Positions 1-64,000 of a stretch of DNA of 64,000 nucleotides are shown piece after piece. The notes beneath the pieces are model-generated. The model searched no databases. It was not told where the DNA came from and saw nothing but the letters and a program-made list of their open reading frames with translations. The stretch is from an uncultured Nitrospirales bacterium (lineage in GTDB: Bacteria; Hydrogenedentota; Hydrogenedentia; Hydrogenedentales; JAGMZX01). The stretch lies in the NCBI GenBank assembly GCA_964569295.1, contig CAZMVU010000001.1, positions 151,368 through 215,367 on the forward strand. The letters are read 5' to 3'. Both the position numbers and the translations under genes were made by a program. How positions within the stretch are numbered: the first letter of the stretch is position 1; the number at the start of each line of letters is the position of its first letter.

Positions 1-329
1 TTGCGCACAGAAGGTTCATCGTCAATGATTAGAATTCTAGCCACGTGAGCCATTCCCCAGGGTGCCAACAAACAATATCCATGGCCCGATTGTAGCGTGT
101 ATGCAGGCCAAAAGGGAAACCGGGGGGATGCGCCGGGAATGAACTGGCAACTCCCAAAAATTTAACCCCCCAAAAGGGCGCCGCGGGCAGGTCCGCACAA
201 GCGGTTGCGCCACGACGCCCCAGGGGGGATTGGGGCGGGGTTCACTAGCCTGGCAACTGCCCTCGACCACGCGTAGGCCTGAAGGCACACTGCCAAGCTT
301 GCAAAAGTCGTCTTCAAATGTATCGGCGC

Positions 330-785
330 CTAGCCTGCACCGGTGGGATCTGGCAGCGGATGTTCCGAAGGCGCCCGCAGAAACGCCGTCACTTCGTTGC
401 CCTTCTTGTTGAATTCCAGCCGATCAGCGTATGCATTGATGAGCTTATAGCCGCGATGTTCAAGTTCTCCCGGCTGTTCCGGAAGACGCAGGTCCAGGAT
501 GTGGTAGTTGAACCCTTCGCCGGCGTCGCGGACGGTAACGCTGACCATGCCGGGGTGGCTTGCATCAATGCGGCACCACACGCGTTGGGCGGCGTCTTCC
601 TCGTTGCCGTGCACAATCGCATTTTTAAGTAATTCCCGCAGCACGATACTGATGTGGTGTGGATGCACGCCGAACCGGCTGCTGAAAGCGATGGCGCTAC
701 GCAGAACCTCCCCTGCCAGATTATGCTCGGATATGAATGCGAATTCGAGCGCGGAGGCCTCTTCTTTGCATTCAAGTGGAGCCAT
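330..785 (-). CDS. GHKL/HATPase_c anti-sigma regulatory factor-like serine kinase (RsbW/SpoIIAB-like). The ORF track shows 330..1046; I trimmed to the internal Met 'MAPLECKEE'.
   Basis: Translation carries HATPase_c motifs (ELLKNAIVHGNEED ... VSVTVRDAGEGF). Size is about 150 aa from the chosen Met. It lies downstream, on the same strand, of the HK/NtrC pair. The start choice is uncertain. Confidence 0.5.
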   Translation of the reverse strand: MAPLECKEEASALEFAFISEHNLAGEVLRSAIAFSSRFGVHPHHISIVLRELLKNAIVHGNEEDAAQRVWCRIDASHPGMVSVTVRDAGEGFNYHILDLRLPEQPGELEHRGYKLINAYADRLEFNKKGNEVTAFLRAPSEHPLPDPTGAG

Positions 786-1103
786 GTCATCGCCACTTTC
801 ACCAGTCCGGCGTACACCTGCTACCCCTTCATTCCCGACCATGCCTTGGCCAGCGTGGGTAGTTCCGTTCATCAAGCCCACGTCGCAATCGCCACATGAA
901 GGAGCAAGCGCAATGCCAGTTCGCGTAATGTTGTGCAAGACATTGCAGCACAATAGCTTGTAAAAGGATGTCAGCAGCAGATTCAGCGAGAAAGGGTGTG
1001 CGGAATTTGACCACCGGAAGCGCTTTTGTGTTGTAAGACATTGCAAAACAATTAGTTACATACTGAAATTCAATGTGCACTGTCCAAATAGTGACCACCC
1101 CTT

Positions 1104-2516
1104 TCAGGTATCTTCCTCCGAAGGGGCCGCGCGCAGGCGGTTGTTGAGGGTGGTGCGCGAGATACCCAGCATTTCCGCCGCAAGGGTCTTGTTGCCTTTC
1201 GTACGCGCCACGGCCTCGTTGATGAGCCGATCAGTCGTTTCCTGCAGGGTGGGCAGGGTATCGCCGAATACGATGCCGTCGGTGGCGTTTGTATGAGGGG
1301 GCACTTGCGGCAGGTCTCGCTTGATATACGTTTTGAAGGATTCCATCGAGAGGACGCGCGCCTGGTGCCGGCTGACCGCGTCGAAGATCATGGCATCGAG
1401 CTCACGTACGTTGCCGGGGAAGTCATACAACTCGAGCAATGTGAGCAGCTCGGCCGGAGGGGTGGGCTTGCGTTTGCCCAACGATTCGGCCGCCTTGGCG
1501 AGGAAGTGGCCGACGAGCAGCGGCAAATCCTCCGTACGCTCGCGCAGCGGCGGCAGATGAATATGGTGTGTGGTAAGGCGGTAGTACAAATCCCGGCGGA
1601 AGTGGCGGCGTTTGCGCAGGATGTCTGGCGAGAGGTTGGTGGCCACCACGATGCGCGCGTCGGTGCGCTTGGGGGTGTCCGATCCGAGAGCGAGGTATTC
1701 GCGCGTTTCAATCAGGCGCAGCAGTTTTGTTTGCGAGGAGAGGTTGAGGTCGCCGATTTCATCCAGCAGCAGGGTGCCCCCAGCAGCCTTTTCGATAATG
1801 CCAGGCCGGGGAGACTCCGCGCCGGTGAACGCGCCTTTCCGGTGGCCGAACAGCGTGTCGGAGAACATGTTGTCATCGAGCCCTGCTACATTCACGGCGA
1901 CAAACGGGCCGGTCCGCTGGCTGGCGGCATGGATAGCCTGCGCCATGAGTTCTTTCCCGGTGCCGGTTTCACCTGTGATGAGTACCGGCCGTGTCGACGG
2001 GGCGATGGTCTCCGCGTACTCGAAGATACGGCGCATGGCAGGCGACTGGGTGACAATGTTGGCGAACGCTTCGGGATGATGGAGTGTGCGGGACAGCAAC
2101 TGCTCGGACACGCGGGCGTATTCGCGGCGTAACTCGCGCAGTTCGAGCGCACGGTGCACGGAGGCCATGAGGCGGGCGTTTTCGGCGGGCTTGACGATGT
2201 AATCGAAGGCGCCCGCGCGCACACAGCGCACGGCCGTGTCCACGTCGTTGGCGCCGGTGAAGACGATGACGGGCATATCCGGGTATTCCTGCATACAGAT
2301 TTCCAGAAGCTTTTCCCCTGGGACGTTGGGCATCCAGAGGTCAAGCAGCATAACCCCGATTTCGTGTTGCTGGAGCACACCGGGGACGTCACGGCTGTCA
2401 TTGAGGGCGATGACATTCTCGATGCCGCCGGCGTTCAGGATGGTCTCGAGACTTTCGGTGACGTGTTGTTCGTCGTCGACAAGCAAAACGGGCAGGTCGG
2501 TGAAGGGTGCGGTCAT
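1104..2516 (-). CDS. Sigma54-dependent response regulator (NtrC family): REC + AAA+ sigma54-activator + Fis-type HTH
   Basis: REC domain (LLVDDE ... LLDLWMP), Walker A GETGTGKE, GAFTGA sigma54-contact motif, and a C-terminal HTH (LAAEMLGISRTTLNNRL). The start ATG at 2516 overlaps the upstream kinase stop by 4 bp (ATGA). The ORF-track N-terminal extension to 2831 lies inside the kinase gene and was rejected. Confidence 0.9.
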   Translation of the reverse strand: MTAPFTDLPVLLVDDEQHVTESLETILNAGGIENVIALNDSRDVPGVLQQHEIGVMLLDLWMPNVPGEKLLEICMQEYPDMPVIVFTGANDVDTAVRCVRAGAFDYIVKPAENARLMASVHRALELRELRREYARVSEQLLSRTLHHPEAFANIVTQSPAMRRIFEYAETIAPSTRPVLITGETGTGKELMAQAIHAASQRTGPFVAVNVAGLDDNMFSDTLFGHRKGAFTGAESPRPGIIEKAAGGTLLLDEIGDLNLSSQTKLLRLIETREYLALGSDTPKRTDARIVVATNLSPDILRKRRHFRRDLYYRLTTHHIHLPPLRERTEDLPLLVGHFLAKAAESLGKRKPTPPAELLTLLELYDFPGNVRELDAMIFDAVSRHQARVLSMESFKTYIKRDLPQVPPHTNATDGIVFGDTLPTLQETTDRLINEAVARTKGNKTLAAEMLGISRTTLNNRLRAAPSEEDT

Positions 2517-5500
2517 GATGCGGCGCTTTCCTGGTCGTGGCTGTTCCCATGTGCGGGCAGGTGTACGTCGACCGTGGTGCCCTTGCCGGGGATGGAACGG
2601 AAGTGCATAGCGCCCTTGTGGGCATTGATAATAGTTGCGCAGATAGACAGGCCGAGTCCTGTCCCTCCGCTGTCGCGCTTGGTGGTGAAAAAGGGATCGG
2701 TAATACGGGGCAGCAGGTCCGCCGTGATGCCGCTGCCTTCGTCGGTGATGGAGAGGATAACCTCGCCGGTGTCTTGGGTGTAGCGCGCGGCGATCTGTAT
2801 GGCGCGGCTGGGATCGGGCAAAGCCTGGCACGCGTTTTGTATGAGATTGATGGTCACTTGCTCGAGCCGGCGAAAGCTGCCACGTACAGGCGGGAGGTTT
2901 TGCGGACTATCGCGCACAAAATGGCGTGTAGACCGCTTGATCATGTTATGCAGGAGCGTGGTGGCGGAGTCGAGCACTTCATCGATGTCGACGGGCTCGA
3001 TGAACCCGTCCGGTTCCTGTTGGGCGAAGCCGCGTAGCTCCTGCACGGTGACGCTGATCCGCTGGGCGCCGTCGCGCATGCTGTCGATGAGGCGGGGCAC
3101 GCGGTCGCGCATTTTGCTGTAGGGCACGCCGCCAAGCAGGAAGTCGCCGTTCTCTTCATGGTATTCCTCGAGCACGGGGCGAATACCCTCCCACACGTCG
3201 TGCAGCGAGGTGATATTCGAGAGGATGAACGCATTCGGGTTGTTGATTTCGTGGGCCACGCCGGAGACCAGGATCCCGAGAGAGGCCATCTTGTCGGCCT
3301 GGATGAGTTGCTGCTCGCGCAGCTTGGCCGCCTGCTCGGCGCGGCGCTGATCCGTAATGTCCGCGCCCGAACTCAATACGCCGGCAATAGCGCCGGCCTC
3401 ATTGCGCAGCACGCTGTTGCGCCATGCGATGATGCGTTCCTCGCCGCTGCGGGTAAACACGGGGTTTTCATGCGCCTCCATCTGTTCAAATTCTCCGCGC
3501 AGCAATTCCTGAAATAGTGTGCGCATTGACTGGCGCAAGCGCAGGGGCAGGCAGGTGTCGATGTAGTTCGCGCCGAGAAGCTCGTGTTCCTCATAGCCGA
3601 GTATCTGGCATCCCTTGCGGTTGATGAGGGTGATCCGCTGGTCGGCGTCGATGGCGATCATCATGACGCCAGCAATATCGAGATAATGTTGGGCGCGCTC
3701 GGTTTCATGGCGCAGGGCGGCGGCGGCGCGTTTGCGCTCGGTAATATCCTGCAGCGTGCCTATCAGGCCGATGTGCCTCCCGTCATCGTCGCTGAGGTAT
3801 TCGGTGTCGGCGGTAATGTGGCGTGTCTCGCCATTTCTTATGATGCGGAATTCGCTGGCGATGGGCTTGTGGGTGGTGCGCAGTTGCCGCACCTGACGCC
3901 GCACCTTCTCATAATCGCCGGGATGGATCGCGTTGAAAAAGTATTGCTTATAGTTGCCGTCGAAGGTGTTCCTGTCTACACCGAAGATACGGTATATCTC
4001 CTCTGACCAGGTGATTTCCCTTGTAGCGAAATCCCAGCGCCAATTGCCTATTCGTGCAATCTTCTGGGCGCGGGCCAGATCGCGCTGGCTATGGCGCAGG
4101 GCGACTTCCGTGGCACGGCGCATGGTGATGTCGCATGCGATGCAAGAAGCGCCGGTAATGCTGTTGGCGGCGTCGCGAATGGGAGATAGGGTAAACGAGA
4201 GATCCATGGGGGCGCCGCTACGGTGTCGGCAGGCGATCTCGATATGGCGCAGGGTTTGACCGCGCAGTACCCGCTTCAGAACGTCGGCCATGTCCGGGCT
4301 GCCCTCGCACAACGTGGCCAGCGGTTTACCAAGCGCTTCGTGGCGGGGGTAGCCGTAGATGTGGCATGCACCCGCGTTCCAACTGGTGACGCGGCCCGCG
4401 CAATCCAACCCGATGATGGCGTCGTCCGAGTTTTCAACAACAGCCGTCACATGTTCGTGCAACTCATCGGTCTGCTTGCGTTTGGAAATGTCCGTAAAAA
4501 TGCCGATCATGCGGGTGGGGTTGCCTTCGGAATCGCGCCAGGCCACACGGCCTACCAGCAGAATCCAGAAGTACGTGCCCCCGGCGCCGCGCACGCGCAC
4601 TTCCTCGGACAAACTGACGCGCGATCCGTCCAGGTTTTCCTGCACGGCCTCGAGCACACGCGGCGCGTCATCGGGATGGAGCGTATCCCGCCAGTTATCA
4701 ATTTGATCCAGGGTTTCGTCAAGATCCTCAAATTCGCGTCGGGCGAACCATTCCCGTCCGAGGATGACGCGATCCGTCATGGGGAACCAGTCCCACACGC
4801 CCACCTCACCGGCCCGAAGCGCCAGTTCGAGCCGTTCATTGGTCTCGCGCAGGGCGTGGCGGTGCTGCCGTAGCCGGTACCAGCTCTGAAACGTGTAGAG
4901 CAGGAGGGCGGTGGCGATGAGGGAAAGTAGGATATTGATGGCCAGGCGCTCGGTGTTCTCCCAGCGCATTTGCTGGAAAAGTGCCGGATTGACGTGTCGC
5001 GCGGTCGCGATCCAGGTTCCGCCCAATAAAGTGAATTTACGGGTGGTGGCCCATTGACGGGCGTGTGTGTCGGCGGGAATCGCCGTGCTGAAGCGCGGGC
5101 CGCCAGGCACCTTGAGGCTGAGGCTGAATTGTTGGTTGCGGAAATCCTGGGAGATGTTGGCGACGATACGCTCGATGTCAAGCAGCATGGTAAGGTTGCG
5201 GTTGCCCAGTTCGGAATCCGTTGAGTCGAAATGGAGCGCAAACACACGCTCATCGAATGGCATGGGGGCGCAAATAGCAAATGGCGTGTCGCCCTGCCCG
5301 GCATTTTCCGGGGGATGGCAACGGGGCAGGGTGATTTCGGCGAAATCCGGGGGGGTTATTTCGAGTAGCTCCCCGGCGTCATCCCGCAGGATGATGGCGC
5401 GGCAGGCGGACCGCTCCTGTTGCATGACCTTTGCGCGGTGGCGGTAGAGCGAAAGATTGTGGGCGGCGTTGTGGCGCGTGAGGACGGTGCCCAGATAGCT

Positions 5501-5752
5501 GAGGTCGCGTTGGCACCCTTCCATGTAATGATCGAATTGGATGGAGAAGTGCTGTGCCGCTTCCTCGGTTTCGTTCTTGATCAATTGCTGGAGCAAGTCC
5601 TTCGCGGTCAGCCAGGAGAGCAGGTTACCGCTCAGCAGTAGGGCGAACATGCCGATTCCAAGCGCCCAGAGGCCGGCCCGCAACAGCAGGGTGGTTCGTG
5701 CTTTCGGCCGCAACGCCATGATGGACAGCTCCTCTGGCCGCCTGTGCGACAT
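2513..5752 (-). CDS. Multi-PAS sensor histidine kinase (membrane-anchored, HisKA + HATPase_c)
   Basis: N-terminal hydrophobic segment, several PAS-like blocks, and an H-box (LVSGVAHEINNP). C-terminal G1/G2 boxes (GTGLGLSI). Translationally coupled to the NtrC-like gene. Confidence 0.85.
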   Translation of the reverse strand: MSHRRPEELSIMALRPKARTTLLLRAGLWALGIGMFALLLSGNLLSWLTAKDLLQQLIKNETEEAAQHFSIQFDHYMEGCQRDLSYLGTVLTRHNAAHNLSLYRHRAKVMQQERSACRAIILRDDAGELLEITPPDFAEITLPRCHPPENAGQGDTPFAICAPMPFDERVFALHFDSTDSELGNRNLTMLLDIERIVANISQDFRNQQFSLSLKVPGGPRFSTAIPADTHARQWATTRKFTLLGGTWIATARHVNPALFQQMRWENTERLAINILLSLIATALLLYTFQSWYRLRQHRHALRETNERLELALRAGEVGVWDWFPMTDRVILGREWFARREFEDLDETLDQIDNWRDTLHPDDAPRVLEAVQENLDGSRVSLSEEVRVRGAGGTYFWILLVGRVAWRDSEGNPTRMIGIFTDISKRKQTDELHEHVTAVVENSDDAIIGLDCAGRVTSWNAGACHIYGYPRHEALGKPLATLCEGSPDMADVLKRVLRGQTLRHIEIACRHRSGAPMDLSFTLSPIRDAANSITGASCIACDITMRRATEVALRHSQRDLARAQKIARIGNWRWDFATREITWSEEIYRIFGVDRNTFDGNYKQYFFNAIHPGDYEKVRRQVRQLRTTHKPIASEFRIIRNGETRHITADTEYLSDDDGRHIGLIGTLQDITERKRAAAALRHETERAQHYLDIAGVMMIAIDADQRITLINRKGCQILGYEEHELLGANYIDTCLPLRLRQSMRTLFQELLRGEFEQMEAHENPVFTRSGEERIIAWRNSVLRNEAGAIAGVLSSGADITDQRRAEQAAKLREQQLIQADKMASLGILVSGVAHEINNPNAFILSNITSLHDVWEGIRPVLEEYHEENGDFLLGGVPYSKMRDRVPRLIDSMRDGAQRISVTVQELRGFAQQEPDGFIEPVDIDEVLDSATTLLHNMIKRSTRHFVRDSPQNLPPVRGSFRRLEQVTINLIQNACQALPDPSRAIQIAARYTQDTGEVILSITDEGSGITADLLPRITDPFFTTKRDSGGTGLGLSICATIINAHKGAMHFRSIPGKGTTVDVHLPAHGNSHDQESAAS

Positions 5753-5846
5753 GAGGCACCAACGGCGGCTGGGCCTCAGTATAATGCACGTTGCCCTGCT
5801 GGCGAAACGGTGCGCCCGTTGTGCCGGTCAAACCCGGTGAAGTAGC

Positions 5847-6704
5847 ATGGCGGCGCTCGCACGCCCGAGCCGGCATTTCCTGAATGTCCGCAAGGCAAGC
5901 CGCGCCACGGTGTGCGGGCCTTTGTGCCATGAATGGACGGCCTTGCCGGGCCCGGGAAGTACCGCAAGAATCGAGGCAGCAGTGCAGTGTAGTTTGGTAA
6001 TACCGGCATACAACGAGGCGGACCGCATCGTGGATACGTTGCATGGGGCGATCGGCTATCTCGACGCCGAGCCTTATGACGCGGAAATCATCGTGGTCGA
6101 CGACGGCAGCGATGACGGCACCCGTGCGGCGGTCGAGGGGGTGGGCGCGGCTGGGCGCACGCCGGTAAGGTGCGTGCATTATGCGGCAAACCAAGGCAAA
6201 GGCTTTGCCGTGCGCGAAGGCATGGCGGCGGCCACCGGCGATTACCGTGTGTTCTACGATGCCGACGGATCGACTCCTATCGCGGAATTGGAAAAACTGT
6301 GGCCACGCTTCGAGGCGGGCGCCGATGTCGTGATCGGGTCGCGCTCGCTGCCGGAATCCGACGTGGCTGTGCGGCAGGCCTGGTACCGTGAGTGCATGGG
6401 CAAAGTATTCAACGGCGTATTGCGCCTTCTCGGGCTCACCCGTTTTCGGGACACCCAGTGCGGTTTCAAAGGGTTCACAGCCGCGGCCTGCGCCGTGATA
6501 TTTCCCCGGCAGACAATCATGCACTTCAGCTTTGATGCCGAACTGCTCTATATCGCCCAGCTGCACGGCCTGCGTGTTGACGAGGTTCCCTTGCGCTGGC
6601 TCAACGAGCCGAAGTCACGCGTGCATCCCGTCCGCGATGCTGTGCGTATGTTCTGGGATCTGCTGCGCGTGCGTTGGCGTGCATTGCGCGGCGGTTATGA
6701 TTGA
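5847..6704 (+). CDS. Family 2 glycosyltransferase, dolichyl/polyprenyl-phosphate hexosyltransferase-like
   Basis: GT2 signature (LVIPAYNE ... VVDDGSDDGT ... DADGS). The first roughly 45 aa of the ORF may be an over-extension, and the true start could be internal. Confidence 0.7.
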   Translation: MAALARPSRHFLNVRKASRATVCGPLCHEWTALPGPGSTARIEAAVQCSLVIPAYNEADRIVDTLHGAIGYLDAEPYDAEIIVVDDGSDDGTRAAVEGVGAAGRTPVRCVHYAANQGKGFAVREGMAAATGDYRVFYDADGSTPIAELEKLWPRFEAGADVVIGSRSLPESDVAVRQAWYRECMGKVFNGVLRLLGLTRFRDTQCGFKGFTAAACAVIFPRQTIMHFSFDAELLYIAQLHGLRVDEVPLRWLNEPKSRVHPVRDAVRMFWDLLRVRWRALRGGYD

Positions 6705-7077
6705 GCCGCTCGAGGGCACCGGCCGTCTTGGGCGCCGGGGACAATCACCCCATTTCGGGTTTTGCATGCACCGTATACGTACCACCCGAATTCACTCTTG
6801 CCAAAATACGCTCAGAAAACACACACGCCGGCGTTCATTTTCGGGCTGGATGGGCGCCGCATATTCTCGAGACCGTTACTTTCATGAAGAGACTTGCGTC
6901 CATTTCGTCATGCCTGTGAAAGCAGGCATCCAGAAAAGACGCCGGAAACGCTGTACGACCGGCTCTGGATTCCCGCCTGCGCGGGAATGACCGTTTGTTT
7001 CGATTCTGCAACGGTTTCCGAAAAATTGCCTTGGACAGTAGTGAGCGAGGGAAAATACTGATCACAGGAGTACCACC

Positions 7078-8382
7078 ATGAGTCATTCGGTCAATCGAAG
7101 GCAGTTTCTGGGTGCCGCCGCGGGCACGGCGGCTTTCGGCGTGTTGGGTGCGGGCAAGGCCAACGCACAGCCGGACTCGGTCCGCGTGGGGATTATTGGA
7201 ACGGGGAACCGGGGCACGGCGCTCCTGCGCATCCTGCTCAAGATGGACGGCGTGCAGGTACCGGCCATCTGCGACATCGACACCAAGGTGGTGGAGCGCG
7301 CGGTGGGGCTCATCAGCGAGGCCGGCCAGCCCGCGCCGAAAACCTACACCCGCGACGAGCACCACTACAAGGACCTATGCACCCGCGACGATCTCGATGC
7401 GGTCATCGTCGCAACCCCGTGGCAGTGGCACGCACCCATGGCCGTCGACGCGATGAAGGCCGGCAAGTATGCCGGGGTCGAAGTGCCCGCAGCGATTACC
7501 GTGGACGAGTGTTGGCAGCTCGTCGACACCTCGGAGGAGACCGGCGTGCCCTGCATGATGCTCGAGAACTGGAGCTTCCGGCGCGACAACCTCGCCGTGC
7601 TGAACATGGTGCGCGAGGGGCTCTTCGGTGAGATCATGCACACCCAGGGCTGCTATGGCCATGATTGCCGCCATTGGTTCTTCAGCAGCGACGGATCGAA
7701 CCGCTGGCCCGGCGGCTTCATGGCAAAACGCAATTGCGACCAGTATCCCACGCACGGCGAGGGACCGATCCTTTCATGGATGGACATCAACTGCGGCGAT
7801 GCGTTCGATTACGTCACCAGCACCGCCACAGCGCAGCGCGGTATCCACGCCTGGTTCAAGGAAAATCTCGGCCCCGACCACCCGAAGGCACAGGAAGATT
7901 GGCCCCAGGGCGATATGGTCCATACTATCGTGCGCACGAAGCAGGGCAAGAGCATCGCCATCGTCGGGGACATGCAGCTCCCCCGCCCCTACGACAACCG
8001 CTGGCTCCTGCAAGGGACCGGCGGCATCTACAGCCACGAGCACGACGCCGTGTTCATCGCCGGCCGGAGTCCAAAGGACCACGAGTGGGAACCCTTCCCG
8101 CCGTACATCGATGAGTTCGACCACGTCTGGTGGCGCACCATGGGTGAGAAGGCCATGGCAGCCGGCCACGGCGGCACGGACTACATCGAGTTGAAACTTT
8201 TCCTCGACGCGGTGCGTCACAAGACACAGCCGCCTATTGACGTGTACGACTCGGCCACCATGAGCAGTATTGTGGGCTTGTCCGAGGCGTCGATTGCGAA
8301 GGGCAGCGCCCCGGTGGACTGTCCCGATTTCACACGCGGCAAGTGGCAGACGCGAAAGCCGGCCTTCGGCTTACAGGCTTGA
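7078..8382 (+). CDS. TAT-secreted Gfo/Idh/MocA-family NAD-dependent oxidoreductase (GH109-like)
   Basis: Twin-arginine signal (RRQFLGAAAGTAAFG) and a Rossmann GIIGTGNRG motif. The GGAG-like RBS is 'acaggag' upstream of the ATG at 7078. Confidence 0.8.
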   Translation: MSHSVNRRQFLGAAAGTAAFGVLGAGKANAQPDSVRVGIIGTGNRGTALLRILLKMDGVQVPAICDIDTKVVERAVGLISEAGQPAPKTYTRDEHHYKDLCTRDDLDAVIVATPWQWHAPMAVDAMKAGKYAGVEVPAAITVDECWQLVDTSEETGVPCMMLENWSFRRDNLAVLNMVREGLFGEIMHTQGCYGHDCRHWFFSSDGSNRWPGGFMAKRNCDQYPTHGEGPILSWMDINCGDAFDYVTSTATAQRGIHAWFKENLGPDHPKAQEDWPQGDMVHTIVRTKQGKSIAIVGDMQLPRPYDNRWLLQGTGGIYSHEHDAVFIAGRSPKDHEWEPFPPYIDEFDHVWWRTMGEKAMAAGHGGTDYIELKLFLDAVRHKTQPPIDVYDSATMSSIVGLSEASIAKGSAPVDCPDFTRGKWQTRKPAFGLQA

Positions 8383-8404
8383 AGCCAGCGGAGAAAAGAA
8401 GTTC

Positions 8405-9463
8405 ATGGAAGAGCATAAATCGGGCCGTGGCTTCTTCAAGCGCATGGTATTGGGCTGCGGTGTGTTGGTTTTGCTGGCGCCGCTCCTGTTTGTGCTGACG
8501 GCATGCGTACTGGCGTTGTTCAATGGCCGCGTGGGCGCGCCCACCGACTACAGCGCCAGCCGCTTACTCGAGGAACCGCCACCGTCTCTCAGCGAACCGC
8601 TCACGCTCAAGATTGTCACCTACAACATCGCCAGCGCGTATGGGTTTACCACGAACCGCCCCGAGCGGATGCGCGCCATCGCCGACGTGCTCACCAAACT
8701 CGACCCGGACATCGTTGGGTTTCAGGAAGCCTTTGTCAAAAATGATCGTGCGCTGCTCCTGGATGAATTGAGCGGGTCGCGCTTGCAGCATTTTGTCCAG
8801 TTTCCGAGCGGAACCGTGGGCAACGGCCTGCTCATCGCGAGCGCCTGGCCCATTGTCGAGCACTACTTCCACCGTTTTGAACAAAGCAACCCCTGGTACA
8901 AACTCTGGGAAGGCGATTGGTGGGCCGGCAAGGGCGTGGGGCTTGCGCGCATCGAGCTTCCCGGCGGCGCCGTTGTCGATGTCTATAACACCCACGCCCA
9001 GGCGGGCCGCCGGCACCCCACAGGCTACCGCGAAGTGCGTACCTCGCAAATGCAGGGCCTCAGCCGCTTTGTGGCGGAAACTGCCACCGGCAGCGGTCCG
9101 GCTTTTGTCGTGGGCGATTTTAACACGAAACCGGACCGGGACGACCTGCAATTGGCTATCAACAGGCTGAACCTCGAACGAGTCATGAGTATCGATTCCG
9201 GCATTGACCATATCTTTGCGGTGTCAAACCCGCAGTACCGGTTCGAAGTGCTCGATACCCAGGTGATCAAGGGCAAGGTGCAAGGGTCAAAGGGCCATGT
9301 TTTCCTCGCGCGGCCGCCCACATTGAAGGAAGCGCGCAGCATCTACTTTGGCCCCGGCGAAATGACCATCCTCAGCGACCACTCGGGTTTCATGTCTACC
9401 GTGCGCATTGTACCCCAAGGCGCCGGCCCGAAGGCCCCCCAAGCGCTCCACGCAGAAAACTGA
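8405..9463 (+). CDS. Endonuclease/exonuclease/phosphatase (EEP) family protein with an N-terminal TM anchor
   Basis: EEP N-terminal motif (IVTYNIASAYG ... GFQEAF) and a hydrophobic N-terminus. Start chosen at the ATG at 8405 (MEEHKSG). The upstream ORF extension overlaps the previous gene. Confidence 0.7.
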   Translation: MEEHKSGRGFFKRMVLGCGVLVLLAPLLFVLTACVLALFNGRVGAPTDYSASRLLEEPPPSLSEPLTLKIVTYNIASAYGFTTNRPERMRAIADVLTKLDPDIVGFQEAFVKNDRALLLDELSGSRLQHFVQFPSGTVGNGLLIASAWPIVEHYFHRFEQSNPWYKLWEGDWWAGKGVGLARIELPGGAVVDVYNTHAQAGRRHPTGYREVRTSQMQGLSRFVAETATGSGPAFVVGDFNTKPDRDDLQLAINRLNLERVMSIDSGIDHIFAVSNPQYRFEVLDTQVIKGKVQGSKGHVFLARPPTLKEARSIYFGPGEMTILSDHSGFMSTVRIVPQGAGPKAPQALHAEN

Positions 9464-9765
9464 CACACGACCAGCACTCCGGCCAGAAACGAACGCTGGG
9501 CGTGGCCGTGCCCTTTGCCGCGCTGAAATGCCGGCTTTCACGCGCAAAGCGGGGACCGAGACCAAGCGGGGGCTGCAAGCGCCGGGCTGGCTGGCTGCCT
9601 GGTCATGGGGCCGATATGTATGCGGTCGCTCTCCCTGCCAATGCGCATATCACCGCACCTGCCGTTCCCCGATACTGCTTGATTTCGTGTTGCCTGAGTT
9701 GTTAGCGTAACCTGTGTTTTCGCAGAAATCGAATCCACGTCGAATGTCACAATGGAGAGCTTACA

Positions 9766-10419
9766 ATGACAGAATCTAATCCCCGCGTAGCATTGCCGGT
9801 CGGCGAGCTGCTCGGTAAGGCATGGGCGATTTTCTCAGGCAACGTGGCGCCTTTTCTGGGCGGCGTGGTCATTACGGGGATCATCGTGGCGCTGGGTAAC
9901 CAACTCTTGTACATCGTCGGTTCTCTGCTCGCGGGACCCTTGGCGCTCGGCCTCTACAAGATGGCCCTCGACGCACTGCGCGGGCGCACCCCCATCCTCA
10001 GCGACCTCTTCGTTGCGTTTCAGGACCCCAACCTGTTCATTATGGCGCTGCTCGTCAATGTGCTGGTGTCGCTCTTCTCCCTGATCGGCTTTATCTTGTT
10101 GATCGTGCCCGGTATTCTGGTGGCGGCCTTGTATCTGCCGACGTTCTGCGTGCTCGTGGACGACAAGTCCGACTTCTGGACCGCCATGGAAACCTCGCGC
10201 AAAATGGTGATGGACAATTTCGGCGCGTGGGTTATCTTCACCCTTGCCCTCATCGGGGTAAATCTGGTCGGCTTCCTGCTACTCATCGTGGGCCTACTGG
10301 TGACCATGCCGGTCTCAATAATCGCTGTGGCCGAGGCCTACCGCCGCCAGCGCGGCGACACCGTGACCGTGGCTGCGCAAGGCGTGGACACAGCGCCGCC
10401 GCCCCCGCCTGGGGAGTGA
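9766..10419 (+). CDS. DUF975-like polytopic membrane protein
   Basis: About 6 hydrophobic segments. Conserved DUF975-like blocks (LxxRGxxxxxSDLF, LLIVPGI, SRKMxxxxxG) recalled from memory. A GGAGAG RBS is present. Confidence 0.55.
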   Translation: MTESNPRVALPVGELLGKAWAIFSGNVAPFLGGVVITGIIVALGNQLLYIVGSLLAGPLALGLYKMALDALRGRTPILSDLFVAFQDPNLFIMALLVNVLVSLFSLIGFILLIVPGILVAALYLPTFCVLVDDKSDFWTAMETSRKMVMDNFGAWVIFTLALIGVNLVGFLLLIVGLLVTMPVSIIAVAEAYRRQRGDTVTVAAQGVDTAPPPPPGE

Positions 10420-10428
10420 TGTAGGGCA

Positions 10429-11760
10429 TTACTCCGGCGCATCGAGGTCCGCCAGCCAGGCCTCCGAGATGACTTTCCCGACGAGGAAGAACTTGCGGTC
10501 CGGGTGCCAAAGCACGAACGCACCGTTGCGCCGCGTGGTGCTCGGGTACACGCCGATGTCCGTGCGCGTGAGCGGGCCGATTCCGACACCGTCGTTGTCC
10601 ATCAGTTCCTTCGATTCCGAGAACCAGATGGGCTGTTCGGCATCCGGGCGGTATTCACCCAGCGCGATAAACGCGGGCCGCCGGTTCTTGCCCGTCTCCT
10701 CGCGCTTCGATCCCTCGAAGTGGCCGTCGTTATTGTGGTGCAGGAGCACATAGCGGCCTGTTTCATACTCGTAGATGGGGCAACAACACAGCGGTTCCTG
10801 AATCGGGAGTCCGTGGTCCTTGCGCAGGAGCGGCCGCGGATTGCACCAGCTTGCGCCGTCGTCGCCGCTGAGGCTGTACCAGATATACCCGGTCATGGTG
10901 CGCATGGTGCAGAAGAGGCGGCCGTCGGGCAGATAGACCAGGCTCGGCTCCTGCGCAATGCTCAGGTCCGGGTTGTCGTAATGCGGGACCTGCAAGGCCG
11001 CATCCGGGTCCGACCAGGTGACCTCGATGTCCTCCGGCTCGGGATTCTCATCGATGTTCTCGAAGCGCATGAACTCGACCACCGACTCCGCGGCCGTCCA
11101 CGAGTTGATGTGGGGCTCAGTGCGCACCGCCGGGCTCACCCAGCGCGTGAAGCCGGTGAACCACTTGCCATCGTGCGTGCGGATGGGCTTCTGCCACACG
11201 ATCCAGTTGCTCGGGTACTTCTCATCCGGGTGATCCCAAGGGCTGCGCTTCATAGGGATGGTCTGCGGCTCGGACCACGTGGCGCCGTTGTCGTCCGAGT
11301 AACAGGCGTCCATCGTGCCGGTGATCTGGTGGTGGTAATCGGCGATCCCCTGGTACTGGTTCCACACCACGTAGATGCGCCCCGACGTCGACACCATGGG
11401 GAAGCCCCAGCTCGCTTGCAGGCCTTTCTTCGGCTTCGTGGCGCCGACGATGCGCTTGGGCTCGGCCCAGGTCTCGCCGTCATCTTCCGATCGGGAGAAC
11501 ATGATCCGGTGGTCGCCCGCGCCCTCGTACGAGCTCTGGGTCCACACCGCCATGAGCGCGCCGTCCGGCCCATCGAACACCAGGAAATGTTCGTTCCCGG
11601 TGTCGAAGGTCGAGCCATCCACGCTGCCCGGCACGTAGACCACGTAGTCCGGGGCAGTGCGCTGCAACTCACGCTGCAGGATGGTCTCGGTGGATTCCGC
11701 CTCTTGCGCCGCACCGGACACGGCAACGGCAAGCAACATCAGCCAGGATAACAAGCGCAT
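10429..11760 (-). CDS. Secreted BNR/sialidase-fold (exo-alpha-sialidase-like) glycosidase
   Basis: Signal peptide (MRLLSWLMLLAVAVSGAAQ) and repeated S-x-D-x-G-x-T-W (BNR) motifs (SEDDGETW, SDDNGATW, SGDDGASW). Confidence 0.7.
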   Translation of the reverse strand: MRLLSWLMLLAVAVSGAAQEAESTETILQRELQRTAPDYVVYVPGSVDGSTFDTGNEHFLVFDGPDGALMAVWTQSSYEGAGDHRIMFSRSEDDGETWAEPKRIVGATKPKKGLQASWGFPMVSTSGRIYVVWNQYQGIADYHHQITGTMDACYSDDNGATWSEPQTIPMKRSPWDHPDEKYPSNWIVWQKPIRTHDGKWFTGFTRWVSPAVRTEPHINSWTAAESVVEFMRFENIDENPEPEDIEVTWSDPDAALQVPHYDNPDLSIAQEPSLVYLPDGRLFCTMRTMTGYIWYSLSGDDGASWCNPRPLLRKDHGLPIQEPLCCCPIYEYETGRYVLLHHNNDGHFEGSKREETGKNRRPAFIALGEYRPDAEQPIWFSESKELMDNDGVGIGPLTRTDIGVYPSTTRRNGAFVLWHPDRKFFLVGKVISEAWLADLDAPE

Positions 11761-11969
11761 GGCACGAACTCCCCGGGTTGTGTGTCCGGGAACAGGGTAG
11801 ACCAAGAAATGTCCGTGCGCAAGGGCAACGCCGCGTCAGTCACCGGACCGAAAGTCCCGCGGCGGAGAATTGCGTGACACGAATTGACACAGCGGCCATA
11901 ACCGCAACCAAAGTGGAAGAGGCTTCGAGCCTCTTGGGTAGCTGTTTTGTGCCTTACACGCCGGAACGG

Positions 11970-11993
11970 CCCAAGAAAAACGTTTTTCTTGGG
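11970..11993. repeat. Perfect 24-bp palindrome cccaagaaaaacgtttttcttggg in the DUF1080/BNR intergenic region
   Basis: Read directly; the sequence is its own reverse complement. A second 7-bp-stem hairpin (aagaggc-ttcga-gcctctt) lies at 11917..11935. Confidence 0.8.
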
Positions 11994-12102
11994 CGGCGGC
12001 ATTGGTTTTCATTGGGCGCGAAGCGCATTTGCGCCAACAAGGCCGCAAAACCCGCAACAGACCCAGCCCCCTCGCGGACACGTCCTGACAGGACCGTACC
12101 GT

Positions 12103-13107
12103 TTATCCTTCCTGCGGCACGATCCAGATATTGCGGAAGCGCACGTCGTTGCCGTGGTCCTGCAAATAGATAGGACCTTGCGGCCGTTCGCCGCCGCCCA
12201 TACCGCCCGGGGTGCGATCGTCCAACGTGAGGTCATCATGGATCACGGTGCCGTTGTGTATCACCGTTATCCGGGCGTTCGCGGTTTTCTCGCCCTGGGC
12301 GTTGAACTGGGCCGCCTGAAAATCGATGTCGTAGGTCTGCCATTGCGCGGGTGGCAACGTTGCATTGACCGATGGCGGAGAGATCTTGTAAATCCCGCCG
12401 CAATGGTTCCATGCGGGCGGCAACCCGAAGCTGTCGAGCACCTGCAATTCATAGATGCCAGCCACGTAAACCCCGCTGTTGCCCCGCGCCTGGCCAATCG
12501 CATCGGGCATGAAGGGGGTGCGAAATTCAATGTGCATTTTTGCACTGCCGAATTCCTCGATCGTGCGCAGGCCGCTGCCGCATACCTGCATGGCGCTGTC
12601 TTCTGTAAGACACCACTTTTCCGGCTCGCGCTGCCATTGGTCCAGGTTCGTGCCGTCAAAGAGGACCATGCCGTCATCGGGACAGGGGGCCCCGAGGCTT
12701 GGCGGCGTGACTTCCGTATAATCCAGCGTAAAGGCAATCTGCCCGCCGCCCTGGCGAAAGTGGCCGGTGAACGTGCGGTCCTCGATCTTGCCGCGCACCG
12801 CGTACGTGCCGCCGAGAGCCGCCCCGAGGTCAACATCGCCGGCAAACGCGGCGGCTTCCGCATCGCGCGGGCGCTCGCCTGTTACCGTGACCCGCACCGG
12901 ATCGGAGTCACCGGCGGTTACGTAGAGCGCCGCCTGCCATCGGGTCTCGCCGCGCGCCATGACCTTTGCCTCAATAGCACGCGCCTGCCACGCTCCATCC
13001 TCGAATGCGCCCAGGTACAGGCCCATTACGTCGTCTTCACGCTTTTTCGCGGCAAAGACGGTTGTCATAAGCAATACGCACAACACAAAAACGCACCATC
13101 GCAACAT
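12103..13107 (-). CDS. Secreted DUF1080 (3-keto-disaccharide hydrolase / LamG-like) domain protein
   Basis: Signal peptide and a C-terminal block (ERPQGPIYLQDHGNDVRFRNIWI) typical of DUF1080. Confidence 0.7.
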   Translation of the reverse strand: MLRWCVFVLCVLLMTTVFAAKKREDDVMGLYLGAFEDGAWQARAIEAKVMARGETRWQAALYVTAGDSDPVRVTVTGERPRDAEAAAFAGDVDLGAALGGTYAVRGKIEDRTFTGHFRQGGGQIAFTLDYTEVTPPSLGAPCPDDGMVLFDGTNLDQWQREPEKWCLTEDSAMQVCGSGLRTIEEFGSAKMHIEFRTPFMPDAIGQARGNSGVYVAGIYELQVLDSFGLPPAWNHCGGIYKISPPSVNATLPPAQWQTYDIDFQAAQFNAQGEKTANARITVIHNGTVIHDDLTLDDRTPGGMGGGERPQGPIYLQDHGNDVRFRNIWIVPQEG

Positions 13108-13260
13108 GGTTCTTCCCTTTCCAATTGCCGAGGTTATGAGGTTGGACGATTACGAACAGCCGTTACTTTAGCACACACGCACGCTCCAAAGGGAAGGTGC
13201 GCAGCCACGGCACAACACGCGGTTCAACAGCGATTACCGTCTCCGCTACAATACGCCACA

Positions 13261-14085
13261 ATGGCCAACGAAATTACCATAACCTATGCCGAGGTGCCGC
13301 TCACCGTACCGGCGGGCACCACCCTCTACGCCCTGCGCAACGCCCGCAAGCCCAACGCCGATGTGCTCGTTTACAACGGCGCACCCGCGCACGAAGATGT
13401 GCTGCTGCACGAGGGCGATGCGGTCGTGTGTATTCGCCGCGGCGAAACGCCGGACAGTGAAACACTCGAGGCGCTGATGGCTGCCCGGCACACGCCCGGG
13501 GTCCATGTGACGCTCAAGCGGGCCTGCGTGGGCATTGCGGGCGCAGGAGGTCTCGGGAGTGCGGTGGCCATTGCACTCGCGCGCATCGGTGTGGGGCGGC
13601 TTGTGTTCGCCGACTACGACGTGGTTGAACCGAGCAACCTGAACCGCCAGCAGTTCTTCGTCGACCAGATCGGCGCACTCAAGGTGCATGCCCTTGCCGA
13701 GAACCTCGCACGCATCAACCCTTACGTACGGCTCGAGGGACACGCGGTGCGCCTCACACCCGAGAATGTACCGGCGATTTTCGCCAATGTCGACGTCATG
13801 GTCGAGGCCTTTGACGCCGCGGATCAGAAGGCCATGCTCGTCGAGTCTTTCCGGTGTGCACGGCCCGAAGTACCCCTTGTGCTGGCGACGGGCCTCGCGG
13901 GCCACCGCCCGGCCAACACGGTCGTCACGCGCAAGGCCGGGCGCAACCTCGTGGTCATCGGTGACAGCGCCACCGCCGCCGCGCCGGGCACCGGCCTTAT
14001 GGCGCCACGCGTCGGCGTCGCCGCGCACCATCAGGCGAACGCCGTGCTGCGCCTCCTCCTCGGAGAAGACCCCGCCGAAGCGTGA
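13261..14085 (+). CDS. thiF: ThiS/MoaD-like beta-grasp domain fused to a ThiF/MoeB-family E1-like adenylyltransferase
   Basis: N-terminal roughly 65 aa ubiquitin-like ThiS pattern ending RRGE. This is followed by the ThiF nucleotide-binding loop (VGIAGAGGLGSAVAIALARIGVGRLVFADYDVVEPSNLNRQ). The ORF-track extension to 11947 is antisense to the DUF1080 gene and was rejected. Confidence 0.75.
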   Translation: MANEITITYAEVPLTVPAGTTLYALRNARKPNADVLVYNGAPAHEDVLLHEGDAVVCIRRGETPDSETLEALMAARHTPGVHVTLKRACVGIAGAGGLGSAVAIALARIGVGRLVFADYDVVEPSNLNRQQFFVDQIGALKVHALAENLARINPYVRLEGHAVRLTPENVPAIFANVDVMVEAFDAADQKAMLVESFRCARPEVPLVLATGLAGHRPANTVVTRKAGRNLVVIGDSATAAAPGTGLMAPRVGVAAHHQANAVLRLLLGEDPAEA

Positions 14086-14326
14086 AGGCGCCGATCGCAA
14101 TACCGCCCCTGACATGGGCTTCGCCCACAACCCACGGCGCAGAGATCCCGGGACGGCGAACGCCTGCCCACCGGCTTGTCCTCCGTAGCGCCTTGGCGAA
14201 GGGGGAGGCGTCTTCGCGAAGGTGGGACCCCGCGAGCCGCATTTCTTGAACTCGCACGAGGCAGGTGCGACTATAGCCACTTCACATGTTGCGTAAACAC
14301 GCTCCAATGGCCGGAGGGGAAAAGTC

Positions 14327-16747
14327 ATGTTGGGAAGCGCGTTACTCGTATGCGCCACACTGCTCACAGCACCGGACGCCTACTTTCAGGAAGCGGAGCC
14401 GGTCTGGGTGGAAGGCCGGGAAACGGAAAAGAACCTGTCGGTGCGTTTTCGCGCCGCGGTTTCGCTCCCGGAGGAACAACCGGCCACCTTGCGAATCGCC
14501 GCCTCGACACTCTACCGCGCCTATGTAAACGGGGCATTCGCGGGCCATGGCCCGGCCCGCGCGGCGCATGGGCACTACCGGCTCGATGAATGGAACCTGG
14601 CGGAGGCGCTCGCGCCAGGGCCGAATGTGGTGGCGATCGAGGTGGCCGGCTACAACGTAAACAGTTACTACCTGCTCGATCAGCCCGCCTTCCTCCAAGC
14701 AGAAGTAGTATCGGGCGGTGAGGTCCTCGCGGCGACAGGCGGCGCTGCGGGGACGGCCTTCGAAGCATCGATCCTCGATGAGCGCGTCCAGAAAGTGCAA
14801 CGGTTCAGTTTTCAGCGGCCGTTCATCGAGGTGTACGATCTCGCGCCGGGGTGGGACACCTGGCGCACGGCCCCGGAAGCGGATTTCCCCCCCGCACCAC
14901 TGGCCAAACAGGCGGCCAAAACGTTGATCCCGCGCAACATGCCCTACGCCGAATTCATGATCATGCCGGCGCAGGCCCAGGTCGCCAGGGGCACAATGGG
15001 CCCGGTGGAGGGCGACGTCAAGCTTTGGAAAGACCGCGCGCTGGTGAACATCGGGCCGGATCTCGGCGGCTACCCGGAAGACGAGTTGGACCTTGTGCCG
15101 TCGAACATTCTTCAGCACATGGAAACGAAGTCCCGCCACGCCCTGGGAAAGCCCTTCCACAAAGACCAGCTAATCGCGATCGAAGAAAACGATTACCACA
15201 TCATCGACCTCGGGCGGAACCTGTCGGGATTCCCGCGGTTCACGATACGGTGCACCGAGCCGGTGCGGTTGTATGTCACATGGGACGAGATTCTCATGGA
15301 AGGCGACGTGAACTGGCGGCGCCTCGGCTGTGTAAACATACTCACCTGCGACTTCGCGCCGGGCACCTACGAAGTCGAGACTTTCGAGCCATACACCATG
15401 CGCTACCTCAAGTTCATCGCGGCGCAGGGCGCGTGTGCGGTGGCAGACATCGGCATGCGGCGCTATGAAAACCCGGCCACCCACAAGGCGCGCTTCGCCG
15501 CGAGCGACCCGCAACTCGGCGATATCTTTGAAGCAGCCGTGCATACCTACGCGCAGAATGCGGCGGATTTGTTCATGGACTGTCCGCACCGGGAACGCGC
15601 GGGCTGGCTGTGCGACTCGTACTTCATCGCGAACGCGGCGCTCCACATCTCCGGCAATACGGTTATGGAGCGCGCGTTTCTGGAAAACTACGCGCAGGCG
15701 GCGGACTTCGCGTACCTGCCGGATGGCATGCTGCCCATGTGCTATCCGGCGGACCACTACAACGGCGTGTTCATCCCGAACTGGGCGCTGTGGTTCGTGG
15801 TGCAACTCGGCCCATACTCCGAGCGCAGCGGCGACGAGGAACTCATCGAAAGGCTGAAACCGAAAGTGTGCGCGCTGTTCGACTACCTCGAGCCTTTCGA
15901 GAATGAAGACGGCCTGTTGGAAAAACTCGATAGCTGGGTATTCGTCGAGTGGTCGAAAGCAAATGAGTTCGTGCAGGACGTGAACTATCCGTCGAACATG
16001 CTGTATGCCAAAGCGCTGGCGACGGCGGCAAAGCTCTACGACATGCCCGCGCTCGCGGCGAAGGCCCGGAAAACGCTCGATACCGTGCGGGAGCAGTCGT
16101 TTGATGGCGAGTTCTTCGTGGACAACGCGGTGCGTAAGGAAGACGGCAGCCTCGAGGTGACGCAAAACCACTCGGAAGTCTGCCAATACTTCGCGTTTTA
16201 CATGGGTGCAGCGACGGCGAAGGAGCATGGGCAATTGCAGCAAACACTCATCGACGCATTCGGTCCGGACCGCATCGAGAAAGGGCTGCATCCGGACGTG
16301 CACCCGGCGAATATGTTTATCGGGCATATGCTCCGCCTCGAGTTGCTGTCACAGTGGGGTGAGTATGAGAAAATTCTGGAAACGCTCAAGGGGAACTTCC
16401 ACCACATGGCCGTGGAAACGGGGACTCTGTGGGAGAACGACGGCGATTACGCGAGTCTGAACCACGGCTTCGCCAGCCACGCCGCGGTGAGCCTGTACCG
16501 TGACGTGCTCGGTGTGCAGATCAATCGCGCCGCCAAACAGGTGAACGTGCGGGCGCCGGCGATACCCGTGGCATGGTGCGAGGGCGCATTGCCCGTGGAG
16601 GGCGGCGAGGTGTTCGTGCGCTGGGAGCGCGATGCCGGGGCGGTCGACGTGACCATCGAAGCACCGGCGGGCTTTACCTATTGCGCGCAGGCAGCGGACG
16701 GTATCGAGATAGGTGCCGTCAAGACGAACATCGCAGCCGCGCTGTAG
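14327..16747 (+). CDS. Alpha-L-rhamnosidase (GH78 family), secreted
   Basis: Signal peptide. GH78 six-hairpin catalytic-domain motif (FMDCPHRERAGWLCDSY). Length about 800 aa. A GGAGGGGA RBS is present. Confidence 0.8.
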   Translation: MLGSALLVCATLLTAPDAYFQEAEPVWVEGRETEKNLSVRFRAAVSLPEEQPATLRIAASTLYRAYVNGAFAGHGPARAAHGHYRLDEWNLAEALAPGPNVVAIEVAGYNVNSYYLLDQPAFLQAEVVSGGEVLAATGGAAGTAFEASILDERVQKVQRFSFQRPFIEVYDLAPGWDTWRTAPEADFPPAPLAKQAAKTLIPRNMPYAEFMIMPAQAQVARGTMGPVEGDVKLWKDRALVNIGPDLGGYPEDELDLVPSNILQHMETKSRHALGKPFHKDQLIAIEENDYHIIDLGRNLSGFPRFTIRCTEPVRLYVTWDEILMEGDVNWRRLGCVNILTCDFAPGTYEVETFEPYTMRYLKFIAAQGACAVADIGMRRYENPATHKARFAASDPQLGDIFEAAVHTYAQNAADLFMDCPHRERAGWLCDSYFIANAALHISGNTVMERAFLENYAQAADFAYLPDGMLPMCYPADHYNGVFIPNWALWFVVQLGPYSERSGDEELIERLKPKVCALFDYLEPFENEDGLLEKLDSWVFVEWSKANEFVQDVNYPSNMLYAKALATAAKLYDMPALAAKARKTLDTVREQSFDGEFFVDNAVRKEDGSLEVTQNHSEVCQYFAFYMGAATAKEHGQLQQTLIDAFGPDRIEKGLHPDVHPANMFIGHMLRLELLSQWGEYEKILETLKGNFHHMAVETGTLWENDGDYASLNHGFASHAAVSLYRDVLGVQINRAAKQVNVRAPAIPVAWCEGALPVEGGEVFVRWERDAGAVDVTIEAPAGFTYCAQAADGIEIGAVKTNIAAAL

Positions 16748-16783
16748 CCCGCGCACGGTACTCCGGTCGGCCGGCGCGCGGCC

Positions 16784-17842
16784 CTATCCTCTCTCCGCTT
16801 CCAGGCTTGCGCGAATCCGCAGGTAGCTTTCGTAGCGGGCCCGGGAAAGCTGGCCGGCTTCAATCGCCTCGCGCACGGCGCAGCCGGGTTCGTGGGTATG
16901 CGTGCAGTCATTGAACTTACAGGCGGCGGCGTATTCGCCCAGGTCGGGGAAGTACGTGGCAACCTCCGCGGGCGACACGCCCCACAGGCCCAGCGCGCGG
17001 ATACCGGCGGTGTCGATAATACGGATGCCGCCTTCCAGCTCATACATGCGCGCGGCGGTGGTGGTGTGTTTGCCTTTTCCCGTGGCTTGGCTGACTTCCC
17101 GGGTAAGCAGGCGCGCGTTCGGGTCGAGGGCGTTTATGAGGGAGGACTTCCCAACGCCGCTGTGGCCCGAGAGCACGCTGACCTTCCCGCGCAAGGCGTC
17201 GCGCAGGGCACCGATGCCCGCGCCGGTCGCGCAACTGGTCGTGAACACGCGGATGCCAAGATCGCGGTAGATCGCGGCTTCCGGCGGCTCGGCCGGCGCC
17301 ACGTCCATCTTGTTGATACACAGTATCGGCTCTACGTGACAGCCGTACGAGGCAATGAGGTAGCGATCGATCAGGCCGGGGCGCAACGGCGGATCAGCCA
17401 CTGACGCGACAACGACGAGCAGGTCGACGTTTGCGGCGAACACCTGCTCCTCGAGGCGGGAATGCTCCGGCGCTTTGCGGCTGAGCTTCGAGCGGCGCGC
17501 CGCCACCCCGCGCACAAAGGCCTCGCCGCCCTCCCACGCGACAAGCACCTGGTCGCCGGGGGCGAGGAGGGTGGCGGTTTCTTCCTCGAGACGTTCGTCG
17601 ATCTTACACAGCAATTCCTGGCCGTCAATCTCGACAAAGGCCCATTTCTTGGAATGACTGACCACGCACGCGTTGGGGGTAAACTCCGTGGGCAGCGGTG
17701 GGCGTGGCGCATTGTCTGAAACCTTGGGCACGGCGCGCCGGTGCTTCACGCGGTCATGGGAAAAAGCAAATTCGCCCTGCGTTTCCCAGTCGCGCTCACG
17801 CACGAGCTTGCGCTTTTTCTTCCGCTTTTTCGCCATGGACAC
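16784..17842 (-). CDS. rsgA: Ribosome small-subunit-dependent GTPase A
   Basis: Circularly permuted GTPase motifs (NKMD ... GHSGVGKSSL ... DTAG) and a C-terminal Zn-finger (CKFNDCTHTHEPGC). Confidence 0.9.
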   Translation of the reverse strand: MSMAKKRKKKRKLVRERDWETQGEFAFSHDRVKHRRAVPKVSDNAPRPPLPTEFTPNACVVSHSKKWAFVEIDGQELLCKIDERLEEETATLLAPGDQVLVAWEGGEAFVRGVAARRSKLSRKAPEHSRLEEQVFAANVDLLVVVASVADPPLRPGLIDRYLIASYGCHVEPILCINKMDVAPAEPPEAAIYRDLGIRVFTTSCATGAGIGALRDALRGKVSVLSGHSGVGKSSLINALDPNARLLTREVSQATGKGKHTTTAARMYELEGGIRIIDTAGIRALGLWGVSPAEVATYFPDLGEYAAACKFNDCTHTHEPGCAVREAIEAGQLSRARYESYLRIRASLEAERG

Positions 17843-17938
17843 AAGTATAGCAGGAACGGGACATATCGGCTCACGGAGCCGCGCGCCCTTTTCACCCCGC
17901 CGCCCGTGCGGGCCAGTCGGTGTGCGTCCGGGTTCGCG

Positions 17939-18688
17939 TTACGCATACCCCCAGACCACCGAGGCTTCGCGGGCGATGCTCGGCGCTTTGGCGGCTGCAA
18001 TGTCTTGCCGCAGCCGTGCGAGGCCGGTGCGTAACTCCTCATCGGGGATGAGGTCATACGTGGAGATAAACTTGTCAGCGATCCACTGCGCATATTCCTC
18101 ATCCACAGGGCGAGGTGGTCCGACGCAGTGGTCTGAGCCCGCGTGATCAAACCCGGCCGCATTCAAAGCCTCGATCACCTCACCGATAGGTTGAAAGCGT
18201 TTGCCGTCGACGACAGCCAAACTCGGGAAATAGGCGTTTAGCGGATGGCTCTGAATAAACGTCTCGGGTACGGTGATAAAGGCCACCGAACCGTGGGTGA
18301 GCACGCGGCGGCATTCCGCGCAGAGTTGCACAACGTCCGGGATGTGGTGCAAAACATAACTCGCGTAGATGAAGTCGAAGGCGCCCTCACTGAACGGCAG
18401 ATGCATCCCATCACCGCGCACCCAGCGCACGGGCAGTTCCTTGGCGCGGCCCTGCGCCAGCATGCCGGCGGAGTATTCGAGGGTAGTCAGGGTGCAAGGG
18501 TGCGCTTCGAGGAAAGGAATGGTTTCATTGCCCGTACCAGCGCCAATCTCGAGCACCTGCTGCGCGCGCAAGATATTGGTATGGGTGATGAGTGCCTCAA
18601 AATAGGGGCCCGCCCCCGCGCGGTGCCGGTCGTAGTCCGGGGCGGCGCGGTCGTAGTCGTAGGAGGTTCCGGGGTCGGTGTGGCTCAT
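17939..18688 (-). CDS. Class I SAM-dependent methyltransferase
   Basis: Motif I LEIGAGTGN and a methyltransf_11-like pattern. ATG at 18688 (MSHTDP); the ORF-track start at 18700 is a GTG. Confidence 0.75.
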   Translation of the reverse strand: MSHTDPGTSYDYDRAAPDYDRHRAGAGPYFEALITHTNILRAQQVLEIGAGTGNETIPFLEAHPCTLTTLEYSAGMLAQGRAKELPVRWVRGDGMHLPFSEGAFDFIYASYVLHHIPDVVQLCAECRRVLTHGSVAFITVPETFIQSHPLNAYFPSLAVVDGKRFQPIGEVIEALNAAGFDHAGSDHCVGPPRPVDEEYAQWIADKFISTYDLIPDEELRTGLARLRQDIAAAKAPSIAREASVVWGYA

Positions 18689-18745
18689 GATTTTGGGCAC
18701 TCCCTTTGTACGGCTCCCGGGGACGCTCGCCCTCCCGATGGCGGC

Positions 18746-20041
18746 TCAATCCCGCTCGAAGCTCACCCGCTTCTCGATCCAGCCGGCGACTTCGTCCATC
18801 GGCATGCGCACTTGCTCGGTGGTGTCGCGATCACGGACCGTGACGGTATGGTCTTCCTTCGTGTCGAAATCGACGCAAATGCAGTAGGGCGTGCCGATTT
18901 CGTCCTGCCGGCGATAGCGCCGCCCGATAGCGCCGGACTGGTCGTAGAACGTATTGAACTTCTTGCGCAGCTTCTTCTCGAAGCCGGCGGCGATTTCCGC
19001 GAGGCCTTCTTTCTTCACAAGCGGGAGCACTGCGGCCTTGATGGGCGCCAGGCGCGGGTGCAGCTTCATGACGACCCGCTTCTCGCCGCCGATCTCGTCT
19101 TCCTCGTAGGCATCGCACAACACGGCCAACGTAGTGCGGTCGGCGCCCGCGGACGGTTCGATAACAGTCGGGAAAAAGCGCTCGTTCTTTTCCTGGTCGA
19201 AGAACTTGAGGTCCTTGCCAGAATGGTTCGAGTGCTGGGTAAGGTCGTAGGTGCCGCGGTTGGCCAACCCCTGCAACTCGCCCCAGCCGAAGGGGAATTC
19301 ATACTCCACGTCAACCGTGCGTTTCGAGTAATGGGCCAGGCTTTCTTTCGGGTGCTCGAACCAACGGAGGTTCTGCTGCGCGATGCCAAGGCTGAGGTAC
19401 CAGTCCCAAATCAGCGCTTGCCACTCCTCGAACACCCGCTCCTCGTCTTCCTCGCGGCAGAAGTATTCGATCTCCATCTGCTCGAATTCGCGGCTTCGGA
19501 AGATGAAATTGCGCGGGTTTACCTCGTTGCGGAAGCTCTTGCCGATCTGGGCAATACCGAAGGGGATCTTCACCCGGTACGAGCTGTAAATGTCCTTGAA
19601 ATCGACGAAAATGGACTGGCAGGTTTCCGGCCTCAGGTAGGTGTGGACCGCCGTGTCGTCGCTCACGCCAAGACTGGTCTTCAGCATCGAGTTGAACGCC
19701 CGCGGTTCCGTGAGCTCACCCCCACAGTCCGGGCAGTGGTCCGTCTCGAGATGGTCTTCGCGGAAGCGGTGTTTGCACTCCTTGCAGTCCACGAGCATAT
19801 CGTGAAACGCCTCGACGTGCCCGCTGGCCACCCACACATCCGGGTGCATGATGATCGAGGCGTCGAGGCCCACCATGTCATCACGCAACTGGACGAAGAA
19901 GTACCACCAGTCGTTCTTCAGGTTGCGCTTCAGTTCGACACCGAGGGGGCCAAAATCCCAGCAGCCGTTTACGCCGCCATAGATGCCGCTCGATTGGAAA
20001 ATGAATCCTTTGCGTTTGCAAAGACTGACCAGCTTGTCCAC
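18746..20041 (-). CDS. glyQS: Glycine--tRNA ligase (alpha2 homodimeric type)
   Basis: Strong similarity along the full length (FQSSGIYGG ... class II motifs FRNE, GADRT). Confidence 0.92.
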   Translation of the reverse strand: MDKLVSLCKRKGFIFQSSGIYGGVNGCWDFGPLGVELKRNLKNDWWYFFVQLRDDMVGLDASIIMHPDVWVASGHVEAFHDMLVDCKECKHRFREDHLETDHCPDCGGELTEPRAFNSMLKTSLGVSDDTAVHTYLRPETCQSIFVDFKDIYSSYRVKIPFGIAQIGKSFRNEVNPRNFIFRSREFEQMEIEYFCREEDEERVFEEWQALIWDWYLSLGIAQQNLRWFEHPKESLAHYSKRTVDVEYEFPFGWGELQGLANRGTYDLTQHSNHSGKDLKFFDQEKNERFFPTVIEPSAGADRTTLAVLCDAYEEDEIGGEKRVVMKLHPRLAPIKAAVLPLVKKEGLAEIAAGFEKKLRKKFNTFYDQSGAIGRRYRRQDEIGTPYCICVDFDTKEDHTVTVRDRDTTEQVRMPMDEVAGWIEKRVSFERD

Positions 20042-20151
20042 AACCTGCTCCTGCCTGCCTGCTTGCTTGTTTGGACGGGTACACGACGCCGCCCTGCGGT
20101 GTTGGAAGGAAAGATGAAAGGCCGTATTTTAGGCGGGCGCAGCCGGGCATG

Positions 20152-21897
20152 TCAAAATGCGGGCGGGGTCCACGCGCGCAGGCGTCCGGTTCGTTTGTCG
20201 AAGTGCAGCCAGACATAGTCCGGATGTTCGAGGGAGTGGGCAAAAGTAAAGCGCACGCGCGCCGGCCAGCCCTCGGCGGTCGCCTCTTCGATCTGTATCT
20301 CGAGACCCGGCAACGCAAAACGATCACCCGGCGCCACCGGATGCGCACGCTCGCGGGCCAGGAACCAGCCGGCGCCGTGTGTCACGCGCAATGTGAGGGT
20401 ACGGGAGCCCGTGCGTGCAATCGCCACCGCGCCCATCACGCCGGTATTGGGGGCAAGGCTGTGCACGTGACGCGGAACGGGCAGGCCATCGGCCTTGCGG
20501 ATAAGCGGCAGGTAGCTGCCGAAAAAGGCCACCGGTATGTCGAGCAATACCACGGTCTTTTCTGCGGCGTCTTCGCACAGAGGCGCCCCGCGCAAAATGG
20601 TGTTCATTCCATTGCCGAAAACACCGAAAGCCGCTGTCCGCACAGGCAATACCCATGCCGCCAGGACAAGGTGCATGCCCAGGAGCGCCCATACACCGGC
20701 GTGGCGGAAACGCAGCCACGGGCGCGGCGCCTCCGCATTCGAGGCGCGGGCAACCCACGCCACATAGCGTGTTATCAGGCCGAAGGCGCCGATACCGGTG
20801 AAGAGGAGCAGGCGGTCGCTGGGAAAGGTGGCGCAGATGGGCACGAAAGAGAGCAGCATACCCAGCGCCCAGAAACGGGCGATGGCATCGCGCCGAAGAC
20901 ATGGCCATACGAGCCACAAAACCGCCACGAAAAGCACCAGACCAGCGGCAGTCATGGCGAGTTGCACAGTGCCTGGCATCAGTACATGGATATCGGCAGG
21001 GGGGCCGGCCCATTGCCCGAGAAAGAGCACCGGACCACGCACAAACAAGGCACGCACGAACGTGGCCGGCGCCATCAGCGGGTCGTTGTACAGTTCGGCC
21101 CCGTGAATGCCGTGGCCAAGCAGGCGGTAGACAATACGCCAGCCGATAATGACCACGGCGTACGGGGCGAGGGACAGAAGGCGGTGCCGGCGGGAGCCGT
21201 GGTCTACGAAGACGGCGTAGGCGAAAAGATACGCCGCTGTGGCAATACCCGCTTCTTTCGAGAGCAGGCTTGCCCCCAACATGACCCCGGCAAGCAGGGC
21301 ATACGGTGCGCGGCGGGTTTCGCGCCAGCGAATATGCGCAATAAGGGCGGTGATACCCAAGGCAAGGGCGATGAGGCCGTTGCGGTTCGCAATCCAGCCG
21401 GCGGGCATCGCGTGGGCATCTTCCACGGCGAACAGAAGGACCGCCAGCCCCGCGGCCCAACCCGCGCCCATGACACGCCGGTAGAGCACGCCGGCCAACA
21501 CCGTGCACATGCCAAGCCACAGCAGGCTGTGGGCATGCATGAGGCGCGCACTATCCGGCCAGAGGGCATAATCGAGTTGATGAGTCCAAACGGAAACCGG
21601 GCGCCAGAACGATATTACGAGATCGTCCTGCGTCCACCAGGGGAGAAAGCCGGTATCGCGCAGCGCGCGCGTTTCAGCGGGAACGCCGCGCACAAATGCG
21701 AAGAGCCCACTGCGGCTGTGGCTGAACCCCAACTCCCCCCCTTCGCCGAGTAATACAAGCCGGTGGAGCCAGTCGTCGATGCAAAAACCAAAGAAGAGTG
21801 CCGGCGACGCCAGGAGGATGGCCAGCAATGCGGCCAGCCACGGCATGCGCGGCGAAGCCAGGGCGGACCGTGCACGGCGCAGGCTTGACGTCATCAT
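20152..21897 (-). CDS. Polytopic integral membrane protein, possibly a GT-C-fold glycosyltransferase
   Basis: More than 10 hydrophobic helices. The first extracytoplasmic loop carries DD (FCIDDWLHRL), as in GT-C enzymes. No family assigned. Confidence 0.45.
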   Translation of the reverse strand: MMTSSLRRARSALASPRMPWLAALLAILLASPALFFGFCIDDWLHRLVLLGEGGELGFSHSRSGLFAFVRGVPAETRALRDTGFLPWWTQDDLVISFWRPVSVWTHQLDYALWPDSARLMHAHSLLWLGMCTVLAGVLYRRVMGAGWAAGLAVLLFAVEDAHAMPAGWIANRNGLIALALGITALIAHIRWRETRRAPYALLAGVMLGASLLSKEAGIATAAYLFAYAVFVDHGSRRHRLLSLAPYAVVIIGWRIVYRLLGHGIHGAELYNDPLMAPATFVRALFVRGPVLFLGQWAGPPADIHVLMPGTVQLAMTAAGLVLFVAVLWLVWPCLRRDAIARFWALGMLLSFVPICATFPSDRLLLFTGIGAFGLITRYVAWVARASNAEAPRPWLRFRHAGVWALLGMHLVLAAWVLPVRTAAFGVFGNGMNTILRGAPLCEDAAEKTVVLLDIPVAFFGSYLPLIRKADGLPVPRHVHSLAPNTGVMGAVAIARTGSRTLTLRVTHGAGWFLARERAHPVAPGDRFALPGLEIQIEEATAEGWPARVRFTFAHSLEHPDYVWLHFDKRTGRLRAWTPPAF

Positions 21898-22101
21898 GGC
21901 CGCAGCGCAAGGGGCCGGCGCCCCGTGCCTCTGCCCTGGCTGATACCGGAAACGCGCCTCTCCATGGGGTTCTCCCGAGCGTGAAACGGCTTAACAGCAG
22001 CGCGTGCAAGGCCATTCAACACCCCAACGCCGCGCGCCCATCGCGCGCACCCCCGTGCCAGAGAACCACGGTCAGCACGCCGCAAGGAACAACACATGGC
22101 G

Positions 22102-22890
22102 TCACAGGCGCTTAAGGCCAAATCCACCCCCGATCTCGATCACGCTGCCCGTCGAGTACGGGAAGTACCCTTCAGCCAATGCTGCCACCGCCTTGCCGCA
22201 GTCTTCGGGCGTGCCCCAGCGCTTCTGGACAAGCAGGCCCTCCTCGATGAGCTTGTCGTACTTCGCCTGCACAGCGCTGGTCATATCGGTCGCGATAATG
22301 CCGGGACGCACGTCGTACACATTTATCCCGTATTCCCCGAGCCGCACGGCGTAGTTCATGGCAGCCATGGAGAGCCCTGCCTTGCTAATGCAGTACTCGG
22401 CCCGATTCGGGCTTGCGGTATCTGACGAAATGCTGGTGATGAAAATAATCGAAGGCGTGGTCTCGCGCCCTTCTTCAATCTGCTCGATCATGCGCACGGC
22501 CACATCCTGCGTAAGGAAGAAGGGACCCCGCATGTTGATATTGATAAGCCGGTCGAAGCTCTCCTCTGTCGTGTCAAGAATGTCGAGCCGCTCGAGCGGC
22601 GCCACCCCGGCGTTATTCACGAGCACATCAATGGCGCCAAAGGCCTCGAGCGTCTCGTCGATCCAGCGGGCGTGGTCACCACGTACCGCGATATTGCCGG
22701 TTACCGGCAAGAAGGACACGCCCAATTCCTCGACGCGCTCCTTCACTTCGTACAGTCCCGTTTCCCGGTTTGCCGGGTCGGCCTTGGTCGCCGCGCCGGC
22801 AACATCGTAACCGTGTCGCGCCAGCGCAATGGCGATACCCCGCCCTATTCCCCGGCTGGCGCCTGTGACAAATGCCGTGCCTTTACCCAT
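22102..22890 (-). CDS. Short-chain dehydrogenase/reductase (SDR) family oxidoreductase
   Basis: TGASRGIGRGIA cofactor motif, NNAG, and a catalytic S ... YxxxK (YCISK). Start chosen at MGKGTAF (ATG at 22890). Confidence 0.85.
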   Translation of the reverse strand: MGKGTAFVTGASRGIGRGIAIALARHGYDVAGAATKADPANRETGLYEVKERVEELGVSFLPVTGNIAVRGDHARWIDETLEAFGAIDVLVNNAGVAPLERLDILDTTEESFDRLININMRGPFFLTQDVAVRMIEQIEEGRETTPSIIFITSISSDTASPNRAEYCISKAGLSMAAMNYAVRLGEYGINVYDVRPGIIATDMTSAVQAKYDKLIEEGLLVQKRWGTPEDCGKAVAALAEGYFPYSTGSVIEIGGGFGLKRL

Positions 22891-23019
22891 GATTGCTCCT
22901 TCCACATAATCGTTGACACCACGCCGGTTCAGGATAACGGGAGTAGAACCTTCGTGCAACGTGTTGTTTTGACACATAAAAAAGCATAAAAAAGCAGGCG
23001 GCGTCACCATCAAACTCGA

Positions 23020-23048
23020 TTGTCACTTGTAAGTCCCTGTGGTATACT
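23020..23048 (+). promoter_or_regulatory. Sigma70-like promoter candidate TTGTCA-N17-TATACT in an AT-rich leader upstream of the REC gene
   Basis: Read directly: ttgtca (23020-23025), a 17-nt spacer, then tatact (23043-23048). It sits in an unusually AT-rich roughly 320-bp intergenic stretch (22891..23213). Confidence 0.4.
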
Positions 23049-23213
23049 TAACCTGAAGTCATTAGAACCTCCATTGTTTAAGGTGCGTGGCTATGAATAA
23101 ACACCGCAACGTTCCAAGGACTCCCACGGATCATGACAGCCGGGAGTTTCTTTGATTCTGATACGAGGTCTTAACAACCTTATGTATAGCAGGGAACGGG
23201 TAAACAACACACG

Positions 23214-23576
23214 ATGTCTGTGAGCCGTGGACCAAAGAACTGGCAAGCGTTGGTGGTGGAGGACATGCCGGAGGAGCGCGAGTTAATCCGGCGCGCCCTC
23301 GAAAAGTATGACATAGAAACAGACGTGGCTGCGGATGGGGTGGTGGCGAATAACCGGAGGCGGGTTAAACGCTACGATATAGTCATCTCGGATTTGCGGA
23401 TGCCGCGAAAGCACGGGCACCAACTTATCCACGAAATCCTCAGCGAGCAGAACCCGCCGCTGGTATTGGCGGTCACGGGGATAGTGGAACCACGGCTGAT
23501 CCTGGATCTAATGCGCCGGGGTCTGCAAAATCTGCTCGGGGAGCGCAAGATAAAGGTTCGTGAAGCCGGGGGATAG
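23214..23576 (+). CDS. Single-domain response regulator (CheY-like receiver)
   Basis: REC pattern (LVVEDMPEE ... DIVISDLRMP ... K in LAVTG). Confidence 0.75.
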   Translation: MSVSRGPKNWQALVVEDMPEERELIRRALEKYDIETDVAADGVVANNRRRVKRYDIVISDLRMPRKHGHQLIHEILSEQNPPLVLAVTGIVEPRLILDLMRRGLQNLLGERKIKVREAGG

Positions 23577-23619
23577 ATATTCTTGCAGTACATCCTGGCA
23601 AGACTCGGAGGGCCATTTT

Positions 23620-25887
23620 ATGGCATCACCATCCCAAGAAAATCGAATGCACGCGCTCATCGCGGCGGACAACACCTGCCCGGTTCTTACAGGACTGCGT
23701 GACGCGTCTACATCCAAGTGCATCGCCGGGCATACAGTCCACGCTTCATGTGATGATTGGGTCGCCGCCCTGCGATCACCCGAACAATGGGGTGTGGCCG
23801 TGCTCGACAGCGCGTTGCTTGCCGGTATGAAGGAGGTGCGCGCCACCATAGCCCGGGCATACAAGGCGCGGCCGGCCGTTCCCCTTCTTCTACTCCTGGA
23901 CGACGAACTTACGGCCACCGAAGCCATGGCCCTGGCGCACCTCGGCCTTTACGACCTGTGCGGCCGGAGCGACTTCGCGCGGTTCAGCACGCTATTGGGG
24001 CAGCTCTGTAACTATACCGCTGATGCACCCACACCAGCGGGCACACGGACCGTGGCGGATTATGCCCTCCTCGCTTTTGCCGAGACAGATATAGGGCTTC
24101 TCGTGGCAACACCAGCGGGGCACATCTTGTGTGCAAACCCTGCCGCCGATTCGCTTTTCTGCCAGGGAAAAGGCAGTCTTCAAGGACAGTCCCTGCCGGT
24201 TCATCCTGCACCGTGTGAGACCGTAAAACACCGGTTCAAGGCGGGCGGCACCGACCATGTGATCGAATTGTCGGCGCAGCCACAGTCATTTCAAGGAGAA
24301 GACGTTTACGTGATTGCCGTACGCGACGTGACCAGCCAGGAGAATGCGCACAGGGTGCAGCACCTGCTTGCCACTGCGATTGACCATACCACCGAGGGCG
24401 TCGTGCTCACAGACACCCATGGGGTGATTCAATACGCAAACCGGGCGTTCCTCGATATTACCGGCTATGAACTGCCAGAACTGCTCAACCACGACGCCAG
24501 TATGCTTGCGAGCACCCGGCACAGCGAACGGTTCTTCTATCGCATGTTCGAGCACTTGCGCAAAGGGGAGACATGGACGGGCGACCTCCTGAACCGCCAC
24601 AAAGACGGGAACGACTACGAACTGCGCATGTCCATATCGCCAATTGCCGATTCCCAAGGCGTCATCACCCACTACATTGCGCTGTGCCAGGACGTCACGA
24701 AGGAAAAGGAATGCCAGCAGCGGCTGCAGCAGTCCCAGAAGCTCGAAGCCATGGGCACGTTGGCCTGCGGTATTGCGCATGACTTCAACAACTCGCTGAG
24801 TATCATCAATGGCTACACACAACTGGTTGCTGCAGCGCTGGACCCGGATTCGAAGCAATGTCAGGACCTGGAACAGGTGTTGAACGCGGCGAATCGCGCG
24901 GGTGATCTGGTGCGGCAGGTGCTCACATTCTCCCGGGAGGAAGAGGACTTTACCAAACCCCTGCGCCTGGATATCGTGGTGAAGGAGGTGGGCAGGTTCC
25001 TCGAAATGGCGTTCCCTGCGACCATCGAATTCACCTACGATAACATCATGCGTGATGCGATCATCAAAGGCGATGCGACGCAACTGCACCAGGTGGTTAT
25101 CAACCTTTGCACAAATGCCAGGGACGCCATGGCCGAAAACGGGGGGGCACTTGACGTCGCACTGGAAGAAGTGACAGAACGCGAGGTCGCCGCGGCTGGC
25201 ATACATGGGGCGGCGGAAGGCCCTTACTACCGGCTTACCATATCGGACACCGGGCCCGGCATGGCGCCGGAAGTGGTGGACCACATCTTCGAGCCGTTCT
25301 ACACCACCAAATCGTGGGCCAAGGGCACCGGTCTCGGCCTGTGGAACGTCGAGAAGTTTGTCACCCACCATGGCGGTGCTATTCACTGTGAGAGCACACC
25401 GGGCGTGGGCACCACCTTCCGCGTGTTTTTTCCCGTCCACAGGCAGCCAAGCGCCAAGCCCAGTTCCGCAGGCAGCCAGATCGCGCCAACAGGCAACGGG
25501 GAACGCCTGCTTGTCGTCGATGACGAGGAACGGATATTGCACATCCTTGAGCGCATGCTCGGCTCACTCAAATACGACGTGACGGCATGCATGGATCCCC
25601 GCGAGGCCCTGGCGCTTTTCCAGCGGGATCCAAACGCTTTCGACCTTCTCGTGACGGATGAGGTCATGCCGCACCTGATCGGCTCAGAACTGGCACGCCA
25701 GGCACGCGCGTTACATCCAGACCTGCCGATCCTGCTCATCACAGGGTACAGCGACCGGCTTACCGCACAACGCGTGCAACGCATCGGAATTGACCGGGTT
25801 CTTATCAAACCGCTGAACAAGCATGAACTCGCCCAGACCGTGAGCGTGCTGCTGACCCAAAACAGCGTAAACAATCCAACCCCGTAA
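23620..25887 (+). CDS. Hybrid sensor histidine kinase (PAS domains + HisKA + HATPase_c + C-terminal REC)
   Basis: H-box (CGIAHDFNNSLSI), G-boxes (GTGLGLWNV), and a C-terminal receiver (LLVVDDEE ... LLVTDEVMP ... LITGYSD). Start chosen at the ATG at 23620, downstream of the REC gene stop. Confidence 0.85.
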   Translation: MASPSQENRMHALIAADNTCPVLTGLRDASTSKCIAGHTVHASCDDWVAALRSPEQWGVAVLDSALLAGMKEVRATIARAYKARPAVPLLLLLDDELTATEAMALAHLGLYDLCGRSDFARFSTLLGQLCNYTADAPTPAGTRTVADYALLAFAETDIGLLVATPAGHILCANPAADSLFCQGKGSLQGQSLPVHPAPCETVKHRFKAGGTDHVIELSAQPQSFQGEDVYVIAVRDVTSQENAHRVQHLLATAIDHTTEGVVLTDTHGVIQYANRAFLDITGYELPELLNHDASMLASTRHSERFFYRMFEHLRKGETWTGDLLNRHKDGNDYELRMSISPIADSQGVITHYIALCQDVTKEKECQQRLQQSQKLEAMGTLACGIAHDFNNSLSIINGYTQLVAAALDPDSKQCQDLEQVLNAANRAGDLVRQVLTFSREEEDFTKPLRLDIVVKEVGRFLEMAFPATIEFTYDNIMRDAIIKGDATQLHQVVINLCTNARDAMAENGGALDVALEEVTEREVAAAGIHGAAEGPYYRLTISDTGPGMAPEVVDHIFEPFYTTKSWAKGTGLGLWNVEKFVTHHGGAIHCESTPGVGTTFRVFFPVHRQPSAKPSSAGSQIAPTGNGERLLVVDDEERILHILERMLGSLKYDVTACMDPREALALFQRDPNAFDLLVTDEVMPHLIGSELARQARALHPDLPILLITGYSDRLTAQRVQRIGIDRVLIKPLNKHELAQTVSVLLTQNSVNNPTP

Positions 25888-26057
25888 GGCGTATACACAC
25901 CTACGCAGTTCCTTTCCGGCAGGGTTCCGTGCTACGCTCGCGCAGGCAAACGGGCAGGCAGCACCCATGGGCAAACGGGTGCGCCACAAGGCAAAGAGCA
26001 CGGTTTGGCTGTTGGCCGGCGAGCATGGCCAAACGATACGTCTTTGGCAGGGAAGCA

Positions 26058-26804
26058 ATGATCCAGGCGGATGAGCTGCGTAAAGTCTTCTACCCCGCTC
26101 GGCAAGCCCCGGTCGTGGCGGTGGCCGGAGCGTCTTTCCATGTGGGCGACGGGGAGGTGCTGGGAATGCTTGGACCGAACGGGGCGGGCAAGACGACGCT
26201 GCTGCGGCTGATGGCGGCTATCGTGCCGCCGACAACAGGACAGTGCCGCGTAAATGAGCACACTGTCACCGAGGCGCCCCAGTCGGTGCGGCGCGGCATC
26301 GGGTTCCTCTCGGGCAATACCAAGCTCTATGGCCGCCTCACGCCGCGGGAAACGTTGCACTACTTCGGGCAACTGTACGGCATGAAGGAAACGGCCATCG
26401 CCGGGCGCACGGAAGTTCTGTGTGACATGCTCGATATGACAGCCTTCCTCGACCGCCGCTGCGACACGCTGTCCGCCGGCCAAATGCAGCGCGTCTCGAT
26501 CGCGCGCTGCATCGTCCACGATCCGCATACGCTCATCCTCGACGAGCCTACGCTGGGCCTCGATATCATGTCGAGCCGCACCATCCTCGACTTCATCGGT
26601 GACGCGCGCACACGGGGCCGCAGCGTCGTCTTCTCGACGCACTACATGGCGGAAGCCGAACGGCTGTGCGACCGCATCGCCTTGTTGCACCGGGGCGTAC
26701 TGCTGGCCGTGGACACCCTCCCGGCGCTGCTCGAACGCACCCGCACGGCGAACTTGCAGGACACGTTCCTCGCGTTGGTCGCGGCAGAAGGGCCGGCGCC
26801 ATGA
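26058..26804 (+). CDS. ABC transporter ATP-binding protein
   Basis: Walker A (GPNGAGKTT), signature LSAGQMQR, and Walker B (LILDEPT). The stop overlaps the downstream start (ATGA). Confidence 0.85.
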   Translation: MIQADELRKVFYPARQAPVVAVAGASFHVGDGEVLGMLGPNGAGKTTLLRLMAAIVPPTTGQCRVNEHTVTEAPQSVRRGIGFLSGNTKLYGRLTPRETLHYFGQLYGMKETAIAGRTEVLCDMLDMTAFLDRRCDTLSAGQMQRVSIARCIVHDPHTLILDEPTLGLDIMSSRTILDFIGDARTRGRSVVFSTHYMAEAERLCDRIALLHRGVLLAVDTLPALLERTRTANLQDTFLALVAAEGPAP

Positions 26805-28849
26805 ACCTGCACATAACGAGAACCATCTGGCGCAAGGAATTGCTGGACACCCTGCGGGACAAGCGCACGCTCGTTATGATGCTCGGCGTGCCGCTGTTGC
26901 TGTATCCGGCGATCACGCTGCTGAGCTTTCAGGGGCTGCTGCTGCTGCATGGACACCTCGAAGAGACGCCTTCCCGGGTAGCTATCTTCACGCAGGCGCC
27001 CAGCCCTCTCGCCGAATGGGTGGCCGCATCACCCCAGGTCGCGCTGATAGATTCCGCGCGCCCCCTGCACGATCTGCAAGAGGGCAGGCTCGATGCGGTG
27101 GTGTTCGCCACGGGCGACCTTCGCCATGCCTTGGCAGAGCGCCGCCCCTTCAAGATCGAAATCCGCTATGACGCCACGGAGATCCCGTCGCGGGAGGCGG
27201 CCGCACGGCTCAGCTCGGCACTGCGCACCAGGCTGCACCGTATCCGGGCTGACCGCCTGGCGGACATCAACCTCTCCCCCGCCTTTGTGACCCCCTTCGA
27301 GGTCACCCGGAAGGATGTGGCGCCGCCCCAGAAAACGACAGGCGTTCTGGTGGGCACCCTGCTGCCCGTGTTTATGGTGATCATGCTCGCCGTGGGCGCT
27401 TTCTACCCGGCCGTGGACCTTACGGCGGGTGAAAAGGAACGTGGCACCTTCGAGACCTTGCTGGCGACGCCCGCATCGAAGCTCGAGATCGTGGCAGGCA
27501 AATTCGGGGCGGTGTTCATGCTCGCCATGGTGACCGGACTGCTGAATATGGCGAGCATGGGCCTCACGCTGGCCTTTGTCTTCATGCAGATTCCGCCCGA
27601 ACTGCAGCAGCGCATGGGCATGACCTTCAACTACCTGCCCGTATCGGCGTTTGCACTGATCGTGGCGGTCATGGTGCCGCTGGCATTCTTCATCGCCGCC
27701 GCCATGATGGCCGTGGCGGTGCTCGCGCGCAGTTTCAAAGAGGCCCAGAACCTCATGATGCCGCTCTTTCTACTGGTCATGCTGCCCAGCATGCTCCCTG
27801 CGGTCCCGGGCGCGGAACTGGGCTCCGGCCTCGAGCTGGTGCCCATCGGCAATGTAGCGCTTCTGTTCAAGGAACTGCTCACCGGTAATGCCACGCTCAA
27901 TGAGGTGTTTATCGTATTCGTGAGCACCGCAGTGCTCGCCATTCCCGCCCTGCTCATGGCTGTCTGGCTCTTCCAGCGCGAAGAAGTGGTGCTCAGTGAC
28001 GACCGCGGCCTGCCGATCACTTTGCGGCGCACCCACTATACGCCACGCGCCGCCCTGCCAGCCGGCACGGCGGTAGGCTACTTCGCCGTGGTCATGCTGC
28101 TCCTGTTCTACGTCGGCACGTTGGTGCAGCAATGGGATATGGTCAGCGGCCTGCTCATCACCGAATGGGGCCTGCTGCTGCTCCCGACATTGGCCTTACT
28201 GTGGTATGTGCGCGTGGATCTGCGCACCGCCTTGCACCTGCGCGGCATGACGGGGCGCAGCGCCGCCGGTGTACTGCTCACCACGATCGCCTGGCCGGTA
28301 CTCGCCATCCAGGCTTCATTCTGGTTCAACCAGGTTCTGCCGGCGCCGGAAAACTATGTGCTCGAGTTCACCCGGGTTATGGAAGAGGCCACGCAGCAGG
28401 CCGGCGCCCCGCTGATGCTGTTTGCGCTTGCCGTGTCGCCGGCGGTGTGCGAGGAAGTCCTTTTCCGCGGCGCGCTCCTTTCCGGCCTTCGCCAGCGGAT
28501 GGGCGGCGTGGCCTGTGTGCTGATCGTGTCGATCCTCTTCGGCCTGTTTCATCTGAGCATCTACCGGTTCTTTCCCACCGCGCTCACGGGCGCCTTTCTC
28601 ACCTACCTCGTGTGGCGGACCGGCTCACTGGCGGCATCCATCTTTGCACACGGGGTTTTCAATGCCGTCCTGTTCTCGTTGCAGCTTCTTCCTATGCCCG
28701 AGTATCTCGCGCCCTGCCTCGATGCGGAGAGAATCGCGTCCTCGGGCTTCTCACCTGGGGTGGTGTTGGCGGCAACCGCCGTATTCCTGGCCGGCCTGCT
28801 CGTAATTGGCAGGCCCGCGTTTGAACACCTGATAAAACCACAGGAATAA
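26801..28849 (+). CDS. ABC-2-type (NatB-like) permease fused to a C-terminal CPBP/CAAX-type intramembrane metalloprotease domain
   Basis: N-terminal roughly 400 aa has an ABC-2 permease topology with a large extracytoplasmic loop. The C-terminal roughly 280 aa carries CPBP motifs (EEVLFRG, FGLFH, HGVFN). Translationally coupled to the ATPase. Confidence 0.7.
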   Translation: MNLHITRTIWRKELLDTLRDKRTLVMMLGVPLLLYPAITLLSFQGLLLLHGHLEETPSRVAIFTQAPSPLAEWVAASPQVALIDSARPLHDLQEGRLDAVVFATGDLRHALAERRPFKIEIRYDATEIPSREAAARLSSALRTRLHRIRADRLADINLSPAFVTPFEVTRKDVAPPQKTTGVLVGTLLPVFMVIMLAVGAFYPAVDLTAGEKERGTFETLLATPASKLEIVAGKFGAVFMLAMVTGLLNMASMGLTLAFVFMQIPPELQQRMGMTFNYLPVSAFALIVAVMVPLAFFIAAAMMAVAVLARSFKEAQNLMMPLFLLVMLPSMLPAVPGAELGSGLELVPIGNVALLFKELLTGNATLNEVFIVFVSTAVLAIPALLMAVWLFQREEVVLSDDRGLPITLRRTHYTPRAALPAGTAVGYFAVVMLLLFYVGTLVQQWDMVSGLLITEWGLLLLPTLALLWYVRVDLRTALHLRGMTGRSAAGVLLTTIAWPVLAIQASFWFNQVLPAPENYVLEFTRVMEEATQQAGAPLMLFALAVSPAVCEEVLFRGALLSGLRQRMGGVACVLIVSILFGLFHLSIYRFFPTALTGAFLTYLVWRTGSLAASIFAHGVFNAVLFSLQLLPMPEYLAPCLDAERIASSGFSPGVVLAATAVFLAGLLVIGRPAFEHLIKPQE

Positions 28850-28892
28850 TACACGGCATCGCAAGCAATCCAACTTCCGGGAGCACCGTGCC

Positions 28893-30098
28893 TTGTCCAC
28901 CACCGGCGCCACGCACGAACAACGGCCACTGCGGGTAGCCTTCTGCCATTATGCGGCCGATGTCTTCGGCGGCTCCGACCGCGCATTGTATGACCTGGTG
29001 ACACACCTGCCGCGGGACCGCTTCGCGCCGCACATGCTCTTGCGCCATGGCGACCCGATGATCACGCGCTACCGCGAACACGGCATCCCGGTGGAAACCT
29101 TTCACCTCGTGCCCCCGCGCCGCGCCATCGAGTGGGGCAAGCTGGTCCGCTTTGCTCTGCATTTTCTGCCGGCCTCGCTGCGGCTTGCGGCAGCCATTCG
29201 CCGGATGAACGCCGACGTGGTGCATGTAAACACGTTGTTCAACATGCAGGGGGCGTTCGCGGCGCGGCTCTCGGGGCGGCCGTTGGTTTGGCATGTGCGC
29301 GAGCTGATTCCGGACTCGCGCGTGTTCGGCTGGATGACGCGGCTCGTGGCGCGGTGGAGCACGCGCGCGATCGCCATCTCAGAGGCAGTAGCGGCGGTGC
29401 TCGCGCGGTGCGGCAACCGGCTGCGCACGGTCTTGAACAGTGTGGACCCGCACTTATTCGAAAACCTGCCGCCGCGGTCGCAGACGCGCGCCGAATGGCA
29501 TATTGCCCTGGATGCGCCGGTAGTGTTGTGTGCGGGACGACTCGAGCACTGGAAAGGCCAGCATGTGCTGATCGAGGCAGTGCCCGCCATCCTCGCCGCG
29601 CATCCGGAAGCGGTGGTGCTCGTAGCAGGCGCGGCGGCGGTGAACAAGCCGGGATACTTGACCGGCTTGCAGGAGCGTTGCGCGGCCCTGGACATCCAAG
29701 CGCGGGTCCGGTTCCTCGGCCGGCGGGAAGATGTGCCAGCCCTTATGGCTGCGGCGGATGTGCTGGTGCTGCCTTCCGTGACGCCGGAACCGTTCGGTCT
29801 CACGGTCATCGAGGCAATGGCAGCGGGCTGCCCCGTGGTCGCCACGCGCGCGGGGGGGCCGCTGGACTCCGTGATAGACGGCGAAACAGGCCTGCTGGCG
29901 GCGCCGGGGGCGCCGGAGGACCTGGCGGAAAAGGTAAACCAAGTGCTCTCCGCGCCCGAACGCGCCCGAGCCATGGGGGCGGCCGGAAGAGAACGCGTAT
30001 ACGCGCACTTTACCATTGACCGGGAAGTGGCGGAAATCGCGGCGATTCTCGAACAAGCCGCCGAAAGCCGCAGCGGCCGCCCGGCTACAACTCGTTAA
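28893..30098 (+). CDS. GT4 glycosyltransferase (Glycos_transf_1)
   Basis: GT4 C-terminal EX7E region (PSVTPEPFGLTVIEAMAAGCPVVAT). The start appears to be a TTG at 28893. Confidence 0.8.
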   Translation: MSTTGATHEQRPLRVAFCHYAADVFGGSDRALYDLVTHLPRDRFAPHMLLRHGDPMITRYREHGIPVETFHLVPPRRAIEWGKLVRFALHFLPASLRLAAAIRRMNADVVHVNTLFNMQGAFAARLSGRPLVWHVRELIPDSRVFGWMTRLVARWSTRAIAISEAVAAVLARCGNRLRTVLNSVDPHLFENLPPRSQTRAEWHIALDAPVVLCAGRLEHWKGQHVLIEAVPAILAAHPEAVVLVAGAAAVNKPGYLTGLQERCAALDIQARVRFLGRREDVPALMAAADVLVLPSVTPEPFGLTVIEAMAAGCPVVATRAGGPLDSVIDGETGLLAAPGAPEDLAEKVNQVLSAPERARAMGAAGRERVYAHFTIDREVAEIAAILEQAAESRSGRPATTR

Positions 30099-31335
30099 CG
30101 ATGATTTGATCGAGCGTCTGGCGCTTGCGGATAAGTTGAAAGCCGCCGTCTTTCCTCAGGAGAACCTCAGCGGCTTCCGGGAACGAATTGTAGTTCTTGG
30201 CGCATTGGGAGGCGCAGTAGGCCCCGGCCCCCTCGACCACCACCGCGTCGCCCGGCCGGCACACCGTGAGCATACGCGGGCCGAGCCCCTCCGGGTTGCC
30301 CTTCGCCGGCGTGAGAATATCGCCGCTCTCACAGCAATGCCCCGCCACAAGGTACTCCGCCGTGCCCCCTTCGCCTGTATCGCGCGGCACCACGACAATC
30401 GGGTGAAGCGCGCCGTACATGGCCGGACGCAGCGTCTCCGTCATGCCGGAATCCACCTTGATAAACCGGTAGCCCGCTTCTCCCGTATCGACGACATCGT
30501 GGGCTGTACAAACCAGGGCGCCGGCATTCGCCGTGAGGTACGTGCCCGGCTCGACCTCGAGATGCAGCTTGCGGCCGTGGTCCCGGGCAAAAGCCTCGAA
30601 CTCCGGCACCACGCGCCCTCCGATCTCCTGCACATTCGCCGTTTCTTCGCCGGGCATGCGGGCGACCTTGTAGCCGCCGCCCAGACTGAGCGTACCAACC
30701 TCGGGCAATTCCGCCGCGATCCCGAGCGAGATCTTGGCACAATGCACCCACGTGTCCGGATCGGAGCCGGAACCGATGTGTGTGTGCATACGGGTTATAC
30801 GCAGGTTGTGTTTCTTTCCGATGGCCAACACATCATCGAGGTGCTCATGCCAGATACCGAAGCTCGCCGACGGCCCCCCGACGTTTGTGCGATTCGTGCT
30901 CCCCGAACCGAGGCCGGGATTGATGCGCACACAAACCGCGCTATTCGGCAACAGGCGGCCATAGGTATCGAGCTGGTCCAGCGAACAGGCGTTGAACAAC
31001 ACCCCCAGCCGCACCAGATCACCGAGTTTGCCGGGCAATTCCTGCGCCGTAAGCTGTATACGTTCCGGCGCAACCCCCGCGCGCAACGCCCGCTCCGCCT
31101 CGAACCCGCTCGAGGCGTCGACGTGCAGGCCCTGCGCGTCAAAAAGCCGGAGAATGGCCGCCGTGGGCAGGGCCTTCATCGCATAGCGCACAGTGAGACC
31201 GTAGGCGTTCGGGAAAGCGCGCATCTCCTGCGCGCGGCGCACGAACGTGGCTTCATCATAAACATAAACGGGCGTACCAAAGTGCGCCTGCACATGACGC
31301 ACCTGCTCTTCGGTCATAAACACGAGTTCCTGCAT
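30085..31335 (-). CDS. lysA: Diaminopimelate decarboxylase
   Basis: Full-length PLP fold-III decarboxylase pattern (GTPVYVYD ... YAMKA ... GGGY ... CESGD). Start chosen at the ATG at 31335. Confidence 0.88.
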   Translation of the reverse strand: MQELVFMTEEQVRHVQAHFGTPVYVYDEATFVRRAQEMRAFPNAYGLTVRYAMKALPTAAILRLFDAQGLHVDASSGFEAERALRAGVAPERIQLTAQELPGKLGDLVRLGVLFNACSLDQLDTYGRLLPNSAVCVRINPGLGSGSTNRTNVGGPSASFGIWHEHLDDVLAIGKKHNLRITRMHTHIGSGSDPDTWVHCAKISLGIAAELPEVGTLSLGGGYKVARMPGEETANVQEIGGRVVPEFEAFARDHGRKLHLEVEPGTYLTANAGALVCTAHDVVDTGEAGYRFIKVDSGMTETLRPAMYGALHPIVVVPRDTGEGGTAEYLVAGHCCESGDILTPAKGNPEGLGPRMLTVCRPGDAVVVEGAGAYCASQCAKNYNSFPEAAEVLLRKDGGFQLIRKRQTLDQIIVNEL

Positions 31336-31785
31336 GAACGGGTTCCTTGCTTTGGGTGCAACGTTGCCAGTGATACGTTCCAATACGAGTGAAGCAAACC
31401 AAGGGACTGTGCGCGCGTCCGCGAGCAGATCCCTCTTTGGATCGGCCTCAGGGAAAGACGGGACTCATGGGCAGCCACTCCTGATTGCTTGCTCGTATTT
31501 CCTCTGTGCAGCGCACTTGCGCGCCAATGCAGAAGCTGCTTCCTCTTGTGTTTCTGGTTCGGTTGCCGGCACTGCGGCTGTATGCGCTCAGGAGGGCGCT
31601 AAGGGTAGCATGCCGCCGCGCCCGGTTGCATCTCGCCTGCCCCATGCGCAAGGGCACATTCGGCCCGTTCGTTGTATGCGCGCCGCCGCTGTGCTACGCT
31701 TGGGCTAGGATCGACAAGGAGAGCCCCCGCCCCGTGCCGCTCGCAAACACCACCACGAAACATATGATCCGGAAAGGCCTTTCCC

Positions 31786-33147
31786 ATGCCCAAGGCTAAG
31801 GTCGTCTATGTATGCCAGGAATGCGGCATCACCGTGCCGCGCTGGATGGGCAAGTGTCCCGAGTGCGAGGCATGGAACACGCTTGTAGAAGAACAGGCGC
31901 CGGAGGCGGGCGCCCATGTGCGCGGCTCCTTCGCGACTAACGAGGCGCCCATTCCCATTACGCAAGGCCCGGAGGAAGCGGCGCCGCGCATGACTACCGG
32001 CATCGCGGAGTTCGACCGGGTCATGGGCGGCGGCGTCGTCGATGGATCGATAACGCTCATCGGCGGCGATCCCGGTATCGGCAAGTCCACGCTTATGCTC
32101 CAGGTGGCCCACCGCATTGCCGCACAAGGCATGCGCGTGCTCTACGTCTCCGCGGAGGAATCCTTCGAACAGACGCGTCTGCGCGCACGCCGCCTCCACA
32201 CCCTCCACGACAACCTGCTGCTCTACACCGAGAACAACGTGGGCGCCCTCGTCAAACGGCTGTACAAGGAAGACTTCGCCCTCGTGGTCGTCGATTCGAT
32301 CCAGTCCGTCTACTCGACGCAATTGCCCGGCGTTCCAGGCAGTGTGAGCCAGGTCCGTGAATCCGCAGCCGAGTTTTTGCGTCTAGCCAAGGGAAAGCCG
32401 GTGCCTATCTGCCTCGTGGGACATGTCACCAAGGACGGACAGATCGCGGGACCGCGCCTGTTGGAACACCTCGTGGATGGTACTTTATACTTCGAGGGCG
32501 AAGGCAAACAGGCATTGCGCATCCTTCGGGCGGTCAAGAACCGTTTCGGCTCGACGAACGAGATCGGCGTGTTCGAGATGCGCGAGTCGGGCCTGCACGA
32601 AGTGGCGAACCCGAGCGCGTGGTTCCTCAACGAACGCCCCGACGGCGTGAGCGGCAGCGTCGTGCTGCCGAGCATCGAGGGGAGCCGGCCATTGCTGGTC
32701 GAAGTACAGGCATTGGTGGGCGACAGCCACACGGGCAGCCCGCGGCGCACGGTGACGGGCGTGAACCCGAACCGGGTCTCGCTGCTGCTGGCCGTGCTCG
32801 AAAAACGCGCCGGCCTGCACTTCGCTGATCGCGACGTGTTCGTGAATGTGGCAGGCGGCGCGCGCCTCGAAGAGCCGGCGGCGGATATGGCCGTGGCGCT
32901 CGCGCTGGTATCGAGTTTTCGGGATATGCCCGTGCCGCCGGATGTCGCCGCCTTTGGCGAGGTGGGCCTCGCCGGCGAGATACGCGCGGTAGACCGGGCG
33001 CGGCAACGGGTCGCCGAAGCCGCGAAATTCGGTTTCGCACAGTGTGTTTTGCCCAAAGGGGCAACGGCGGATGTGGCCCCCGGCCCCACGCAGCCGGTGC
33101 CGGTGGCTACCCTGGTAGAAGCGATCGACCTAGTGCTGGAGAGCTGA
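31786..33147 (+). CDS. radA: DNA repair protein RadA (Sms)
   Basis: N-terminal Zn-ribbon (CQECGITVPRWMGKCPECEAWNT), Walker A (GGDPGIGKST), KNRFG motif, and a Lon-like C-terminus. Confidence 0.93.
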   Translation: MPKAKVVYVCQECGITVPRWMGKCPECEAWNTLVEEQAPEAGAHVRGSFATNEAPIPITQGPEEAAPRMTTGIAEFDRVMGGGVVDGSITLIGGDPGIGKSTLMLQVAHRIAAQGMRVLYVSAEESFEQTRLRARRLHTLHDNLLLYTENNVGALVKRLYKEDFALVVVDSIQSVYSTQLPGVPGSVSQVRESAAEFLRLAKGKPVPICLVGHVTKDGQIAGPRLLEHLVDGTLYFEGEGKQALRILRAVKNRFGSTNEIGVFEMRESGLHEVANPSAWFLNERPDGVSGSVVLPSIEGSRPLLVEVQALVGDSHTGSPRRTVTGVNPNRVSLLLAVLEKRAGLHFADRDVFVNVAGGARLEEPAADMAVALALVSSFRDMPVPPDVAAFGEVGLAGEIRAVDRARQRVAEAAKFGFAQCVLPKGATADVAPGPTQPVPVATLVEAIDLVLES

Positions 33148-33148
33148 T

Positions 33149-34231
33149 TTGGCTAAAAAAGGTAAGAAACCGAACGAGGAAGCCTACCGCAAAGCCGTGC
33201 AACTCATCTCGCCGGGCACCCAGGTGCGCGAGGGCATCTCGGCGATTATGCAAAGCGGCACGGGCGCACTCCTGTGCTTCGGGCCGCCCAAGAAGATCGC
33301 CGACCTCTCGGAAGCGGGCGTCAAGGTGGATGCCAAACTCACCCCGCAGCTCCTCTATGAACTCTCGAAAATGGACGGCGCGCTCCTCCTCAACGAAGAC
33401 GGCAGCCGCATCATTTACGCGAACCGCTTCCTCAAGCCCGATGCCACCATCCCCTCACGGGAAACGGGTACCCGCCACCGCGCGGCCGAGCGCCTGGCGC
33501 GTCAGGCCAGTTGCACCGTTATCGCCGTGTCGCAGCGCCGCTCGAGCCTCACTCTCTATGTGCACGACATTCGCCATGTCATGGACTCGATCCCGACGCT
33601 GCTGAACAAGGCGCAGCAGGCCATCCAGACCCTCGAGAAGTACACCTCCGTGCTGCGCCAAACCATGCACGAGCTCAGTGTGCGCGAATTTCAGGACATT
33701 GTCACCATCTTCGACGTGTGCCGCACCATCCAGCGCATGGAGATGGTCGCGCGCATCGCCACAGAAATCGAGCCCTATGTGCTCGAACTGGGCACGGAAG
33801 GCCGCCTTATCAACCTTCAGGTTCAGGAAATGCTCCAGCCCCTGGGCGAGGCCAAACTCGTTGTGCGCGATTACTACCGCGACAAGCAGGAGGGCGGTTA
33901 CGAGGGAGCCTTGCAGCGGATCCACGAGATGCCCGAGGATGAACTGCTGAATCTCAACAGCATCAGCGCGATCCTCGGATACGGCGCCAACATGCGCAAT
34001 GTCGACACCTACCTTACGCCCCGCGGTTACCGCGTACTCATGGGCACGCACCGGCTGTCGCCGCAGATTATCGAAAACCTGGTGCAGCGTTTTGGCTCAC
34101 TCCAGCAGCTCGTGCGGGCGCCGAAAGACGAACTCGTGGCGGTCGAGGGCGTCGGCGAGGTGCTGGCTGAACGCGTGCGCGTGAGCCTCAACCTCCTGCA
34201 CAACCAACTCACCCTCGACGAGCGGAGGTAG
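33149..34231 (+). CDS. disA: DNA integrity scanning protein DisA (diadenylate cyclase)
   Basis: DAC domain (GALL ... DGA ... RHRAA) with a C-terminal HhH region. It starts 1 nt after the radA stop, apparently at a TTG. Confidence 0.85.
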   Translation: MAKKGKKPNEEAYRKAVQLISPGTQVREGISAIMQSGTGALLCFGPPKKIADLSEAGVKVDAKLTPQLLYELSKMDGALLLNEDGSRIIYANRFLKPDATIPSRETGTRHRAAERLARQASCTVIAVSQRRSSLTLYVHDIRHVMDSIPTLLNKAQQAIQTLEKYTSVLRQTMHELSVREFQDIVTIFDVCRTIQRMEMVARIATEIEPYVLELGTEGRLINLQVQEMLQPLGEAKLVVRDYYRDKQEGGYEGALQRIHEMPEDELLNLNSISAILGYGANMRNVDTYLTPRGYRVLMGTHRLSPQIIENLVQRFGSLQQLVRAPKDELVAVEGVGEVLAERVRVSLNLLHNQLTLDERR

Positions 34232-34232
34232 A

Positions 34233-35024
34233 ATGCCGCACATTGCCGATTGCGAAATTCTCTCGCACCATCTCGTGGCGCCCGGCCACTACCGTATGGT
34301 CCTGCGTGCGCCCGAAATCGCCCGCGAAGCACAGGCCGGCCAGTTCTGCATGCTCCAGGTGCAACCCGGGTTCTACCCGTTCCTCCGGCGTCCCATGTGC
34401 TTCGAGCGTATCTTCGACGATAGCATCTCCATTCTCTATAAGGCCGAGGGCGAAGGCACGCGGCTTATGTCGCAACTCACACCCGGTCAGTCCATGAACG
34501 TGCAGGGGCCCCTGGGCAAACCCTTCACCCTGGAGCCGCACTTCAAGCGCCACATCATGGTGGCCGGCGGCATCGGCATCGCGCCGTTTCCCGCGCTCGC
34601 CGAGGCAATCATGGCGCAGTGCGGCATCACCCCGGAAATCATCGTCGCCGCCCGCAACCGCGACCTCATCCTCTGTACCGACGAGTTTCGCGAGATGCGC
34701 GTGAAGGTGCATATCGCCACGGACGACGGCTCCCGCGGGTTCCATGGCTTCGCCTCGGACCTCCTGCACGAACTGAAGCCAGAGCCCGGCACCATCGTAT
34801 ATAGCTGCGGTCCCATGCCCATGATGAAAGCCACCCACCATGTCTGCCAAGCGTTCGGCGTGCCGAATATGGCCTCTCTCGAGGCGGAAATGGCCTGCGG
34901 CGACGGCGTGTGCCTCGGGTGCGTGATCGAGGCAAAGATCGAGGTCGAAGCGGAGCGCATGGTCCGGGTCTGCTGCGACGGGCCGGTCTTCGATTCACAA
35001 CTCATCAACTGGGACGCGTATTAG
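34233..35024 (+). CDS. pyrK: Dihydroorotate dehydrogenase electron-transfer subunit
   Basis: FAD/NAD-binding ferredoxin-reductase fold and a C-terminal 2Fe-2S Cys cluster (CGDGVCLGC ... VC). Confidence 0.88.
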   Translation: MPHIADCEILSHHLVAPGHYRMVLRAPEIAREAQAGQFCMLQVQPGFYPFLRRPMCFERIFDDSISILYKAEGEGTRLMSQLTPGQSMNVQGPLGKPFTLEPHFKRHIMVAGGIGIAPFPALAEAIMAQCGITPEIIVAARNRDLILCTDEFREMRVKVHIATDDGSRGFHGFASDLLHELKPEPGTIVYSCGPMPMMKATHHVCQAFGVPNMASLEAEMACGDGVCLGCVIEAKIEVEAERMVRVCCDGPVFDSQLINWDAY

Positions 35025-35027
35025 GCC

Positions 35028-35960
35028 ATGGACGTGAATCTACAAGTCAACGTGGGCGGCCTGCTGATGAAGAACCCGGTCACCGTCGGCTCGGGGACCT
35101 TCTCTTACGGCCAGGAGTACGACAAGTACTTCGACGTAAGCCAATTAGGCGCCGTGACCACCAAAAGCATCTCGCTCGAACCCCGCGCGGGGAACCGCCC
35201 CCCCCGCCTCGTCGAGACCCCCGCCGGCATGCTGAATGCCATCGGCCTGCAGAACGTGGGCATCGAGGCCTACCTGCGCGATAAGCTCCCCTTCCTGCGC
35301 GGCAAGGGCTGCACCATCATCGCCAATATCTACGGCCACAGCCTCGACGAATACGTCGCGCTGGCAGAGCACATCGACCAGGAAGACGCCGGCGACGCCA
35401 TCGAGGCGAACCTGTCGTGCCCCAACGTACACGACGCCCGCACCGCCCGCGGCTGTACGCTCGTGGCGCAGGACCCGGAACAGGTCAAGGCCTACACCCG
35501 GGCGATCAAGCAGGCCACGAAACTGCCCGTGTTCATCAAGCTGACGCCGAACATCATGGACATTGCCGAGCCGTGCCTCGCGGCGCAGGAAGGCGGCGCC
35601 AATGGCGTGTCGCTCATCAATACGCTGCTGGGAATGGGCGTCAATCCCGAGACCCGCCGGCCTATCCTATCGAACATCGTGGGCGGCCTCAGTGGCCCGG
35701 CCATTCGCCCCGTGGCGGTGAAGATGGTGTGGGACGCCGCGAAAGCACTCGACATACCCATCATCGGTATGGGCGGCATTACGAACGCCGGTGACGCCAT
35801 GCAGTTCATCCTCGCCGGTGCCACCGCCGTCGCCGTGGGCTCCGCCTCCTTCCGTCAACCCGATGCCAGCCTCCAGGTCGTCCACGGCCTCCGCGACTAC
35901 TGCGCTCGCCACGGCATCAGCGACATCAACCATCTGATCGGCGCCATGCGCGTCGAGTGA
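35028..35960 (+). CDS. pyrD: Dihydroorotate dehydrogenase (class 1B) catalytic subunit
   Basis: Full-length match (NPVTVGSGTF ... NLSCPN ... GGI). Confidence 0.92.
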   Translation: MDVNLQVNVGGLLMKNPVTVGSGTFSYGQEYDKYFDVSQLGAVTTKSISLEPRAGNRPPRLVETPAGMLNAIGLQNVGIEAYLRDKLPFLRGKGCTIIANIYGHSLDEYVALAEHIDQEDAGDAIEANLSCPNVHDARTARGCTLVAQDPEQVKAYTRAIKQATKLPVFIKLTPNIMDIAEPCLAAQEGGANGVSLINTLLGMGVNPETRRPILSNIVGGLSGPAIRPVAVKMVWDAAKALDIPIIGMGGITNAGDAMQFILAGATAVAVGSASFRQPDASLQVVHGLRDYCARHGISDINHLIGAMRVE

Positions 35961-36201
35961 CGATCCAAAACATTGTTATTGCGCAGTCTTTTCCAAAACA
36001 TTGGAGCCTAATTCACGAACAGCGAATCCGGACGCGGCTATCATGGAAGATTGCGGCAGGCAGGCCGGGGGCAACCCTTCTTCCCGAAGCGGGGTATCCA
36101 CCTGGCGCAAGTCCGTTTTCGTTTGTGGCCGGTCACGTCTCCGCGCCTGAAATGCGCCAGGCCGAAGGCCTGGGTAAACTGCGGCAAACCAGGCGCCCCG
36201 G

Positions 36202-37062
36202 TCATTGTAACGGTGCAAGCTCGATCTCGTAGACCCGCGGCCAGCGCTTGCCGGTAACAAAGAGCCGGTCCCCTGCCGCATCGTAGGCAATGCCGTTCAG
36301 TACACCAGGACGCTTACCCGGCAACATGGTGTCCAGAATTCCATCGAGATCAATCCACGCGGTAACCGTCCCGTTCTCTGGATCAATGCCCACGATGTAG
36401 TCGCTCTTCCACACGTTTGCAAATACCGTCCCGTCGATGTATTCGAGCTCGTTCAGGTTACTCACCTCATTGCCACGATCATGAACCACGACCATGCGGT
36501 CAACCTCGAATGTGTCGGTGTCACGGAAGTACAGCCGGTGGGACCCATCGCTCATAATGAACTGCGCACCATCATGGGTAAGCCCCCAACCCTCCGTATC
36601 GTAGCTGTACGTGCGCAGCAGGTCGAACGTCTCCCGGTCGTAGACGAATGCGGTGTTCTTCCGCCAGGTAAGCTGCACAATCTCATCAGCCACGACCGTG
36701 AGCCCCTCGCCGAAGTAGCGTGCATCGAGATCGTGCTGTTGCAACACATCGCCCGTTTCCGGCACGGCACGGCGCAAGCTCGACTGGCCGTAGAGCCCGG
36801 TGCTCTCATAGAAGACGCCGTCCACGTATTGCAGGCCCTGGGTGAAGGCGTTTTCATCGTGCGGGTATGCGTTGATAACGGTATATCCGAAAAACTCGGG
36901 TCCGGCCGCCGCAGGTTCACCTTCCCTATCGTCTTCATGTTCCGGTACTGCTTCACTCTCGCCATCCAAGGCGGGGGGATTCTCCGTTTGCGGCGGCGTG
37001 CAGTTTGTCATGGCCACCAAGAGAAACACCAAGATGACCGCCATATACTTCAGTAAATGCAT
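36202..37062 (-). CDS. Glutaminyl-peptide cyclotransferase (plant/bacterial beta-propeller type), secreted
   Basis: Signal peptide, then the Glu_cyclase_2-like pattern (GYTVINAYPHDENAFTQGL ... GLTHDG). Start chosen at the ATG at 37062. Confidence 0.7.
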   Translation of the reverse strand: MHLLKYMAVILVFLLVAMTNCTPPQTENPPALDGESEAVPEHEDDREGEPAAAGPEFFGYTVINAYPHDENAFTQGLQYVDGVFYESTGLYGQSSLRRAVPETGDVLQQHDLDARYFGEGLTVVADEIVQLTWRKNTAFVYDRETFDLLRTYSYDTEGWGLTHDGAQFIMSDGSHRLYFRDTDTFEVDRMVVVHDRGNEVSNLNELEYIDGTVFANVWKSDYIVGIDPENGTVTAWIDLDGILDTMLPGKRPGVLNGIAYDAAGDRLFVTGKRWPRVYEIELAPLQ

Positions 37063-37221
37063 CGTCCTCTCGCAATCTCGCCGGGGCAGGCGGGCAGACG
37101 AGCCGTGCACGCATACCCCAACCCTGCTCCACAGCAAAGAGAGGAACACAACCAAGCGGCCCTTATACGACGTTGGTGCGTTCCGCTCGTGGCTCGCTGC
37201 ACACTGTCCACAGTACTCCTG

Positions 37222-38373
37222 CTACACATGGGCGCCATTATACCAGCACTTCCTTGCCTCACCGGCATAGGCGGCAATAAGCGCCGGGTCAGCGTCGAAA
37301 AAGTGATCGGACGGACTAAGTATATATCCGCCGCCATCGCCCGCGGCCTCGAAACAACGCCGCACTTCGGCGCGGGTTTCTTCCGGCGTACAGTCCTTGA
37401 AAAAGTGGAACTGGTCGAACCCGCCGATCAGGCCCACCTTGCCGCCGATACGCCGCTTCGCCTCCGCGAGGTCCACATCGCCGCCCATACCCACCGGGGT
37501 GAAGGTCTCGAGCGCGTCCGGCCCCATGGCGGCGAGGTCTTCGAGGATGGGCATCATGCCGCCGCAGGTGTGGTAGACCACGCGCTGACCGGCTTCATGG
37601 GCTGCGGCAATGATGGGGGCGTCATAGGGCGCCACGAAGTCGTTGAATATCTGCGGCGAGATTACCGTGGTCGAGGCGTCGCCACCGCCCAGCTCCAGGA
37701 GATCGTAGGGCGCGCCGTGCATGGAGGCGACGTAGTTCAGCTTGCGGTCGCGCAGAATAGCGAGGAACTCGTGCACCCACTGCGGGTCTTCAAAGGCCGC
37801 CATGATCAGTTTCTCGATACCGTACAGACACGCTGCGTCCTGCCAGCAACCGGGTTGGCCGCCGGTGGGAAACATGGGGAACGTGCCGCGGACAAGCCCA
37901 CGCCCGCCAAAGGCGGCGGCATCACGTTGCGCGGCGGGCACGTCGCACACGGGCCACGGCGCGAACTCCGCAAGAATCTCGATGTCCCGCTTCTCCTTGA
38001 TGGGGTACTCGAGCTGCCAGGTGGTGTGCGGATTCTCTTCAGAGACAGTGGTCAGCGTGCCTTTCGGTGTGTGAATGGCCGTGCGCGTGGCGGAACCATG
38101 GCGGCCCTCGGCCGTCTCCTGTTCGTACCACCACTGGTCCGACTCGACCCACTCGGGGACCGTTTCGCTATGGCGTTCGCCGCGCGCAGTATCCGGCCCG
38201 AAGTGAACCGGCCATGTGATCGGGTCCAGTCCGAAGTGGTCGAAGAACGTCTGCTCGCCCATGCCGCCCATGTAGTTATCGAGGAAATACGGCATCACGT
38301 GGTGCGTGGTCACCGGCAGCCGGTCGGGCGTGCGGCGTTCGAGCGCGGCGATGAAACGTTCCTTGGGTGTCAT
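37222..38373 (-). CDS. Uroporphyrinogen-decarboxylase-like (URO-D/MtaA/CmuA family) protein
   Basis: The N-terminus (MTPKERFIAALERRTPDRLPV) and overall length are typical of the URO-D-like family. Its stop overlaps the upstream kinase start by 4 bp. Confidence 0.7.
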   Translation of the reverse strand: MTPKERFIAALERRTPDRLPVTTHHVMPYFLDNYMGGMGEQTFFDHFGLDPITWPVHFGPDTARGERHSETVPEWVESDQWWYEQETAEGRHGSATRTAIHTPKGTLTTVSEENPHTTWQLEYPIKEKRDIEILAEFAPWPVCDVPAAQRDAAAFGGRGLVRGTFPMFPTGGQPGCWQDAACLYGIEKLIMAAFEDPQWVHEFLAILRDRKLNYVASMHGAPYDLLELGGGDASTTVISPQIFNDFVAPYDAPIIAAAHEAGQRVVYHTCGGMMPILEDLAAMGPDALETFTPVGMGGDVDLAEAKRRIGGKVGLIGGFDQFHFFKDCTPEETRAEVRRCFEAAGDGGGYILSPSDHFFDADPALIAAYAGEARKCWYNGAHV

Positions 38374-39560
38374 GGCGTGTCCGCGGGGCCGTGCCAGAGT
38401 TGCGTGTCATTCTGCCACTGCCAGCCCTCGCCGTGAATCTGGGGGTCGATAAGCGGCAGATCATGCGTGAGGAACTGCGCCGTCTTTTCCCAGGGGTGAA
38501 TACCGCTGACGGCGTCGAGCGCCTGCACATTCTGCCAGCCGCAACACGTCGCGTAGCGCAGGGCCGTCTCGATGGGCAGGCCGCGCAGGTAGGCCGCGAG
38601 CAGGCCGGCAATCGAACTGTCGCCGGAGCCGGTGGCGCTGCCAAAGGCGGGCACTTCCCATGCCGGGGCCCAGAGTTCGCGGTGCGTCCAGTTCGCGTTG
38701 TCGCCGGGTTGCGCCGCACCAAGGCTGCCGAGGGCCGGCGCGGTCTTCAAATAGAAGCCACGGTGGCCGGACTTGAGCGCGGCCATCTTCGCGCCCAACC
38801 CGAGGCACTCGTCCGCGAGGTCCGAGTAGCGCGCGGGGGTGATCACGTCGATGAGTTCCGCGCCGCCATGTTCATGCTTCATCGCGAGGAACTCATCGGG
38901 GTGAAGCATGTAGAGCGTTTCTTCGATCGACGGCAGGTAGATATCGACGTGCGGCAGGATGCGCGCGAGAATCTGCCGCCATGGCGCCTTGCCCGCCGGC
39001 GACTCGGGGTCCGGCAGCGCCATGTCGCACGAGGTGGTGGCGCCCGCTGCCTTCGCGAGGCGGAACACCTCGGCCAAGGCTTCGCCCTCATTCTCATACA
39101 TGTGCCGCATGAGCGGCGGATAGCCGAAGTGAAAATGGCGGCACTGCGCAATAAGCTGGGGGTCCAGGTCTTCCGGGCCGAAGCTGTCGTTTGTGCCCGG
39201 GTTGTGCAGGAAGATGCGGTCGATCCCCGGCGGTGCAATGACCACGGTGTAGGAGCTGCCCGCCCCTTCCACCTGGTGTACGCCTTCCGCGTTCCCGGAT
39301 TGATCGAGCAGTTGCGTGGTGAGCCTGCCCAATTCGTCACTGCCGACGCGCGCGCAGAAACTCACCGACGCGCCGAGGGTCTTGAGGTTGATACCGGTGT
39401 TCGACACGGGACCGCCCGTGCTGATCATCGCCTCGCCAACGTTGACCAGTTTGCCGGGGGTCAGAATCTGCGCGATCTCGCGGGCGCCGGTGTCGGGGAA
39501 GCGCGGGATCACGTCGATGCAGACGTGCCCGGCCACCATGATGTCGAATGTGCGGGTCAT
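38370..39560 (-). CDS. PfkB-family carbohydrate kinase
   Basis: Ribokinase-like pattern with a C-terminal anion-hole (GSGDSSIAGLL) and an N-terminal GHVCIDV. It sits 5 nt downstream of the GH38 gene. Confidence 0.8.
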   Translation of the reverse strand: MTRTFDIMVAGHVCIDVIPRFPDTGAREIAQILTPGKLVNVGEAMISTGGPVSNTGINLKTLGASVSFCARVGSDELGRLTTQLLDQSGNAEGVHQVEGAGSSYTVVIAPPGIDRIFLHNPGTNDSFGPEDLDPQLIAQCRHFHFGYPPLMRHMYENEGEALAEVFRLAKAAGATTSCDMALPDPESPAGKAPWRQILARILPHVDIYLPSIEETLYMLHPDEFLAMKHEHGGAELIDVITPARYSDLADECLGLGAKMAALKSGHRGFYLKTAPALGSLGAAQPGDNANWTHRELWAPAWEVPAFGSATGSGDSSIAGLLAAYLRGLPIETALRYATCCGWQNVQALDAVSGIHPWEKTAQFLTHDLPLIDPQIHGEGWQWQNDTQLWHGPADTP

Positions 39561-39564
39561 GGGC

Positions 39565-42417
39565 TCATTCCTTGTAGGTCTCGAACTTCACTTCTATCGT
39601 CGCAATTTTCTGCGGCGGCACGTCCACCGGAACCAGGCCCGCATTCCGGTCCAGTGTGATGTCGCGCAGACGACCCTCATTGAGGTTGGTTTCCCACGCG
39701 GCGACGATGGGCGCAAAGAAGTGCAGGTTCCCCTGCTGCGTCTCGCCGGTGGGATTGTAGAGGCGCACTACCGCGGTGTCGAGGTCTTCGGTTTTCTTGA
39801 AGGCCGCGAACCGCAGGTGCGTGTTGTCGATGCTGAAGAGCGCGGCCTCGCCAGCGGGTAGAGCGCTGTGCACCGGCGCATGCTTGCGCGTCTGCACGAG
39901 GCGCGGCGCCACGTTGAACCGCTCGGCGTCGAGTGGGATTTCCGCGGCCTGCCAGTCACCCCGGTGCGGACGAATGGCGTAGCGGATGGTGTGCTGGCCG
40001 AGACATTGTCCGCCGTTCTGCGACGGAAACGACGACCCGACGCGCGTCTCTGTGCAAATCCAGTTTCGTACCGCCCGCAAGAGCGAGAGCTTCACGGTGC
40101 GCTCGCGGTTGTCGGTAACTTCGTATTCGGTAAGGGAGTTGTGGAAGAACGCCAGGCCGATGTGGCCGTCGCTCACGTCGACAAAGTTGTTGGTCGGCAG
40201 AGTGGCCATGTCAGGCCACACGCTGTCCGGCGCCGGGCCTTGTGGCCGTATCGCGCGCCGGTCCACGGTGAAGTGCCCGCCCGCGTCGGCATGGGTGGCG
40301 CTTGCGATCCCCGAGGGAAAACATGCGCGCAGGTAGTGGTCTTCGATCTGGTTGTCGAAATCGACGGTCACCTCGACCTGCTCCTCCCCCGCTTTCAACG
40401 TCACCGTCGTGCGGATGTTGAGATCGGCCATGGCACCGCCGCGCCGCTGCTGCTCGTGGTTACCGTGCTGCGGCAGGCGCAGGGTCACCTCGCTCACCAG
40501 CGACGCGCGCAGCGGGCCGCTCTCCTCTGCCCAGATGCGCGCCGCGCAGCCACGGGAGGTGAAGGTCTGCTGGTGCATGGGCCGCGCGTTAATCCAGTAG
40601 TCGCCGTGTTCACCGCGGTCTTCGTAGTAATTGAGGCCGGCGAAGGTGCGGCTGAGGCCCTTGTGCGTGAGGTCGAAGGTGCCGTTCGGGTTCATCTCGA
40701 TGCGAAGGTGCTCGTTCTCGAGCGTATTGGGCGCGGCGAGCAGCGTGCCCGTGCGTGCCTGGGAGTCTTGCCAGGGCACGCCCGATTCCTGCGCGTCGTC
40801 CATGGAGCCGATTCGGAACACTTTGTAGCCGCCCGCCGGCGCCTCGCCCGTGTCGAAGAAGATGCGGTGGCGCGTGCAGTTGAAGGGAAACGCCCGGGTG
40901 TGCAATTCACCCACGGGGTAGCAGTCGTTTTCGTAGCCTTCCCACTGCGTACCGAGCGGGTTTCCGGCGGCGTCGAACACTTGTAACTGGTTCGCCGGCA
41001 GCGGCCAGTGGGCGTTCGCGGCAATTTGCCCCGGCACGTTGACATACGCCTCGAGCACCTCGCGCCGCGCATAGGGCAGCGGGTTGAACACCACCAGCAA
41101 GATGTCCTCCTCCGCGAAGGCGGTGCAGTCGATGTCGCGCACCAGTTCCTGCATGGCACGGTCGCCGAGGGCCTCGGCTATCTCGATAACCTGGTCGAGC
41201 CGGTGACTCACATCCGCCGCCGTCTTATCCTGGGTGACGCCGTTGATCGAGTCGTGTGGATGTGATGCGAGCAGGTATTCCCAGGCCGTGCGCAGCAGGC
41301 GGTCGGGGAACTCGGCACCCGCCAAGGCCGCCAACACGCCGAACGGCTCCGCATAACGTATCAACAGGTTCTGGGCACGCTTGTTCTTCCGCTTGAGGTA
41401 CAGCCGCGTCGACAGCGCGTTGCCCGTCAAGGGGCCGGCCGGACCGTCACGCAGCTCGCCATCGACTACGGGTAGCTTGCCGCGGTCAATTTTCTCGCGC
41501 AGCACATCGAGATAGGCATCCATCGTGGTGTGTACCCACTCGCGCTCCGGGTCCGGGTCAACTTCGTTTACCCGCGCCATCATCTCCGGGAACATGGGCT
41601 GCGCGGCCGTGTAGTCGCACCCGTTCATCATGAGGCGGTCGTCGGGCAAGAGCGAGGCGTCCATCGTGGCCCACGCCGCCTCGACCTGTTCCGGCGTGAT
41701 AATTTCCGGGAACCAGCGGACGGGCGCATCGAGCATCTGGTGGTCCTGCTCGTGGTGTGCCGGGTCAGCGCGGTGATAGGCGAAACCGCCGTCTTCCCAG
41801 CGGTAAACCCAGCCCGGCCCTTCATGGTCCACGCCGAAGAGGCCCGTGAGGTGGATCTTGAAGTAGAAATTCTGGCGGCCCAGGTCGCCGAAGCGCGTCG
41901 AGAGCAGTTCCGAGCCATCCGGCCCGCGCCACAGGAACTCGCAGTGCGGCGCCCGCGCCTCGCTCACCCGTTTGCCGATAAGCGCTACGTCGATGCCGAA
42001 TCCCGCGTAAAGCTGTGGGAGCTGCGCCGTCTGGCCCCAGCCGAAGGGGGTATAGCCCGCATTGAACACACCGCCAAGGCGCTCGGCGAACCGCCGCCCC
42101 CACAGCAGGTTACGCACCATGGACTCGCCGTCGATGGGGTACTCATCCGGCAGGACGTACCATGGCCCTGTTTGCAGCTTGCCCTCGGCCACGAGCCGCT
42201 CGATACGTGCGCGCATCTCGGGCCGTATTTCGAGGTAGTCGAGCACCGGCGCCACCTGCCCGTCAAGCAGGAAGCCGGGGTATTTGCCATCCTCGAGCAC
42301 CTCGACCAGCTCATCCATGAAATCCTGGAGCATAAGGCGCGTACCCCAGATGGGATAGCGCCATTCCCGGTCCCAATGCGTATGCGATACCACGTAGGCC
42401 GTGCGTTTTTTCGGCAT
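39565..42417 (-). CDS. GH38 alpha-mannosidase / mannosylglycerate-hydrolase-like (cytosolic)
   Basis: GH38 N-terminal motif (AYVVSHTHWDREW), about 950 aa. Start at the ATG at 42417. The upstream 50-aa ORF extension was rejected. Confidence 0.88.
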   Translation of the reverse strand: MPKKRTAYVVSHTHWDREWRYPIWGTRLMLQDFMDELVEVLEDGKYPGFLLDGQVAPVLDYLEIRPEMRARIERLVAEGKLQTGPWYVLPDEYPIDGESMVRNLLWGRRFAERLGGVFNAGYTPFGWGQTAQLPQLYAGFGIDVALIGKRVSEARAPHCEFLWRGPDGSELLSTRFGDLGRQNFYFKIHLTGLFGVDHEGPGWVYRWEDGGFAYHRADPAHHEQDHQMLDAPVRWFPEIITPEQVEAAWATMDASLLPDDRLMMNGCDYTAAQPMFPEMMARVNEVDPDPEREWVHTTMDAYLDVLREKIDRGKLPVVDGELRDGPAGPLTGNALSTRLYLKRKNKRAQNLLIRYAEPFGVLAALAGAEFPDRLLRTAWEYLLASHPHDSINGVTQDKTAADVSHRLDQVIEIAEALGDRAMQELVRDIDCTAFAEEDILLVVFNPLPYARREVLEAYVNVPGQIAANAHWPLPANQLQVFDAAGNPLGTQWEGYENDCYPVGELHTRAFPFNCTRHRIFFDTGEAPAGGYKVFRIGSMDDAQESGVPWQDSQARTGTLLAAPNTLENEHLRIEMNPNGTFDLTHKGLSRTFAGLNYYEDRGEHGDYWINARPMHQQTFTSRGCAARIWAEESGPLRASLVSEVTLRLPQHGNHEQQRRGGAMADLNIRTTVTLKAGEEQVEVTVDFDNQIEDHYLRACFPSGIASATHADAGGHFTVDRRAIRPQGPAPDSVWPDMATLPTNNFVDVSDGHIGLAFFHNSLTEYEVTDNRERTVKLSLLRAVRNWICTETRVGSSFPSQNGGQCLGQHTIRYAIRPHRGDWQAAEIPLDAERFNVAPRLVQTRKHAPVHSALPAGEAALFSIDNTHLRFAAFKKTEDLDTAVVRLYNPTGETQQGNLHFFAPIVAAWETNLNEGRLRDITLDRNAGLVPVDVPPQKIATIEVKFETYKE

Positions 42418-42609
42418 GTTGCCCTCGCTGCTGATGCGTTGCGGTGACTCCCCAAGAAACAAGGCATTGTACGGAATACCACAGGGGACAGTCACCCCCG
42501 CCTGCGGTCGTGCATGCAGAAAGAATTTGCTATACTTAATGAAAGTTGCATCGCGTTGCCTTGACAAGGCTCGATGCGGACCGCGTGAACAGCCCGGCGA
42601 GAGATTCTA

Positions 42610-42825
42610 ATGACAAAGCTGAGTTCAGAAAGCATGACGATCCAAGAAAAACTGCGCGCTATGGAAGCGCTTTGGGACGACTTGGTCAGCCATGCGGACA
42701 AGGTAAATTCGCCCGCCTGGCACGATAAGGTGTTGTCTGATCGTGAGAAAGCCGTACAGCGCGGCGAAGAAGTCGCGGAAGACTGGGAAGCGGCGAAGCA
42801 GAGGATACGGCAGGAAGCACAGTGA
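42610..42825 (+). CDS. Addiction-module antitoxin component (TIGR02574-like)
   Basis: Pattern MTIQEKLRAMEALWDDL ... is typical of the putative addiction-module component. Its stop overlaps the downstream toxin ORF start. An alternative start lies at 42634. Confidence 0.6.
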   Translation: MTKLSSESMTIQEKLRAMEALWDDLVSHADKVNSPAWHDKVLSDREKAVQRGEEVAEDWEAAKQRIRQEAQ

Positions 42826-43116
42826 AGGTGCGGATTCTCCCCTCGGCCCAACGTGACCTTACTGAGGGCGGTCGTTTCTACGAGAAACAGGCACCAGGTA
42901 TGGGCGCCTATTTTCTCGACGCGCTCTTCGCAGATATCGACTCACTATATTCTGTACGGCGGCATTCATCCTGTCTTCTTCAAGCGCTTTCACCGTATGC
43001 TCTCGAAGCGCTTCCCATTCGCCATTTACTACCAGGTCCAGGAAAAAGCCGTAGTGGTTTATGCCATCCTGGATTGTCGGCGTGATCCAGCGTGGACACG
43101 AGAGCGGCTGACCTGA
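42822..43116 (+). pseudogene. RelE/ParE-family toxin disrupted by a +1 frameshift near 42945-42955
   Basis: Frame A (42822..) gives MKVRILPSAQRDLTEGGRFYEKQ ... FADIDSL, the toxin N-terminus. Frame B (ending at 43116) gives ... GGIHPVFFKRFHRMLSKRFPFAIYYQVQEKAVVVYAILDCRRDPAWTRERL, the toxin C-terminus. Together they make a normal roughly 95-aa toxin. No homopolymer lies at the junction. Confidence 0.6.
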
Positions 43117-43134
43117 GTGACCATTTTCACCTCG

Positions 43135-43233
43135 CTCAATGCTGTGGCCGGTCTCCTGACCACGCCACTCATCGCTGTGGCCGGTCTCCCGATCGCGCCA
43201 CTCATCGCTGTGGCCGGTCTCCCGACCGCGCCA
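43135..43233. repeat. Three tandem 33-bp direct repeats (ctcaWYgctgtggccggtctccYgaYcRcgcca), plus a degenerate 4th unit at 43234..43257
   Basis: Read directly: copies at 43135-43167, 43168-43200 and 43201-43233. An inverted 20-nt core copy (ggtcaggagaccggccacaa) lies at 43301-43320, and a short inverted fragment (gtggagacc) at 43271-43279. Confidence 0.85.
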
Positions 43234-43334
43234 CTCCTGCGACCGAAGGTCTCCCTCCCAGAATACAACAGTGGAGACCTTGCGGTCTGAACAGTCGCTC
43301 GGTCAGGAGACCGGCCACAACGTTAACCTGCCCC

Positions 43335-44498
43335 CTAACCCGCATCCTCCACAACCACCCTTTGCCGCGCAGCGTCAGAGATCCAGTCCTTCGCGCGGAT
43401 GTCTTCCTCTGTAAAAGTGGCCATGAGGATGTGCCGGGCGCCGCGGCGCTCGAAGTCGTAGATGCAGTATATGGTACCGTCGGCCGCCTGCACGGTGTCG
43501 GGATAGGAGACGCCCTTGCGCTCGTCAACGACGAGTCCCCCCTTCCAGCTCTTGCCGTCGTCTTCTGACAGGTAGGCCGTGAGGTGCGAGCGGGTCTTTT
43601 CATCGGGCGGGTTATGACGCACGAGCAGCAGGTTGCCCGAATCCAGTCGGCGGATGTGAAACCGCGCGGAGGGGTGCGGGATGCCGCTGGGTTCCCCGGA
43701 CGTCCAGGTCTTGCCTCGGTCCGTCGAGGTGCTCATGCCGATCCCGTACCGGGTACGCACGAGCATCCAGAGGGAGTCATCGGCCCTTTCGACGATCATG
43801 TGCTCGTCATAGGTGGTCTCCGGCACGAGCGCCTGGCCAAGGAACTCGATGGTTTCCCCCTGATCCGTCGAGATGTACACATTCGAACCGCCCCGGTCCC
43901 CGACATCGTGCGTGTATTCCTCTGGCGCTTTGGATCCCGTGTTGCGCCAGCCGGCAATCGGAAACAACCACTCGCCTGTATCGAGCGCGGTGGGCTTGTT
44001 CATCATGACGCCATCGGCGATACGCCGCGGCTCGGACCACCCGGGCCCCGCCTTGTCCGGCTCATCCGTGGTAATGCACCACACGCCGCCGCGGCCGTCC
44101 CACCACTGGTAGGCCTGCGCCCAGAACAGCCAGAGTACACCTTCCGGGTCCACCCATAGGCACGGGTCGTAGGCGCGGACCGGGTCGGCCGGGTCGATGA
44201 CGAGCACATCATCGGACCACGTGGCGCCGTCGTCGCCAGAGGTCTTGAGCACCACATAGTTCTCTGGCCCTTCGCCCTCGCCGCCGGTATACCATGTGGC
44301 CCAGAGGCGGCCCTCCGGTGCCCGCGCGATGCCCGGAATCCCCTGAAACTCCCGGTCCGCCGGGGCATATTCCGGGCCCGGATCAAGGTTCACCGGCGGC
44401 GCCTCCAATGCCGGCCCGTCTTTAATGTCTGCAAAAGCGGTGGTGGCAAAGGCCAGAATGCCTGACAGGGTAAGAAGAAGAATGTGACGCATGTTCAT
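43335..44498 (-). CDS. Secreted BNR/sialidase-fold glycosidase (second copy)
   Basis: Signal peptide (MNMRHILLLTLSGILAFATTAFA) and BNR motifs (SGDDGATW, STDQGET, STDRGKTW, SEDDGKSW). A GGGAG RBS precedes the ATG at 44498. Confidence 0.75.
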   Translation of the reverse strand: MNMRHILLLTLSGILAFATTAFADIKDGPALEAPPVNLDPGPEYAPADREFQGIPGIARAPEGRLWATWYTGGEGEGPENYVVLKTSGDDGATWSDDVLVIDPADPVRAYDPCLWVDPEGVLWLFWAQAYQWWDGRGGVWCITTDEPDKAGPGWSEPRRIADGVMMNKPTALDTGEWLFPIAGWRNTGSKAPEEYTHDVGDRGGSNVYISTDQGETIEFLGQALVPETTYDEHMIVERADDSLWMLVRTRYGIGMSTSTDRGKTWTSGEPSGIPHPSARFHIRRLDSGNLLLVRHNPPDEKTRSHLTAYLSEDDGKSWKGGLVVDERKGVSYPDTVQAADGTIYCIYDFERRGARHILMATFTEEDIRAKDWISDAARQRVVVEDAG

Positions 44499-44591
44499 GT
44501 TGTGGCTCCCGGGTTTTAACGCTTCAAAACGGGCATCCCCGCACTCAGGGGATAATAGCACCCGAAACCCGGCACGGGCCATACTGGCGGG

Positions 44592-45182
44592 ATGAGGCGG
44601 GCGCCTGCTAAGATCACGTCTACGGGCTGCCGGCACGAGAAGTCCCAATGCGTGCTTGCCTCCTGGAGTACACGCCACGTGAAACACAGTCTGACCACAA
44701 CCACGCTCACCCTACGCGAAGTGCGGCGGCACCCGTTGCGCATACTGCTCATTACTGTGGGCGCGGCGGTAGTGGCATGCCACGGCGGACTGCTGTATGC
44801 CACCATTCAATCCCCTGCGGACTTTGCGTCTAACGCGCCGTATGCCGCGCTCCTGCTCACGGCCGCCGCCGGGCTCACCGCGGCCTTGCTTCGGGGACGC
44901 GCAGCGGTGCGGGCAGCGCTGTACACGGCCGGGCTGCCGGCCGGCCGGATCCTGCGCATCGAGACTGCGCGGATTGCCGGCTTTGTTCTGCCAGGGGCGC
45001 TGCTGGGACCAGGGACTTGCTCCCTTGCGGTAACATGCCTCGGCGAGCCCTGCGAACAGCCGCTGCATGCGCTACCGCTGTTCCTCGCCGGCGGTCTTGG
45101 CCTTCTCCTCATGGTGCTGATGCTGGCACTGCCGTGCATCCTCACCGATCGAACGGGCACACGCCACGGAGATGCGGCATGA
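44592..45182 (+). CDS. Small polytopic membrane protein, translationally coupled to the ABC ATPase
   Basis: 4 to 5 hydrophobic segments. The stop overlaps the ATPase start (ATGA at 45179-45182). The true start may be internal. Confidence 0.45.
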   Translation: MRRAPAKITSTGCRHEKSQCVLASWSTRHVKHSLTTTTLTLREVRRHPLRILLITVGAAVVACHGGLLYATIQSPADFASNAPYAALLLTAAAGLTAALLRGRAAVRAALYTAGLPAGRILRIETARIAGFVLPGALLGPGTCSLAVTCLGEPCEQPLHALPLFLAGGLGLLLMVLMLALPCILTDRTGTRHGDAA

Positions 45183-45835
45183 TCCGCATGGAGCAGGTGG
45201 GCTTTGCCTATGGCCGTGGCCACACCGTGCAGGTTCTGCAAGGGGTTTCCTTCGAACTCACGGAAGGCAGTCTCGGCCTGGTGCTCGGCGGCACGGGCGC
45301 CGGCAAAACCACGCTCGTGCATATCGCGGCGGGACTGCTATCCCCCACCACTGGGAAGGTGACCGTCGCGGGGCGGCGTCTCAACCTGCTGCGCGGGAAA
45401 GAGCGGGCCAGTCTGCGCGCGCAGAGCGTGGCCCTGGTACCGCAATCCCCTGTGCTCGTGCCGTTTCTAACCGCCCTCGAAAACGTGCTGCTGCCCACCC
45501 TGACCGCGAAAGTAACCGCGCCCAACGCCCGGGCCGGACAACTCCTCGCGGAACTCGGCATGGCGCACCGGGCAAGGCACTTGCCCGCGCAGCTTTCTTC
45601 TGGCGAACGGCAACGCGTCGCCTTGGCCCGCGCATTGCTCACCCGCCCGCAGGTGGTCATTGCCGATGCCCCAGCCAGCCACCAGGACAATGACGGCGTC
45701 CGGCTCGTGTACGAACGGCTGGCACAGTGCGCGCGGGAAACGGGATTGACGGTGCTTATCGCGGCGACGGCGCCGTGCGAATACCTGCGCGAAGACCGCC
45801 GGTTCCAACTGCGCCATGGCGCCCTCGATGAGTAG
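45179..45835 (+). CDS. ABC transporter ATP-binding protein (LolD/FtsE/MacB-like)
   Basis: Walker A (GGTGAGKTT), signature LSSGERQR, and a Walker B variant (VVIADAP). Confidence 0.8.
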   Translation: MIRMEQVGFAYGRGHTVQVLQGVSFELTEGSLGLVLGGTGAGKTTLVHIAAGLLSPTTGKVTVAGRRLNLLRGKERASLRAQSVALVPQSPVLVPFLTALENVLLPTLTAKVTAPNARAGQLLAELGMAHRARHLPAQLSSGERQRVALARALLTRPQVVIADAPASHQDNDGVRLVYERLAQCARETGLTVLIAATAPCEYLREDRRFQLRHGALDE

Positions 45836-45838
45836 CCC

Positions 45839-46786
45839 ATGACCGCGCCATCGCACGCAAAACCGCGGGACGGCAACGCGCACATGTATGCCGTGCGGCG
45901 GGTGACAGTAGCCGGGCTCTTCATGAATCTGCTGCTGGCGGGCACGAAGTGCGGCATGGGCATACTCGGGCACAGCCAGGCCCTCGTGGCCGACGCCGTG
46001 CACAGCTTGACAGACTGTCTCACCGACCTGGTGGTTATTCTCGGAGCGCCGCTGTGGAGCGCTCCCGCCGATGAGAACCACCCCTATGGCCATGGACGCA
46101 TCGAAACGCTGGTCACCGTCATTATTGGAATCAGCCTCGGGGCGGCGGGGCTCAGCATCGCCTACAATGCGCTTGTCTCCCTGTCCAACCCGGCCGATAC
46201 ACAACCCGGATGGCTCGCGTTTGCCGGGGCCTGCCTGTCCATCGCCGTAAAAGAAACCCTCTACCAATGGACGGTGCGCACCGGCCAACGCGTCCGTTCC
46301 TCCGCATTGGCCGCCAATGCCTGGCACCACCGCACCGACGCCCTCAGCTCCGTGCCCGTGGCACTGGCCGTGCTGGGGACGCAGATCCAGCCGGCGTGGA
46401 TCTTCCTCGATCAGATAGGGGCGATCCTCGTCGCCCTGATGATTCTCCAGGCCACGTGGCATATCGTACGGCCCGCCCTCGACACGCTCATCGACCGCGG
46501 CGCCACAGCCAAGAAACGCGAATACCTGCGCAACATCGCGGCAGAAACAGCGGGTGTCGAGGCGATACACGCTTTCCGAACGCGCGACCTGGGAAACGGC
46601 CTGTCAGTAGACCTCCATGTATTGGTGCCCCCGCAGCTTACAGTCGGCGAAGGGCACGACATCGCCGGGGCGGTAAAGGCGCGGCTGCTCACCGATGACG
46701 ATGTGGTCGACGTGCTGGTACACATCGAGCCGTTCGACCCAGAACACCATAAGTCCCGGTCGTCCCAGCCACCCACAGTGCAATAG
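45839..46786 (+). CDS. Cation diffusion facilitator (CDF) family metal efflux transporter
   Basis: CDF signature region (NLLLAGTK ... ALVADAVHSLTD ... HRTDALSS) and a C-terminal cytoplasmic domain. Confidence 0.85.
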   Translation: MTAPSHAKPRDGNAHMYAVRRVTVAGLFMNLLLAGTKCGMGILGHSQALVADAVHSLTDCLTDLVVILGAPLWSAPADENHPYGHGRIETLVTVIIGISLGAAGLSIAYNALVSLSNPADTQPGWLAFAGACLSIAVKETLYQWTVRTGQRVRSSALAANAWHHRTDALSSVPVALAVLGTQIQPAWIFLDQIGAILVALMILQATWHIVRPALDTLIDRGATAKKREYLRNIAAETAGVEAIHAFRTRDLGNGLSVDLHVLVPPQLTVGEGHDIAGAVKARLLTDDDVVDVLVHIEPFDPEHHKSRSSQPPTVQ

Positions 46787-46956
46787 GGAACATGCACCCA
46801 TGGCTGCCGTGTTACTGACAAGGAAGCCGCGCTGCCTTTCGAACAGCGCCGTACCGCACCAGCGCACCTGCTGACGTCATCGCCCACAACAACTACCGGC
46901 ACCCGCCGCCCATACTGCCGCAATGCGCACCGAAATGCTTAAACGCTTCTCTTCGC

Positions 46957-48264
46957 TCACCCCAGCTTCCAGGGCTGCCGGTATTCGTACATGAGCTGGT
47001 CATTGGCGGCGTCGTTGTTGGTGATGCGCTCGGCCTTCGCATCCCATTCAAGGCGCGCTTTCGTCCACAGGCTGATGTTGCCGAGGTGGGCAAAGGTGGT
47101 GGACTTGTGGCCATCTTCCACATCGGCATGCGGCTTTTCACGCGTCTTGATGCAGTCAAGGAAGTTGCGCATGTGATCGGCGGTGAGGTTGCGGTTGCTT
47201 CCTTTGTCCGACCCTTCCGTAGGCTCCATGCGCGGATCACGGTTCTGGAACTGGCCACCACGCTCGGGAACGACGGTATAACCGTGGCCGGAAGCGTAGA
47301 CCGTGCCTTTCGTGCCGCGGATTTCGATCTCGGCGGACTTGGCAAAGATGGGGTTGCCGCTGGCTTCATACTGCCCGAAGATCACCAGCGCGCCCGAGGG
47401 GAGTTCGAAGACCGACTGCAACGTGTCAGGGACCGTGCGGTCGTCTTCCACGGCATACACCCCGCCCATAGACATCGCGCTCGTGGGCGCGTCTTCGCCC
47501 AGCAGCCACCGGAACAGGTCGAAATAGTGCACGCCCCAGTTCCCGAGTTGCGAGGAGTAGGATTTCCACCACCGGAACTTGTAGGGGTGGATGTTCGGCT
47601 GATACTCGCGCCATGCCTGCGGCCCGAGCCACATGTCCCAGTCGAGGTGTTCCGGCGGGTCCGTGGTTTCAGCCCGGCCCATGCCGCTGGGATACATGTT
47701 CGAGATACGGTAGCACGAGGCGGTTGTAACCTTGCCAATGCCGCCGCCCTGCACGAACTCGGCGAGCTCGGCGTACATGCCGCTCGAACGCCGATGCGTG
47801 CCCACCTGCACCACGCGCTTCGTGCGCCGCGCGGCCTCGACCATCTTGCGGCCCTCGACAATCTTGAGGGACAGCGGTTTCTCGACGTAAACGTCTTTCC
47901 CCGCTTCGCAGGCATCGATCGTTTGTAAAGCATGCCAGTGGTCGGGGGTGCCGATGACCACCGCGTCGATGTCGTCCCGCTCGAGGATGCGGCGGTAGTC
48001 GCCGTAGAGATCCAACTTGCCGCCGAGTTCCGTAGCCGCCTTCTCGAGGATGTTGCGATCCACGTCGCACAGGGCGACAATCTCGGCATCCTCATGTGGT
48101 TTGAGTGCGTCAATCAATTGCCCGCCACGGTTTGCCACACCGATACATCCGACGCGAATGCGTTCATTCGAACCATGGGCACGCGGCCCGGCCACGCTGG
48201 TGGCAACAGCCGCGGCCGCCACCGAGGTCTTCACAAAGTTTCTGCGCGTGAGTTCTCCGGCCAT
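46957..48264 (-). CDS. TAT-secreted Gfo/Idh/MocA-family oxidoreductase
   Basis: Twin-arginine signal (RRNFVKTSVAAAAVA), Rossmann GCIGVANRGG, and a strong AGGAGGAAG RBS before the ATG at 48264. Confidence 0.8.
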   Translation of the reverse strand: MAGELTRRNFVKTSVAAAAVATSVAGPRAHGSNERIRVGCIGVANRGGQLIDALKPHEDAEIVALCDVDRNILEKAATELGGKLDLYGDYRRILERDDIDAVVIGTPDHWHALQTIDACEAGKDVYVEKPLSLKIVEGRKMVEAARRTKRVVQVGTHRRSSGMYAELAEFVQGGGIGKVTTASCYRISNMYPSGMGRAETTDPPEHLDWDMWLGPQAWREYQPNIHPYKFRWWKSYSSQLGNWGVHYFDLFRWLLGEDAPTSAMSMGGVYAVEDDRTVPDTLQSVFELPSGALVIFGQYEASGNPIFAKSAEIEIRGTKGTVYASGHGYTVVPERGGQFQNRDPRMEPTEGSDKGSNRNLTADHMRNFLDCIKTREKPHADVEDGHKSTTFAHLGNISLWTKARLEWDAKAERITNNDAANDQLMYEYRQPWKLG

Positions 48265-48530
48265 GATGGACTTCCTCCTGTTGTGGGCATTAGGTGTACG
48301 AATGACTGTCCGGCCATTATTCACCACAAAACGCCGCCGTGCAAGAAAAGGATAGCGCGCGAGGACACGGCACATCTCACCCGCAAGATTGGCGTGACTG
48401 AAGAAAGAATGCCAGGGCGGCCAGAAAGGCCATTTCTACCCTTTTCGCCCAATGAAACCAACACCGCCAAACAAGAAAAGACGGCTTTCTCGCCGAACCC
48501 CGCGTATAACCGCCGTTTCTGGCCGGACTT

Positions 48531-49739
48531 CTAGCGGGGTTTCTTGCGCGCTTCGTTACGCGTGATCACCTGTTCAACCTGCTCAATGCGGGTATCGAGG
48601 AACCGCATCAGCCTCTCGTGCAGGGCGGGGTTCGCCGCCGCCACAAGCGACTGATGGTTGTTCTCCGAGCTGTCCAGCAACAGCACGTCATCGAAGCGTT
48701 CGCCGTAGGCATCCGTCACCACACACCCCGCCTCCTCGGCGATGAGGAGCGCGGCCGCCATGTCGTAGGGGCAGATACCCAGCACATGGCCGCGGCCGGC
48801 GTTGATATACTGATCACGCACGAGTTCCGGAATATCGCGCATATAACGGCTGGCAAAATCCACACAGGCATCGAGCTGGTTGGTCAGCAGGCGGGTCAAG
48901 CTGAATGACGTGCTGTTGCAAGCGAAGAAACCGCCCTTCAAACTGCTCACATCGATGAGCTTGGCCGCGGTTTGGAATACCAGTTCCGCCGGACGGGCCG
49001 GCACGGTCATGGTCCACGACATGGTTTCGAGATCGTGGTTTTCAGAGAGCTTCGGCTTGCGGTTCGAGTTGCCCACGTAAATACGCGCACCCTTCCCGCG
49101 CTCGGCATAGAAGGCGCGGTCGTGCATCACTTCCATTACGCAGGCATTGTCCACATCCGCCATGGTGGGACGCTCGATAACGCGCGTGCTCGCCACGGCG
49201 ACGACACACCCCTCGAAGCCGCAGCGCGCCGCCCGGCTGCCATCGATGGGATCCACCAAGAGCAGGTAATCCGGCTGCGCGGTGCTGAACGTCGAGTACC
49301 CGGCATCTTCCGAATAATAAGCCACGGACGCCTTGCTCCGCTTGAGAAAGTTGAGTAAGGCCTTCTCAGCCACCTTGTCCAGTTCAAAGGTGGCATCGCC
49401 GCTGGCGGCGGTACTTACCACATCCCGGCCTTTACCCTGCTTCACAAGCGGCGCCACGGCATCCTTGATGGTCTCCGCGAGTTCGATAAGGAACTTGCGC
49501 GGCAACACCTTGCTGGCCGTGCGGGGCCGTCCCCCACTGCGCACACTGGGCGGCGGGGTGGAGCGTTTCGCGCTTGCCTGGGCGTCTGCGTCCTTACCCG
49601 CGGCGGCCTTGGGCTTGTCCGCACGCTTGGATTTCGCGGGCGTCTGCTTGCCGGGTTTTGCCGTGGCAGTTGGCTTTTTCGCGGCATCGGCCGGCTTCTT
49701 CTTTTCTTCCGTTGACTTTTTGGAGTCGCGTTTGGCCAT
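48531..49739 (-). CDS. Inositol-monophosphatase/FBPase-family phosphatase with a roughly 90-aa histone-H1-like K/A/P-rich N-terminal tail
   Basis: IMPase-like metal-binding motifs (DPIDGS ... WDxAA-like ... ) in the C-terminal roughly 300 aa. The N-terminus is low-complexity (AKRDSKKSTEEKKKPADAAKKPTATAKPGKQTPAKSKRADKPKAAAGK ...). Confidence 0.7.
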   Translation of the reverse strand: MAKRDSKKSTEEKKKPADAAKKPTATAKPGKQTPAKSKRADKPKAAAGKDADAQASAKRSTPPPSVRSGGRPRTASKVLPRKFLIELAETIKDAVAPLVKQGKGRDVVSTAASGDATFELDKVAEKALLNFLKRSKASVAYYSEDAGYSTFSTAQPDYLLLVDPIDGSRAARCGFEGCVVAVASTRVIERPTMADVDNACVMEVMHDRAFYAERGKGARIYVGNSNRKPKLSENHDLETMSWTMTVPARPAELVFQTAAKLIDVSSLKGGFFACNSTSFSLTRLLTNQLDACVDFASRYMRDIPELVRDQYINAGRGHVLGICPYDMAAALLIAEEAGCVVTDAYGERFDDVLLLDSSENNHQSLVAAANPALHERLMRFLDTRIEQVEQVITRNEARKKPR

Positions 49740-50380
49740 TATTCCCCTTGTGCGTTCCGGACGACACGCGAAATCATACGATTCATACCACGCGCCCCGG
49801 ACGCGGGTCGCCCCGGTTTTCGCCCGTGCGTATTACACCAAGTATCGGTTCGTCGGCCGGGAGGCACCTGTTCCGCATACATGCCCTGATCCAGGCCTAT
49901 CCCCGCCGGGAAATAACGTAACAGGCTGCGGCTTTCCGGTGCATATCCGGCATGCCACCCCCGAGCGAAAGCCCGCTTCATGAGGGCGGGGGCACTTGCG
50001 AACGGGCGGAGGGCACCACAACACACGTAAGCCGGCCTGGCGATTAACCTTCACACGAAGGGCAAACCGACATCCCTGGCAACGCCTACAACTTCCATCC
50101 GCAATGCGGACCGCATGGACCGCAACGTCTTTGTTCCCCGCGATTTTAGCAGTTACGACACAAGATGTCCAGCAGGGTTTCATCAACCGCCGCCCCTGCT
50201 GCCCAGGCTCCTGCGCCACCCTGGGTAGCCGAGGCCCTACATCCCCACAAAACACGCACTCCAGAAGTCCGGCCACAAAGAGCGCTTATACGTGGGGCAT
50301 GGGTGGAAGGCTGTCTTTCTGTTTAGTGGTGTTGGTTTTTGTTGGGCTGAAAGAGAAAAACGGCCTTACCAGCCGCGCCC

Positions 50381-50734
50381 CTACTCCTTCAGCACCTGAA
50401 GCACTTCCTCTTCTAACTTTTTGAGCTGCAACGGTTTTGTGAGCACTTTGGCGGCGCCGTTATCGAGCAGGTCTGCCGCCTCATTCGGATAGCCGGTCAA
50501 TACCACGATTGGTATGTCAGGGTGCATACCATTGATAATGGCTATCGCTTTCGAGCCCGGAAGCCGCGGCATCTCAAGGTCCATCGTTATAACGTCGTAA
50601 ACGCCTGTGCGGCACTTGTCGACTGCCTGCTGTCCATCCTCCGCCATATCCACCTCAAACCCACGCAAGGTAAACCAGCGCACCAGCGCATCACGAATGC
50701 TTGCTTCATCATCTACAATTAGTATACGGTTCAT
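50381..50734 (-). CDS. Single-domain response regulator (receiver)
   Basis: REC pattern (ILIVDDE ... VITMDLEMP ... LTGY). Start at the ATG at 50734. Confidence 0.8.
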   Translation of the reverse strand: MNRILIVDDEASIRDALVRWFTLRGFEVDMAEDGQQAVDKCRTGVYDVITMDLEMPRLPGSKAIAIINGMHPDIPIVVLTGYPNEAADLLDNGAAKVLTKPLQLKKLEEEVLQVLKE

Positions 50735-51477
50735 GGCCCCTCTACTTCCAGCAGGTTCCAGACCAAGCCATGCGCACCTGACGCACACCCCAACCTTCCC
50801 AGCGCCAACATTCTACCATTTTCGCATTTTTCGGCCCAATCGCCTCATGCGCCGCCGAAAAACGAAGCGGCGCTACACCGCTTTCATCATCCTATAAAAC
50901 GACTCCACCAATCCCATCTACCGCGTGCAACGCCCCCTTAGCGTGCAGTGTATCACCGATCCCGTGCTCTAACCAACCCCGCAAACCGACCTACCCAATA
51001 TCTTGGACCATATACCCAGTATAACGGTTTCCAAGGCACAATGAAAACCCGCTTCAGCCCAATCGAACAATCTGCACCAACATGGAGCAACGCGCCATGG
51101 CGCCCGCGCACAGTGAGTCCAGGCGAGAGCGCTTCGACAATCCCAAGCCGCGCCCCAAGGAACCGTCTTATGTGGTGTCCCTGCCATACCCGCGCTGCGT
51201 CCTATGCCCGGCCGCCACCGCCACCGCCGCCCATGCCCATGCCCATCCCATTGCACATTGCATCCCCCTTCGGTCAGGTGGTATAAGTGCGTCGCAGGCG
51301 GGCGCACACCGCGTCCGCCCTTTTGCTGGGAAATCGGCACGCAGCCCGAGCACACACTTTTTACTTTCACGTACCAGGCGGCGCAAGCCGGCCACACACT
51401 CCCCCCCCCGGGGCGAACCGGTGCGCCGGTCTTGTGCGACGGCTTTTGTTGGCACGACGGGAGCCAGCGGCACAGCA

Positions 51478-52233
51478 ATGACCCAACCTCTTATCTTGGT
51501 AACCAACGATGACGGTATCGCGGCGCCCGGCCTCGGGCTCCTGGCCGAGGCACTCACGGAAGTCGGCGAGGTGGCCGTGTTCGCTCCGGATCGACAGCAG
51601 AGCGCGGTGGGCCATGGCGTCAGCCTGCACAAGCCGTTGCGCGTACATCAAGAGCGGGACGGCTGGTTCAGCGTGGATGGCACCCCGACGGATTGCGTGA
51701 TGCTGGCGGTGCGCCAGTTGCTCGGCCGCCGGCCAGCGCTCGTCGTTTCGGGCATCAACCAGGGGGCGAACCTCGGCGACGACGTCACTTACTCGGGCAC
51801 AGTGGCAGGCGCCTACGAGGGGATGTTGCTCGGCGTGCCGTCCTTCGCGATCTCGATGGTAAGTTACCACGCGCAGCATGTCGAGACAGCCGCCCGTTTT
51901 GCGGCGCGGCTTGCGCGCTATGTGGGCGAACAGGGCATGCCGCCGGACACCACGCTCAATGTCAATGTGCCCGACCTGCCCTATGACCAACTGGCGGGGG
52001 TGATGGTGACGCGCATGGGGCGGCGTAACTACCAGGACGATATCGTTGTGCGAAAGGATCCCCGTGGCCGGGCGTACTATTGGATCGGCGGTCCAGATCC
52101 TTCCCATTATCCAGAAGAAGGCACCGACTTCCAAGCCATCGAAAAGCAGATGGTAAGCGTGACTCCGTTGCAGCGCGACCTCACCAATCACGCCATGCTG
52201 CACCGGTTCTACGACCCCCGGATCACTTTGTAA
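51478..52233 (+). CDS. surE: 5'/3'-nucleotidase SurE
   Basis: N-terminal ILVTNDDGI motif and full-length SurE similarity. The ORF-track extension back to 51082 was rejected as a low-complexity non-coding leader. Confidence 0.9.
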   Translation: MTQPLILVTNDDGIAAPGLGLLAEALTEVGEVAVFAPDRQQSAVGHGVSLHKPLRVHQERDGWFSVDGTPTDCVMLAVRQLLGRRPALVVSGINQGANLGDDVTYSGTVAGAYEGMLLGVPSFAISMVSYHAQHVETAARFAARLARYVGEQGMPPDTTLNVNVPDLPYDQLAGVMVTRMGRRNYQDDIVVRKDPRGRAYYWIGGPDPSHYPEEGTDFQAIEKQMVSVTPLQRDLTNHAMLHRFYDPRITL

Positions 52234-52243
52234 GGAACATGCG

Positions 52244-53113
52244 ATGTTCAGATGGATTCGTAAGCTCTATGACTGGGTGCTCAGTTGGGCGAACACCCCC
52301 TACGGCGCCGTGGCCCTGGCAATTCTCGCTTTTTCGGAGGCAAGCTTTTTCCCGATTCCGCCCGATGTGCTGCTCATCGCGTTGTGCGTGGGCCAACGGC
52401 AAAAGGCTCTGTGGTTCGCCGGCGTATGCGCGATAGCGTCACTCTTTGGCGGCGCCATGGGCTACCTCATCGGGTGGGGATTCTGGGAGGCGACACACCA
52501 GTTCTTCTTCACGAATGTGCCCGGCTTTACCGAAGGGCAGTTCGCGCGGGCGCAAGCGCTGTACACCGAATACGATTTCTGGATCGTCTTTGTGGCCGCG
52601 TTTACGCCGATTCCCTACAAAATCATCACCATCACGGCGGGCGTGTGCGTAATCAACTTCCCCATGTTCATGATCGCGTCCGTGGTCGGGCGCTCGGCAC
52701 GCTTCTTCCTCGTGGCCACGCTCATCTATTTTTTCGGCGCGCCCATCCGGAATTTTATCGAAGCACGCTTCAATACCCTCACGGTACTCTTCGTTATACT
52801 GCTGGTGGGCGGGTTCATCGCCATCGAACGCTTTGGCCATGAGAAAGCGTACGAAGCACCGATCGAGGAACCGGGGACACCGGCGGTCACCGCACCCGGC
52901 ACGGACCTTCACGAGCCGGCCGCTATTGCCCCGGACCCCGGCGACGCCCCGCTCGTGCCGCCGCGTAAAGACCCCACGCCTGTGCAAATCCCGCCGGAAG
53001 AGACCGCGCCTCATACAACCGATAGTCCCGCGGACTCATCCGCCCAACCAGAGACTGCACCGGGGCCTTCGCCCGAAGAGGCACGTGAGCCGGCGCCGGA
53101 CCCCGCCCGGTAA
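52244..53113 (+). CDS. YqaA/DedA-like (VTT-domain) membrane protein with a proline-rich acidic C-terminal tail
   Basis: The N-terminal roughly 190 aa resembles E. coli YqaA-type small membrane proteins. The last roughly 90 aa is a P/E/A-rich low-complexity region. Confidence 0.6.
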   Translation: MFRWIRKLYDWVLSWANTPYGAVALAILAFSEASFFPIPPDVLLIALCVGQRQKALWFAGVCAIASLFGGAMGYLIGWGFWEATHQFFFTNVPGFTEGQFARAQALYTEYDFWIVFVAAFTPIPYKIITITAGVCVINFPMFMIASVVGRSARFFLVATLIYFFGAPIRNFIEARFNTLTVLFVILLVGGFIAIERFGHEKAYEAPIEEPGTPAVTAPGTDLHEPAAIAPDPGDAPLVPPRKDPTPVQIPPEETAPHTTDSPADSSAQPETAPGPSPEEAREPAPDPAR

Positions 53114-53119
53114 TGCGCC

Positions 53120-54850
53120 ATGCGTAGGGAGGATGTGCCCCGGCAACCTGTCCTCGCCCTCATGGTCTGCTTCGAAGGCGCCCGTCTGATAGCGCTGGGT
53201 GGTGCGGCCTATCTCTTTGGCGTGGTGCTCGGTGCATGGGGCTATATGCCTGTACACGCGCTGCTCGCCCTTTGTGGCCCCGCAGCACTCGCGTGGGCCA
53301 CGCCGCTGGCCGGTGTGGCGCAGGTCTACTTCACGGCCTTCCCGGCCAACTTCCCCCCCGAAACGGCCGCCGCCGCAGTCGAAGCGGGTACCATTCTCCT
53401 GCTCTATGTCCTCGGCCACCGGCAACCGTCCCCGGCTTTCCGCTGGCTCGCACGCCACAAACCGCTGGCGGCACGCCGCCTCCTCCGCTTCGCTCTCGCG
53501 GCCCTCCTCCTCACAGCCCTGCTGCGTTTCATGCCCGGCATCGCGCATGTGCTTTGGGCGTTCGCTGTGCTCCTTTTGCTGCGAAGCGCGCCCCCTGCCC
53601 CGCCCGTAACACCGGCGCGCCGGCGCGAGATGCTATTGTCCGGCGCGCTATTCGCTACTTCCTGCTTGCTGGCTGTCGCGGTCATCGAGTTGACCTTGCA
53701 GCTTGCCATTGACCGGCCACGGGATACCGTACGCTCGATTCGCCAGGAACATCCCACGCGTTTCTGGCACTACCTGCCGAATGAAACCGGCCGTTACGGC
53801 CATCGGCCCCACCTCAAGGAGCGTTACCAGAACACCTTCTTCCGCACGAACGCCCTTGGCCTGCGCGGGCGCGAATACGGCCCCAAGCGGCGCAGCGAAT
53901 ACCGCATCGTCATGCTGGGCGACTCCTATGTGTTGGGGTGGCGCTTGCCCGAGACACAGTCCATTCCGCAGCAACTCGAGCGCATCCTCGCCGACACCCG
54001 TCTCAACAAGTCCGTGACCGTCGTCAATGCAGGCATCGCCGGGTATGGCCCCTGGCAAGCGCGCGACCTGCTCCACGAGATCGGCTTCGCCCTCGAACCC
54101 GATCTGGTGCTGCACGGGGTTTTTCCCATCAACGATGTGCAGGACACGCTGCTACGCGAAGGCCGGGTGCTGCGCGCATACACGCCGGAAGGCGTCCGCG
54201 ACCGTTTGCAGACTCGTTACCGCAGCATGTGGAGCATGCGCTTCGAGTACTGGCTGTATGAACACAGCACCATGTTCTATGTGTTGCAGAACGCCTTCGG
54301 CTGGCCGCCCCTCGGCGGACTCGGCGGCGCGCTTGCGAGTATCCGCTTTCTACCCGGCGGTCCCGTGCCCAAACTGCCCAAACCCGCAGACCGCGCCCCC
54401 AGCCTCGAGCCGGAACTCGCCGAATGGTATCCCACCCTGGAGGAAGGCTTCCTCGCCATGATCGACGATATCGCGGCAACCTGTGATGATTGCCTCAAGC
54501 GAGGCATCGGCTATGCCGCCTTTCTCATTCCGCCCGGCAACAACGTAAACCCAAATTATCTTGATTACGCTCTTATGCCAACTGAAGAACTTGGCATCTA
54601 TGAGATTGGGAAGTCGCGCCGCCTCACCAGCGAACACCTCGGGTTACGCAACGTACCCTACTGCGACATTACACCAACCCTCATGGAAGCCGACCGCGTT
54701 GATACTACGTACATACCCGGTGACGGCCACTTCTCCCCGCACGGTACCCACGCCGCCGCACAGGCCCTCGCACGTTTCCTGCTCGAAGAATACTGGCCCA
54801 TCCACCACCCTGATCTGCTGCCCGGCCGTGGCCTGCTCTTGCAGGACTGA
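53120..54850 (+). CDS. Membrane-anchored SGNH/GDSL-family hydrolase
   Basis: About 6 N-terminal TM helices, then SGNH block I (IVMLGDSYVLGW) and a DxxH-like C-terminal region (GDGHFSPHG). It starts 7 nt after the YqaA-like gene. Confidence 0.6.
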   Translation: MRREDVPRQPVLALMVCFEGARLIALGGAAYLFGVVLGAWGYMPVHALLALCGPAALAWATPLAGVAQVYFTAFPANFPPETAAAAVEAGTILLLYVLGHRQPSPAFRWLARHKPLAARRLLRFALAALLLTALLRFMPGIAHVLWAFAVLLLLRSAPPAPPVTPARRREMLLSGALFATSCLLAVAVIELTLQLAIDRPRDTVRSIRQEHPTRFWHYLPNETGRYGHRPHLKERYQNTFFRTNALGLRGREYGPKRRSEYRIVMLGDSYVLGWRLPETQSIPQQLERILADTRLNKSVTVVNAGIAGYGPWQARDLLHEIGFALEPDLVLHGVFPINDVQDTLLREGRVLRAYTPEGVRDRLQTRYRSMWSMRFEYWLYEHSTMFYVLQNAFGWPPLGGLGGALASIRFLPGGPVPKLPKPADRAPSLEPELAEWYPTLEEGFLAMIDDIAATCDDCLKRGIGYAAFLIPPGNNVNPNYLDYALMPTEELGIYEIGKSRRLTSEHLGLRNVPYCDITPTLMEADRVDTTYIPGDGHFSPHGTHAAAQALARFLLEEYWPIHHPDLLPGRGLLLQD

Positions 54851-54892
54851 GCCTGTTCGCTGGGCAACTCGAAAGTATGCACCTTCAGATCG

Positions 54893-55420
54893 TTACGCGT
54901 CTTTCAGGGCCGCCTCGAAAGGCGTATAGGTGTCGTTACCGAAAAGAACGAAACGGATGTGGCGAATGCTGTCGTCGTTTTCGGCGAATTCCTTCACCGT
55001 CTCGACGCCAATACGGGCGGCCTCGGGGATCGGGTAGCCGTAGACGCCGCAACTGATTGCGGGAAAAGCCACCGACTTCGCGCCCAGTTCCTTCGCAACA
55101 TCGAGGCTCCGGCGGTACGCGCCGGCGAGCTTTTCCGCCTCGCCGCTGTTGCCATCACGGTAGCGGGGCCCGACGGCGTGGATGACCCACCTGGCCTTCA
55201 GATTGCCCGCCGTAGTGGCCTTGGCATCGCCCGTCGGGCAACCGCCCAGTTTGTTACACGCCTCCATGATCGCGGGGCCACCTGCGCGGTGAATCGCCCC
55301 ATCGACACCCCCGCCGCCAGCGAGATGGGCATTGGCCGCATTCACGATGGCGTCCACCTGTTCGGTCGTAATATCGCCGGAAACCACCTCGACTTGGGTC
55401 TTGTTGAATGTGCGTTCCAT
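54893..55420 (-). CDS. Macro-domain protein (O-acetyl-ADP-ribose deacetylase, YmdB/MacroD-like)
   Basis: Macro motifs (GDITTEQVDAIVNAAN ... GGGGVDGAIH ... FPAISCGVYGYP). A GGAGGAAG RBS is present. Confidence 0.88.
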   Translation of the reverse strand: MERTFNKTQVEVVSGDITTEQVDAIVNAANAHLAGGGGVDGAIHRAGGPAIMEACNKLGGCPTGDAKATTAGNLKARWVIHAVGPRYRDGNSGEAEKLAGAYRRSLDVAKELGAKSVAFPAISCGVYGYPIPEAARIGVETVKEFAENDDSIRHIRFVLFGNDTYTPFEAALKDA

Positions 55421-55730
55421 TGGTGCTTCCTCCAGTCTTTGTTACTGCCGGCCTTGCCATTGTGCCGATGATTGCGCCAGGACTCCAGCAAGCGTCTACG
55501 CACAAGTGTACGCATGTCGCGCCGGCCATCGGTGACAAGATGGATATGAACCGCCTGTTCCAGCCCTTCGTCGACAATTCCGCAAGGCTTGAAAAAGAGT
55601 TCACGGAACTCCGTGTTTCCCAGCGCGTAACTCTTTAGCCGTTTGCCGTGATACGGCGTACACCTTTCGCCAATCTGTGCCGTGATAGCGAATACCAGTC
55701 GTGCAATGGGGATGGCCATGCTGTTGACGC

Positions 55731-55758
55731 CACTTTGGACTGCGGTGGCTTGCCACCG
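55731..55758. repeat. 28-bp GC-rich hairpin-forming element (left copy) of an inverted-repeat pair
   Basis: ctttggactgcggtggcttgccaccgct. Its internal 8-bp stem is gcggtggc/gccaccgc. Confidence 0.8.
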
Positions 55759-55939
55759 CTATTGCGCGCGTGGGCTGAAGTGCATGCATTTGTCCAAGGC
55801 GGGAGAGCAACCGTACACAGTCGCCAGCGGTGTCCTTGAATCCTTCTCGGGCTCATGAGCAGGCCACTTGGGCTGGAGGCCACGGGGCTCTTTTCTCCCG
55901 GCTTGCGCGCCAGCGTCTACCCACGGCCTTTGCGGGAAA

Positions 55940-55967
55940 AGCGGTGGCAAGCCACCGCACTCCAAAG
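55940..55967. repeat. Inverted copy (27/28 identical) of the 55731..55758 element; possible sodA-strand terminator
   Basis: agcggtggcaagccaccgcactccaaag is the reverse complement of the left copy with one mismatch. On the minus strand the hairpin is followed by UUUUCCCGCAAA. Confidence 0.8.
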
Positions 55968-56124
55968 GGCGCATACAGCGTGACTCATAGCGATAACGGG
56001 AGGGCGCGCAGGGCGCTTCCACCCTTGTATGTACAACCCCGCTACGCCCCGTGCAGTACACCAAAAGAAAACGGCCGGCACGCGCGGCGCCGGCCTGAAG
56101 AATGTGACTTGCCTTGCGGCGTTG

Positions 56125-56853
56125 TTACGCCATTTTCATGGCTGTATCGAGGCGTTCGTTGACGCCTTCCCAGTTCACGACATTCCACCACGCGTTCACG
56201 TAATCCCCCCGGCGGTTCTCGTACTGCAGGTAGTAGGCGTGTTCCCACACGTCGATACCCATGATCGGCACGATGCCCCACTGGGTGAGCTTCTGCTGGT
56301 TCTCGGCCTGCAGCACCACGAGGCGCCCGTCCATGGGACGGAAATGGAGCAATCCCCAGCCACTGCCTTCGACCTTGCCCGCGGCCGCGGAGAAGTGCGC
56401 CTTCAGATGCTCGAACCCGCCGAAGTCGCGTGTAATCAACTCCGCCACCTTGCCCGCCGGTTCACCGCCGCCCCCTTTGCCCGGAGGCGCCATGACGGTC
56501 CAGAACATGCTGTGCAGATAGTGGCCGCCGCCGTTGAAGGCCGCCTTCTTTGACCAGTAGTCGATCATCCCGTAGTCGCTGGCGGCGCGTGCCTCGGCAA
56601 GCGCCTTTTCCGCCGCGTTCAGTCCGCGCACATAGCCTGCGTGGTGCTTGCTGTGGTGCAGCTCCATGATACGCGTCGAGATTACCGGTTCGAGCGCGTC
56701 ATAGGCGTACGGAAGTTCCGGGAGCTTATGTTCAGTGGCTGCGCCTGCCATCTCCGCTGCACCGGCCATGCCAGAAGCGACCGAGGCCGCCAGCCCACCG
56801 GCAGCCGCCAGACCGCCACTAGAAAAAAGAAATTCTCTGCGTGTAGTATCCAT
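56125..56853 (-). CDS. sodA: Fe/Mn-family superoxide dismutase with a twin-arginine signal peptide
   Basis: TAT signal (RREFLFSSGGLAAAGGLAA) and SOD motifs (HHSKHH ... DVWEHAYY). An AGGAGGAG RBS is present. Confidence 0.88.
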   Translation of the reverse strand: MDTTRREFLFSSGGLAAAGGLAASVASGMAGAAEMAGAATEHKLPELPYAYDALEPVISTRIMELHHSKHHAGYVRGLNAAEKALAEARAASDYGMIDYWSKKAAFNGGGHYLHSMFWTVMAPPGKGGGGEPAGKVAELITRDFGGFEHLKAHFSAAAGKVEGSGWGLLHFRPMDGRLVVLQAENQQKLTQWGIVPIMGIDVWEHAYYLQYENRRGDYVNAWWNVVNWEGVNERLDTAMKMA

Positions 56854-57172
56854 GAGACTCCTCCTAATACCAATTCACCCAGGTCTTGTTGTTCTCCGTT
56901 CTGGCCCGCACACCGACAGCCGCATGCGTGCGGCAGGTGGGCCAGGCAATTATCTTGTATAACACCAGACACCGGCCGCCTATTCCCCCGGCGTCTATCC
57001 CCTGGTCTTGCCGGCTATGGTGTACCGTACGCGTTCGCGCGGATTCTTCGCGGTCCGTCATTTGCGCGTCTGTATGCCGCATTGCTATACTTGCAAGGCT
57101 TTTCCTGCTTCAGGATTACCGAGCCCCTATTCCATTGCGCATCACCGCGCTATTCATTGAGAGGACAATGTT

Positions 57173-58327
57173 ATGCCTATCGCACCCCATGGCGGCCAAT
57201 TGGTGGACCGCTTCCTGACCGGCGATGCGCTTGCGGCCGCGCAGGACAAGGCCGGTTCCCTCGCGTCAATTCAGGTCGACGGCTACACCGCCTTCGAGAT
57301 TGACGGTATCGCCAAGGGCATTTACAGCCCGCTGACCGGTTTCATGAACGAATCCCAGGTACGCAGCGTACTCGATAACATGCTGTTGAAGCCGGGCGTG
57401 GCCTGGACCGTGCCTATTCTGCTGCATGTCTCCCAGGCCGACGGCGACAAGGTGAGCGTGGGTGAGGAGGTAGCCCTGCAGGATGAAACGGGCGCCACGG
57501 TCGCCATTATCAAGGTGACCGAGAAATTCAGCCTCGACAAGCAGGAGATCGCGAAAAAGGTCTACCGCACGACAGAAGAGGCGCACCCGGGCGTGGCCTA
57601 CACCTACAGCCACGGGCCCGTGTACCTGGCGGGCGATATCGATGTGTTGCAAGAACGCACCGTCGAGCACCAAGACTACAACCTGCCGCCAGCACAGACG
57701 CGGGCGGCTTTCAATGAGAAAGGCTGGCGCCGGGTTGTCGCGTTCCAGACCCGCAACCCGATCCACCGCGCCCACGAGTACCTTACCAAATGCGCGCTCG
57801 AGATGTGCGATGGCCTGCTCATCCACCCGCTGATGGGTACCACAAAGAGCGACGACATCCCCGGCGAGGTGCGCATGGAGTGCTACCACGCGCTCATGGA
57901 AAAGTATTACAGCCCCGCACACGTGATGCTGTCGATCATGCCGGTGAATATGCGCTACGCCGGTCCACGCGAGGCCATCATGCACGCGCTCATCCGCCAG
58001 AACTACGGCTGCACTCATTTCATCGTCGGGCGTGACCATGCGGGCGTGGGCAATTACTACGGCACCTACGACGCGCACGAGATTTTCGAAGAGCTCGAGG
58101 AGGGCAGCCTCCAGATCGAACCCCTCTTTTTTGACCACGCCTTCTACTCGAAGATCACCCACTCGATGGCCTCGAAGAAGACATGCCCCGGCGGCCCGGA
58201 GGACCACGTCTTCCTCAGCGGCACGAAGGTGCGTGAGATGCTTAAGAACGGCGAACTGCCGCCGGAAGAGTTCACCCGTCCGGAAGTAGCGAAGATTCTG
58301 GTGAAGTGGGCGCAGTCGCAACGCTGA
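57173..58327 (+). CDS. sat: Sulfate adenylyltransferase (ATP sulfurylase)
   Basis: Motifs QTRNPIHRAHE and GRDHAG, with full-length similarity. A GAGAGGA RBS is present. Confidence 0.92.
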   Translation: MPIAPHGGQLVDRFLTGDALAAAQDKAGSLASIQVDGYTAFEIDGIAKGIYSPLTGFMNESQVRSVLDNMLLKPGVAWTVPILLHVSQADGDKVSVGEEVALQDETGATVAIIKVTEKFSLDKQEIAKKVYRTTEEAHPGVAYTYSHGPVYLAGDIDVLQERTVEHQDYNLPPAQTRAAFNEKGWRRVVAFQTRNPIHRAHEYLTKCALEMCDGLLIHPLMGTTKSDDIPGEVRMECYHALMEKYYSPAHVMLSIMPVNMRYAGPREAIMHALIRQNYGCTHFIVGRDHAGVGNYYGTYDAHEIFEELEEGSLQIEPLFFDHAFYSKITHSMASKKTCPGGPEDHVFLSGTKVREMLKNGELPPEEFTRPEVAKILVKWAQSQR

Positions 58328-58464
58328 CCCGCGCGCATACGCATACCCAGTCCAGGATTCACGGGGCGGCCGCGGCATAGTGTACACGCGGCCGCCCCGC
58401 TGTTTAGGATACGGCAGCGTGGACGTTCCAGGCGTATTGGGTCCAAGAGGACACAGCCAGCACC

Positions 58465-59520
58465 ATGCAAATAGGCGTCATCACACCACGGCCTCACCTG
58501 CGTTGCTGCGTCACGGGGGAACGGCATTATCTCACGCGCGTACTCGAAACCCTGCGGGATGCGCAGGATGCCGACCGCTTCGTGATGTTCTGCCCTGAAG
58601 AAGACCGCGCGAGCTATCCCGGTTGGGTGACCGTGCCCATGCGCGCGCCGGGGGCCGCTGAGCGGCTCGGTGCGCTTGTCGGCCGCGGACCCTTTGCCAA
58701 GACAATAGCGCGCGCGCAGGTGGACATGCTCTTCGCGCCGCTCGAAATGGCTCCTGCCGCGGCACCCGTACCCATGAGCGTCTATGTGCTGGACACCTGG
58801 CCCTGGGAACCGCCCCGGGAAAGCGGCATCCCCCCCACTTCGGTCCGCCACGCGCGCCGGGCCTGCCAGGAAGCGCGCGCCATCGTGGTGCCGTCCGAAT
58901 ACACGCGGCGCCGCTGCCTCGAGCTGTTCGACGCCCCCCTGGACAAAATGGTTGTGGCGCCGCCGGGTGTCTCGCGGCACTACGCCCAGCCCCACGAGAG
59001 CATCGTGGCGCCGCCCTATATCATCGTGCTCGGCGCCACCTGCCCCAGCCAGAACCACAGCCGCGTGCTCGCCGCCTGTGAAAACCTCGCCGGCGATATC
59101 CCCCACACCCTGGTCGTCATGGGCGAAGCATGCCATGCGGAACCCGGCGCCTGGCCGGCCCATGTTGTGCGAATCGAGCGCTGCCCCAACGCCCAGCGGG
59201 CCGGCCTTTTCCAGCATGCGGCGGCCGTCGTTTTGCCGGTGTTGCACGAGGGCAGCGGCATAGATGCCCTCGATGTGCTGTGTGCGGGGGCGGTCATCAT
59301 CGCACCCAAGGTGGGCGCCATCCCCGAGGTAGCTGGCAATGCCCCCGTGTATTATAACCACGAGAGCGCCGAATCGCTTCGGCGCACCTTGCGCCGCGTG
59401 CTCGAAGAGCCGCCCACAACCCCCGCCGAGCGCCAGCGCTCAGCCAAACGGGCCATTGACTACAGCTGGGAACGGTGCGCATGGCGCGTGGCGGCGGCAT
59501 TCAAGAAAACCGCGGGGTGA
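58465..59520 (+). CDS. GT1/GT4-like glycosyltransferase (Glycos_transf_1 C-terminal domain)
   Basis: C-terminal EX7E-type region (LPVLHEGSGIDALDVLCAGAVIIAPKVGAIPE). The N-terminal half is divergent. Confidence 0.6.
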   Translation: MQIGVITPRPHLRCCVTGERHYLTRVLETLRDAQDADRFVMFCPEEDRASYPGWVTVPMRAPGAAERLGALVGRGPFAKTIARAQVDMLFAPLEMAPAAAPVPMSVYVLDTWPWEPPRESGIPPTSVRHARRACQEARAIVVPSEYTRRRCLELFDAPLDKMVVAPPGVSRHYAQPHESIVAPPYIIVLGATCPSQNHSRVLAACENLAGDIPHTLVVMGEACHAEPGAWPAHVVRIERCPNAQRAGLFQHAAAVVLPVLHEGSGIDALDVLCAGAVIIAPKVGAIPEVAGNAPVYYNHESAESLRRTLRRVLEEPPTTPAERQRSAKRAIDYSWERCAWRVAAAFKKTAG

Positions 59521-59533
59521 GCGCCTGCCGGGG

Positions 59534-61324
59534 TTAGGGCGCGGGCGTGAGGGGGACGGCCTCCGGAGTCACCGGCGCCACGAAATACCTGTAATTGAAA
59601 CGGCCGGGGGGCGCGGTGTCGCCATTGACCCAGAATTCCATCACGTTGCCTTCCCGCACGAGGTTGTCCGCCCACTTGAACTCGATGTCCAGGGGCGCAT
59701 CGTTATCCAACCCGAGTGCGCTGCGCGGGATGGCCAACTCGATCTCCTTGCCGCGCTTGGCGAAGTGCGCCTCACCTGCGCGCTGCCAGTTCCAACCGGT
59801 TTCAGACACCTCCACAAGCATGCGGTGGGGCCTGGGCATCTGCCGGTTCAGCATGAAATCGTAGCCCTCCCAGCCGGTGTCCTTATCGCGGTCACTATCG
59901 ATGAAGAGCATCATCCAGTGCGGCGCGGCATGAAGGCTGAGGAAGTCCGCGGTACGCGCATAGAAATAGATATTGTCCGCATCGCGGGCAACCTTCATAA
60001 GGGTAAAATCATTGCGGCCGGTACGGTTCACATAGCGTTCATCATCCCCCCAACCGGGGTGTTCACGCTCGACGGCATCGCCCACGTGGTCGCGAAACTC
60101 CGGCATCACATGTGCCCAGTCGTCGAACTCCCCGTCGATCCGTATCGAGACCGGGCCGGAAGCCGGCGGCTGCTTACGCACGCCCTTGTACCGGCGGATA
60201 TTCGCCACCATCTGGTAGTAGTAATTGTCGCCATGGCCGCCGCGCATGGGCTCGATGTCGCGGCTTTTCTCTTGTGTAAACTGGTCGACGAACATGACCG
60301 GCTCGGAAACGCCATTGAATTCCGACAGCCGCATCGCTACCCACTCGTTCCACCCGGTGATGAAGATGAAGCTCGGATCCACGTGCAGCGCGCGCTCCCA
60401 TTGCTCGGCGAAGTTCAGGCCTTTCCCGACGGTCTCCGCTGTGTTCTCCGGATTCTCGCCGTCATGAAAACTGCGGCCCCGCGCACCTTCTTCGCTGAAG
60501 GCCGCCAGGCGATCGCTCACGGCATTCTGCGCCACGCCCACCGTCATCTGTTCGGCATTGCCGGCGGCATCGCGGAAGACATGTTGCGGAAACACCTCGA
60601 GCCAGCCCCACTGGTTCGGCCCGCCGGGACCGGTGAAATACGAAGGGACCGGCTTGCGGAAGGTAAAGAAATTGCGCAAGTCTTCTGGCGACTTGTCCGG
60701 GTCGGCCAAGATCAGCGGCTTGTCCTTCCATTGGAACCAAAGTTCCTTGTGCAGCCCGGGGGCGTAGAGGTCGTCGTGGAGCCGCTGCACGACCTTGCCC
60801 GGATCCCAGAAAGGACACAGAAAAGCAATTCGCGGGGCCGTGCCGCCGAGCTCATCGGCTTGCGCGAACGCCTTGCACAAAGCTTCGTAATTCTCTTTGT
60901 AGGTGGTCTGGTTGGTAACATCGAAAATAACCGCGTCCACCCCGGCATCCGACAACATGCGCGCGTGCTGACCCAACACCCAGGAATCATCGCTGAGGTA
61001 ATAGCCATAGAGCGGCTCGCCCCAATGGTGAAAGGCGTTTTCGGGCCCCCAGGCGTCGAGATCCGGCTTCTGCAGAGCATCGGGGTTTTCGGCGAGAATC
61101 TGCGTGATGTCATGAGGCCCCGTCTGCCCATGCGCACCCAGCCAGAGAAAATAAAAGATGCCCACCGACTTGTCGGCGCGCGGCGGGCCGGTCTCGTCAT
61201 AGCCAGGCAGCTTGCGCCCGAGCGCATCGGTTGCTTCCCAGGTGTCGGCGTAAACATCCCATTCACCAGCATGGAGCGGTACGGCGCAACAAACAAGCAG
61301 GACGGCAATCAGCACGAATCGCAT
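59534..61324 (-). CDS. Secreted glycoside-hydrolase-like protein (TIM-barrel GH-like; family not assigned)
   Basis: Signal peptide (MRFVLIAVLLVCCAVPLHA) and GH-like blocks (DAVIFDVTN ... FITGWNEWVA). A strong GGAGGAG RBS precedes the ATG at 61324. Confidence 0.45.
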   Translation of the reverse strand: MRFVLIAVLLVCCAVPLHAGEWDVYADTWEATDALGRKLPGYDETGPPRADKSVGIFYFLWLGAHGQTGPHDITQILAENPDALQKPDLDAWGPENAFHHWGEPLYGYYLSDDSWVLGQHARMLSDAGVDAVIFDVTNQTTYKENYEALCKAFAQADELGGTAPRIAFLCPFWDPGKVVQRLHDDLYAPGLHKELWFQWKDKPLILADPDKSPEDLRNFFTFRKPVPSYFTGPGGPNQWGWLEVFPQHVFRDAAGNAEQMTVGVAQNAVSDRLAAFSEEGARGRSFHDGENPENTAETVGKGLNFAEQWERALHVDPSFIFITGWNEWVAMRLSEFNGVSEPVMFVDQFTQEKSRDIEPMRGGHGDNYYYQMVANIRRYKGVRKQPPASGPVSIRIDGEFDDWAHVMPEFRDHVGDAVEREHPGWGDDERYVNRTGRNDFTLMKVARDADNIYFYARTADFLSLHAAPHWMMLFIDSDRDKDTGWEGYDFMLNRQMPRPHRMLVEVSETGWNWQRAGEAHFAKRGKEIELAIPRSALGLDNDAPLDIEFKWADNLVREGNVMEFWVNGDTAPPGRFNYRYFVAPVTPEAVPLTPAP

Positions 61325-61433
61325 GGTAAACTCCTCCAGAAGCATGAAACGCATTGGCTACGAGCCTACCGGCATAAGGCGTCCCCGGTCAATGGACGAC
61401 ATGAACATTGCGCCGGATGAAGCAGGACAAGGT

Positions 61434-62831
61434 ATGACAACACAACGCTTCGCGTGCCCCCTTGCAGCGGCGGCAAAGACCTCGCCGGATGCGCCTGTGC
61501 TCCTGTCGCACGAAGGGACAATCTCTTACCGCGAATTCGAGGCGCTCGTGGACCGCAACGCGCTACAACTCCTAACACGCGGCCTGCGCACCGGCGATGT
61601 TGTGGGTCTTGCTGCGCCGCCCTCGCTGGCCACCCTGGGCTGGTTCATGGGGATTGTCCGGGCGGGCGGTGTCGTGTGCCCGGTGGACCCGTGGTTCCCT
61701 GACGACTACAGGCGGGACCTGCTGTCATCGGTGAGTCCTGCCCTCGTGCTGGGGAACACACCCCCCCTTTTCACTGTCATAGATGCTGCGGAAACGCCCT
61801 CCTTGCCGCAGCTCAGCGCCGCACGTCCCGCCACACTGGTGTTTACATCGGGCAGCACAGGTAAGCCCAAAGCCGCATTGCACAGCCTGGCAAACCACCT
61901 GCACAGCGCGCAGCGTGCGAACGCCAACATGCCACTCGCACCGGGCGATGGCTGGCTGCTCTCGCTCGGCATACACCATGCCGCCGGAATCGGGATCCTG
62001 TTTCGGTGCTGGACAGCCGGCGCAGCGGTGGTGCTACCGGAGGATGCGCCGCTGGCCGAGGCCATTCACGATACGCGCGTTACCCATTTGTCGCTCGTGC
62101 CCGCACAATTGGCGCGGATTCTCGAAGACGAAGCGGCCGCCGAACGCCTGCGCACAATGAAAGCCGTTCTGCTCGGCGGGGCAGCGGTGCCGTCGGAACT
62201 CCTGCGGCGGGCACACAACGCCGGGCTGCCCATCCACACGAGTTACGGCATGACCGAGACCGCCAGCCAGATCACTGCCACACGGCCTGGCGACCCGCTG
62301 GAAAAACTGCTCACGAGCGGCCGGCCGCTGGGACCGGGGGCGGTGTGCCTCGCTGAAGAGGACGAGATCACCGTGGGCGGACCAACGCTTTTTCTCGGCT
62401 ATCTCCAAAACGGCAGACTCACGAAACCGTTTACCCCGGATGGCTGGTTCCCAACCGGCGACCTCGGTTCCATCGATGAAGACGGGTACCTCGCAGTGAC
62501 CGGACGCAGGGACAACATGTTTCTCGCCGGCGGGGAGAACGTGCAGCCCGAGGAGGTGGAGGCGGCCTTGTGTGCCTTGCCGGGAGTAGCCGAGGCGGTC
62601 GTGGTACCGGTTCCACATCCTGACTATGGGGCGAGTCCGGCAGCGTTTGTGCGCATGGCCGATGGTTCTATGCCAAATGGCACGGTTTTGCGCGCCGCTT
62701 TGCTTGAGCAGTTACCGAAGTTCAAGGTCGCCCGGCACTGGCTCCCCTGGCCGGAAGACCTCGCGCAAGGCATCAAACTGAACCGGAGGCAACTGGCGGA
62801 ACGGGCGGAGCGGGCGATAAGGGGGGCCTGA
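61434..62831 (+). CDS. AMP-dependent synthetase/ligase (o-succinylbenzoate--CoA ligase MenE-like short acyl-CoA synthetase)
   Basis: AMP-binding motif (TSGSTGKPKA) with YGMTE and GRRDN blocks. About 465 aa. Start chosen at the ATG at 61434; the upstream ORF extension was rejected. Confidence 0.75.
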   Translation: MTTQRFACPLAAAAKTSPDAPVLLSHEGTISYREFEALVDRNALQLLTRGLRTGDVVGLAAPPSLATLGWFMGIVRAGGVVCPVDPWFPDDYRRDLLSSVSPALVLGNTPPLFTVIDAAETPSLPQLSAARPATLVFTSGSTGKPKAALHSLANHLHSAQRANANMPLAPGDGWLLSLGIHHAAGIGILFRCWTAGAAVVLPEDAPLAEAIHDTRVTHLSLVPAQLARILEDEAAAERLRTMKAVLLGGAAVPSELLRRAHNAGLPIHTSYGMTETASQITATRPGDPLEKLLTSGRPLGPGAVCLAEEDEITVGGPTLFLGYLQNGRLTKPFTPDGWFPTGDLGSIDEDGYLAVTGRRDNMFLAGGENVQPEEVEAALCALPGVAEAVVVPVPHPDYGASPAAFVRMADGSMPNGTVLRAALLEQLPKFKVARHWLPWPEDLAQGIKLNRRQLAERAERAIRGA

Positions 62832-62847
62832 AAGCGCCACCGTCTCA

Positions 62848-63876
62848 TCAGGGCGCAACAGACGCCATGTATTTCGCCCAGGCGCTGCTTGCGCGCTCGG
62901 TAAAGGTGTCGTCGTCTTCGCGGATCAGCATGAAGACGGGCAGGTCATGTTCTTCAGCAAAGGCCATGCCCTCTTCCGGCCCGAGCACCATGATCCCCGT
63001 GGCGTAGGCGTCGGCCCAGGCGCATTCGCGGTGCAGCACGGTGACCGAGGCGAGCATGTGGTCCACGGGATAGCCGGTGCGTGGGTCGATGGTGTGCGCG
63101 TAGCGCTTGCCGTCGGCCGTGTAGAAGTTGCGGTAGTCGCCCGAGGTGGCCATGGCCATGTTGTCGAGGGGAACCACCTTCGCGATTTCACGCACGCCTT
63201 CGAGCGGCTTCTCGATCCCGAGGCGCCAGGGCACACCGTCCGGGTTCGTGCCCGCACAGCGCGTCTCTCCCCCCACTTCGACCATGTACCGCGTGATGTC
63301 GAAGGCATCGAGCGATTCCGCAACGACATCCACCGCATAGCCCTTGGCCACAGCCGAAAGGTCACAGTAGAGGTCGGGCCGGGATTTTGCGATGGACGCC
63401 TCGGTTACAGTGAGCATGCCGCTGCCCACGCGCTCACGAAGCGCCTCGATAGTCTTCGCGGGGGGCGGGTCCGCGCGCGCTTCCGGGCCGAAGCCCCACG
63501 CGTTCACGAGTGGTCCCACGGTGATGTCGAAGGCCCCGCCCGTCTGCTCATGCACGGCGAGCGCGATCTTGAAGACTTCGGTGAGACTGGGCAACACCCG
63601 GAAGGGTTTTGTGGAATCCTGCGCATTGAACCGGGACAACAGCGAATCCGGACGGTAAGTGGACATTTCCTGGTTCACATTTTCGAGCAAGAGGGCGCAC
63701 TGTTCCTCGATCTTTTTCGCGGTCCTGGCATCGAATTGGGCGGTTACCTTGACGGTCCAGGTGGTACCCATGGTTTCGCCGCGGAAGACGAGGTAGCTCT
63801 CGCGTGCGCCGCACCCGGCCACGCAAAACGCGAGCGCGGCCACGAGGACCGCGCTGCGTGTGAAGCATTTGGGCAT
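62848..63876 (-). CDS. apbE: FAD:protein FMN transferase ApbE (lipoprotein)
   Basis: Lipobox (LAFCVAGC), ApbE blocks (GETMGTTW ... DITVGPLVN ... SGDY), and a position immediately downstream of nqrF. Confidence 0.88.
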   Translation of the reverse strand: MPKCFTRSAVLVAALAFCVAGCGARESYLVFRGETMGTTWTVKVTAQFDARTAKKIEEQCALLLENVNQEMSTYRPDSLLSRFNAQDSTKPFRVLPSLTEVFKIALAVHEQTGGAFDITVGPLVNAWGFGPEARADPPPAKTIEALRERVGSGMLTVTEASIAKSRPDLYCDLSAVAKGYAVDVVAESLDAFDITRYMVEVGGETRCAGTNPDGVPWRLGIEKPLEGVREIAKVVPLDNMAMATSGDYRNFYTADGKRYAHTIDPRTGYPVDHMLASVTVLHRECAWADAYATGIMVLGPEEGMAFAEEHDLPVFMLIREDDDTFTERASSAWAKYMASVAP

Positions 63877-63883
63877 ACGAAGA

Positions 63884-64000
63884 CTATCCAAAGTCGTCGA
63901 AGAGAATCATTTCTTCCTCGACACCGAGCCTGTCAAGCATATCGAGACAGGCGTTGAGCATGAGCGGCGGCCCACAGATGTAGTACTCGATATCCTCGGG
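63884..64000 (-). CDS. nqrF: Na+-translocating NADH:quinone oxidoreductase subunit F, C-terminal fragment (partial at the window edge)
   Basis: The minus-strand translation ends ... [38 protein letters not shown]. This matches the conserved NqrF C-terminus (... YMCGPPMMN ... LGVE ... IL-DDFG) and is followed by apbE, as in nqr operons. Confidence 0.65.

Follow-up and report, generated by a model that had tools for sequence, protein, structure and literature searches.

An ABC-2 permease fused to a CPBP intramembrane protease and coupled to an ABC ATPase: a member of the NF041647 family with a predicted role at the outer face of the membrane

The NatAB, YhaQP and LnrLMN systems of Bacillus subtilis are ABC-2 exporters with a six-helix type V fold, in which an extracytoplasmic domain of five strands with flanking helices is inserted between TM1 and TM2. 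Their permeases end after TM6. In NatAB the ATPase, NatA, forms a subunit of its own and lacks a regulatory domain. A protease covalently joined to an ABC exporter is known from the PCATs, in which a type IV exporter, its ATPase part of the same chain, carries a soluble, cytoplasmic C39 cysteine peptidase and the cut precedes export.

The roles of CPBP proteases in bacteria are in general poorly defined. Some proteins with this fold have known roles; among these, the MrtX myxosortase and SpdC are stand-alone proteins. The structurally characterised homologue MmRce1 (PDB 4CAD) is a type II CAAX prenyl endopeptidase and glutamic intramembrane protease whose cavity is directed towards the cytosol; it is a metal-independent glutamate/histidine protease (PMC5874806). 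In streptolysin-S-type clusters, a CPBP-type protease, SagE, and the ABC transporter SagGHI act on one peptide and are encoded in one operon (PMC4513790). These are separate proteins, and they belong to a biosynthetic cluster with a precursor gene.

Here we analysed a 64,000-nt stretch of DNA (from here: the window) containing a two-gene operon in which such a transporter and such a protease are brought together. The 248-aa ABC ATPase ORF (26058-26804) is coupled to a 682-aa ORF by an ATGA overlap, the ATG at 26801-26803 lying over the TGA that ends at 26804, and the second ORF runs uninterrupted to 28849 (Table 1). The first-pass annotation had read the product of the second gene as an ABC-2/NatB-like permease of about 400 aa joined to a CPBP domain with intact EExxxR, FxxxH and HxxxN motifs, and had noted the overlap with the ATPase gene. 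Pfam domains, an AlphaFold model, the single ORF and direct translation confirm this description. The ATPase carries the Walker A motif GPNGAGKT, the signature LSAGQ and the Walker B motif LILDE; its nearest NCBIfam models are DrrA/NodI/GldA-type ABC-2 ATPases, every one of which scored under its cutoff. An in-frame alternative ATG at 26025, used by one public gene call, would extend this subunit to 259 aa.

Table 1. Coordinates of the operon and of the domains and motifs of the fused protein within the window
Feature	Coordinates	Strand	Details
ABC transporter ATP-binding subunit, 248 aa	26058..26804	+	PF00005 E 3.6e-30; Walker A, signature, Walker B
Fused ABC-2 permease / CPBP intramembrane protease, 682 aa	26801..28849	+	NF041647 ABC_perm_CPBP, 684.9 bits
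ABC-2 (type V) transmembrane domain, residues 1-393	26801..27979	+	Elbow helix 3-19, TM1 21-55, TM2-TM6, re-entrant helix 348-360
Extracytoplasmic domain between TM1 and TM2, residues 56-180	26966..27340	+	Five strands, flanking helices
Best-conserved permease block GAFYPAVDLTAGEKERGTFETLL, residues 199-221	27395..27463	+	End of TM2 and cytoplasmic helix 211-221
Cytoplasmic linker FQREEVVLSDDRGLPITLRRTHYTPRAALP, residues 391-420	27971..28060	+	Translation
CPBP / Rce1-like domain, eight TM helices, residues 421-670	28061..28810	+	Rce1-like PF02517, residues 536-623 (6e-21)
Motif 1 CEEVLFR, C550-E551-E552-x3-R556	28448..28468	+	Fourth CPBP helix; direct translation
Motif 2 FGLFH, F580-x3-H584	28538..28552	+	End of fifth CPBP helix; direct translation
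Motif 3 HGVFN, H617-x3-N621	28649..28663	+	Seventh CPBP helix; direct translation

On the 682-aa product, Pfam matched ABC2_membrane_3 to residues 21-387 (E 3e-20) and ABC2_membrane_2 to residues 8-395 (7e-20). Both folds are present in the AlphaFold2 model of the fused protein (pLDDT 82.3, pTM 0.75). The permease half has the make-up of a type V exporter, with a six-helix domain that has an elbow helix at its N-terminus and, between TM5 and TM6, a re-entrant helix, and a fold search with the model matched it to known type V permeases. Such structural matches came from fold searches, whereas a PDB sequence search with the family profile returned no homologue at E <= 0.83. The fusion shares the six-helix fold and the extracytoplasmic domain with NatAB, YhaQP and LnrLMN and the separate ATPase lacking a regulatory domain with NatA, but continues beyond TM6 into an eight-helix protease. 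Its likeness to these exporters, to which sodium and linearmycin have been assigned as substrates, is by fold and domain alone.

The best-conserved permease block is nearly invariant throughout 32 family members, and E211, K212, E213 and R214 are kept in 76-79 of 80 loci. Given where it sits in the type V fold, the cytoplasmic helix 211-221 is presumed to be the helix that couples to the NBD. The linker that follows the permease carries about five K+R per sequence and includes residues with pLDDT <50 in the model (395-404); within the close set its F391, Q392, L398, G403 and R410 do not vary.

In the protease half, the three motifs lie on helices 4, 5 and 7 of the CPBP domain, as in the Rce1 fold. 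The spacing of 33 residues between E551 and H584 equals that between E140 and H173 of MmRce1, and the MmRce1 counterparts of the motif 3 pair form the oxyanion hole (PMC5874806). E551, R556, F580, H584, H617 and N621 are invariant in the 32 family members, and 78 of 79 loci, drawn from at least 13 phylum-level groups, carry all three motifs in intact form. This invariance across members argues that the catalytic residues are under selection. A cysteine ahead of the catalytic glutamate pair (C550 in the window protein), present in 75 of the 79 loci, sets the family apart from Rce1 and MmRce1. The domain had been called a metalloprotease in the first-pass annotation; this label is outdated because MmRce1 is metal-independent (PMC5874806).

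The model contains six ABC-2 and eight CPBP helices. Among the 32 sequences, K+R were enriched in every predicted cytoplasmic loop; for the loops of the CPBP domain the values were 3.4, 3.2, 1.1 and 3.3 inside versus 0.6, 1.4, 0.0 and 1.5 outside. The permease domain is predicted to terminate on the cytoplasmic side, and R556 lies at that end of its helix which faces the cytoplasm. The cavity of MmRce1 has its mouth on the side away from the chain termini and R145 (PMC5874806). Homology and charge bias taken together, the active-site cone should open on the side opposite the cytoplasmic end of the permease, and the protease cavity of the fusion is predicted to open to the outer face and outer leaflet of the cytoplasmic membrane, beside the extracytoplasmic domain of the permease. 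We had also considered a cavity on the side of the chain termini, which would give a cytoplasmic, PCAT-like cut, and dropped it, as the Rce1 review shows the opposite (PMC5874806). The fusion thus differs from Rce1 both in sitting behind a transporter and in the predicted direction of its cavity. To the PCATs it is alike in concept; it differs from them in combining a membrane-embedded glutamic protease, probably outward-facing, with a type V permease and a separate ATPase, and Pfam gave no C39 or ABC_membrane match.

The fusion is already known. The window protein matches the NCBIfam equivalog NF041647, ABC_perm_CPBP, which is named for precisely this architecture, with 684.9 bits against a cutoff of 435 (E 1.3e-205), residues 2-627 aligning to positions 1-633 of the 636 in the model. 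RefSeq records already bear the family name. It is a member without structural differences, so the sequence feature itself adds nothing new, and the fusion is no unrecognised oddity. Full-length relatives occur in at least 592 GTDB species representatives from at least 13 phylum-level groups, 2,402 protein clusters at 90% identity match at least one domain of the family, and ten diverse homologues scored 595-749 bits end to end on NF041647. Our literature search found no paper on an ABC permease-CPBP fusion and no biochemical or genetic data on any family member; Haft's myxosortase preprint does not mention the fusion. The family is large and phylogenetically broad, and its cultured carriers include Sorangium, Paludibaculum fermentans, Lachnospiraceae bacterium A4 and a plasmid of Paraclostridium sordellii.

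Two objections that the first-pass annotation had raised against itself fall away on these data. The C-terminal region might have lacked the CPBP motifs or fold; Pfam, the model and the translation agree that both are there. A sequencing error might have merged two genes; the single ORF is not an artefact because an identical 682-aa protein is recorded on two public contigs (one of them displayed, Logan SRR11308339) and homologues with the full length of about 680 aa are plentiful. NCBI also holds a protein 95% identical to the window fusion. With the family in at least 592 genomes and end-to-end model scores, we give an assembly merger, taken jointly with an anti-phage 'Abi' defence gene, practically no chance; for the latter there was no PADLOC match, and among 50,697 phage records none contained a full-length copy. 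CPBP domains bear a historical 'Abi' label, and no evidence supporting either reading was found.

To compare the gene neighbourhood, six-frame ORFs with a minimum length of 70 aa were taken from 85 related loci and clustered all against all. In 79 of these loci the gene immediately upstream, in the same orientation, codes for a homologous ATPase, and this is the only neighbour common to different lineages, which points to a self-sufficient two-gene unit. The other large clusters proved to be antisense shadow ORFs of the ATPase and fusion genes. A divergent PRK12745-type SDR gene and a convergent lysA-like gene were rejected as partners, their association being lineage-level synteny found mainly in Hydrogenedentota-type loci. 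The SDR neighbour is 70-85% identical among those loci, while the 'SDR' neighbours in Acidobacteria are not orthologues because they are merely 31-33% identical.

The first-pass annotation had also proposed a search for neighbouring bacteriocin-like small ORFs. None neighboured the operon in the window. Across the 85 loci, 1,508 ORFs of 25-69 aa lying no more than 1.5 kb from the operon were clustered; none proved conserved, the clusters being solely lineage-restricted or of low complexity. LanM and LanA queries had no matches in these chromosomal loci. A PCAT query matched through ABC ATPase similarity alone, except for an unrelated exporter in one locus, and an S8 query gave weak matches in two Acidobacteria loci. 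In the window, no LanM, precursor or modification genes were found within about 15 kb on either side of the operon; the fusion differs in this from SagE and SagGHI, as it does in having the two activities in one chain.

A LanFEG-like placement inside a bacteriocin cluster was seen for the P. sordellii plasmid member only, and not in the window. On that plasmid (NZ_CP080292.1), LanM, two genes for lantibiotics of the lichenicidin-A2 type and a distinct peptidase-domain ABC exporter are followed immediately downstream by the ATPase gene and an NF041647 member (704 bits, 26% identity to the window protein). The cluster's own exporter already takes care of export and leader removal, which fits an immunity role for the pair. 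Beside a LanM cluster on a plasmid of Clostridium estertheticum there is a NatB-like permease that is not part of a fusion and shares the signature motifs.

Our best reading, held tentatively, is that the operon encodes an ATP-driven 'extract-and-cleave' module for membrane-inserted peptides. By analogy with type V systems, two ATPase and two permease copies would form a self-contained ABC exporter, in which an eight-helix Rce1-type glutamic intramembrane endopeptidase with a full catalytic set is joined covalently behind the six-helix ABC-2 domain. Hydrophobic or amphipathic peptides embedded in the bilayer would be pulled out or expelled by the ABC-2 half and cut at the outer face by the protease fused to it. 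The outcome may be self-protection or clearance, in some hosts as immunity to bacteriocins or antimicrobial peptides and elsewhere as general membrane hygiene. The topology and the single plasmid lantibiotic context plausibly tilt the function slightly towards such immunity or clearance; the immunity context is one fused example, which is only 26% identical to the window protein. The setting in the window and the synteny in Hydrogenedentota fit a core cellular function equally well as an orphan immunity function. The guess of the first-pass annotation, an export-and-process or immunity machine, stays plausible. A wider proposal, that the family is a widespread 'extract-and-clip' machine, powered by ATP, for polypeptides that are lipid-anchored or inserted in the membrane, with a use in envelope sorting or hydrolase release or in broad-spectrum peptide immunity, is possible but in our view doubtful.

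Several other functions have to be weighed against extraction and cleavage. The operon could be a maturation or secretion machine whose ABC-2 half exports or flips a hydrophobic or lipidated peptide or protein segment made by the cell itself, after which the outward CPBP domain clips the leader or anchor; it would then be a fused version of SagE and SagGHI. An outward cavity is compatible with cleavage following translocation, the catalytic and ATPase motifs are intact and the N-terminus of the fusion weakly matches the SagH permease model. A dedicated system would normally accompany its substrate gene, however, and neither a precursor gene nor a conserved small ORF was found near the operon in the 85 loci, while the sole biosynthetic cluster bearing a family member has a separate peptidase-exporter. 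We consider this reading unlikely. The same degree of doubt applies to sorting or control of envelope proteins, in which the CPBP domain would cleave or hold the anchors of exported proteins, as MrtX cleaves and as SpdC holds the hydrolase SagB, and the ABC-2 half would clear away the anchor that is left or supply the energy for release, much as RasP intramembrane proteolysis depends on the EcsAB transporter. In other lineages, envelope enzymes (a GH25 muramidase, Extensin-like_C and GT4) are encoded directly downstream of the operon and hint at a different, cell-envelope role. These associations represent only about three independent lineage events with differing enzyme families, however, and no sorting-signal protein family was linked to the fusion in the present analysis. 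The sorting models scored far under their cutoffs (MrtS 31.2 versus 130, MrtJ 27.7 versus 75, PEP-CTERM CAAX TIGR03008 20.9 versus 81), and the MrtX model was not among the NCBIfam matches of the window protein. Moreover, SpdC is non-catalytic, whereas the NF041647 family keeps all catalytic residues.

This conservation, in 78 of 79 loci across phyla, also bears on a plain NatAB-type efflux pump for sodium or small solutes, in which the CPBP domain would serve only structure or regulation and would not act as a protease; for a non-catalytic appendage such conservation is unexpected. The extracytoplasmic domain and fold do resemble those of NatB, some CPBP-fold proteins such as SpdC work non-catalytically, and relatives carry the JGI/KEGG-style label 'sodium transport system permease protein', but this label goes back, by homology transfer, to one Bacillus system and applies to the N-terminal half only. 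We regard the efflux pump as very improbable.

The fusion pins both the predicted orientation of the protease and its energy source, which makes it a convenient experimental entry point. If extraction and cleavage as proposed here are true, they would constitute a new mode of coupling ATP hydrolysis to intramembrane proteolysis and could account for orphan resistance to membrane-active peptides across many uncultivated phyla. Should the wider clipping proposal hold, bacterial CPBP proteases would gain a defined, energy-coupled mechanism.

A two-component system is encoded upstream of the operon (23214-25887); its kinase has PAS domains and, by eye, no obvious transmembrane segment. We considered it as a Bce/Nat/Lnr-like sensor and rejected it, since it is absent from the relatives examined (L002 and L003). 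L005 has only a PAS kinase gene, located downstream on the opposite strand. The surroundings of the operon in the window are housekeeping and glycoside-hydrolase genes, and this synteny is kept within Hydrogenedentota.

The first-pass annotation had described an ATPase gene overlapping, by ATGA, a gene for an ABC-2 permease fused to a CPBP protease with intact motifs, and ORF reading, translation and Pfam searches confirmed this in all particulars. The ATPase product matched ABC_tran (E 3.6e-30) and contains Walker A, signature and Walker B motifs; an in-frame ATG is also present at 26025 and was chosen as start by one public gene call. In the fused product, Pfam placed ABC2_membrane_3 and ABC2_membrane_2 at residues 8–395 and the Rce1-like domain (PF02517) at residues 536–623, and direct translation verified CEEVLFR, FGLFH and HGVFN at the expected coordinates.

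Coordinates of the ATPase/fused-permease operon and its neighbours in the window
Feature	Position	Strand	Remark
PRK12745-type SDR	22102-23013	-	neighbour
Response regulator	23214-23576	+	neighbour
PAS hybrid histidine kinase	23560-25887	+	neighbour
Two ABC genes (ATPase and fused permease)	26058-28849	+	
ABC ATPase ORF	26058 (ATG) to 26804 (end of TGA)	+	ORF reading; co-oriented with next ORF
Fused permease-protease ORF	26801 (ATG) to 28849	+	682 aa; start codon within the ATGA overlap
GT4 glycosyltransferase	28893-30098	+	43 nt downstream of fused gene
lysA-like decarboxylase	30085-31383	-	neighbour
radA	31786-33147	+	neighbour
disA	33149-34231	+	neighbour

An NCBIfam search matched the fused protein nearly end to end to NF041647 "ABC_perm_CPBP" (684.9 bits; cutoff 435 bits). 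Since this family is already curated and named, with the window protein as a typical representative, the architecture is not novel; no published study of the permease-CPBP fusion was found in the literature searched. Of the candidates scored in a protein-database search, 2,402 clusters passed E ≤ 0.001, single-domain matches included. The best 120 of these are all 670–719 aa long with both Pfam domains, and some already carry the exact NCBI name of NF041647; they come mostly from Candidatus Hydrogenedentes. Relatives were found in at least 592 species in a GTDB scan using one genome per species, under labels including Hydrogenedentota, Phycisphaerae/Planctomycetota, Nitrospirales, Acidobacteriota, Lentisphaeria/Victivallales, Verrucomicrobiota, KSB1, Neomarinimicrobiota, Zhuqueibacterota, Gemmatimonadota, Sericytochromatia, Myxococcota (several complete Sorangium genomes) and Bacillota (many Lachnospiraceae). 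Ten relatives picked for diversity scored 595–749 bits against NF041647. The identical protein was also seen in two public contigs, and NCBI contains one that is 95% identical. The merging of two genes by a sequencing error, which the first-pass annotation had considered, is thereby excluded; the fusion is old and widespread.

An AlphaFold2 model made from a 32-sequence family alignment reached a mean pLDDT of 82.3 and a pTM of 0.75, with low confidence confined to the linker 395–404 and the final nine residues. The permease half is modelled as an elbow helix, TM1, a domain of ~125 residues (five strands plus flanking helices) and five further TM helices, the last preceded by a short re-entrant helix. 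Its block GAFYPAVDLTAGEKERGTFETLL is near-invariant and family-specific; helix 211–221 within it occupies the position at which type V permeases contact their ATPase, and is presumed to be the coupling helix. In the protease half, E551, R556, F580, G581, H584, H617 and N621 are invariant in the alignment and E552 is kept in at least 90% of it. Among loci with a match extending to the last motif, 78 of 79 encode all three normally spaced CPBP motifs in correct-frame translations, the exception running out at a contig edge. This conservation argues that the fused protease is under selection for catalysis, unlike SpdC, which has the CPBP fold but is non-catalytic. The cysteine directly ahead of the Glu pair (Cys550, codon 28448–28450) lies outside the canonical CPBP motif and is family-specific; it is invariant in the alignment and present in 75/79 loci across phyla.

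Engagement of the ATPase requires a cytoplasmic location for the permease's N-terminus, its 209–226 loop and the linker that follows TM6. Across the 32 sequences, Lys and Arg are concentrated in all predicted inside loops: the mean K+R is 3.4, 3.2, 1.1 and 3.3 for the inside CPBP loops and 5.2 for the linker, against 0.6, 1.4, 0.0 and 1.5 for the outside loops. Both ends of the CPBP domain are therefore predicted to be cytoplasmic, and R556 to mark the cytoplasmic end of its helix. The crystal structure of MmRce1 has both N- and C-terminus on the side away from the mouth of the conical active-site cavity; R145 in EExxxR makes up the closed base of the cone, on the side of the termini, and a lateral opening between helices 2 and 4 connects the cavity with the bilayer (PMC5874806). 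By this geometry, the cavity of the fusion would be expected to face the periplasm or the outside, as does the extracytoplasmic domain of the permease. Such an orientation would favour action on outer-leaflet substrates and speaks against a PCAT-like route, in which cleavage in the cytoplasm precedes export. It is also consistent with MrtX, which cuts at a motif located extracytoplasmically, next to a C-terminal membrane anchor (PMC11980579).

The linker sequence FQREEVxLSEE+G (residues 391–403; 27971–28009) is strongly conserved among close relatives, and its region is the only internal low-confidence segment of the model (pLDDT below 50). It could be a functional motif, for instance one that contacts the ATPase or that acts in autoregulation or as a pseudo-substrate.

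The operon lies in ordinary chromosomal DNA of the window with no biosynthetic cluster seen around it; RsgA, a methyltransferase and glycoside hydrolases are encoded farther away. ORF clustering across 85 loci carrying the fused gene identified the ATPase as the sole neighbour whose conservation goes further than lineage-level synteny. In 79/85 it is the gene immediately upstream, in the same orientation; in one locus it is 6.7 kb away, one is cut by a contig end, and four (L023, L026, L038, L039) have no ABC ATPase within 8 kb, so that their permease-protease genes are orphans and any ATPase partner must be encoded elsewhere. The SDR and lysA-like genes represent lineage-level synteny, chiefly in Hydrogenedentota-type loci. 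The two-component pair at 23214–25887, inserted between SDR and operon in the window lineage, is absent from the relatives L002 and L003, and L005 has just a PAS kinase downstream on the opposite strand; the pair is therefore rejected as a conserved regulator. Its kinase has an apparent N-terminal pseudo-receiver region and no TM segment obvious by eye.

Two plasmids with LanM clusters bear on function. On Paraclostridium sordellii NZ_CP080292.1, genes for LanM, two lichenicidin-A2-type lantibiotics, a flavodoxin, an ABC exporter with a peptidase domain and a regulator are followed by an ATPase and a 682-aa protein of the NF041647 family (704 bits). Other genes of this cluster thus already provide for export and leader removal, and the pair sits where immunity transporters usually do. 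On Clostridium estertheticum NZ_CP086145.1, an unfused NatB-like permease (~394 aa) carrying the same GEKERGTLE and SFKEAQ motifs adjoins, together with an ATPase, another LanM lanthipeptide cluster. This permease gene crosses the record origin, which is why it is missing from the feature table.

The unit is probably a self-sufficient ABC exporter with an active, outward-facing protease on its permease. The export-and-process or immunity machine proposed at first is partly supported. Our preferred, still tentative reading is that it would extract membrane-lodged peptides at the expense of ATP and cleave them, serving immunity beside a producer cluster and, in other settings, membrane clearance or orphan resistance. 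A role in maturing an endogenous product by export and subsequent clipping, modelled on SagE and SagGHI (PMC4513790), appears rather unlikely and is weakened by the absence of a linked precursor. The 85 loci contain neither a LanM-type gene nor any conserved small ORF near the operon. The fused protein had no defence-system match.

We give a similarly small chance to anchor processing or control of envelope enzymes, comparable to MrtX, SpdC-SagB or the dependence of RasP on EcsAB (PMC2996298). The fold match to SpdC and wall-enzyme neighbours lend it thin support. Among 29 close same-strand downstream genes, three families of envelope enzymes recur (examples include L052:10033-10974 and L042:10257-11165): five encode Extensin-like_C (PF06904; all Sorangium, with a lipoprotein-type signal), five a GH25 muramidase with hydrophobic, TM-like N-terminus (Lachnospiraceae) and three a GT4 glycosyltransferase, including the window and L002. 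Only some three lineage events underlie this possible link to the cell envelope. That the CPBP domain is an inert appendage of a plain sodium pump is unlikely because the catalytic residues are conserved. What remains of interest is a large, unstudied family whose fusion constrains how a bacterial CPBP protease is oriented and how it is coupled to ATP, and which is therefore a reasonable experimental target, yet unsurprising to a specialist.

In L064 (3824-4849) and seven other Lachnospiraceae loci, an extra stand-alone CPBP protease gene (~340 aa; motifs EETLFRG and HMLFNG) immediately precedes the pair. Close to the operon, an AMP-binding, acyl-CoA-ligase-like gene (~550 aa) is found repeatedly in Lachnospiraceae and in two further lineages (L052, L056, L058, L067, L072, L078, L038, L046). 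In the window, two consecutive ORFs of 459 and 430 aa (37057–39659, + strand) gave no Pfam match at E ≤ 1e-5. A 581-aa ORF (20152–21897, - strand), with many hydrophobic, membrane-like stretches by eye and without a hit in Pfam or NCBIfam, shares 49% identity with a 585-aa ORF at the same position near the SDR in the relative L002 (5379-7136); its product is a conserved membrane protein without assigned family, possibly a GT-C-like glycosyltransferase.

Follow-up and report, generated by a model that had tools for sequence, protein, structure and literature searches.

The characterised members of the UroD superfamily other than HemE are all corrinoid-linked methyltransferases, some of them zinc-containing, and the O-demethylase and haloalkane methyltransferase I enzymes among them, which form substrate-specific paralog sets, transfer a methyl group from an ether or halide to a corrinoid protein (PMC13222342; PMC10418091). 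The known substrates of OdmB, VdmB, MtvB, MtoB, CdmB and CmuA are aryl methyl ethers and halomethanes, and the genes for these enzymes usually accompany those for a corrinoid protein, a methyltransferase II and an activator. HemE is not a metalloenzyme; in MetE the zinc ligands are His618, Cys620, Glu642 and Cys704, and MT2-A has the same set (PMC539065). For sugars, the only O-demethylation route found described in the literature was that of porphyran use, where a cytochrome P450 is reported to demethylate 6-O-methyl-D-galactose and to free the monosaccharide for central metabolism (PMC10033563).

The locus analysed here lies in a Hydrogenedentota genome of 62% GC, within a window of 64 kb (the whole stretch of DNA that was analysed). 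The minus strand carries, in order of transcription, genes for a GH38 alpha-mannosidase (39565..42417, 950 aa), a PfkB-family sugar kinase (38370..39560, 396 aa) and a URO-D-fold protein (37222..38373, 383 aa). The GH38 gene was read from the ATG at 42417 to the stop at 39565-39567. The kinase ATG follows that stop after a 4-nt spacer (...GAA TGA gccc ATG ACC), and the start of the URO-D-fold gene overlaps the kinase stop by 4 bp (ATGA; ...CCA TGA over ATG ACA). The GH38 frame stays open upstream to a TTG at 42567; homologues align starting at residue 2-3 of the ATG-started protein, and a GAGGG precedes the ATG at a distance of 6 nt. GC3 of 0.79-0.84 against GC2 of 0.44-0.48 in the three genes of this 62% GC genome indicates that the called frames are the coding frames. 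A consensus scan placed a promoter-like -35/-10 pair, GTGACT-18-TACAAT, at 42466..42495 (minus strand), upstream of the GH38 start codon. It gives weak evidence for a promoter of the operon, sigma-70-like sites being statistically not distinctive (3 found against 1.5 expected in shuffles).

A real three-gene operon was confirmed, as tightly spaced as the sequence-only reading had described it and at the very coordinates given there; that reading had not named the strand. The co-orientation of the genes is not chance, since a GH38 gene adjoins the same type of kinase in about 31-35 of 84 independent kinase loci (about 40%) and another Hydrogenedentota MAG (L168) has the same 4-bp-overlapped kinase-URO-D pair, at 69% and 66% identity. 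Inspection of the N-termini revealed no signal peptide in any of the three proteins, so that a cytoplasmic location is plausible; the GH38 enzyme had already been taken to be cytosolic. The three family assignments made earlier were likewise upheld by Pfam, all over the gathering thresholds.

The GH38 protein matched Glyco_hydro_38N, Alpha-mann_mid, 38C and 38C2, and its translation has the metal motif SHTHWDREW at the N-terminus. Its best solved relatives were from Enterococcus faecalis (3LVT/5KBP) and Streptococcus pyogenes (2WYH), with E values of about 1e-80 to 1e-71; these we take to be general alpha-mannosidases. The sole NCBIfam model matched was mannosylglycerate hydrolase, the MngB equivalog, at 371 bits (cut-off 1138) over residues 259-942. 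Like Escherichia coli MngB and the cytosolic enzymes 3LVT and 2WYH, the protein combines the four GH38 domains with a cytoplasmic location and a metal motif at the N-terminus; its score falls below the MngB cut-off, and its partner is a PfkB kinase instead of a PTS.

The kinase matched Pfam PfkB at 82 bits and reached no NCBIfam equivalog (best 64 bits, cut-off 330), its weak hits being in part to KDG- and IolC-type kinases. Homologues number more than 2,100, with identities above 60% in Planctomycetota, Hydrogenedentota and other groups, and the motifs STGGPVSNTG and GSATGSGDS were invariant in 16 of them examined. On these comparisons the protein is a member of a separate, widely conserved PfkB clade of roughly 400 aa (PfkB400), whose commonest neighbours are such a GH38 enzyme, a lyxose/mannose-isomerase-like cupin or a URO-D-fold protein.

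Upstream of the operon, at 43335..44687 on the minus strand, lies a gene for an apparently exported BNR_2 (sialidase-like beta-propeller) protein (Pfam BNR_2, 114 bits). The hydrophobic signal-like stretch NMRHILLLTLSGILAFATTAFA is found about 65 residues into the longest ORF, a position that suggests a later true start and export. A plus-strand toxin-antitoxin insertion now parts this gene from GH38. In a single other locus (L101), a BNR gene (57% identical), GH38 (68%) and the kinase (66%) are contiguous on one strand. The BNR_2 protein is possibly an extracellular partner of the operon.

The third protein matched Pfam URO-D at 88 bits over residues 174-355 only. A genuine hemE that happens to lie downstream of two sugar genes was ruled out, as the sequence-only reading had supposed: the score against TIGR01464 was 22.5 bits (cut-off 303), the Pfam match covers the C-terminal half only, the N-terminal Arg-rich substrate-binding motif PVWxMRQAGR is replaced by PVTTHHVMPYF, a beta insertion of roughly 70 residues is present, HemE has LFTKGG where the putative metal site of this protein has its His-x-Cys, and no heme genes or other tetrapyrrole context occurs within the 64-kb window. 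Against the MtaA/CmuA model the score was 68 bits (cut-off 235). By these sequence criteria the protein is neither a HemE nor an MtaA orthologue. Its immediate clade is tight, with about 60% identity across many phyla; of 599 genome stretches matched by pattern, 550 contained a relative, and homologous protein clusters number more than 4,500. The clade, which is large and uncharacterised, belongs to the UroD/MtaA/MetE superfamily. Within these sugar loci the URO-D proteins fall into at least 20 distinct subfamilies, in resemblance to the paralog sets of substrate-specific O-demethylases. A literature search found no paper on, or assigned role for, URO-D-like proteins in sugar loci, in agreement with the earlier statement that none had been assigned, and nothing on an association of mannosidase, kinase and URO-D-like protein.

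The AlphaFold model of the protein (pLDDT 86, pTM 0.88) has the URO-D/MtaA fold, with equal similarity to both. MtaA ranked first in a PDB sequence search (4AY7, E 3e-6), in which the YHTCGG of the family aligned with LHICGN of MtaA. From alignment and model, a metal site is predicted at His268, Cys270, Glu289 and Asp356 (or His357). Among 30 relatives at 24-58% identity, His268 and Glu289 were present in all 30, Cys270 in 28 and Asp356 in 23. In the model His268 and Cys270 lie after strand 5, Glu289 at the end of the consecutive strand 6 and Asp356 after the last strand, strand 8. These are the strand ends that bear the ligands in MetE and the 'core' MetE-like proteins (1T7L, 3RPD, 1YPX), and the predicted topology matches the published description of the MetE zinc ligands (PMC539065). 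The clade thus appears from its sequences to retain the His-x-Cys...Glu positions at which MetE and MtaA bind zinc, whereas the fourth ligand, Cys in both of those, is Asp or His. Trp177, Gln178, Asp320 and Gln321 are also conserved within the tight clade, as is an invariant His-His after strand 1. Other differences are plain. Structural similarity to MetE is far below that to HemE or MtaA, and the window has no homocysteine or folate context. Identity to the methylcobamide:coenzyme M methyltransferases MtaA and MT2-A is only 15-18%, and the protein differs from these by the clade-invariant His-His and by an extra beta-rich insertion predicted at residues of about 55-125; its context is bacterial sugar catabolism, not methanogenesis.

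Conservation of the exact triplet had been expected by the sequence-only reading. Pairwise links recur, but the fixed triplet is rare, and by that reading's own standard of refutation the strict claim fails because the URO-D gene is absent from the nearest relatives of the locus (L101, L088 and L091; GH38 66-68% and kinase 65-69% identical). The GH38-kinase pathway can therefore do without this gene: what is conserved is a core of GH38 and the roughly 400-aa kinase, to which the URO-D gene is a variable add-on. A URO-D-kinase pair was also seen in L093. No tblastn match to the kinase of the window was obtained in 82 URO-D-clade loci. All three families are found in a Planctomycetes cluster (L102/L167) that holds five URO-D paralogs, two GH38 and two PfkB genes and an MFS_2 transporter, on one strand throughout.

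Neighbours were surveyed in these 82 loci with the URO-D clade and in the 84 with a PfkB400 kinase; the counts come from crude ORF calls and carry no formal background control. The URO-D-like clade sits in sugar-breakdown loci across many phyla. Sugar MFS porters were found in 12 of the 82 loci, mostly adjacent, Lyx_isomer (lyxose/mannose-isomerase) cupins in nine, often with overlapping stop and start, and GH38 in eight, as the immediate neighbour in L017, L026 and L061. Further partners were GH76, GlcNAc_2-epim, AP_endonuc_2, beta-helix hydrolases, xylose-isomerase-like TIM barrels, GFO/IDH/MocA oxidoreductases, Mannitol_dh_C, DUF4432 and, twice, MGH1-like (GH63-type mannosylglycerate hydrolase-like) domains. 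In L002, L169 and L170 the homologue stands alone among unrelated genes. Corrinoid proteins, a context shared with MtaA, were encoded within 10 kb in 8 of the 82 loci. An operon of corrinoid protein, MetH-activation-like protein, PfkB, Lyx_isomer and URO-D occurs in L025 and L027, without a called isomerase in L070, rearranged in L082 and partial in L023 and L069; homocysteine S-methyltransferase is also encoded in L027 and L023, CobW with a corrinoid protein in L028, and MtaB, MtaC and RACo in L056. This operon is concentrated in Ignavibacteria, Calditrichia and Bacteroidota and may represent few independent events. With the zinc-ligand positions, these neighbours make it doubtful that the protein lies outside methyl-transfer contexts, as had been said of it.

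By analogy with the corrinoid-dependent O-demethylases, to which the protein is likened by description and common superfamily only, we suggest tentatively, and with rather less than even confidence, that it dealkylates, probably O-demethylates, a modified mannose-type sugar before the kinase step. The operon would then be transcribed as a unit that serves the use of alpha-mannosides in the cytoplasm. Imported alpha-mannosides would be cleaved by GH38, and the hexose released, or its ketose isomer, would be phosphorylated by the PfkB kinase; for these two steps the enzyme families, and the pairing of the genes, are observed, and the substrates are conjectural. The URO-D-fold protein would strip an alkyl group, most likely an O-methyl, from the modified sugar, its zinc polarising the ether oxygen and the methyl passing to a cob(I)alamin carrier or another nucleophile, after which the sugar freed of its substituent would be isomerised and phosphorylated. 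The corrinoid protein may be encoded elsewhere, as is proposed from those adjoining homologues in other genomes. In its history the URO-D gene would have been added onto, and translationally coupled to, the conserved GH38-kinase pair. The porphyran P450 is comparable as an accessory enzyme of a glycan-use locus; it has an unrelated fold, depends on O2 and releases formaldehyde, whereas an oxygen-independent methyl transfer is proposed here. Several points tell against demethylation. In the 64-kb window, genes for a corrinoid protein, an activation protein and a methyl acceptor enzyme are all absent, as is a cobalamin riboswitch; most homologous loci likewise have no corrinoid gene, methyltransferase II or activator, and L167 (21 kb), which is the richest in URO-D genes, encodes no corrinoid protein; no fusion to a B12-binding domain occurred among the best 150 representatives of the clade; the fourth ligand differs from that of MetE and MtaA; and aliphatic methyl ethers donate their methyl groups poorly.

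The scarcity of corrinoid genes would suit a metal-dependent sugar converter (isomerase, epimerase, dehydratase or lyase) that transfers no methyl group and takes as substrate either the mannose set free by GH38 or the product of the kinase, for example from mannose-6-phosphate to fructose-6-phosphate or in a step of a mannonate/KDG-type route. In mannonate dehydratase UxuA a TIM barrel carries a metal site of His/Cys/His/Asp, and a TIM barrel with a conserved polar site of metal type, extended by the Trp, Gln and Asp residues named above, is what the model predicts. A reaction downstream of phosphorylation would agree with the gene order and with the coupling to the kinase, the TIM-barrel, GFO/IDH/MocA, Mannitol_dh_C and DUF4432 partners are typical of sugar and sugar-acid interconversion, and KDG- and IolC-type kinases are among the weak matches of the kinase. 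We nevertheless consider such an enzyme somewhat less likely than a demethylase. The corrinoid, MetH-activation, CobW and RACo neighbours in eight loci would be left unexplained, a dedicated Lyx_isomer cupin often adjoins and would make a second isomerase redundant, up to five paralogs per locus are odd for a central isomerase step, and no characterised member of the superfamily is so active (PMC10418091; PMC13222342).

Catabolism of a mannosyl compatible solute (mannosylglycerate or similar) or a mannoside phosphate, the pathway put forward by the sequence-only reading, received no specific support and is improbable. The kinase would act on the mannoside or aglycone, the MngB-like GH38 would hydrolyse and the URO-D-like protein would process the aglycone; three cytoplasmic proteins, an unusually long kinase without an assigned substrate, the lone mannosylglycerate hydrolase match and the two MGH1-like partners would fit. 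Yet that match is far under its cut-off, the nearest solved enzymes are not MngB, no PTS, glycerate kinase, solute transporter or other solute-specific gene is present in the operon or window, and the cupins, sugar porters, GH76 and secreted GH38 partners indicate mannan or mannoside sugars instead. Slightly less probable again is that there is no shared pathway, the protein being a zinc-dependent methylcorrinoid:thiol methyltransferase, like MtaA or the short 'core' methionine synthases, that serves methionine or methyl-sulfur metabolism and is merely co-transcribed with sugar genes. Its predicted His-x-Cys...Glu corresponds to the site at which MetE and MT2-A activate thiols (PMC539065), the URO-D gene adjoins homocysteine S-methyltransferase, corrinoid protein and MetH activation domain genes in L027 and L023, and three homologues stand among unrelated genes. 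Across the phyla, however, the operon partners are far more often sugar genes than anything else, the kinase overlap is conserved between two Hydrogenedentota genomes, multiple URO-D paralogs lie inside GH38 clusters, and Asp or His stands where thiol-methylating enzymes typically have their last Cys ligand. Overall, the earlier interpretation is partly supported. The large superfamily branch to which the URO-D-fold protein belongs is not one of heme enzymes and may demethylate sugars.

Gene coordinates and directly read junctions bore out the sequence-only reading of three tightly packed, co-oriented genes at 37222-42417, which lie on the minus strand, and its family assignments also held. 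An exact match with a public protein places the sequence in a Candidatus Hydrogenedentota metagenome-assembled genome. The GH38 alpha-mannosidase gene (950 aa) runs from an ATG at 42417 to a stop at 39565, the PfkB kinase gene (396 aa) from 39560 to 38370, and the gene for the URO-D-fold protein (383 aa) from 38373 to 37222. The GH38/kinase junction reads TGA-gccc-ATG, with a spacer of 4 nt, and the kinase and third gene share an ATGA stop/start overlap. A strong third-position GC bias was present in all three genes, all three proteins exceeded the Pfam gathering thresholds, and a signal peptide was found in none of them. A -35/-10-like pair is located just upstream of the GH38 start; matches in the promoter and terminator scans were no more frequent than chance. 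The N-terminal, middle and C-terminal GH38 domains of the first protein were recovered at 104.5, 34.3, 58 and 37.5 bits. Mannosylglycerate had been suggested as a substrate, for which no specific support was obtained: the enzyme scored 371 bits against the MngB equivalog (NCBIfam NF007331; cut-off 1138). Overall, the locus is best described as an operon for alpha-mannoside catabolism that includes an orphan UroD/MtaA-superfamily protein.

Downstream of the URO-D stop, at a distance of 66 nt and on the same strand as the operon, is a gene for a secreted glutaminyl-cyclase-like protein (36202-37155, minus strand; PF05096, 323 bits), whose N-terminus contains a hydrophobic segment. Upstream of the operon lies the gene for an exported BNR_2 beta-propeller protein (43335-44687, minus strand), and a plus-strand toxin-antitoxin pair (42610-43116) stands between it and the GH38 gene. 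The antitoxin is a 71-aa PF09720 'Unstab_antitox' protein (42610-42825). The toxin is ParE/RelE-like, and its frame is broken across two overlapping ORFs (42822-43085 and 42853-43116), which indicates a frameshift: the gene is a pseudogene, or the sequence contains an error. A 33-nt tandem repeat (2.9 copies, 93% matches) lies at 43141-43236, within the non-coding DNA that separates the toxin remnant from the BNR_2 gene. In L101 (L-numbers designate homologous loci from other genomes) the GH38 and kinase orthologues directly adjoin a BNR gene of 57% identity (1275-6785), and the arrangement in the window therefore looks like the same trio broken by a toxin-antitoxin insertion. Housekeeping genes and dispersed glycan genes make up the remaining window; a GH109-like oxidoreductase-type glycosidase (7078-8382, plus strand), a second BNR_2 protein (10429-11805, minus strand) and a rhamnosidase-like six-hairpin protein (14327-16747, plus strand) were observed there. 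This suggests an organism that degrades glycans but does not group the genes into classical clusters.

PfkB kinases are marked by a GG lid motif and a C-terminal G-x-G-D motif that contains the anion hole and catalytic Asp. The window kinase matched Pfam PF00294 at 82 bits, and the segments STGGPVSNTG and GSATGSGDS were invariant across 16 homologues. It reached no equivalog cut-off among the NCBIfam models compared, namely ribokinase, fructokinase, KDG kinase, IolC, tagatose kinase and ribose-1-phosphate kinase (best 63.9 bits vs 330), and its best match to PDB profiles had an E of 4e-11. The kinase belongs to a distinct clade of ~400-aa proteins comprising >2,100 homologues, with >60% identity across Planctomycetota, Hydrogenedentota, Sedimentisphaerales and others, the cultured Fontivita pretiosa (Planctomycetota) included.

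The third protein has the URO-D TIM-barrel fold, and is neither a bona fide hemE product nor an MtaA orthologue; the sequence-only reading had likewise set it apart from true hemE. Against the hemE equivalog (NCBIfam TIGR01464) it scored 22.5 bits, the cut-off being 302.95, with the match limited to residues 192-351; against the MtaA/CmuA model (NCBIfam TIGR01463) it scored 67.6 bits over residues 180-345, the cut-off being 235.4. The Pfam URO-D model covered only residues 174-355. HemE proteins carry an N-terminal substrate-binding motif, PVWxMRQAGR, with two Arg residues; at that position the clade has an invariant DRLPVTTHHVM(PYF), with no Arg pair. Source records give clade members no name beyond 'uroporphyrinogen decarboxylase family protein' or 'hypothetical'.

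A confident AlphaFold model built with 20 homologues (pLDDT 86, pTM 0.88) predicted a TIM barrel into which an additional beta-rich segment is inserted, at about residues 55-125. MtaA was the top match in a profile search of PDB sequences (E 3e-6), in which the clade's YHTCGG aligned with LHICGN of MtaA; HemE has LFTKGG there. Among 30 full-length relatives of 24-58% identity, His268 was kept in 30, Cys270 in 28 and Glu289 in 30. The position of the final Cys of the MtaA zinc site is occupied by Asp356-His357 (Asp in 23/30, His in 15/30). In the predicted model His268 is placed at a strand end, Cys270 in the next loop, Glu289 where the following strand ends, and Asp356/His357 on the loop after the last strand. 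The zinc ligands of MetE are His618, Cys620, Glu642 and Cys704, and MT2-A (MtaA-type) has the same arrangement, while HemE is not a metalloenzyme (PMC539065). Judged from predicted secondary structure and the published description of MetE, rather than from coordinates, the candidate residues appear to occupy the arrangement described for the MetE ligands. The predicted site would be of the zinc type, with His, Cys and Glu as ligands together with either Asp or His.

The clade is tight, with ~60% identity across phyla. The third protein was matched by >4,550 database clusters; at 50% identity, 91 clusters had E <= 1e-30. Relatives were encoded in 550 of 599 pattern-matched stretches from a one-genome-per-species collection. 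The best 80 of these 550 came nearly all from metagenome-assembled genomes and were distributed over Hydrogenedentota, KSB1, Aminicenantes, Anaerolineae, Bacteroidales, Cytophagia, Ignavibacteria, Calditrichia, Spirochaetales, Kiritimatiellales, Sedimentisphaerales, Planctomycetaceae, Verrucomicrobia, Terriglobia and others. Among the carriers are phyla known mainly from anoxic sediments and digesters (Hydrogenedentota, KSB1, Aminicenantes, Anaerolineae, Ignavibacteria, Bacteroidales, Planctomycetota).

Conservation of the gene triplet was assessed from both sides. A GH38 gene homologous to that of the window was directly adjacent to the kinase gene, on the same strand, in ~31-35 of 84 kinase loci, and a Lyx_isomer-like cupin preceded the kinase in 6 of the 84. 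After the kinase, in 11/84 loci (L090, L094, L097, L102/L167, L107, L110, L112, L120, L121, L131; for example L167 13840-14793), there is a conserved 316-aa protein without a Pfam domain, its members being 63-71% identical. Its identity as a diverged URO-D was rejected (hhalign probability 1%), and no significant PDB match was found (best E 0.56). The nearest relatives of the window locus, L101 (BNR-GH38-kinase), L088 and L091, contain no URO-D gene. In L168, from another Hydrogenedentota genome, the kinase (69% identity) is followed by URO-D (66%) with an identical 4-bp overlap and no GH38. The L168 kinase orthologue (5928-7004) was called as 358 aa and aligned only from residue 46 of the window kinase; its N-terminus may be truncated, its frame shifted or its start wrongly called. 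L093 carries a URO-D gene (72%), a kinase and a URO-D paralog. When the window GH38, kinase, glutaminyl cyclase and BNR proteins were searched by tblastn against 82 URO-D loci, zero kinase matches and five weak GH38 matches were obtained, and strict triplet conservation was rejected; when the ORFs in these loci were clustered, other recurrent neighbours emerged. On these comparisons a strict triplet is rare. The expected co-occurrence of the three genes therefore stands for the pairs and fails for the fixed set: GH38-kinase, kinase-URO-D and GH38-URO-D links each recur independently, and the URO-D gene is a variable addition to the GH38-kinase pair.

The neighbours of the URO-D clade were identified from crude ORF calls in the 82 loci, clustered and checked with Pfam, and the counts carry no formal background control. 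Sugar-porter MFS transporters were present in 12 loci, mostly adjacent to the URO-D gene; Lyx_isomer cupins in 9, often with overlapping stop and start; GH38 enzymes in 8 (directly adjacent in L017, L026 and L061); B12-binding corrinoid proteins in 8, within 10 kb; sulfatases in 7; and a different PfkB, of 320 aa, in 6. Xylose-isomerase-like TIM barrels, beta-helix (GH141-like), GH3, GH76, MGH1-like, GlcNAc-2-epimerase-family and GFO/IDH/MocA proteins were further recurrent partners. A sugar context, especially of mannose type, is recurrent; some homologues were located among unrelated genes. Many loci held one to four extra URO-D-superfamily genes of other subfamilies, of which at least 20 were counted. 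On the Planctomycetes contig shared by L102 and L167, five URO-D-superfamily genes, two GH38 and two PfkB lie on one strand (L167 24-18172) with an MFS_2 transporter, DUF4432 and a Mannitol_dh_C dehydrogenase, followed by an IS21-type transposase pair.

Corrinoid and MetH-activation-like proteins occurred together in L023, L025, L027, L070 and L082. L025 and L027 contain a full operon of corrinoid protein, MetH-activation-like protein, PfkB, Lyx_isomer and URO-D; L070 has the same operon without a called isomerase, L082 has PfkB upstream of the corrinoid gene, and L023 and L069 have partial versions. L027 additionally encodes GH38 and a homocysteine S-methyltransferase, a homologue of which is found in L023. 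In L028 (824-11158, plus strand) a GFO/IDH/MocA oxidoreductase, a URO-D-thioredoxin fusion (539 aa) and a CobW-type GTPase are followed on the same strand by two URO-D paralogs, then a corrinoid protein, a GH141-like beta-helix protein and finally the main-clade gene. A complete methanol-type methyltransferase set (MtaB, MtaA-like protein, corrinoid protein, DUF1638 and RACo) was observed in L056 (1752-8284, minus strand), divergent from the main-clade URO-D gene and one more paralog. Within the window, no corrinoid protein was detected by tblastn with 8 corrinoid neighbours of the homologues, and no MetH-activation domain, Lyx_isomer or homocysteine S-methyltransferase was found elsewhere in it. 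The O-demethylase-type set of corrinoid protein, methyltransferase II and activating enzyme is missing from the window, as are a cobalamin riboswitch or any other Rfam RNA, and none of its annotated genes is for heme/tetrapyrrole or cobalamin synthesis.

The glycans of algae, plants, fungi and bacteria commonly contain methylated sugars. In the pathway proposed, GH38 would act on imported mannosides to free mannose, or mannose in modified form, the kinase would phosphorylate the released hexose or its ketose isomer, and the URO-D-fold enzyme would strip a substituent that would otherwise block the kinase step. Our tentative reading is that this enzyme O-demethylates a methylated sugar by methyl transfer. 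Methyl transfer is favoured because all characterised non-HemE members of the superfamily are corrinoid-linked methyltransferases, some with zinc (PMC13222342, PMC10418091), because the predicted site appears to retain the MetE/MtaA type, because a tenth of the homologous loci carry corrinoid machinery, and because the paralog sets resemble those of substrate-specific O-demethylases. The main objection is that corrinoid genes are missing here and in most loci; added to it, no B12-domain (Rosetta stone) fusion was found in the best 150 of 5,526 representatives, all of <=465 aa, and the gene is dispensable in the closest relatives. The chief rival, a role as metal-dependent isomerase, epimerase or dehydratase, was judged somewhat less likely than methyl transfer. 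Decarboxylation of a uronate to lyxose was considered because of the Lyx_isomer neighbours, and was rejected by reasoning alone: unless an electron sink or a cofactor takes part, such chemistry is implausible.

Extended to the whole clade, O-demethylation becomes a doubtful generalization: widespread zinc-dependent UroD-superfamily methyltransferases would remove O-methyl groups from sugars without oxygen, via a corrinoid carrier and sometimes then homocysteine, and the many paralogs encoded alongside mannosidases and other hydrolases would be regio- or sugar-specific demethylases. No paper was found that connects URO-D-fold proteins with loci for glycoside hydrolases or with the demethylation of sugars. 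The Mlp clusters of Kountz and Balskus are MtaA-proximal, mostly from Firmicutes, and concern methyl-sulfur or methyl-selenide metabolism (PMC10418091); identity with them was rejected, Mlp being a different family nearer to MtaA. The sole sugar demethylation found described is the oxygen-dependent P450 demethylation of 6-O-methyl-galactose (PMC10033563). Whereas that route requires oxygen, the proposed UroD-superfamily route would be its anaerobic counterpart.

The clade is large and very conserved, with relatives in 550 genome stretches and metagenomic sequences numbering in the thousands, and its genes lie in sugar-use loci. Should sugar demethylation prove true, a gap in anaerobic glycan turnover would be filled, and polysaccharide breakdown would be tied to the metabolism of cobalamin and one-carbon units. 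Were the activity a different one, a testable orphan enzyme family and a new ~400-aa PfkB clade with a conserved GH38 partner would still be defined, and the routine 'uroporphyrinogen decarboxylase' annotation would still be corrected.
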